A DNA stretch of 36,572 bases from Intoshia linei (GCA_001642005.1 LWCA01000254.1:1-36572), one strand, 5' to 3'; shown: positions 1 to 36,572, numbered from the stretch's first letter. Program-made: numbers and translations. The notes: generated by a model from the sequence alone, not told the origin.

Positions 1-1289
1 AAGATCTCTTGCATTGATGGATAACGTTGTCCCGACATGCAAAAACTTCAAAAAAAATAGAGTTTTGACTAAATTTAATAATTATGTATAAAAAATTCAT
101 TGTTAATTAATTAAAATTTAACGATTTAAATTTTATTCTACATTCAAAACTATTAATTGAACCTTATTTGGCTTTCCTAGAATTTATTTGATTATATAAG
201 TAAGTAATATTCTTAATATTCATATTTAAATAATTTGATATTCTGTGCCCTTGAACATTCTTATAAACTTTTTGAATTTTGTTAAGATTTTAGATTTTAT
301 GTCTGCTAATCAAAACGAAAACTTTTGGATCTTGTCCTATCAGAAATTCATAAATATTGAAATTATGTCCACCCTAATGTACATAGAATATATAATTTAT
401 TTTATAATGTTTCAATATAACATATATTGTAAATGTGTGTAATTAATAATTAAAATGTTATAATAAAACAATCAATGAACATTAACATGGAACTATATTT
501 TAAATTTGGTGCGGCATCAATTTTACTATACTGAAATATATTAAAAAAAAATTCCATTTATGTTTTTATAATAGCCCTTAGCTGAAAATCGCCCCTCAAG
601 GGGGCGATATCGCCCTTTTTAGGAACTCATGTTCTAAATGAATTGGATAAGTTAGAACCATTGTTGTGTAGTGGTCGAACCTTCGAAGCCCACTATTGAC
701 TATCCACGGCTCTGAATGTCACAAAGCTTTTATAACGCTTTGATAAAAAGATCAACGTTTGGGTAGCTATTATATAGAATTATGAAAGAGGTAACAAACA
801 TGTTATCCTTATAACTCCATATAAGAATATGATTTAGATATTTAGATTGCATCAAAAATGATAAATAGTAATCTACTTGAATATGCAGCGGTAGACGTCT
901 TTTTCAAATGCTCTGTGTGTAAATTGTGTGTAGATGTAAATGATTGCATGGAAGGTCTTAATGTTTATGCATCTCAATCCCAAAAGTTTTTGGATAGTCG
1001 AGAATTCAAATTTATAGACGTAAATAAAAAATTTCATTTATTTAATTTAATAGGACTTGGCAAACAGTTTAAAAGAAAAAAATTACGAAGAATTCGACCA
1101 AATTATTACAAATTATAATAAACTTTCTAGACTAGAACCAACAATTAAAAACATGCTTAATCGCATCAAAGAGAACATGAATCTGGAAGACATTTGTTAA
1201 TTAACCCAATTAAATAAATTTATTCATTCACAAATAGTTTGACACTACGGTTTTTAATCTAAATAAATAAACAATTTAATATGATTTAA

Positions 1290-4200
1290 ATGCGTGAACC
1301 GGAAAAAATAAATAAGGTGACATTATTTGACGTGGTCCTTACAGTATGTTCATTAATTTCATTTTTGGCTGATATAATTTCAGGTAAAAGATCAATTTAT
1401 TGATATAATTATTTAGATTTGGTATTGGCCATTTACTATTATTATCTGAATCACAAAATATGGTTCACTTTGACATTAATCTTCATAATTGTGCCGGCTA
1501 TCTTTATGCAGATTTTTAGCTATATTTGGTATAAACACGACAAATCATATGTCAAACTAGAAAATATGGATAGTTCAGTGAGTTTAACTTATAGAATCAA
1601 ACACAATTGGATTTATTTGATAAGTCACATTTTGCTACTTCAACCGATAGAAAGGTAATATATAATAAGGTCAGCAACCTATTCTAGTGAGTGGACTGAA
1701 TCGATAATTTAATGACGTCGACACTTAAAAAGGTTATCTACCTAATGTGCTTATTCGTATATCTTTTTACACAAACACCATACCTTTGAGTACTGAGACA
1801 TACTTAATTTAATTAATTTTTAAGAATACCGTAAATTTATAATTTTTTTCTAAAAGGTTATGCTTTATAATTTCTTTTTTTATGTTTTGACCTGTTAAAA
1901 TATTATCCAATAAATAGAGTGAATTATGACAAATAACCACTTTTTTCTTGAATATTAATAATCCTCTTATTTGGGTACCTGAATCGGTCACAGCAAATTA
2001 TTAATTTTTTTAGTTCCTCTATCTCTACTTTTTATTCAATTTTTGATTAATACACTGTTATTTAATACGTTTTATTTTATCTGACATCGAGTCTTCTGAT
2101 CTGTAAACAGTGTAATTATTTTTTTATTCTGATTAGCATGTCCTTTATTTTGAATAATTTTCAAATGGTAATACGTATTAGATCAGTGGTTGCCAATTGG
2201 GGTCTGTGAAATTAAAATAAAATATAGAAAAATTTTATCAACTTTTATTTATTTTTAATATTTATTATATAGTTGCCAGATGTTGGTAATTTAGCCCAAA
2301 ATCCAGACGACCGCTACATTATTATTTCAAAAATTCCCCTTTAATCCCATCATTTGAAACTTCAGGAAAAATCAACTTTTACCGATATTTTTTTGAAAAA
2401 TCCGATTTTACCAAATTTTATGAGAAAAGTCTACCCAAAAAAAATAACACTACAAAATAAAAATACAAATTTAAATGCTTAAAGGATATATCCTCTTGTT
2501 CCAATATTTTTTTTAAAAACACGATTTTACCAAATTTTAAGAGAAAAAACCTTTAAAATTTTTATAAATGTTTTATATTTCAGGTATTAGATGTATATGA
2601 ATTAAAAAGAGGTTGTTGTTTGCATCAAACATTCTCAATCCTTTTTCTCTGTGGACCCCTAAGATGATATTACAAAAAACCTGTGGACCCTCAAAAAAAT
2701 TAATAATAATTACAATTTTTAATGAATCATTACATTTGTGTGAAACGAATGATGGCCAAATGTTAAGGAGTAATCTAGTTTTTCGAGATGATAAAGTTGA
2801 TGAACTATCAATATTAAACAAATTTTTAAATTTTAATTCTAACATTATTATTCAATTTTACAATATATGCAGATAAGCAATCCTGTGAAGAAATTATGTC
2901 GATCCTAATCAATTTTAGTTTATTTGAATTAAATTTTTTCTAAAAATCACTAACATAAAGTTACTTTTTCATAGTTAACGTCATATTTTAAAATCGTAGT
3001 CTTTTTTTATAACTAAAGTCAGTTTTATTTGTTTACTTCTTTGAATAAACGACTTGATTATTTGAAAATATGACGTTAGTTAAGAAAAAATGACTATATA
3101 CTGAAAATATCTATAATATGTAATAAATGTGTATAATTTTTATGGACCCAAAAAAGTTCTGTGGACCCCGTTGAGAATGGCTGGTTTACATCAATAAAAA
3201 TTGTAGTTTTTATCAATTTATATCAGGGATGCCCAACCTGTCGATCGAAGTTGATTTTTTAGTCGATAGCATCAAAAAAAGGTTGGGCACCCCTGATATA
3301 CATTAATTACTAAATGAAAAACGTGTCTAGCCGTAGATTGCCAATCCTGATATAAATATAATAACTAGATATTTAAAGTCGATAAAGACATGTATAAAAG
3401 CCTATAAACAAGACGATCCAATTTTATGTAAAATATTCTTTCACCAATACAATGACATCTGTTTACTACGAATATTTGAAGCATTTCTTGAATCAAGTCC
3501 CCAAACCATTCTACAATTTTATATTATATTTTCTTCAGATTCAAACACATATTTAGCTTGTAAGTCGATTGTTTTAATTAATAATGTCTAGTTGTATCAA
3601 TTGTTGTATCTCTACTATCCATTGCCATTTCTGTGGCCGCATATCATCATTCGCTACGACAAAACTACGATTCAATGTACAGTACCCGTATACCATCTTT
3701 AATTTTCCACACGTTATGGCATTTCTGTATGGTTGGCTCACGAATCATCATGTATTCTATATTTGCAGTCAATTTTAGAAATTGGGTTTTTCTGTTAATA
3801 GGTAATAAAGTGTTTACACATATAATTTGTAAAATAGGAATTCGTTGGTTAGTCATGCAGATTTGGATTTTTATTGAAAAAACAGATTTTGGAAAGAGTT
3901 TGGCTGAAAAAGTATTGTTTGATTTCTGTGTATCGTGCATTTACGTATTCACATTTTTCAACGTTAGTGATGGTCCAACAAGATACAGGCTAACATTGTT
4001 TTATTTTATTGTTCTAATCGAAAACGTATTAGTTTGCATTGCCTTAACTTACTTTTATTACACTGATGTAATGCTAATTTATTGGACATACATTGTTTTT
4101 ATCTTTGCTTTGTATCTTATAGGTATTACTACTGTCAATATTATATTAAATTTTTAATTTAGGAATAGCGTTTATGCTTACTTATTATCATTGTTTTCAT

Positions 4201-4290
4201 CCAAAGAGTCAATCAGGATGCAATCCTAACTCACTAAAACATTCCGTTTTAAATTCAACCACGAAAGATATTGAAAGCATTGAATTGTAA
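1290..4290 (+). CDS. XK-related (XKR4/6-like) multi-pass membrane protein, phospholipid scramblase family; exons approx. 1290-1383, 1417-1654, 3369-3559, 3592-3801, 3838-4122, 4163-4290
   Basis: The spliced translation gives MREPEKINKVTLFDVV...FLADIISDLVLAIYYY, the XK signature LLRIFEAFLESSPQTILQ, GPTRYRLTLFYFIVLIEN and C-terminal MLTYYHCFHP. All introns are GT-AG and the frame is consistent. Confidence 0.9.
1666..3349. mobile_element. Cluster or nest of degenerate hAT-like MITEs filling XK intron 2
   Basis: TIR-like ends at ~1667 (aaggtcagcaaccta) and ~3334-3349 (tagattgccaatcctg), at 2183 (cagtggttgccaa), and at 2626 (caaacattctcaa) and ~3170-3183 (gttgagaatggctg). A tggaccc subterminal motif recurs. 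Confidence 0.5.
3224..3295. mobile_element. 72-bp hAT (Buster/Charlie-like) MITE
   Basis: TIRs cagggatgcccaacct / aggttgggcacccctg (15/16 match). Flanks atttatat / atatacat resemble a decayed 8-bp nnnTAnnn TSD. Confidence 0.75.
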
Positions 4291-4310
4291 CATTTACTAG
4301 ATAAAGCTTA

Positions 4311-7154
4311 TTACACAGTGGGCAACTTGGTTTCGTTGTCCAGTGGTACCATTTTAATTTTATTTTGTTGGATTTCTCCAAGTGGTTTCGTTTTTTCGTT
4401 TTTAGGTAATTTAGTGTTTATTTTGTAAAATAAATATCCAATGACATTTTCCTTTTGTTCCCACGTTAAATCTGATATTCTAACTCCATCTTTAAGAATA
4501 CTCCTAAATTGTTAAAAGTATTGATATATTTAAAAAATCGGACCTAAAGATGTAATTTCGGATATTTACTATATAATTAATTTATATATGCACAACATTT
4601 TACTTACATTTCAAAAAAATCTTTGCTTCTGTTATAAATTGTAGAAATTGATTAAAAAAAATTACATGTTTTGCGCGCATTTTAGATCAGAATAAACTGA
4701 ATTTGTACTACACTTGTTATTTGTAAAGGTCCGAATTTGAGGATAAGTATTTTTGTTTCTATTGGCTTGAGACATTCTGAAATGAAAAGCTTTTTTTGCC
4801 TTTATTTTGTAATCAGCCCTATAAAATGTAAACAAAAAAAATTTAAAAAGTTTACTGGTTTAATTTAATTTCACTTCTAATGTGATTTAGGGCGTCATTA
4901 AAAAATATTTCCAAATCGCTACGTTGTTGCAATATCATTCTAGCCAATTTTCGAGTGTATGCCAATTTTTCTGTGGTTTTGTCGATTTTGTATATATAAT
5001 CAGACATTTGCGCTTGCAATTTGCTTTCAGATGTTTCTTTGGATTTTGCAAGAGTTTTGATTCGGTCATTAAACATATTTACCGTTTTTGATAATGCACC
5101 CTCTAGCAGTTCAACTTTTTTGTCATTCTAAATTTAAATGTATTTTAAGAAAAGGTTGAACAACATCATCTTGTAACATAGAAAGTCTCAAACATTCTTG
5201 TGTCTTTTGTTTAATAATTTTTGCATTTATTTTGCAGTTTGATTTCATAATTTTGTTTTCCTTTTCAATTCTGATTACATTACTGTTTAAATCTTGGGTA
5301 GACCTAACATGTTCCGCCAGTTCTTTATTTAATCTAACGTTTTCGGTGAAAACAGATTTTGTTGTTTTATTCAAATTACTAAAATTATAAAATTAGATAT
5401 TAAAAATAAAAATTATTTTTCGCCGGGTGTGCGTAGATTTCTGGGTTTAAAATTTTGTATTTATATTAACTGGAATAAGATGTATCAAAATATTTATTTT
5501 TTTTGAGTGTACGACCATTAATTAGTTCAAATTTTTAGTTTTAATAAAATAGTTTCGAAATAAAAAATAAATAAATGAATATTAAAATTCTTTTTGGACC
5601 ATGAAGGCGTCACTTAAATTGATTGAAAATTTTTGTGTGTGTTAATTAAATATAATTGTATTATCTGTAATTTTTTTTAAATTCTAGGGCTGTTTTCATT
5701 TTAAAAAAAGGGTAATCTGGGTTCTTGACCGTGAAATTTTTGAGGTTATCATTTATGATAATGTTTATGAATTTAAAAACCGTATCAGCGTATATATTTT
5801 TTAAATTCTCCAACTTGTTTGATTTTCAAAAAAAAGGAAAATTGGGGTTTTTGACCCGTAAGATGTGAGTTTGGGAGGTTGAAATTAAGTTTGCGAACAC
5901 CCCCGGAAAAAACTGTAATTGAAATAAGGACTTTATATAATTCTAAGATGGGTAGTTATTTAAATAAATCTGAACTCACACATACAAACAAAAATCGCGT
6001 AGCATATTATATAAGTAAGGATAAAGTAAATAATATAATTATATAAATTATTATTATTATTAGTATATTTTATTTGTAAGGATTATTAAATTTTTTAATA
6101 TTTACGCCACAGCTTCTTTATGAGCTGTTTCAGTCAATTCAGAGATTTTTCTATTAGATTCTTGTTCCAATTTCATCTGAATTAGAAAATATATATTTGA
6201 CAAAAATAAACACTTTACCTTTTCATCAAAATATTTCTGTTCCAATTTGGCAATATTTGATGAATATTGTGATTTATTTTCATGGAGTTGAGTACGTATC
6301 TAAATTACTTTTGAATTTTGAATCAGCGAAACTACTTTATCTAGAGAATCTTGCAAATAAGCCCGCTTGCTTCGAAATTCCTTGACTGATTTCAATTCTC
6401 TTTTCATAATATTTATTTCTTCGCTCATTTCTGAAATTATTCGTTTAAATTCTTTTGTATTTGATTCATTGTCTTTGGACTAGAAATTACGACAATTAAA
6501 TATTTTTCAAAAAAATTACAATTTGTTGCAATTCCTCATCATGCTTAACACGAATGTCTTTAATTGTACTATTCAGAGATGTAATCTATATCTTAATTAA
6601 ATGCAAAGATAATCAAACCTCATTGTCTTTTAATGTTTCTTTTTTCTTAAGGTATGTTATCACTTCTATTGTATCACGCTCGGATTGTTTGACTATGCCA
6701 CACATGTGATCTTTTTCGTTTAATGCATCATGTGCCTTTTTCCTAATAAAAATAAATAAATGAGTCAATATATATTCATTTCAGAGAAATTCATCAAATA
6801 TTTGTTTTGAATCAAATTTCACTTGTACTGATGTCAAATTTGGTAATTTCTGTTAAAAATCATGCCCAAATATGTAACATTGGCTAATTTATCTCATACG
6901 CAACTTGTACATAATTGTATATTATAATATTTTTATTTTTAATGAAAAATTATCAATTAATCACATGTATTCTTTTTTGTATGAATTTGAAGCTTCCAGG
7001 CGCATCTCCCAAATCCTAGAGTTGGCTTCGGCCATATTTTTCACACTAATTTCCTTAACGACATCTCCTCCTTTTCTATGTGCAATTGAAATATTATATA
7101 TATATAATTGTACCCCTTGCCCTTTTTCTTGCCTTTCTTTTTCTTTTTAGCCAT
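4311..7154 (-). CDS. BBOF1: Basal body orientation factor 1 (CCDC176), multi-exon coiled-coil ciliary protein
   Basis: Lys-rich start MAKKKKKGKKKGK, then AEANSRIWEMRLE, ERDTIEVITYLKK, SVFTENVRLNKEL, LARMILQQRSDLEIFF, and C-terminal ISDLTWEQKENVIGYLFYKIN, all resembling BBOF1. Stop TAA at 4311-4313. Confidence 0.88.
5400..6021 (-). mobile_element. Non-autonomous Helitron-like repeat, copy A (in a BBOF1 intron)
   Basis: Homologous to copies at ~10870-11314, 24108-24517 and 35169-35860. Shared terminus A^TCCTTACTTATAT (5' TC after A) followed by a (TG)/(TTTG) tract. No TIR or TSD seen. Confidence 0.7.
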
Positions 7155-7329
7155 TCGTTTACATTAACTAAGCAACATATAAACGTAAATAATGCGAAAA
7201 TATGCGTTTATATATGGTTATTATACGTGAGATTAACGAGTGATCTACATTGTATATTTGTTATTAGTTACATACGAGAAGTTTAATAAAGTATAAAATA
7301 TAAATATTACGTTCAATTTTCTTATCGTT
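7155..7329. promoter_or_regulatory. Probable bidirectional promoter between head-to-head BBOF1 and TBC1D15-like genes
   Basis: Only 175 nt separate the two divergent ATGs. Confidence 0.6.
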
Positions 7330-9840
7330 ATGAAAAATGATTTTTTAAAGGTGAAGACTGAATCATGTATATAATTGAATTTAGACTATACTTACCGACG
7401 ACAACGTGTACGTCAAATGCATCAATCAAAAAAACCATTCTGTAATGACTGTGCCAGGGAGTTTATCTTTTTTAAAGGTAAATGATGTATTGTGCATAAT
7501 ATTTTACAATTTCAGTATGGAAGTAGATACAATATTGTATGGATATCGGAAAAGAACTTTAATAAACTTAAAGCAAAAGGTTCTGATCCAGTCAGCGCGG
7601 TTTTAGGTATTTTTATGAATAATAATCTAAATCAAAGTACCATTAAAATGCTTGTTTTTAGCTGAGCATTTAAAATTGACTTCTGTTGAAGCAACAGCTA
7701 TTCAAACCAACCCTGAAAATTTCAATAAGGACACATTTAATCAAATTATGGACATGTTTATTATTGATACCGATCTCATTGATTCGTATAGAATCAAAAA
7801 CGTTAGTATCATATTTTCTCTTCGTCCAGTGACAACATTTCCCTCTATATTTTTCAGCAGGTTGATTCAACTGCGAAATTTCATTGATGCCATGAAATCA
7901 AATTTCTCTATTGCACCATCAATGTGTAATAAAAATGTTTTCCAATTGAAATCTAAAGATGACTGTGAAATAATCAGTGCTTTCAACACCCTCAACCTTT
8001 TTGACGACGACAAAGAAATTGGAGTTGTTCAAAAATTTGTTAAAAATCCCAAAAAAACCGTATTAAATGAAATGTCTAAAATTACAGGATACATGTCATT
8101 TACCACTTCGGAGCGTAGCTCCAGTGCTCGAGAACCTAGCGAATACGCTTTTTACAGTCTTGATGCAGAAAATCTAGCAGATCAGGGAAACATTTGTTAT
8201 TATAATAACAGTGAAGACGATTACGATCATGTTTATCAAATACCTGAAAGAAAATGTTTACACCGAGAAAATTTTCTCAATACCGCTGTCTGGGAACAGT
8301 CTATGGAATCAAATGGATCGATAAACAATGACAACAAAAATAAAATCCTTGAAATAATTTTCAGAGGAGGTGTTCAACCGGAAATACGAAACGAAGTATG
8401 GAGTGTAATTATTATTTATTATTAAATTTTTATGTTACAATTAGTTTATACTGGGCATTTACGACTGGAATTCTACGTTTGACGAAAGACAACACATTAG
8501 AGCTAAAAATTCAGAATATTTTTTTAAGGCGCGACAGCAATGGAAAAGTATGGATCAAGAACAAATGAAAAGAAATTCATCTTTGCAAGCAGCCCATGAT
8601 TGTATTGTAAAAGATGTTAGAAGGTGTACAAATTTCCATATTTCTTAATTATAATAATTTAGAACAGATCGAGAATTACCTGAATTTGAGCAAGATGAAT
8701 CTCAATGTTTGAAAGATTTGTTTGATATTCTAATGACTCATACTATGGATAATTTTGATTTGGGTTATGTTCAAGGAATGAATGATATATGTGCTCCTTT
8801 ATTTAGAATAACCAATAATATTACAGATATTTATTGGCTATTTAAGAAAATTATGATCATTTTGGTAAGATTATTCATGTCAACTATATATTAGAACCTT
8901 CAAAGTATTTTTTTATAATGATTAATGATATATATTAAAGTTTACAATGTACATTGTACATTGAATAGAAATGAACTTACTATTTTGACTTGATTATAAT
9001 TTTATTTGATAATCAGAGGTTGCTTGTAATTATACTTTTTCTAAAAAATATTCTAAAGGAACCCAATTTTGTCAATATGAAGGAAAACATTGTAATACAG
9101 ATAAACAACGTCAACAAATTGCTTAGATTTATCGACTTAAAACTCTTTACAGCTTTAGGTAATTGTAAAATATTTTTATTTATGGTCTAAACCGGCGGAA
9201 CGATAATAAAGTATAAAATTTATTGCAGACTATTAATTTAATAATTACTGTGAAATTAATAGGTAACATTGAAAAAAATTTGATAAAAAACGTAACAAAT
9301 TGACTCCTAATTAGTAAAAATTTTGGGGAATTTGAGAAACTCTGGTCTAAACATTATATATTTCAAGCAAAGAAACAACTTTATAATAAAACTTTTTAAT
9401 AATAAATATTTTTCACTGGATCATGTATTAATATATAATTTAGACGCAATGTCTGAAAAGAACCATTTTTACTATTTCCAATGGATCCTACTTTTATTCA
9501 AACGTAGCTTTCCCATAAAACAAATCTATAATTTATGGGAAGTTTACTTTACCAACAAGCCTTGTAAAAATTACAACATAATAATGATTGTCGCTTTAAT
9601 GATTCACAACAGAAATAAAATTGTAGAAAAAAAGATGAAATTTTACGAATTATACAAGGTTTATATTAAGATTTTTATTTTAATTAATTTTAGTTGATTA
9701 AAACTTTTACTAAAGACATTTCAACATCGCAGTTATTAAGTTCATCAGAAGAAGTGTTTTTACAGATTGCAGGATGTCGAGATCTACCTAACAGCATTGA
9801 ACAAATGTTTTTTTCAGATTATAATGTTAATAAAATTTAA
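7330..9840 (+). CDS. TBC-domain Rab GTPase-activating protein, TBC1D15/TBC1D17-like
   Basis: IIFRGGVQPEIRNEVW, the arginine finger IVKDVRR/TDR (split by an intron), the glutamine finger DLGYVQGMNDI, and FQWILLLFKRSF...LWEV. About 10 exons with GT-AG introns. Confidence 0.88.
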
Positions 9841-10869
9841 AAATTACAACGTACCTATTTAATGTGTAATAAATCAGTAATATGGTCACTTTAGCCTTTA
9901 ACCAGAAGCAAATATTTTTTTAACAAATGATTTACAAAACTGAGAAGCTACGAAAGGTAACAGCAGATATAATCATAATCAATTAACAAAAATAGCATTG
10001 AACTTAAATTAATCTACAATATTAAAGTTACGTTTCTCATGAATATATAACACCGGACAACATTTTTACAGTTTTAAAAAAATTTATGCTAGGTTTTATT
10101 TTGAAGTGATAGACCGAATTGCAAAATGTATATTCTGAAAGATAGAGGGAAATTTGTATTATAGTTACTGTAATAATATCATTAATATTATTTTATGTAA
10201 AGGATTATTGCATATTTTATATCATTAAGTGTACTATTTTGAGTAACTAATATTTTTTAAATACATAATTAAAAATGGTGAATCTAATAAAACTAAAAAT
10301 TTCAATTATGAAATTATCTTTAAAAAAATCATAAGTTTTTTAAAGAATTTCTGGAATATTTTTTTACAATCTACACGAGAAGACACAAATATAATCTTAT
10401 GACACAAAATTAGAAATCTATCATAAATAATAATCATAATGCATGTTATACATTTTTTTAACTTTAACACGAAATGGTTCACATTTGATAGAGTAAGATT
10501 TTTTGATTTTATTAGACGTAAGTCACAAATTAGACAATAATTATTTGATTTTATACAATAATGATCATTCATTTAAAAGTGAATAGACTTTATATATTAG
10601 TTTAGTTGTATGTAACTACATAAATAACAGTTATTAATATTAATATTTAAATATTAATTAATTCTTTAACTACGAAATACATTTTTAAAATTTTTTCAGA
10701 AATGTAAAAATTATAATTCATAGTCCATATTATATTATTTTTAAACAGAAATTTTTTTCAGTGTTGTTTAGTGTAATAGTACCATCTAAGTCCTTATTAA
10801 TATGGAATTTCCACCATAGCAGCACTTGTTTTTAGCTCTATCAGAATAATTCTTTTTTTTTTAATTTTC

Positions 10870-11314
10870 GGATTGTTAATTATTTCATAATTTTTGTTTT
10901 AATAAAATATTTCGAAAAAAAATATATAAATACCAAAATGCTTTTATGACCGTGAAGTCGTCATTTATTCTGACTGAAATTTTTTGTGTGTGTTAACAGG
11001 ATACAACTGTATCACCTGTAATTTTTTTGAAATTTTAGGGCTGTTTTCATTAATAAAAAAAAAAGAGTAATTTGGGGTTTTGGCCCTGAAAATATAATTT
11101 TTTTAAATTAACATATATGATAATGTTAAAAAAAAGTACAATTGGGGTTTTTGACCCGACAGATGTGAGTTTGGGAGGTTGAAATCAAGTTTGCGAATAT
11201 CCCCAGAAAAAACTGTAATTGAAATGTGGACTTTATAAAATTCTAAGACGGGTAGTTATTTAAATAAAGCTAAACACACACACAAACAAAAATTGCGTAG
11301 CATATATGTTAGGA
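10870..11314 (-). mobile_element. Helitron-like repeat, copy B (intergenic)
   Basis: Near-identical blocks with copy A, e.g. agatgtgagtttgggaggttgaaat...ttctaagacgggtagttatttaaataaa...gcgtagcatat. Confidence 0.7.
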
Positions 11315-11530
11315 TATACCAGGGGTTTTCAACCTTTTTTAGAATCGCGAATCTCGATTCGAGATTAGTACTAATCTATAGTACTATAGTACGATAGTGA
11401 GATATCTCTATATATAATATTATTGATTAATAATAAATAAATTATTAATATACATTATTATATGTATATTATTATTGTTATTAAATATTTCTTGTAGATT
11501 TAAAAAGAACTGTACTTTTTTAATTTAAAT

Positions 11531-14078
11531 ATGAATAATTTTAAATTAAATCAACCAAATTTGAAGAATCTGCGGACTATTTTTCTATATGACAGTTTAA
11601 CCAAATCAAAAATAGAATTTACAAATAAAAGTCCTCTTAAAATTTATTCCTGCGGACCCACGGTTTACGATAAATCTCATTTAGGGCATGCTTGGTATTT
11701 ATTAAGCATAAAATATAGGGGAAAATGTGTGATAATTTTAAATTCATTAATTTAGTACATATATTCGATTGGACATGATCCGAAGAATGCTAAAATTCAG
11801 TAATTTTAACAACATACTTTGCATGGGAATAACGGATATAGATGATAAAATTATAAATAAAGGAATAAAGGTTTCACCGAAAATAATCTAATTACCGTTT
11901 AGTTAAATAAACCTTCAATTAATATAGCTAACATCTACTTTAAAGAATTTATTCAAAATTTAAATGATTTGAACATTCACGTTGACAAATTTTGTAAGGT
12001 TTCAAATAATATTAACGAAATTATTAATTTTATCAAAATATTGATTAAAAAAAAAAGTGCATATGCAACAACTGTTGGAAATGTGTATTTCCATTCAGGT
12101 TGCATTTCTGCTAAAAAATTGTTTATGAATACTAAAAATGATGAATACACTTCAATAAAATCTGGTAATTATATTTACAATCTCTGTTATAAAAATTAGA
12201 CAGTGGTAAAGATAAATTAACTACATCTGATTTCGCATTGTGGAAAACAAGCAAAGAAGGTTGGGCCTCTCCATGGGGAATTGGAAGGCCCGGGTGGCAT
12301 ATTGAATGCTCTGCTATGGCTACTAATATTTTTGGCGATGAAATAGACATTCATTATGGAGGTGAAGATATAATGATTCCACACCATCAGAACGAAATTA
12401 TACAATCTGAATGTTTTCACAATTCCAAATGGGTCAATTGTTGGATTCATTCTGGTAATACCTTATATTTTAGTTTTTATAAACCTTTTTCGTAATTAGG
12501 TACTGTTCATGTAGAAAAATTAAATAATATTGAAAAAATGTCAAAAAGTTTGAACAATTACACTTCTATAGACCAATTTTTATCTAAACATCATGCCAAC
12601 GTTTTGCGAATGATTTGTTTTAGTAGAGATATTCGATCTAGTAATTCAATATTTTATAAATATTTATTGGCTAAGTGAGAATGTATATGTTTTGAAATTG
12701 ATAAAATAGAGGAAACTGAAATGGTTTAGAATTATAATGTAAATTATTTATTAATTCATTATATCCGCTATATTAGGATTTCTTAACCTTTTTAAATTTA
12801 GCACCCCAGTTAGCCAGATCAATTATTTCCAGCACCCTTGTAAAAAATAAATAATTGATACCTTAAAATTAAACGTAAAAATTCTATTATGTTGACATTT
12901 TTAAAAACCATCATATTAATATCTAACATAATCAATAAATGGTCAAAATCAAAATGGAAGCTGTATTTGATAAGATTTAAATTGACTTAAATTTAAATAT
13001 TCCACTTATTTGACCGACAAAGTCAAAAATTTAATTTTTTCATTTTTTATGGAAATAATTTTTCTAGTACCCTTGAAATTAATTCTAGCACCGATTAAGA
13101 AAATCTGATTTATATTATGAAACTATTATTATTTCAATATACACTGATATTTGTAAAACTAGAAATAAATTATAATGAAACAATTACCAATAATTCGATT
13201 AAACTTTTACAAAATTTTCAAAACTACTTTGATCACATGGACTATCTGATGAAAAAAGAAAACGTACAAGTCATTGATGAATCTAATTTTTTAAAAGTGT
13301 AATATTAATTTATTCACATAAATTTTATATTCATAACAGTGGTAAAGAATGATTTCCAAACTAAATTATACGTTTACTTTAAAATTTTCTTTCCATTCAA
13401 GTTGAGTGACTCAACCAATTTTTTAAATGTTTTTTGAATCGTATGGCTAAATTCAGTCAGTTTTATCAGATATTTGGCAAATTTTTAATTAATTTAGATA
13501 AAAAGGATTTCCCCGATTCTTTGTAGACATTCATGAAACTTATTTTAGATTAACAGTTCTCAATGAAAATATAGTTGAATCTATATCGGATAATTTTAAT
13601 GCAAAAAGAATTACGGATTCATTGTTTGAAGCCATACAAAAGATTCAAACTGAATGCCGAATAATACCAATTACTCCAAAAAAAAATAATAGATATATGC
13701 TATTGTACGCCAAAAATTGTATTCTTGATTATTTAGAAAACTTTGGATTTGATAAAAAACCAGTAATATTAATATAATCATGACTAATCTCTTAGTTCCA
13801 AATGAACCAACCACACATTTATTCGAAAGTTTCCACAAATGAAAATGACATGCTTGGCGATATAATATTAATGAGAAATGAGATACGTTCATTATCTAAA
13901 AAGGTTGATAAAGGTATTCAACTGAATTATAGAAAATTAGACGTTTCTAGATACATCAACTGAATTGTTTAAACTTTCCGATAAGATTCGAGAAATTTTA
14001 CACGATAAGTATTCCATAAATATGAAGGTATGAATAAAAATAAAAAAATTGTATAAATTTTAATTTAAGGACAAATAG
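11531..14078 (+). CDS. CARS2: Cysteinyl-tRNA synthetase, mitochondrial type (CARS2-like)
   Basis: [16 protein letters not shown] (HIGH motif), [40 protein letters not shown]...[14 protein letters not shown], and C-terminal SDKIRE...INMKDK*. MGITD and the lack of the cytosolic CARS1 insertions favour CARS2. Confidence 0.9.
12775..13107. mobile_element. hAT-like MITE in a CARS2 intron
   Basis: Ends taggatttcttaac / attaagaaaatctg are imperfect inverted repeats. A repeated agcaccc motif lies near both ends. Confidence 0.5.
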
Positions 14079-14095
14079 ACAACTATGGGATATAT

Positions 14096-16678
14096 TTATT
14101 TACAATCCAATAGAGACAAAACATTGATAGCACCTGCAAATTTATTTGTATTTGCGGATTCTTCCAAAATTATTTTATGTTTTAAAATTATTTTCTTCAC
14201 CTTTTTGTTATTATTCTTCATCAACCTAAACATAATTAAAAAAATATAAATGAAAAAATAGTTACAAGCTAATTATATGACATCCCCGATTAATTTTCAA
14301 CCATTCGGAAAAAATTTTATCGTCAATTAAAGCTTTGATAAAATTATCTAAAATTACGAATTAAATAATGCACATTAAATCTTACCATTTGATGTATCAC
14401 TGATAATTTTTTTAAGTAAAATATTTGCTGGGTCATGCTTTATGATTTGTGGATTTTCAGTTATCAAATTTGAAAATTTTTCAAATAATAGTTTCGACTC
14501 ATCTAAAATAAAATGACTAAGTAAAACTTATTCATATTAATTACCATTTTTAAGATCAATCAGAGCTGTAATAATAGGGTAATGGCTTTTTAATTCTACA
14601 AAGGTTGCTAAATTGTCTAGTACACATTGTAATATTGATTTTCCAAAAATATCGGCCAATTCTTGGCATTTTATGTTTCTATCCTTTTTACTAAAAAATA
14701 AAAAATACACAGCCATTGATAAAATGAATACCTATTAGCATAAGACGATTTTATTAATTCCAAAAGTTGAGGATTGATAAATTTTGGATTGCGTGGAGAC
14801 AAAATATAAGAAATAATACGTCGCCCATACTGAGAATCAAACAGTTTGTTTATGTCGTCGTTTATACTCTAAAAACTGTTTACAAATTCCTGTAACTACT
14901 GTAGATTGTTAAAATATAAAATGGCAAATGAAGAATTGGCAAAATTAGATTTACACTTTGACGATTTTAACCAAATAAAAATCTTGGAACCTAATATTCA
15001 AGAAAACGGAAACCAGTTATCAAACGCCTGTGATGAATTCATGAAAAGTTTGTTAAAATAGAGTTTATCATAAATAAATTCTAGATATTGAAGTGTTTAT
15101 GGAAATATCCAAACCAATCAAAGATTCCTACCATGATATGGTTAAAAATGTCGAGGAATGTAAAATGAATGTAAATATTTCATATAAACATTTTATTGAA
15201 ATCTAGGCCCTCTGTGCTAGAACCATTAACACCACCATGAATGAAAATTACAGCAAAGAAAGGGATTTAATGAATAAAATTAACCATAAAAATATGCTCA
15301 TAGAAAAGTAATTTTAAAGTAAAAGGATAAATTAATTAAGTATTTTAGATTAAAAACTGAATTGGCATCATATGCTCAACACGAAAGAAGCCAACAAAAA
15401 ATGATTGAACAGATTCGATTATTAAAATAAATATACTGGTGCTATTTGTTTTTTGATTAATGCAGTGTCATCTAATGCGTCCAGTATGCAGATAATTATA
15501 AGATAAGAGTCTTTTAGACAAATGTCAACAATTTTACTTTTCATTGATTTCACTATAATTTTTCTTTCCTAAAATTCCAAATGTAAATAGTAATTTACAA
15601 AACTAAATACCTTTGGTTTTGAATGCCAAAATATTTTCATAGCTATATAAATGCCATCATTGCTATTCAAAAAGGTTTCCAATTTGTCGCGTAACTTTTC
15701 GATAATTTCCTAAAATTATAATTATTCATAAAAATTAAAAATCTACCAATGTCAAGTTTTCATCGTCTTGAGATAGTAAATACTGTCTAAAAAGCTTGTG
15801 TATAAAAGACAGACCCAAAATATGATCATTGTCACTAAAAGCAACAAGTCTATCATGTAAATGTTTCAACAAAATTTCTTTGTATTCTTTATTTTCAATA
15901 ATCTCGCTGAAATTCTTTTTACAATCAGGCTAATTTTCAAATTAAATAATATAAATAAAAATAACATTGAATATTTTGTATCTTTTTCCGTAGAATTCTC
16001 CCAACATTAATTTTTTTTGATGACTATTTGTGTATTTGGTGTAAACAAACTCCAATAATTGTCGCGATATCTAAATCAATTACGAATACAAACCCATTTG
16101 GAAACCTTTGTTTTTATCAAATTTCTCATGTCTTTAGATAATTCGTTAATTAAATGATTCTTTTGACTCTTAGAACTAATCAATGATTATATTAAACCAA
16201 AAAGTAACATTACCCAGATTTAAACAATTGCCTTAAGAAATGTACGGCATATTTACATTTAGCTAAATAATTTATTTCGACTAAATTTACATTATAAAAA
16301 TTGTATAAAATTACCTTTAAGTTCATCAAATATTTCATCTTTAGTGTCAGTTTCACCATATTTCACAATAGATTCAATAACTCGACTCATATCGGGAGTA
16401 TAGATAATCTATACATTCAGTCAAATTGCTAACTATTTAAAAACCTTTGTAAGATTTCCCTTTAATAGTTCAGAAATTTCTTGGCACCATTTTACTTGAT
16501 TTGCCCTTGTTGTATCATGTCTAAACATTCAGTAAAATTACATTTTAGAAAAATATTACTTTCGCAAATTGTTCCATATTTTTTTAGCTTTTAGATTCAT
16601 GTCATAATTAGGTTTTTGTTGTTTATGCACTTTTTTACGCTCCTTTTTTGTCAATTTTGACCAAGTCACCGCAATTTC
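14096..16678 (-). CDS. PUM3: Pumilio homolog 3 / Puf6 / KIAA0020-like nucleolar RNA-binding protein (5'-most exon uncertain); not in the ORF track
   Basis: The spliced translation gives NYDMNLKAKKIWNNLRK, PDMSRVIESIVKYG, LAKCKYA, LMLGEFYG, ERKIIVKSMKSKI...ILDALDDTALIKKQI and SQYGRRIISYILSPRNP...SKKDRNIKCQEL, collinear with PUM3. Stop at 14096-14098. Confidence 0.85.
14921..15430 (+). CDS. IFT20: Intraflagellar transport protein 20, 131 aa; exons 14921-15047, 15085-15170, 15207-15307, 15349-15430; nested antisense in a PUM3 intron; not in the ORF track
   Basis: Spliced protein MANEELAKLDLHFDDFNQIKILEPNIQENGNQLSNACDEFMKNIEVF...VEECKMNALCART...MLIEKLKTELASYAQHERSQQKMIEQIRLLK*. It resembles IFT20 (GLHFDELNKLRVLDP, EKMKAIGARN) in motif and length. 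Three GT-AG introns of 37, 36 and 41 nt. Confidence 0.9.
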
Positions 16679-16910
16679 TAATGATATATCGTATAAATAC
16701 TATTTCACGAAAAATTTAATTTGTATATATTCAATTATTATTATCGCAAATTTGCATTCAAAATTTTGTCTATAAAATAAAACCATTGCAAATTTTCATT
16801 CAAATTTAAACCTGGTAAACATTCAGTTGAGCGACATAATAAAACATTTTGGTACTTAATCATATTATTTATTTTTTCACCCAAATTTTAAATATTTTAA
16901 AGATAATTTT

Positions 16911-17531
16911 GGGACAATTTTAATTTTACCAACCCTTATGAGATTACCAACTTTTACCAACCTTTAATGTAAAAATTCGATTTTAAAAGCCCTTTAGGGA
17001 AAATTCCAGTTTTACCAACCTTTATGGGAAAACCCACTTTTACTAACATTTTATGTGAAAAAGAAAATGCATACAGCGTAGTTGAAAAGCTGAATTTTAT
17101 AAAACAAACAAGCAAAAATAGAGGTAAACAGTGTATGATTCAAACAATTACGACTGACGAAGGTAAGGCATATCAAAAAACTATAGAAATCCTTAATAGT
17201 TCCACCATATGGTTAACTGTTGGTTTCACGTGAAAACTTTGATTGAATCTGATGCTTCCGCGATAACTTGTTTATCACTAATTTTTCTATTTGAGAACTT
17301 CATTTTGTTTTGTTTGTGATATTGAGTTTTTATGGGATACTCCGCAATTCTGTAAAACTGGATTTTACCCTTAAAGGTTGGTAAAACTGGAATTTTCTCT
17401 AAAGGGTTTTTAACACCGAATTTTTCCCTTAAAGGTTGGTAAAACTGGAATTTTCCCTAAAGGGTTTTTAAAAACAAATTTTTCCTTTTAGGGTTGGTAA
17501 AACTAAAATTTTTAGTAAAAATTAGACACCC
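16911..17531. mobile_element. Foldback-like non-autonomous element with long inverted arms built of ~29-nt tandem units
   Basis: The left arm 16920-17050 (ttttaccaaccttta...) is inverted relative to the right arm 17352-17520 (aaaggttggtaaaactggaattttccc). The right end reads ...ttagacaccc. Confidence 0.65.
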
Positions 17532-17682
17532 ATTTTTAATTGTCACTAATAAATTAAAGTGTGTAAAAACAAAATAATTTCAGTTATTACAATAAAAAAA
17601 CTACATTAAATTTTATGGTAATTCAATGAGTTGTTTGATTTAATTTATTACTTTGGTATTAGATTATTTCTCTTTAAGATAA

Positions 17683-18039
17683 CCGTTACGTTCTACGAAA
17701 ATTTATAGAGAAATTTATAAGCGAGAAAACGAAAAGCCAAAATGCTCTATTTGTAGTAAAACGATGAATTATAAAAATTCATCCCCAACTGGTTTACATC
17801 GTCACTTAACACGCGTACATTTTATGATCAAATCATTGCATGAACCTGTAAATAAAAAAACAAACAAAAAATCCCAATATAACAGTGTATTTAAAAAAAT
17901 TTATGATAGCCACGAAAGGGTTGAAGTCATAATTGACTGGGTACGATGGACTAACCATAAACCAAGTTACCCGATCAAATTTTATTCGAAAAATTTTGAG
18001 ACTAATCGGCTTGCCTATATCTCAAATCTGTGTCAATAA
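17683..18039 (+). pseudogene. BED zinc-finger-containing transposase fragment (hAT-like relic)
   Basis: The open frame reads YKRENEKPKCSICSKTMNYKNSSPTGLHRHLTRVH, a Cx2C...Hx4H BED finger. There is no ATG before the cysteines and no downstream catalytic domain. Confidence 0.6.
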
Positions 18040-19354
18040 TCTTGTAAATAGTTACTTTGAAAAAATTAGAAGACAAATAATAAATTAAAATAATTGAAAA
18101 GATTTCTAAGATGTAATATAATGGTGAAAAATATCATTTCATAAGGGGACCAGTTTTAAAAATAAAAATATTTAAATGTACACTTTTAGTCTCAAAAATG
18201 ACTTTAATCTTGAACTTATAACCAATATATGGAAGTTGTGATGATATAAAATGTTAAATAAATCGTTTTTTGTCCTAATTTGGGTGTTTTATTATAGGAT
18301 TTTAAAGTTAACAACCAATTAATACCAGATGGTAATCCTTGATTATTTCAAAAATAATAACAATTTTGGAACTGTTAGTATTTTTAGTTTTTCCATAATT
18401 AAAAATTTTTATTGTATTACTAACAGTATGAGTTAATTTGTTTCTCGAGAAATTGCGAGCAATACATACAATGTAAATAAAAATATTAGATACAATAAAA
18501 TGATTAATGATAAATAAATAATTTTTTTAAAAATTGTTAAATGTGTAAAAACTAGCAACACAACATAACATTTAAATGTTGTTTTCATTATTTTTTTTAA
18601 AAATATTCAAAATTTTTAGTAAATAAGTTCAAGGGTTAATAAAGATTTTTCATAAAAATTTAAGAAATGTCGACATTATGGGACAAGTATCCGGTTCACT
18701 ACAATTTTTTCTGAAATTGAAATACAAATATTTTACCAGCTTTTTTCGATTCCTTAATGGATTTTGATTCAGAATCAGAAATTTTTCTTTTCTAAAATAT
18801 ACTTAATGACCATCTTTAAAGGTAGCTTGCCTTGTTAATAATTTTCATTTTATAAACAACACCTTATAATATTAATTATCGTTAGTTTCTACGTTAATGT
18901 GAATTGATTTAAGTTAAAGATACTTTTATTGTTTTTTAACAAGTCTATTTTTGAATTGTACATTTGTATTTATACAGATTAGGTTATTTTTCTCTTTAAT
19001 TCTTATAACCAATTGTGTATTCCTTCCTATTTGTATTAATGCTTCATTCAATATACAATAATAATCAAAACAACAACAACAATACGTTATATATTTTTAT
19101 ACTCATTTTCATATCCAGATTTACTGTAAAACAAGTATAAGTGATTGTATTGTAAAAATACAATCATACTAATTTTTTCTTTCGATTATTTTAATAATAA
19201 CTGAAACAAAAATGTGCATTTGAGGATTTAAAATGGTATCATTAATTCAGGTACGTCACTAAAAAGTTTTTAGTATAAACACGATATAAATGTTAATATT
19301 TATCATTCTGAAGTAATAAAAAATGAAATAAAGAATTATAATATTTAGGAAGGT

Positions 19355-22300
19355 TTATTTAATATCACAAAGCAAGGCTACGCCTCGCAAAACCCAATGG
19401 TCTGATTCTTTAGAAGTTTTGAGTAAAAGGTTGAAAATATATTTGAGATCTGTCCGGCGTGGTTTTTTGTACACCGGGCATTCGTAGTAATTTGGAGGTC
19501 CCTTTTTGTTTGATGTATTGATAGCAAAAACATGAACTACTGGTAATTGTGTGTATAAAACTTTTGGTGGAGGTTCAACCAGTTTCATATTCCTGCGATC
19601 CCACCCTGCTCCATCAATAAACAAACCATAAATGTATACACCTAAAAAAATTCAATTATAAATATAACGTCTAATTTTTTATATTTTGTAAAATATTAAG
19701 TAAAATTTACCTTCTGATGGCGGATTATTAATATCTTCTTTTAATAATTTAGTAACTTCATTATCTAGTACGACTCCATCTAAAGACCAACCTTTATGAG
19801 CTCTGGTAATTTCTTGTTTTGTAGCCGTTAAGAAACCTTGAGGATTAAAAAATCCAGTCATCCAAAAAGCCGCTGGACGTTCCACAAATATCCATGAATA
19901 GAATTGAGCGTTTCTGTCCACTAGCTCCGTAAACCAAAAACCAAAAGTTGAACCATCCCAAGAAATTTTGGACCATGAAGCTGGAATTCGAGCGTCAAAC
20001 AAATTATCCAGTGCATCCATTAAATTTTCAGACATTATTATTGTACCATCAATGGCTAATTTTAAATCATTCAAAGTACTACGGACACTTTTTATAACTC
20101 TGTCCATTCTGTCAATTTCTTGACGTAAAAATATATTAAGAGGTTGGAGGTGTCCATATTTATGTAATCGTTCTTTGACCTAAAAATAAAAATTAATAAA
20201 ATGTTCTATTTATGATTGAAATTATTTACCATATGAAAAATGTAATCTTCGGGTAATTTTTCTAAAACATCACTAGCTAGTTGATACACGATTGATTCTC
20301 TTGTTTGACCTCCGCCACTAGCTGCATCTTTGGGTTGTATACTTTGTATAGTTTGCAACATGAGAGAGGTTGTATTAGTTTGATATCTAATAATTACATA
20401 AAAATTACGGACAAACGTACATTATCTTACGTTATGTCTGCATTGGAATGTAAACCAAATATTTCAGGATGATCTGATACCGGTAATTTTTCGATAGCAT
20501 TGTTATAATCATCTACAGATTTACATTTTGGAATGACATATCCTAAAATTTATATTGAATGACGACACCAAATTATTTTAATGATTAAAAAAAATTCATT
20601 TAATTCACTACATAGTAAAATTACCTTTATAGAAATTGAACGAGTCATTAAATATATTTTCCCCTAAAAAAAGAATACAAACTTGACAAATAAAATTACC
20701 TAGCCAAACTTTGCAATAAGTAATCAATAATCGTTTATCAAAATCGTCTGTAACTCTTCCTCCATATTGAACTTCAGATATCATGTATCGAACGGTATTC
20801 CACGAAACACCCTAAAACTAATTAACTTTTGATAAAATATATAACATACTTTGCTAATATCCATATCATCCAAGTGATTTTGAACAAATTGCAAGGATGC
20901 AGCTAAATCTGAAGTGTTAAATTCATACGGAATGTTCCATCCAATGGGACCAAACTTTCGACGTTCTTGCACAACCGTATGCAAAAAAGCGACAGCATAT
21001 AATAACGGTTTCCATTGTGGAACATTGATAATATCTAAATAAAGTATATTAAAATTACTGGTAAATCTACCCAATTGATCTTGACTAACTGTACCATATG
21101 TACGCCTAAGTCCTGCTTTCATACCACCTGGTGGTTCGGCAGTATATTTAATACCCATTTGTAATAAATTAATAGGAAAATCTGGATGTTCTTCGGTAGT
21201 CAGCCAACAACGAAAATTTGGCTTGGCATTTTCTACATTTGTCAAAACATCCATAAGTTCCTCCATATAGTCTAATCCCAAATGACAATTCTGTAACAGC
21301 ACCCAACCTCCGTCTGACATGGCATTGTTTATAACTCGTCTAGCATGTACTTCCTGGCCTTGGCCCATTGATATTGCTTCGAATGACTTATTTTGCAATT
21401 TCGCCAACCTTTCAATTGATTCTGTAGGATCGGATCCCATGGAAAGGAAACAAATTAAAGGAACGCTAGTGTTTGATTCGTCAACCAATTCTGACAAATT
21501 GAGAGCAACGCCTTCGACGAATTTCTGGCCTATTGTAGTCCCAATGTATTTTTTTGCCATTGGTATGCATCTGTCAGGACACCAACACCTAACCAATAAC
21601 AATTTATGAAACAATGACAAATGGTTATCATATCCATCAGGTAGAACGGTCGATTCAGGCGCATCACTATCGAACCAGTCTTTCCATGATTTATCATCAT
21701 TAGTGACTTGACTTAAAATTTGAGTAAATGTGGGTAAAGAACTGAGTTCTACCAAATTCAACCATACCACGTCCGATATCCATTTTTTGGGTTTAGCTTC
21801 AACAGAATTTAAATCCAATGCAGCACCTCCTTTTATGAAAATAGAAAATTCTTTTGAACTCACCAAACCTTTTTTCATCTCTAGTTTGAATGTAATTAAT
21901 ACTGTAGATAAAAATTTGTCCTTTTCGAAAAGGCTTCTAACAAGGTAACGCCAGGACTCATATGTCAATGTTTCAATTATGTTTGCTATTCTTTTGGAGT
22001 TTACAGGTGATTTAGTGGAAATGGCAATAGAAATATTAAATATACCCAAAAATTGTTTTAACGACGTCTGATACATATTATTGATCATTCCAATTTCGAC
22101 GATAAAAAAGTAAAGAATACTACCTCTAGTAGCGACTGAACGAAATTCCTCTCTAGCAGAATTTATTCGAATTTCTGTTTCTGCTGCAATAGATAATTTT
22201 TCATTAACTTCATTGGCCGTAATTTTCGTAGTTCGTAATACAGCGATTAAAGATTCGTCTTCTACAAGAGAACCTTCTGTAGAAGTCAACCTAAATAGCA

Positions 22301-25300
22301 AGTTGTCCTCAAGTTCCTTCATTTTTCTTTTATTCAGTGTTACTTCGTTTACCAGTTTGGTTCTCTCAGATTCCAATTCCTTTTTTTCTGTAAAAATGAC
22401 AATACTCAACAATTGGTCCTCCAACCCTTTCATAGTGACTGTGAAATCAATAATTGAAGTTCTAGCGCTGACTTCTGGTGAGTAGGAAGGATTTCCACGT
22501 TTTGTAGTAATGTAAAGTCGGAAATTTTTCATAACATCACACTCTTTGTCTCCAATTTTAACTTTGTAATTGCTGCCAGATTTTATAAAATTTTTTTCTA
22601 GTATGTTATCGAGAACAGGGTCCAATTCCTCTCCAACATCTTCAATGAGCAACGGTTTTCCCAATGAAAGACATTCTTCCAAATGGGTTCTGAAATATTT
22701 GTGGTTTAAATTAGTTAACTAAAATAAGGTAATTATTATCTATTCTTATATTGGTATATACTTGTAATTCATTATTTGATTCTCTATTCTTAATCCAAGA
22801 TTTGCCTTGACCTTGCGGGTCAATTAAAAGAGGATATCGTGTTGCACTAGTCACAATCAGTCCATTTTGGATTGAAAGCTCATCATTAGGTAGTCCTTCG
22901 ACATTCCATTCACCAATGGTGGGAGCATCCACTAACATGTCAACCACATTCAAATTCTATACAATTCAATTAAAATATTTTATTGATTTATAATTACGTC
23001 CGAAAAAGGAATAGATTTCATTGTCATTTCTCTACACCACTTGTCAATCATAGTAGATCTGTATTCTTGGTTAAACGGTCCAGCATATGACAAAAATCCG
23101 GTAGCAATAAGAACATCACCAACCAATTTATGTATTTGGGATTCAAATTGTTTACTAGATTCAGTCCAGCGTATTTTTTCACCCGATAAACCATCTATCA
23201 ATGCTGTCGCATTGGACATTTTTTTACGACAAGATTCGGCATCGTCAATGAGAGTCTACAAGTATTACAATAAATAATAGATTCATACCTGTTTCTCAGA
23301 CATTGCTTTGTCATACTTTGCTTGTACTTCATCCAATTGCTTTTGTTTATCATCAAGTTTCATTTGAGCCTCATTCAAATCAACCATGGCACTATTATAT
23401 TTAGCTTCTTGAATTGCCAAATTTGCCTAAAATGTTAGAAATGCTGAACAATTGTCTGAACCTTTAGTGGTAAAACTTCTCGGTTAACCATAAAAAAGTC
23501 AGCCATTGCTTTTGTCCAAGATAAAAGACCGGCAACATCTCCGCAGGCATTTTTGGCAGTGTTATAAGTATAATCTTCCTGGTTAATGTATGGTAATAGC
23601 AATTCCAATGTTTCAGAATTTATTGTATCCTAAATATATGTATTATAACTACACATACATTGTAAATGGGCGTCAACTTAAATCCAACCATTTTAACTAA
23701 AAATCAAAATTTTAGTTTTACCAACCCTTAAGGGAAAAATTCCATTTCACCTAATTGCAAACTAATCATAATTAAACTGATTATGAAACAAATAATACTT
23801 TTAAAACAAAATTAAAAATTTTTTTTCATTATGTATTTTTCTGTAATTGAACTATTTTATATTTGCTTATTAGATGTTTTTAGATGGTCTTCCTGTTTTT
23901 CTAAGTATTTTTAACGGCAAATCAATTACATCCAATATTTTTTTGTAGAATTTTAATTCTAATTTTAATCAAAATTGCATAAAGTAATTATTATCATATC
24001 AAAAATATTCTACTTTAAATAAATGTAATAATATAAAAAATAGTCATTTTTTAAGTTTGTAAATTCCAAAGAATAATTTGATTATTACTTTTCTACAGTT
24101 TTATAAATCCTTATTTATATAATATGCTACGCGATTTTTGTTTGTGTGAGTGTTCCACTTTATTTAAATAAATACCCGTCTTAGAATTTTATAAACTCCA
24201 CATTTAACTTACAGTTTTTTCCGGGAGTGTTCGAAAAATAAATTTCAACATCCCAAACTCACATCTTACGGGTCAAAAACCCCAATTGTCCTTTTTTTTG
24301 AAAATCAAACAAGTCGGAGAATTTAAAAAAATATATACGCTGATACGGATTTTAAAATCATAAACATTATCATAATTATTATCATAAATTTCAATTAAAA
24401 AAAATATATCTTCAGGGCCAAAACCCCAAATTACTCTTTTTTTTAAATGAAAACAGTCCTAAAATTTGAAAAAATTTACAGGTGGTACAGTTGTATCCTA
24501 TAACACAGACAAAAAATTGGGGGTTTGTAAAAGTAAATTTTTCTCAAGTGTTGTTAAAACTGAATTTTTCCTTTTAGCGTTGGTAAAACTAGATTTTTCC
24601 ATAAATAGTTTGTAAAAATAAGGTTTTCTTTAAAGGGTTGCTAAAATTGGAATTTTCACTTAAGGGTTTGTGAAAATGAATTTTCCCCTTAAAGGTTTGT
24701 AAAAGTGGATGTTTCCCGTAAAAATTAGTAAAATTGGAATTTTACCTAAAGGGTTGTTAAAACTACATTTTACTTGTTTGAGTTGGTAAAACTGGATTTT
24801 TCTCTAAAGGTTTGGTAATACTGATCTTTTCATTTTAGGGTTGATAAAAGTAGATTTTTAGTAAAAATGGTAGGGTTTAAAAATATTCTCATTGTAAATT
24901 ACTTTTGGAAAAGATAAAAGTCCTTGTAAAAAATTAGAAGAGCCTAATAGTTTCAAAGATTCTCCCCAAGAAGGTTTTAAATGATTTTTTTCCGTGTCAA
25001 TTGATACAGTATCCATTCTTTTTTGAAATAAAATTGATACACAGTCCATAATTTTCATTATCATAAATGGAGGTTTAGCCAATTTTCTCACTATTATGCA
25101 AAATTATGTTGTTACTAATTTAATCAACCTGTTGATATGTGCGCTGGCTTTATTGTCTGCAATGCCGCTTCAGCTTGCTCTAAAGCCGGTCTAGCTACTT
25201 CCAATTTTTTCTCTGCTATTACTTTATCCGTCTGTTTATGTATTTAAATATATTATAATAACATGGCATACCGATATTTCATCAACTAATGATTGAGCCT

Positions 25301-28300
25301 TGTTTTTTACTTTTTGCACTTGTGCTTTAACTTTTTCTGCAGCTTGAGCACTTACAGTAACCTATTATTATTAGTTATTATTTTATAAAAATAATTATCA
25401 TTATAATGATAACTATTTGAAACAACTCTAGTCTCTGTCGGCAAATTAGACTGAAACGTTATTTATAAAATGCAGAAAGTTAAAAATATAAATGAAATAA
25501 GTGTTAATTAATGTTTACATCTGCTAAGACCAAATCAGCATTTTTACTGGCAATGGCTAATTCTTTTTCCTTGATTACAAGATCTTTGGATAATTCGTTA
25601 ATTGAATCTGTGGCTTCCATTAATTTTTTTAAACCTAAAAAATTTCAATAAAATATTTTAAGACAATATAAATTTAAAAATATTCACAACTTTAAAGTTT
25701 TCTGTAAAACTATTTTCTTTATCTGTCAATTAAAAAATAAACTTATTGAATATTGAGGCTTACTGTATTGTTAGAAATAAATAAAATCAAATTTACCTGT
25801 GTACATTCTCTCAGCCAATATTCCTATTTCCTTGTATTTTAAAGAATAAATGGTTTTATATCCTTCCAAAAAAGATAAGTATGATTTAGGCGTTACATGG
25901 GTACGTCTTCTGAACCTTTCAAAGTAACTGGTACAAACTTGGGATACCATATCCTAGTAGAAATTATTTTTATAATTTACAAAATAATAAATAATTCTTT
26001 ATCATTAATTATAATTACGAATTATAATTTAATTTTATTTATTTTTTTGTATATAAATGATGATAAGAAACCTGAATATTTCCCATTGTTGTTAAAACCG
26101 CATCTTTAACAGTATCTGTGCATGATATTTCATATGAAGACAAAAAATGTTTAGACACAGCAATAAGGGCGTCTTTGGGCCACCGTTGAAACCAATTCAT
26201 GGTACATCCAGATATCAAACCTGGGAATTTGAGTGATCTGGTCAAGAATTTTTCACCTACCGGAGAAAAACACAAAACAACATGTAAGTTGTTTCTAACT
26301 CTGGACATATAATATCCGTATAAGTTTTCATTGGAGGGTGGTCTTCTAGGAAATTCCTTTTTCATGGGAACTATTAAATCTTGTAATATTTCATCCATTT
26401 CATCTCTTGCAAACAAATTAGACACCTACATATAAATCAAGTCAAAATATTCCAAATAAATAACCTCGCCAGATGATAATAAATTGTTCATGTATTCTAA
26501 AAATGATTCATCCTTTATTTCATTGTCTGTAAACAAGAAAGTCATTGGTTTTCCTTTTTGACCAGCCGATCGATACAAAACTTTCAAATCATCCATTAAA
26601 TTATTAACACCGTAGGTTCTACGTGATTAAAATAAAAATAAAACTATGAAGGTAAATTAAAACATTTAAAGTTAAATCTAAAAACTCAGTTAAGTATGTA
26701 TCAAGACGGTTCACTCTGTGATTACAAGGAAACAATTCTCTAATTTACAAACATTTATGATTATAGAATAAAATTATTAAAATTAGTTTTAATTTTGTAG
26801 TAATTTAATGATTAATATAATAAACACAATAAATATAATAATAATTATTATTTAATTTTTNATAAACACAATAAATATAATAATAATTATTATTTAATTT
26901 TTTCTGTACAACGAAAAAATAATTACATCAAAAAATAATGTATTTAAAAATTCAACTCAAAGCCCTTAAAAATTTCATTATACTTTTTAAAATAAATATT
27001 TTTTGGGTGCATTCTCCCACTAAAATTGGATTACGATATCATACCTTGACAATGTTATTTGGAATATATCGTATCCAGCAATAAAGGAAGCTAAACGAGA
27101 TAGAGATTGTTTGCCAGATCCACCCACTCCAACTAATAATGCATGGCCTTTAGATGTTCGAATAATTCTGGATATTTTTAACAAATTTGTCATTGCATCC
27201 TAATTATAATAATTATAAAATATTACTGTATTAGTTACTCTGAAAAAGACCATATCCATTTTTGCACCTCGAATACTTTCGTTATATAAACTTTGGAAAC
27301 TGTACAGTCTCTGTACCAATATTTCAAATGTCTCAACCATTTCGTATATTTTGGGAGCTTCAAAGTCAGCGTCGTCGCCTTCTTCTCCTATAAGTGATTA
27401 CAATAAAATGAAATTTTAAATTTAAATTGAATTATTTTACACCATGCAAATAAAAACGACAAAAAATAAATTATCATGCTATTACTTTTATCTTTAGGTA
27501 TTTCATCTACAAAAAGTTTAATGGATCCCAGATAAAAAATAATTATAATATACCAGTGACTTCTGGTGCATCACGCATAAAATCACAAAAATATGGCTCT
27601 TCGGCTAAATGTTGGCTTATATCATTTCCAATAACTTCACTGGCAACCTATTACAATAATAATATGAAACAATATATGTTTTTTCTAAAATTTGATAATT
27701 TTAATGACGCTTAATTCCCATTCTGTGTATTTATGTAATATTAAAAATATTTCGCAATAAAAATATTTACAAATAAATTAATTAATATATTAAATAAGTA
27801 TAATTATACTGTTGATTTTATTAATATTTTCTGATTATATATTATTATATAACTGTTGATAATTATTATAGTGATATTTTCCATTTTGATGAATTAATCC
27901 TATTGAATTGCTAATTTGCATGAAAAACTAATAATTATAAAATGATGAAACAACAAATCAAAGTTTTAGTTTTTTTTATATATTTTTTAAAAAAACATAA
28001 AACCCATTTATGTTTCGTCGATTTATTCAAAAACTACCTATAGATTTTTGTTTATAATTTTCAAATATAGTTCATTCTTAAAATCTGAAAATCTGAAAAT
28101 TCTCTTTCATATATTAATTTTGTCTGGTTATTGTCGACAAAAAGTTAGAAATTGTTTATTAGTGTAATTTAATTTTTTTCAATTTTGAAATTATTTTGTC
28201 ATTACACTGAACAAAATTCAAGAAACGATCTCACTAATAATATGACATGTTTTTATATATTTTGTAGTTTAAAAAATGTCAAAAATGTTTTTAAAATTAA

Positions 28301-31300
28301 TCGAGTAAGAGTATCTAGAGATATTTACATCATCAGGATTAACTGATATACCCAAAACTACAAGATGAAAAATATTAAAAAATGTTGTATATGAGATCTG
28401 TGTATATGAAATTTTTTAAATAAATTATTTTTGCTTTAAAATGCTTTAAAAATATAATATACAATGTGTATTATACATGTATAATATACATTAACATAAC
28501 ATCATTACACAAGTCATTAACAATTAAATTTAAGCAATTTGTTTAAACTAATTTATAATAATAAAAAAATTTATAAGGGAGGCACTAGAAAATAAAAAGT
28601 TGAGAAACACTGATATATAGGAATAAGTCCAAGATTAAAGTCATTTTTGATACTACTATTTGTTTTTATATTTGTGTACATTGTACACGACGCTATTGGA
28701 GAACAAATTATTTTCATTATTAGTTAACATGTGTGATTTACACTATTATATTATATTATTATATTATACATGTATATATATGATTGTATTATAAATTCTA
28801 TATATAATTTAAGTCATAATCAATTATTGTTAAAAAACCCAAAATAATTGTTATTTTACACGAAAATACACTAGATGTTTGCCCTTAATTTTTGAATACG
28901 TGCGACACCCCAATATGTATAATACCTGTTTGACACACTTTAACATCCATGTTTTATCAGAAAAATCAATAAATCTGTCTGCAATGACCCGTGTGCATTC
29001 ATGAAGCCACAAATTATACATTACACCCATTTCTGTCGCAACAATAGAACTAACTGTTAACATTCCTTGCCAGATTCGACTGAGATCACGCAAGTTGAAA
29101 ATGTAATGAAACTTTGCTGGAGTAGGAAGCATTTTTATTTTTATTTTTTGCCAGATTACTCTAGTAGCAACTACCAAATTTTCTATTGAATTACAGATTT
29201 CAGCGGAAAATCCTCTTTCCTTAAATTAAATTGTAATATTGCACAAAAAAACAAACCTCACAAAAGTACCCCTTCCCTATAGTATTGAAAATTTTATCAA
29301 TTGAAGAATCAGATGGAATGGTTGAGTTAAATATGCAGAAATGGCGCTTTAAGCGTTGAGGAATATCGTTACGACCTCCTCCAGGATGAATCATTGCAGC
29401 CATAAATTGCATATCGACAATATTTGTAAATTCACCAGGTTTTTCCAAACTATAAAATCCGTGCATTTCCATTGTTTGACGAACAATTTCATTAGTTATC
29501 TGAACGTAATAAAAGCAGTAAAAAACAAAAAAATTTTACAATAAAATACCTGATCTTCCCATTCATTGATAGTGGGCATATTGATATCGTCAATAAATAC
29601 AGTCATTTTTTTACCGGCAGGTGGGCCATAAGTTGAACCCATTCTTTTGTCAATGTAACTTTCGATAGTTTTCTAGTAAAAAATAATATTTATTGAATAA
29701 AATGAAAACGTTAAGTCGTTTTTACCTGAAACATGAATGGAGTAGAAGCACTCGAAAAGTTGAAAGATTTGTACATGTGCATTTCTGGGTCATAATTTTT
29801 ACAATACCCATGAATCATTACAGTTTTAGCGGTTCCTTGCTCTCCAATCAATAACAAACCTTTTCCTTGTTTAGCAATAATACCAATTAAATATTCTGTT
29901 CTGACGTTGTCCACGTTAGGAACCAATATAGAGGTATATTCTGGAATTGAGTCTTTAGGGTAAATGTAATTCGAAACCTAATTATTTAATAAGATTAAAA
30001 TTTTTATTCCAACTCTCTTGCTCCAATGTTCCCAATTCCCACTACTATCTACCGTATATTCGAACATGGATACACCATCATTACTTGGTGGTAGTTCCAA
30101 CATCCCGGGATTACTCCTGATAAAGTCTTCCATCTAATTTAATGATATAAATTATCAAAATATTAAACCTTTTTTCTATCGTCAAGTTCTAAAAGGGCAC
30201 CAAGTGACCACATCAATGAAAAAACAATACAACGATTCAAATAATTTGGTAATATATTTTTTTCTTCATCTCCTCCAGGTAAAATTCCTGATAAAACACT
30301 CAAAGCTTGTTTGATGTACATGCACTCTAATATCTAAAGCACAGTTAAACATAGACTTGACAAAACATACTTGCATTTTTGGAATCACAATCGTACTTAT
30401 AAATTCATACAACTCTTCCCAGATGGATTCAAATACAGAATATATCACTGCAACTTGACTAGCTGGCCTACCTATCAACCAACCTATTTTTGTGTAAATT
30501 AAATAACGTAAAACTTTTACCTTTCAATATAGGATCCCAGTTCATAATTGAACTGCTCATAAATACCATACCGTTCCTTGATACTGTTGCAGGTGACGCA
30601 TTGTCAATATTATGCACTTCAAATACAATTTTGCAGTTGGGAGCCATACTTATCCTGTCTCCATTTGCCAATGTTAGCGTCTTATTGTCATCAAGTACCT
30701 AAAACAGATATTTTTTGATAAAAAATTTTTACAGAGTTAAGATTCTCAATCCATATAGCGTCTACTGGTCCATCCAATATCAGCCAAATGTGTTCGCCCT
30801 TATGTTAAAATAAAAACTACGAATTAATGTTAATTCTTACTTTTTTAGCTTTATGGGTTCTTCTCCACATGGTAGAAAAAATACCGTCGGTCCAATCATT
30901 GGTGGCTACATCTAATCTTCCAAACATTTGAGGGGCTGTTATGGCTTTTGGATTCATTCGCATTTCTCGGTGTGGTTTTCCACAATCTCCCATAGCTTTT
31001 AGCAAAACCTAAAAAAATTAATTATTTACCAAACTTACCATTTTATATACACTTCATATAACTAATAAAAAAGAAAATACACTGATGCAATTTGTTTTTC
31101 CAGATCCTGATGGTCCCAAAGCCATCATGCCGTGTCTTACATTCTGGGTTTCATATAATTGAATTATCTTGAGCACCCATGGGTCATGATTAATCAAATT
31201 CAAATTTTTAATCTATTCAAAATAATTAAATGATATATAAATTAACCTGTGTATCTATTGCAGCTTCCATGTTAGGATATCCCATTTTCTCTAAAGTCAT

Positions 31301-34300
31301 ACCAGGGAACAAGTCATCTATAAGAGATATGAAAAGAGGTTCATCCTCATCAACCAATTTAGATAAATTCATGTTTCTTAAATCTCGCATTAAAATGACG
31401 AGTTCGCTGTCGTTTTTATTGTTACGTTTATTGGCTCCCAGAGTTCGCAAAACAGATAGAATATTTCTGAGGCCGAAATCATAGTGAACCTTAATTAAAT
31501 GTAAAACTGAATTAAATAAAATACCTGCTTACTCAATTGTTCTTCACAGAGTTTATACAAAATAAAGAATTTTTTAGCAAGTATAACATTTTGTTGGAAC
31601 CCACAAGCAGCGAGTTTTACACGAATAATTATTCCTCTGTCTGGAACCATCATAGCGACCGTTCGAAAGTTGACTTTTAAATTTTCGGGTAGTTCCTGCC
31701 TTCCAGCATACCCGGGATTCATTGTTAAGAACAAACCAAATTCGGGGTCCAATTCTACAACGTCTCCATCTGTAAATATAAACTGGGTTTTTCGTTCTTT
31801 TTTAGAGCTTAAGACAATTGAAATTTGTTGCGCTGCTACTGACAAAACGGGCAAATCAATTCTATTGAATTCATCAAAACATCCCCAAGCTCCACTCTGC
31901 GCTAAACCTTTATAGATACGTCCCAAGCCCCGATAATCCATTTGATCGGAACAATTGAAAACGACAACATATTTACCTAAACATCTCCCCATGTCCTTAA
32001 CTGTTTCAGTTTTACCTGTTCCTGCTGGACCAGCTGGAGCTCCACCGAGAGACATACCTAAGGCTTGTGATATTGTAATGTAACATCGATCTGTCAATGG
32101 AGTAATGACAAGTCTATCCGTACAACCCAAAAATTCGTTTTGGTATGAAAAATTAACATCTGTAATTGAAATCATGCACTTATCTTCGTCTTCTTTGAAA
32201 TAGAATCGAGTTTGTTTCAGCCATTCAAAGTCGTAAATAGATCGTACATGTAACTTAAATAAGTCTTCGAAAATATCTTTTTGGTGTACGTGAATAGTGA
32301 TTAACGTCTCAAATTTTACTCTTGCTATTTTTGTAAGTTCCTGCGTGGTAAGATCTATGAGACTATTCAGTATTTCATTAAAGTGTATATTAGTTTGCTG
32401 CATTATTTTTTTATCGTATCGTGAGTTTTTTATTGCAATTTCAGCGTCTCTCGTCCATAAAAATTGTAAACCAAGCAATCCCACTTGAGCTGGAAATTCT
32501 TCTTCAAATTCTAGTAGTTTAAACCCAGCGTCGAATATTTGCAAATATGCACTTCGAATAATACTATGGACAGATTTTCGCGTCATTGCTAGTAATTCTC
32601 CCAGCCATAACTCTACACCTCCTTGAGCCATCACGAATTCATCCAATTGAATCTCTTCATTCTCTCGGGAAACAATCATTAGCATTTTATCGTATTGATT
32701 TGTATCAAATTTTACGGATTTTGTATTATCGAAAACGGAAAGCAAGTGAGCTTGTATGGTATGTGAATCACTAGCTTGTCCCAATATTTCCAATAAAGCA
32801 GGATCAGATACAAAGAAAAATCGAGGGAAAATTAAACGTTTGCTTTCTAAATACCCCGTCAAAGATTTTTGACAAATTTCCAATTGTTCCAATAAATGGG
32901 GCAACAGTTGAGATAAAGTATCATCACCTACGCAACATTGAATAACATTGGTATTTTCATGAGCCCTTTGCATAATTTTGATCCAGGTTTTATCAATATT
33001 GGAAAATCTTTTAGCTTCTTGAGGCAATTGTTTCGCAATATCCCCTCCAACAAATACTGCTTCCAAATATATCCACAAATTTTGCACGATCAACCAATTT
33101 TCAATAATTTCAGTGGTTCCAGTTAAATTTTTAACCCATTCTTGTATTTGTGGTTTAAACGGCACATTATATCGGTTACTCAACAAAGAACCTAGTACCA
33201 TTAAACTGTCCTCCATTAATGTAATGATTTCAGAAGTACTATCTCCTTTAAGCAATAATTCTCCACGATTTTTGAAATTTCCAAATTCAATATTGTTTAG
33301 ACCGCATTCATTAATTACCTGTTTTAATTTGGCCTCGATGTCTCGTTCTTTTACAGCGGAAATACAAATATCTTCAATGTCATCCTTGTTCTGTAATAGT
33401 GGCGCTTCCATCAAATTTTTCATGAGAAACGTATCTGATTCCACATCAAATGTATGATTAGTTAGTAAAGTTATTCTATCCCAATGTCTCTTTTGCATGG
33501 CCTTGTGGGACATCATTTCTAACAATGGACATGTTTCATTGAAATCGTCAATTGTTTTTCTCAAATCTTCTGAAGCCTGCCAATCCTTGAGAGCTTTAGG
33601 AAGTTTTCTACACTTCTTTTGAAAGTCGAGAAGCTGGGTGTTTATTTTTTCAATATCAATATCCACCCACGCTATATCGTAATACCCGTTAACGGCATCA
33701 ATTACGTTATTATACAATTGATACAATTTTTGCAATAAATTAAGTTCTTTCTTTGTTTTCTGTAATAATGGATAGTCACTGACTGGAAGGCCAAACAACT
33801 CTTCTCCACCTGAATACGTTTGATATTTAGCCCATAACTCGTCAAATTTACTCTGAAATATATTTAATCTGTCAGAAGCTTCCCTGGGAGCAATATTCTT
33901 TACCATTGGTCCTGATTCGTTGTAAAGTACATTAAAATCACTAAAGTCAATAACAAATTTTTCGACGCCTTGCAACAATTCAGCCTTGAATTTAGGTTGT
34001 ATTTCGAGTAAATGATTTTGCACTATGGTTGCTTGCGTCTTAAGTTTTGACCAGCCATAAGACAAAGAATCGACACGTTCTGCATTATCAAAAATTATTT
34101 CATATTTATTTAACATGGTGTAGGCTTCTTCGATAGGTGAAATTGTCATGTCAATACTGATTTCTTTGTTACGAATTTCTTTTACTTCCAACATGTGAGC
34201 TCTAACATCATCCAAATCCTTAGTGGGTCGGGATAAACATTTAAACAAATTATCGAAAAATTCGACAGTTTCATCCATACTAATTGAACACCGTGCATTC

Positions 34301-35153
34301 AGATTCTTTCCATATTCTAGCATCCAATTTTTTGTTTCAGTTAACAGCCCACTTTTTAACAGGTCAGTATGTAACACAATTGGTCCTACTTTATAACATG
34401 AAATAATTTCGTTAATTTCTTCTTCCATATTCTAAAAAATGAATTATATAATTTTAAATTGTTAAAACCATGTAGTATCGAAATTTAGATTCAAACTCTG
34501 ATATTATGGGATTTTCTTTTGCAAATTCTATAACTTTTATCTTGGGTTCCTAAAAATAAATTACAAAACATGTCACAGCGTAAGCTTACCGATTCCCATA
34601 GTTCAGAATACTGGGAAAACATTTTCAATACATCGAGTATATCTGATTTAGCACTTGCAATAATGCTATTTAGTTGAATTACAATTTTTACAATATCTTT
34701 ATGCTCAGAAATAATTCGATATATTGTTTTAGCTCCTATAACCGATTTGCTATCATCTACATCCAAACTCATTACCCGGCTTGAATTTGTGGTCTTATAA
34801 TATACATTATAAACAATTGTAAACGATATTATTTTTAAATTTTAACTTACCGGTTCCAAAGAACTTTTAGTCTTGTTCTGTGTGTAAGTCGTTTCCCATT
34901 GTGGCATATTTTCCCATAGACGCAATATTATTTGTACACATTGATTCACACATGTTTGCATCTCTTCAATGCTTGGTTTAACAGTAATTACAGGTATTTC
35001 TACAAATTTTTAAAACATAATAATGGATCATGGTACCTAAAACTATGTTACTCTTAAAAAGTGGTTGAAATTCCAAATCATTAGGTTGATATGAAGAAAA
35101 CCTCTTTGAATTAATTAATCTTTGTTTAATTGAATCCAATGCTTTTCTGGTAC
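19355..35153 (-). CDS. DNAH5: Axonemal outer-arm dynein heavy chain, DNAH5/DNAH8 (gamma) type; N-terminal exons lie beyond the window
   Basis: [21 protein letters not shown]-loops GPAGTGKT (AAA1), GPSGSGKT (AAA2), GEQGTAKT (AAA3) and GVGGSGKQ (AAA4), CFDEFNR, stalk/MTBD region, and C-terminus [14 protein letters not shown]. Many short introns. Confidence 0.93.
23668..24870. mobile_element. Second foldback-like element of the same family, in a dynein intron, interrupted by Helitron-like copy C
   Basis: Left end gggcgtcaa...ttttagttttaccaacccttaagggaaaa; the right arm 24518-24865 has about 11-12 degenerate ~29-nt units in the opposite orientation. Confidence 0.65.
24108..24517 (+). mobile_element. 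Helitron-like repeat, copy C, truncated, inside a foldback-like element in a dynein intron
   Basis: Begins tccttatttatataatatgctacgcgatttttg, the reverse complement of the end of copy A. Homology continues to about 24517. Confidence 0.7.
26820..26902. other. Assembly gap (single N) flanked by an exact ~41-nt duplication
   Basis: ataaacacaataaatataataataattattatttaattttt occurs on both sides of the N at 26861. Confidence 0.8.
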
Positions 35154-35168
35154 CTAATATTAATTTTA

Positions 35169-35860
35169 TCCTTACTTATATAAAGTAAAATGGTTAAAAA
35201 TGTATGTCTGTTTATTAGTATTATTGTTTTATTTTATTTAAGAAAGTAAGAAGAGTCGAGTTTTATAAATGCTATATTTTTACGACAGTTTTTCCAGAGT
35301 GATGTTTCATCGCTTATTTCAATTTCAAAAAATGAATCTTTCAATGTTAAAAACAACAATTTATAAATTTATCAACACCAGTTTTTAAATTCAAACCCGT
35401 CTTAGAATTATAAAAAATACATTCTAATAAATGTTTTTAAATCTAAAACCCCAAATTACCCTTTTTTGTAAAAAGTTTTTAAATTCATAAGGATAATCAT
35501 AAATGGTAACCTCAAAAAAGGTAATTTTCACGGTCAAAAAATTAGATTACCCCTTGTAAAAATGAAAACAGCCCTAGAATTTAAAAAAATTATAGATGAT
35601 ACAGTTATATCCAGTTAACACACACAAAAAATTTCAATTCAATTAAGTGACGCCTTCATGGTCAAAAAATCACTTTAATATTAATTTTTTTTTATTTCGA
35701 AACTATTTTATTTACAAACAAAAAATTTTTACCTAATTAACGACCGTACAACTAAAAAAAAAGGATTTTTCTGATACGTTTATTCCAGTTGATAAAAATA
35801 CAGAATTTAAACCCCAAAAATCTACGCATTCTCGGTGAAAAACAATTTTTAATATTTTTT
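35169..35860 (+). mobile_element. Helitron-like repeat, copy D (in a dynein intron)
   Basis: Starts tccttacttatataa. The segment 35395-35850 is the reverse complement of copy A ~5410-5955 (aagtgacgccttcatggtc, atctacgca). Confidence 0.65.
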
Positions 35861-36572
35861 AAATGTTAGATTAAAATTGAAAATGAAAAAGTATATCTTC
35901 ATCTTACAATTTAAAAAAAAGTGTATTGAATGTCAACACATTTCTAATAAAGAAATATGGATAAAAATCTATATAATTCATTCCTTCGGAATTTTTTTCA
36001 TTGCTACGCAATTTTTGATTCTAAAATTCTTATTTCAAAACATTTTGTTTAAAATTTAAATTTAAACTATATTAAAAATTCACTAAAAGTAAAACTTTAT
36101 TATTATCATTTTTATAAATTGAGTTAAAAGTTAATTTACGTTATTTTGGTAGCAAATACTTTATTTTAGTAAATTACATACAAATTGTACTTTCCCAAGT
36201 TTTTCATATTATAATACTTAGCATGGAAATATCTCCAATTCTCTAAAATTTCTGTTTATTTCCAAGTCAATTTAAGGAGCTATAGGGTAAACAATTTTAA
36301 AATTATGTATTTAAATTTTAAAACAACGTATAAAATTTATTAACATTTATAATAATGTAAATAAATTAAAATTAAATTAATTGTTGTCAATATCAGTTGT
36401 TTTTTGCATTTATTTGAAATAGAATGTTATAAAATTGCTAATAAATTTTGCTATATTTGCGGTATGTATATGAAAAGTTAGGTAAATATCTTATTAATTA
36501 ATCTATATTTTATTTAGGAAAGAGTTATTTGTTGACGAATTCTAAAACGATTGGATTTTTTTATGAAAAAGT

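Follow-up and report, generated by a model that had tools for sequence, protein, structure and literature searches.

Genes that lie antisense within the introns of other genes are well described, and about 6% of the genes of Drosophila are intronic (PMC3786989). In the reduced genome of Giardia, sense-antisense overlap has been proposed to preserve introns (PMC6545626). The locus described here, in which IFT20 lies within an intron of PUM3, is an ordinary gene-within-gene arrangement; its particular point is its compaction, with 90% of the intron filled and the signals of IFT20 and PUM3 abutting.

The host organism, the orthonectid Intoshia linei, has a genome of 41.6 Mbp (PMC9218549). Its introns are reported to be short, with a median of 57 bp, and its phylogenetic branch to be long; orthonectids in general are reported to show high rates of sequence evolution (PMC6543705). 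The window, i.e. the whole stretch of 36,572 nt that was analyzed, is an entire contig with a G+C content of 26–34% and contains multi-exon genes with introns of about 35–45 nt. Scans of the window for Rfam families and for tRNAs gave no match, and the negative Rfam outcome argues against an intronic snoRNA. About 2.5 kb with 29-nt repeats separates PUM3 from a dynein gene, so not all of the nearby DNA has been squeezed. The features of the locus are collected in Table 1.

Table 1. Coordinates of the PUM3/IFT20 locus, counted from the first nucleotide of the window.
Feature	Position	Strand	Basis
PUM3/Puf-A/Puf6-type gene	14096–16560	minus	Phase-consistent exons, GT..AG introns; CPL matches; human PUM3 as top solved structure
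PUM3 exon 10 (SINDDINKLFDSQYGRR...), directly downstream of the host intron; the CPL domain starts here	14732–14868	minus	4wzw_A; Pfam CPL
Host intron of PUM3, 568 nt, GTATAT..TTTTAG, phase 0	14869–15436	minus	Strand reading and phase check
52-nt shared spacer	14869–14920		Minus strand: branch-point/pyrimidine region and AG acceptor; plus strand: all DNA upstream of the ATG outside PUM3 exons (putative role)
IFT20 exon 1 (ATG, 42 codons and 1 base)	14921–15047	plus	Pfam IFT20; hhalign
IFT20 exon 2	15085–15170	plus	Ungapped offset test against IFT20 alignment
IFT20 exon 3	15207–15307	plus	Ungapped offset test, second-best position
IFT20 exon 4 with TAA stop	15349–15430	plus	Ungapped offset test; hhalign local match
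AATAAA overlapping the IFT20 TAA	15426–15431	plus	Sequence; putative use as poly(A) signal
PUM3 exon 9 (ERKIIVK...IKKQIAP), directly upstream of the host intron	15437–15568	minus	Aligned to 4wzw_A
T/GT-rich stretch, 7–25 nt past AATAAA, antisense to the PUM3 codons (I)KKQIAP	15438–15456	plus	Sequence; putative downstream cleavage element

The PUM3 host gene and its long intron

PUM3, also referred to as Puf-A or Puf6, is a protein of ribosome biogenesis. In the minus-strand gene model, 13 exons are fully mapped between 16520 and 14096, together with the last part of an exon further upstream, whose 3' end lies at 16560; the stop codon is the TAA at 14096–14098. The first exon or exons would lie upstream of about 16560–16700, and the start codon upstream of about 16600–16880. 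As the original prediction had it, exon 9 closes with IKKQIAP at 15437 and exon 10 opens with SINDDINKLFDSQYGRR at 14868. Reading both strands and checking the phases reproduced its coordinates exactly, namely those of this junction (15436/14869), of the IFT20 span (14921–15430), of the 52-nt and 6-nt flanks and of the AATAAA (15426–15431).

Homology searches were run exon by exon, never on joined spliced proteins. For the host gene, the assignment to PUM3 was borne out by the CPL domain, which is matched in exons 10–12. In Pfam, exon 10 scores 26 bits, above the cut-off of 22.3, and exon 11 scores 19.3 bits. In a six-frame search, the CPL profile was matched with 30.4 bits at its positions 40–133 and with 24 bits at 2–36, and across the 41.6-Mb assembly the domain was found at the PUM3 locus only. 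The PUF repeat family (PF00806) is matched weakly in the exon at 16316–16408, with 16.5 bits and a cut-off of 26.3. The gene resembles human PUM3 and yeast Puf6 in its CPL domain and in a collinear match over the junction between exons 9 and 10, but it differs from them in being highly divergent, with a PUF repeat score that falls under the Pfam cut-off.

This collinear match comes from solved structures. The top matches of both flanking exons are 4wzw_A and 4wzr_A, from structures of human PUM3 (Puf-A, KIAA0020; 4WZW, 4WZR); PUM1 appeared only at an E-value of 0.98. Residues 1–41 of exon 9 correspond to residues 252–293 of chain 4wzw_A, within its repeat region (E-value 0.004), and residues 7–41 of exon 10 to residues 303–337 (E-value 2e-4). 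Between these two segments, nine residues remain unaligned in the query (three from exon 9 and six from exon 10) and nine in the chain (294–302). As this unaligned stretch is equally long on both sides, no PUM3 coding sequence is missing between the two exons, which therefore lie collinearly in one gene, as had been claimed, and the intervening 568 nt must be removed. The remaining 12 mapped PUM3 introns measure 34–42 nt. The host intron exceeds them in length about 14-fold, and this excess is explained by the IFT20 gene, which speaks against a chance arrangement. Read from its sequence, the minus-strand gene is one PUM3 gene, single-copy, that spans the 568-nt intron.

IFT20: identity and ancestry

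IFT20 is one of the small subunits that belong to the intraflagellar-transport B (IFT-B) complex, and proteins of this family bind IFT54/IFT57 within IFT-B via a C-terminal coiled coil. On the plus strand of the host intron, the IFT20 model comprises 396 coding nucleotides (131 codons and the TAA) in a span of 510 nt, interrupted by introns of 37, 36 and 41 nt that are all of the GT..AG type and consistent in phase. Its start is fixed, since there is no ATG in the 52 nt at 14869–14920 and an in-frame stop is found at 14870–14872.

The original prediction had named this gene as IFT20, and the profile searches agree with it. Exon 1 matches the Pfam family PF14931 with 27.0 bits, exactly at the cut-off of 27 (E-value 5.5e-6), and a six-frame genome search with this profile gave 27.1 bits at the locus, neighbours included. 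The borderline score is explained by the fact that the exons could be scored only singly; when exons 2, 3 and 4 were submitted to Pfam in this way, they gave no match. Against a reference alignment of 14 invertebrate IFT20 proteins, with a mean column identity of 88%, exon 1 was aligned by hhalign to columns 1–41 with a probability of 97.5% and an E-value of 5.7e-12, and exon 4 gave a local match to columns 117–129. Exons 2 and 3 yielded only weak, non-collinear local matches in hhalign. In a search of solved structures with exons 1–4 singly, no IFT20 match was found, and exon 1 hit only an unrelated ORF12 with an E-value of 2; such a search demands longer and less divergent pieces than these exons.

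We also slid each exon without gaps along the 14-protein alignment and compared the scores with those of 3000 shuffles per exon. The best offset of exon 1 is column 1. For exon 2, the top offset is exactly collinear, at column 44, with a score that 0.07% of the shuffles reach, and for exon 4 it is column 107, such that the exon ends at the last residue of its homologs, with a score that none of the 3000 shuffles reached. Exon 3 is the weakest of the four: it is identical to the consensus at 7 of 33 residues, and its collinear offset (column 72/73) ranks second, with a score reached by 0.67% of the shuffles. This offset is consistent with a one-residue deletion.

Among the 1.84 billion representatives searched, there is no predicted protein that contains exon 1. 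The top matches in this library are low-complexity repeat proteins. The useful ones are short fragments from many other animals, which cover exon 1 of IFT20 and read on into the intron; they diverge at the same site, which implies a first intron in phase 1. Through one such read-through fragment, the full-length invertebrate homologs of 132 residues were found.

Compared with the spiralian consensus, the product is identical at 43 of 129 positions (~33%), whereas the members of this consensus are ~88% identical to each other. It has kept 25 of the 58 invariant columns and changed the other 33. By the sequence comparisons made here, the gene is a very fast-evolving IFT20 orthologue.

The exon structure speaks for its descent. 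In the annelid Owenia fusiformis, the brachiopod Lingula anatina, the mollusc Crassostrea virginica and the nemertean Tubulanus polymorphus, tblastn on their own loci revealed four coding exons each, with the same three breaks at 42/43, 71/72 and 106. All three introns of the I. linei gene are found at these residues, namely one base past residue 42, directly past residue 71 and within the codon of column 106, and its product of 131 residues has the same start and end as the spiralian proteins of 132. With all three intron positions shared with the four spiralians, we regard the gene as a vertically inherited orthologue and not a retrocopy. It had been judged an unlikely recent retrocopy before, and the shared positions place this judgment on firmer ground. 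The assembly (41,603,068 bp in 3520 contigs) contains one IFT20 locus, according to a search with PF14931. A second copy had been suggested as something to look for, and the only further match to this profile, a weak one, proved to be the stem of a dynein heavy chain.

The surroundings of the gene, by contrast, are not those of its spiralian counterparts. In Owenia, Lingula, Crassostrea and Tubulanus, IFT20 is free-standing, spans 1.0–9.8 kb and faces a BTB_2 gene head-to-head in all four genomes, with a gap of about 390–430 nt in three of them; no PUF or CPL genes lie within 10 kb of it. In I. linei, it occupies 510 nt inside PUM3, and all four BTB_2 loci are on contigs other than that of IFT20. 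Given that IFT20 stands free beside BTB_2 in the four spiralians, the nesting in PUM3 is derived. Taken together with the retained introns, this indicates that IFT20 was moved by a DNA rearrangement and not by retroposition.

Tight flanks, a probable history and its alternatives

The coding span of IFT20 (14921–15430) lies wholly inside the host intron (14869–15436) and takes up 90% of it from start to stop. What remains are 52 nt from the host acceptor to the ATG on one side and 6 nt (15431–15436) from the stop to the host donor on the other. The last base of the AATAAA at the stop codon is also nucleotide +6 of the 5' splice site of PUM3 (15436–15431 on the minus strand). In this AT-rich DNA, AATAAA is a common hexamer, with 3.4 occurrences per kb on the plus strand, so that its overlap with a Lys-TAA stop is by itself weak evidence. 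From the geometry as a whole, it is nevertheless likely that the ends of the IFT20 transcript overlap PUM3 exons. At the 3' end, a poly(A) site would be expected 10–30 nt past the AATAAA, at about 15441–15461, which would place it 5–25 nt inside PUM3 exon 9, and the T/GT-rich stretch would be suitably placed as a downstream element. At the 5' end, the core promoter or the 5' leader of IFT20 would share DNA with the 3' splice-site region of PUM3 and probably with exon 10; since the 52-nt spacer also holds the branch point, the pyrimidine tract and the acceptor of the host intron, the core promoter probably extends into that exon.

Two further candidates for the 5' end were considered. An RFX X-box, taken as a mark of ciliary promoters, can be read with two mismatches at 14886–14899 in the spacer, but we rejected it as a chance-level match: 124 X-box matches were found in the window with 131 expected. 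No X-box sites were found in the upstream regions of IFT20 in the four spiralians. There is also a slim chance that a spliced leader is trans-spliced to the TAG at 14902–14904, as a candidate acceptor, and that this replaces a local promoter; in annelids, trans-splicing and operons are reported to be absent (PMC7854359).

We consider it about 85% probable that the locus is a genuine host/nested pair in a compacted animal genome, with a single-copy PUM3 gene and, in its spliced 568-nt intron, a derived and compacted antisense orthologue of IFT20. According to this reading, PUM3 on the minus strand would splice out a 568-nt phase-0 intron with the plus-strand IFT20 inside. IFT20 would have reached this intron via a DNA-level rearrangement, with all three of its ancestral introns kept and shrunk to 36–41 nt. 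Intron shrinkage driven by deletions, of the kind suggested by the other PUM3 introns of about 40 nt, may then have cut the host intron back to the needs of the nested gene and of the host's own splice signals, and would have come to a halt where further deletions would harm either of them. Each gene would have its own promoter, and the PUM3 pre-mRNA would carry the full antisense sequence of IFT20 until the intron is removed.

A bolder version of this reading can be formulated, in which the promoter and the poly(A) site of IFT20 are embedded in PUM3 coding exons and shrinkage has reached its physical limit, so that a single base would act in coding, in splicing and in setting transcription boundaries on the two strands. 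Owing to the full antisense overlap, the ciliated free-living stages would then express one of the two genes and the growing plasmodium the other. In this strong form, we regard it as unlikely. Related to it is the idea that the nesting is a selected regulatory device, whereby transcription or the pairing of sense and antisense RNA would repress the partner gene and thus set ciliogenesis, in free-swimming adults and larvae, inverse to ribosome production in the growing plasmodium. The two transcription units are indeed fully antisense, the AATAAA touches the host 5' splice site, and cases of transcriptional interference are documented for other pairs of host and nested genes (PMC3192792). The obligate sense/antisense pairing of the original prediction would likewise go beyond what the sequence shows. 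Yet the sequence does not require a regulatory device, neutral rearrangement and intron shrinkage suffice to explain it, no conserved motif was found and the X-box search remained at chance level; we therefore consider this very doubtful.

Other alternatives concern the two genes themselves. PUM3 could have come apart into two genes, each expressed independently, of which the N-terminal one would carry the PUF repeats and the C-terminal one the CPL domain, with IFT20 between them and no 568-nt intron at all. While the intron is an outlier in length within its gene and the junction is predicted from sequence, a split of this kind is highly improbable: stops close the reading frame just within both ends of the 568 nt, exon 9 would read only four codons further if it were left unspliced, and exons 10–13 contain no Met and are preceded immediately upstream by a closed frame, which means that the C-terminal half of PUM3 is not translatable alone. 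Moreover, the boundaries are GT..AG and phase 0, the exons abut in the alignment to human PUM3 with nine unaligned residues on each side, and a split at this point would interrupt a continuous repeat fold midway. For IFT20, in turn, its low identity to an otherwise ~88% conserved consensus, its 33 changed invariant columns and a barely recognizable exon 3 could also be read as relaxed constraint on a decaying or unexpressed relic. Such a relic would hardly be expected to have an intact frame of 131 codons over four exons, canonical splice sites at the ancestral positions (six of six) and a start and a stop that are collinear with those of its homologs. In addition, it is the sole copy in the assembly, genes for its direct partners IFT57 and IFT54 are present at other places in this genome, which shows that the complex is retained, and high rates of sequence evolution are reported for orthonectids in general (PMC6543705). 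We consequently think a relic very unlikely. Finally, the fragmentation of the assembly into 3520 contigs may raise the suspicion that IFT20 was misjoined into the PUM3 locus. The probability of such an artefact is close to negligible, as no misjoin would insert an entire gene with its ends just inside the GT donor and the AG acceptor of a phase-0 intron and still leave the PUM3 protein uninterrupted, and the base composition is uniform over the region.

Significance and comparison with known systems

Current concepts are left unchanged by the IFT20/PUM3 locus, but it bears on several more specific points. As exon 1 matches none of the library representatives, public protein sets seem to lack the sole IFT20 of a ciliated parasite, and claims on gene content that concern orthonectid cilia could be affected by nested, unannotated genes of this kind. 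The locus also exemplifies a minimal gene unit, with a three-intron gene in 510 nt and flanks of 52 and 6 nt, and these dimensions set upper bounds on the sizes of promoter, leader and terminator in this lineage. In the context of genome compaction, nested genes would set a floor to intron shrinkage. Lastly, the head-to-head pair of IFT20 and BTB_2, which is conserved in four spiralian phyla, is broken in I. linei.

Among the described systems, the intronic genes of Drosophila, such as 2mit in tim2 (PMC3786989), are the closest in kind: as there, a complete protein-coding gene on the opposite strand, presumably with its own promoter in the case of IFT20, lies in one intron of an unrelated host. 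The classic cases of this type differ in that their introns span several kilobases and leave ample flanks, whereas the PUM3 intron measures 568 nt, is filled to 90% and has signals of the nested gene touching its splice sites. The sense-antisense overlaps of Giardia (PMC6545626) are similar in another respect, namely that a gene on the opposite strand keeps an intron, or the length of an intron, in a reduced genome. In Giardia, however, it is the retention of the few remaining introns that is at issue, while PUM3 would have its intron in any case, and IFT20 would uphold no more than the length of it.

A convergent gene and stop-codon hexamers at the 3' end of PUM3

A cysteinyl-tRNA synthetase gene, whose domain is matched in three exons, faces the 3' end of PUM3, so that the two genes are convergent. 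An open reading frame ending at 13963 is a candidate for its last exon, and if it is, the stop codon of the synthetase gene would lie about 130 nt from that of PUM3. Overlapping AATAAA hexamers (AAATAAATAAAT) also enclose the PUM3 stop (window 14096-14101). In this AT-rich genome, a Lys-TAA stop with an overlapping poly(A) signal may be common and not peculiar to IFT20.

Further genes and repeats of the window

Besides an XK-related and a RabGAP-TBC gene, the window contains a large dynein heavy-chain gene of the axonemal type, which takes up approximately the right half of the contig. The G+C content is raised, at 0.33-0.34, in the intervals 20-24 and 30-34 kb, where the long exons of this gene fall. 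A tandem repeat of 28-29 nt, with a unit similar to GGGTTGGTAAAACTGAATTTTTCCCTTAA, is dispersed over the window in at least four arrays, one of them immediately upstream of PUM3 and another within the span of the dynein heavy-chain gene, where it is probably intronic.

Coordinates of features in the window and of the second gene copies in Lingula (L004, its IFT20 locus)
Feature	Position	Strand	Match
XK-related gene, exons	3633-4157	plus	PF09815, E 1e-30
RabGAP-TBC gene, exons	9323-9697	plus	PF00566
Cysteinyl-tRNA synthetase gene	11531-12678 and further	plus	PF01406, three exons
Dynein heavy-chain gene (matches in exons)	19355-34428	minus	DHC_N2, AAA_6, AAA_8, AAA_9, Dynein_heavy, AAA_lid_11, Dynein_C
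28-29-nt repeat arrays	2366-2428, 16910-17061, 17352-17512, 24521-24849		
Lingula second BTB_2	L004:16629-20829		
Lingula second IFT20	L004: from 21216		

IFT57 in Intoshia and IFT20 in other spiralians

Elsewhere in the Intoshia linei assembly, the matched exon blocks of the IFT57 gene (G000:C3043:43171-46084) are in places separated by approximately 0.7 and 1.2 kb, far more than the usual 40-nt introns. These long gaps could be sites of more nested genes or repeats.

IFT20 has a KCTD/TNFAIP1-like BTB_2 gene as its head-to-head neighbour in four spiralians, one each from the annelids, brachiopods, molluscs and nemerteans (loci L003-L006, around 9570-10001). Lingula carries a tandem duplication of the entire pair. 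The two genes share this orientation at all four loci and, at three, are separated by about 390-430 nt, which suggests that IFT20 and BTB_2 form an old bidirectional pair.
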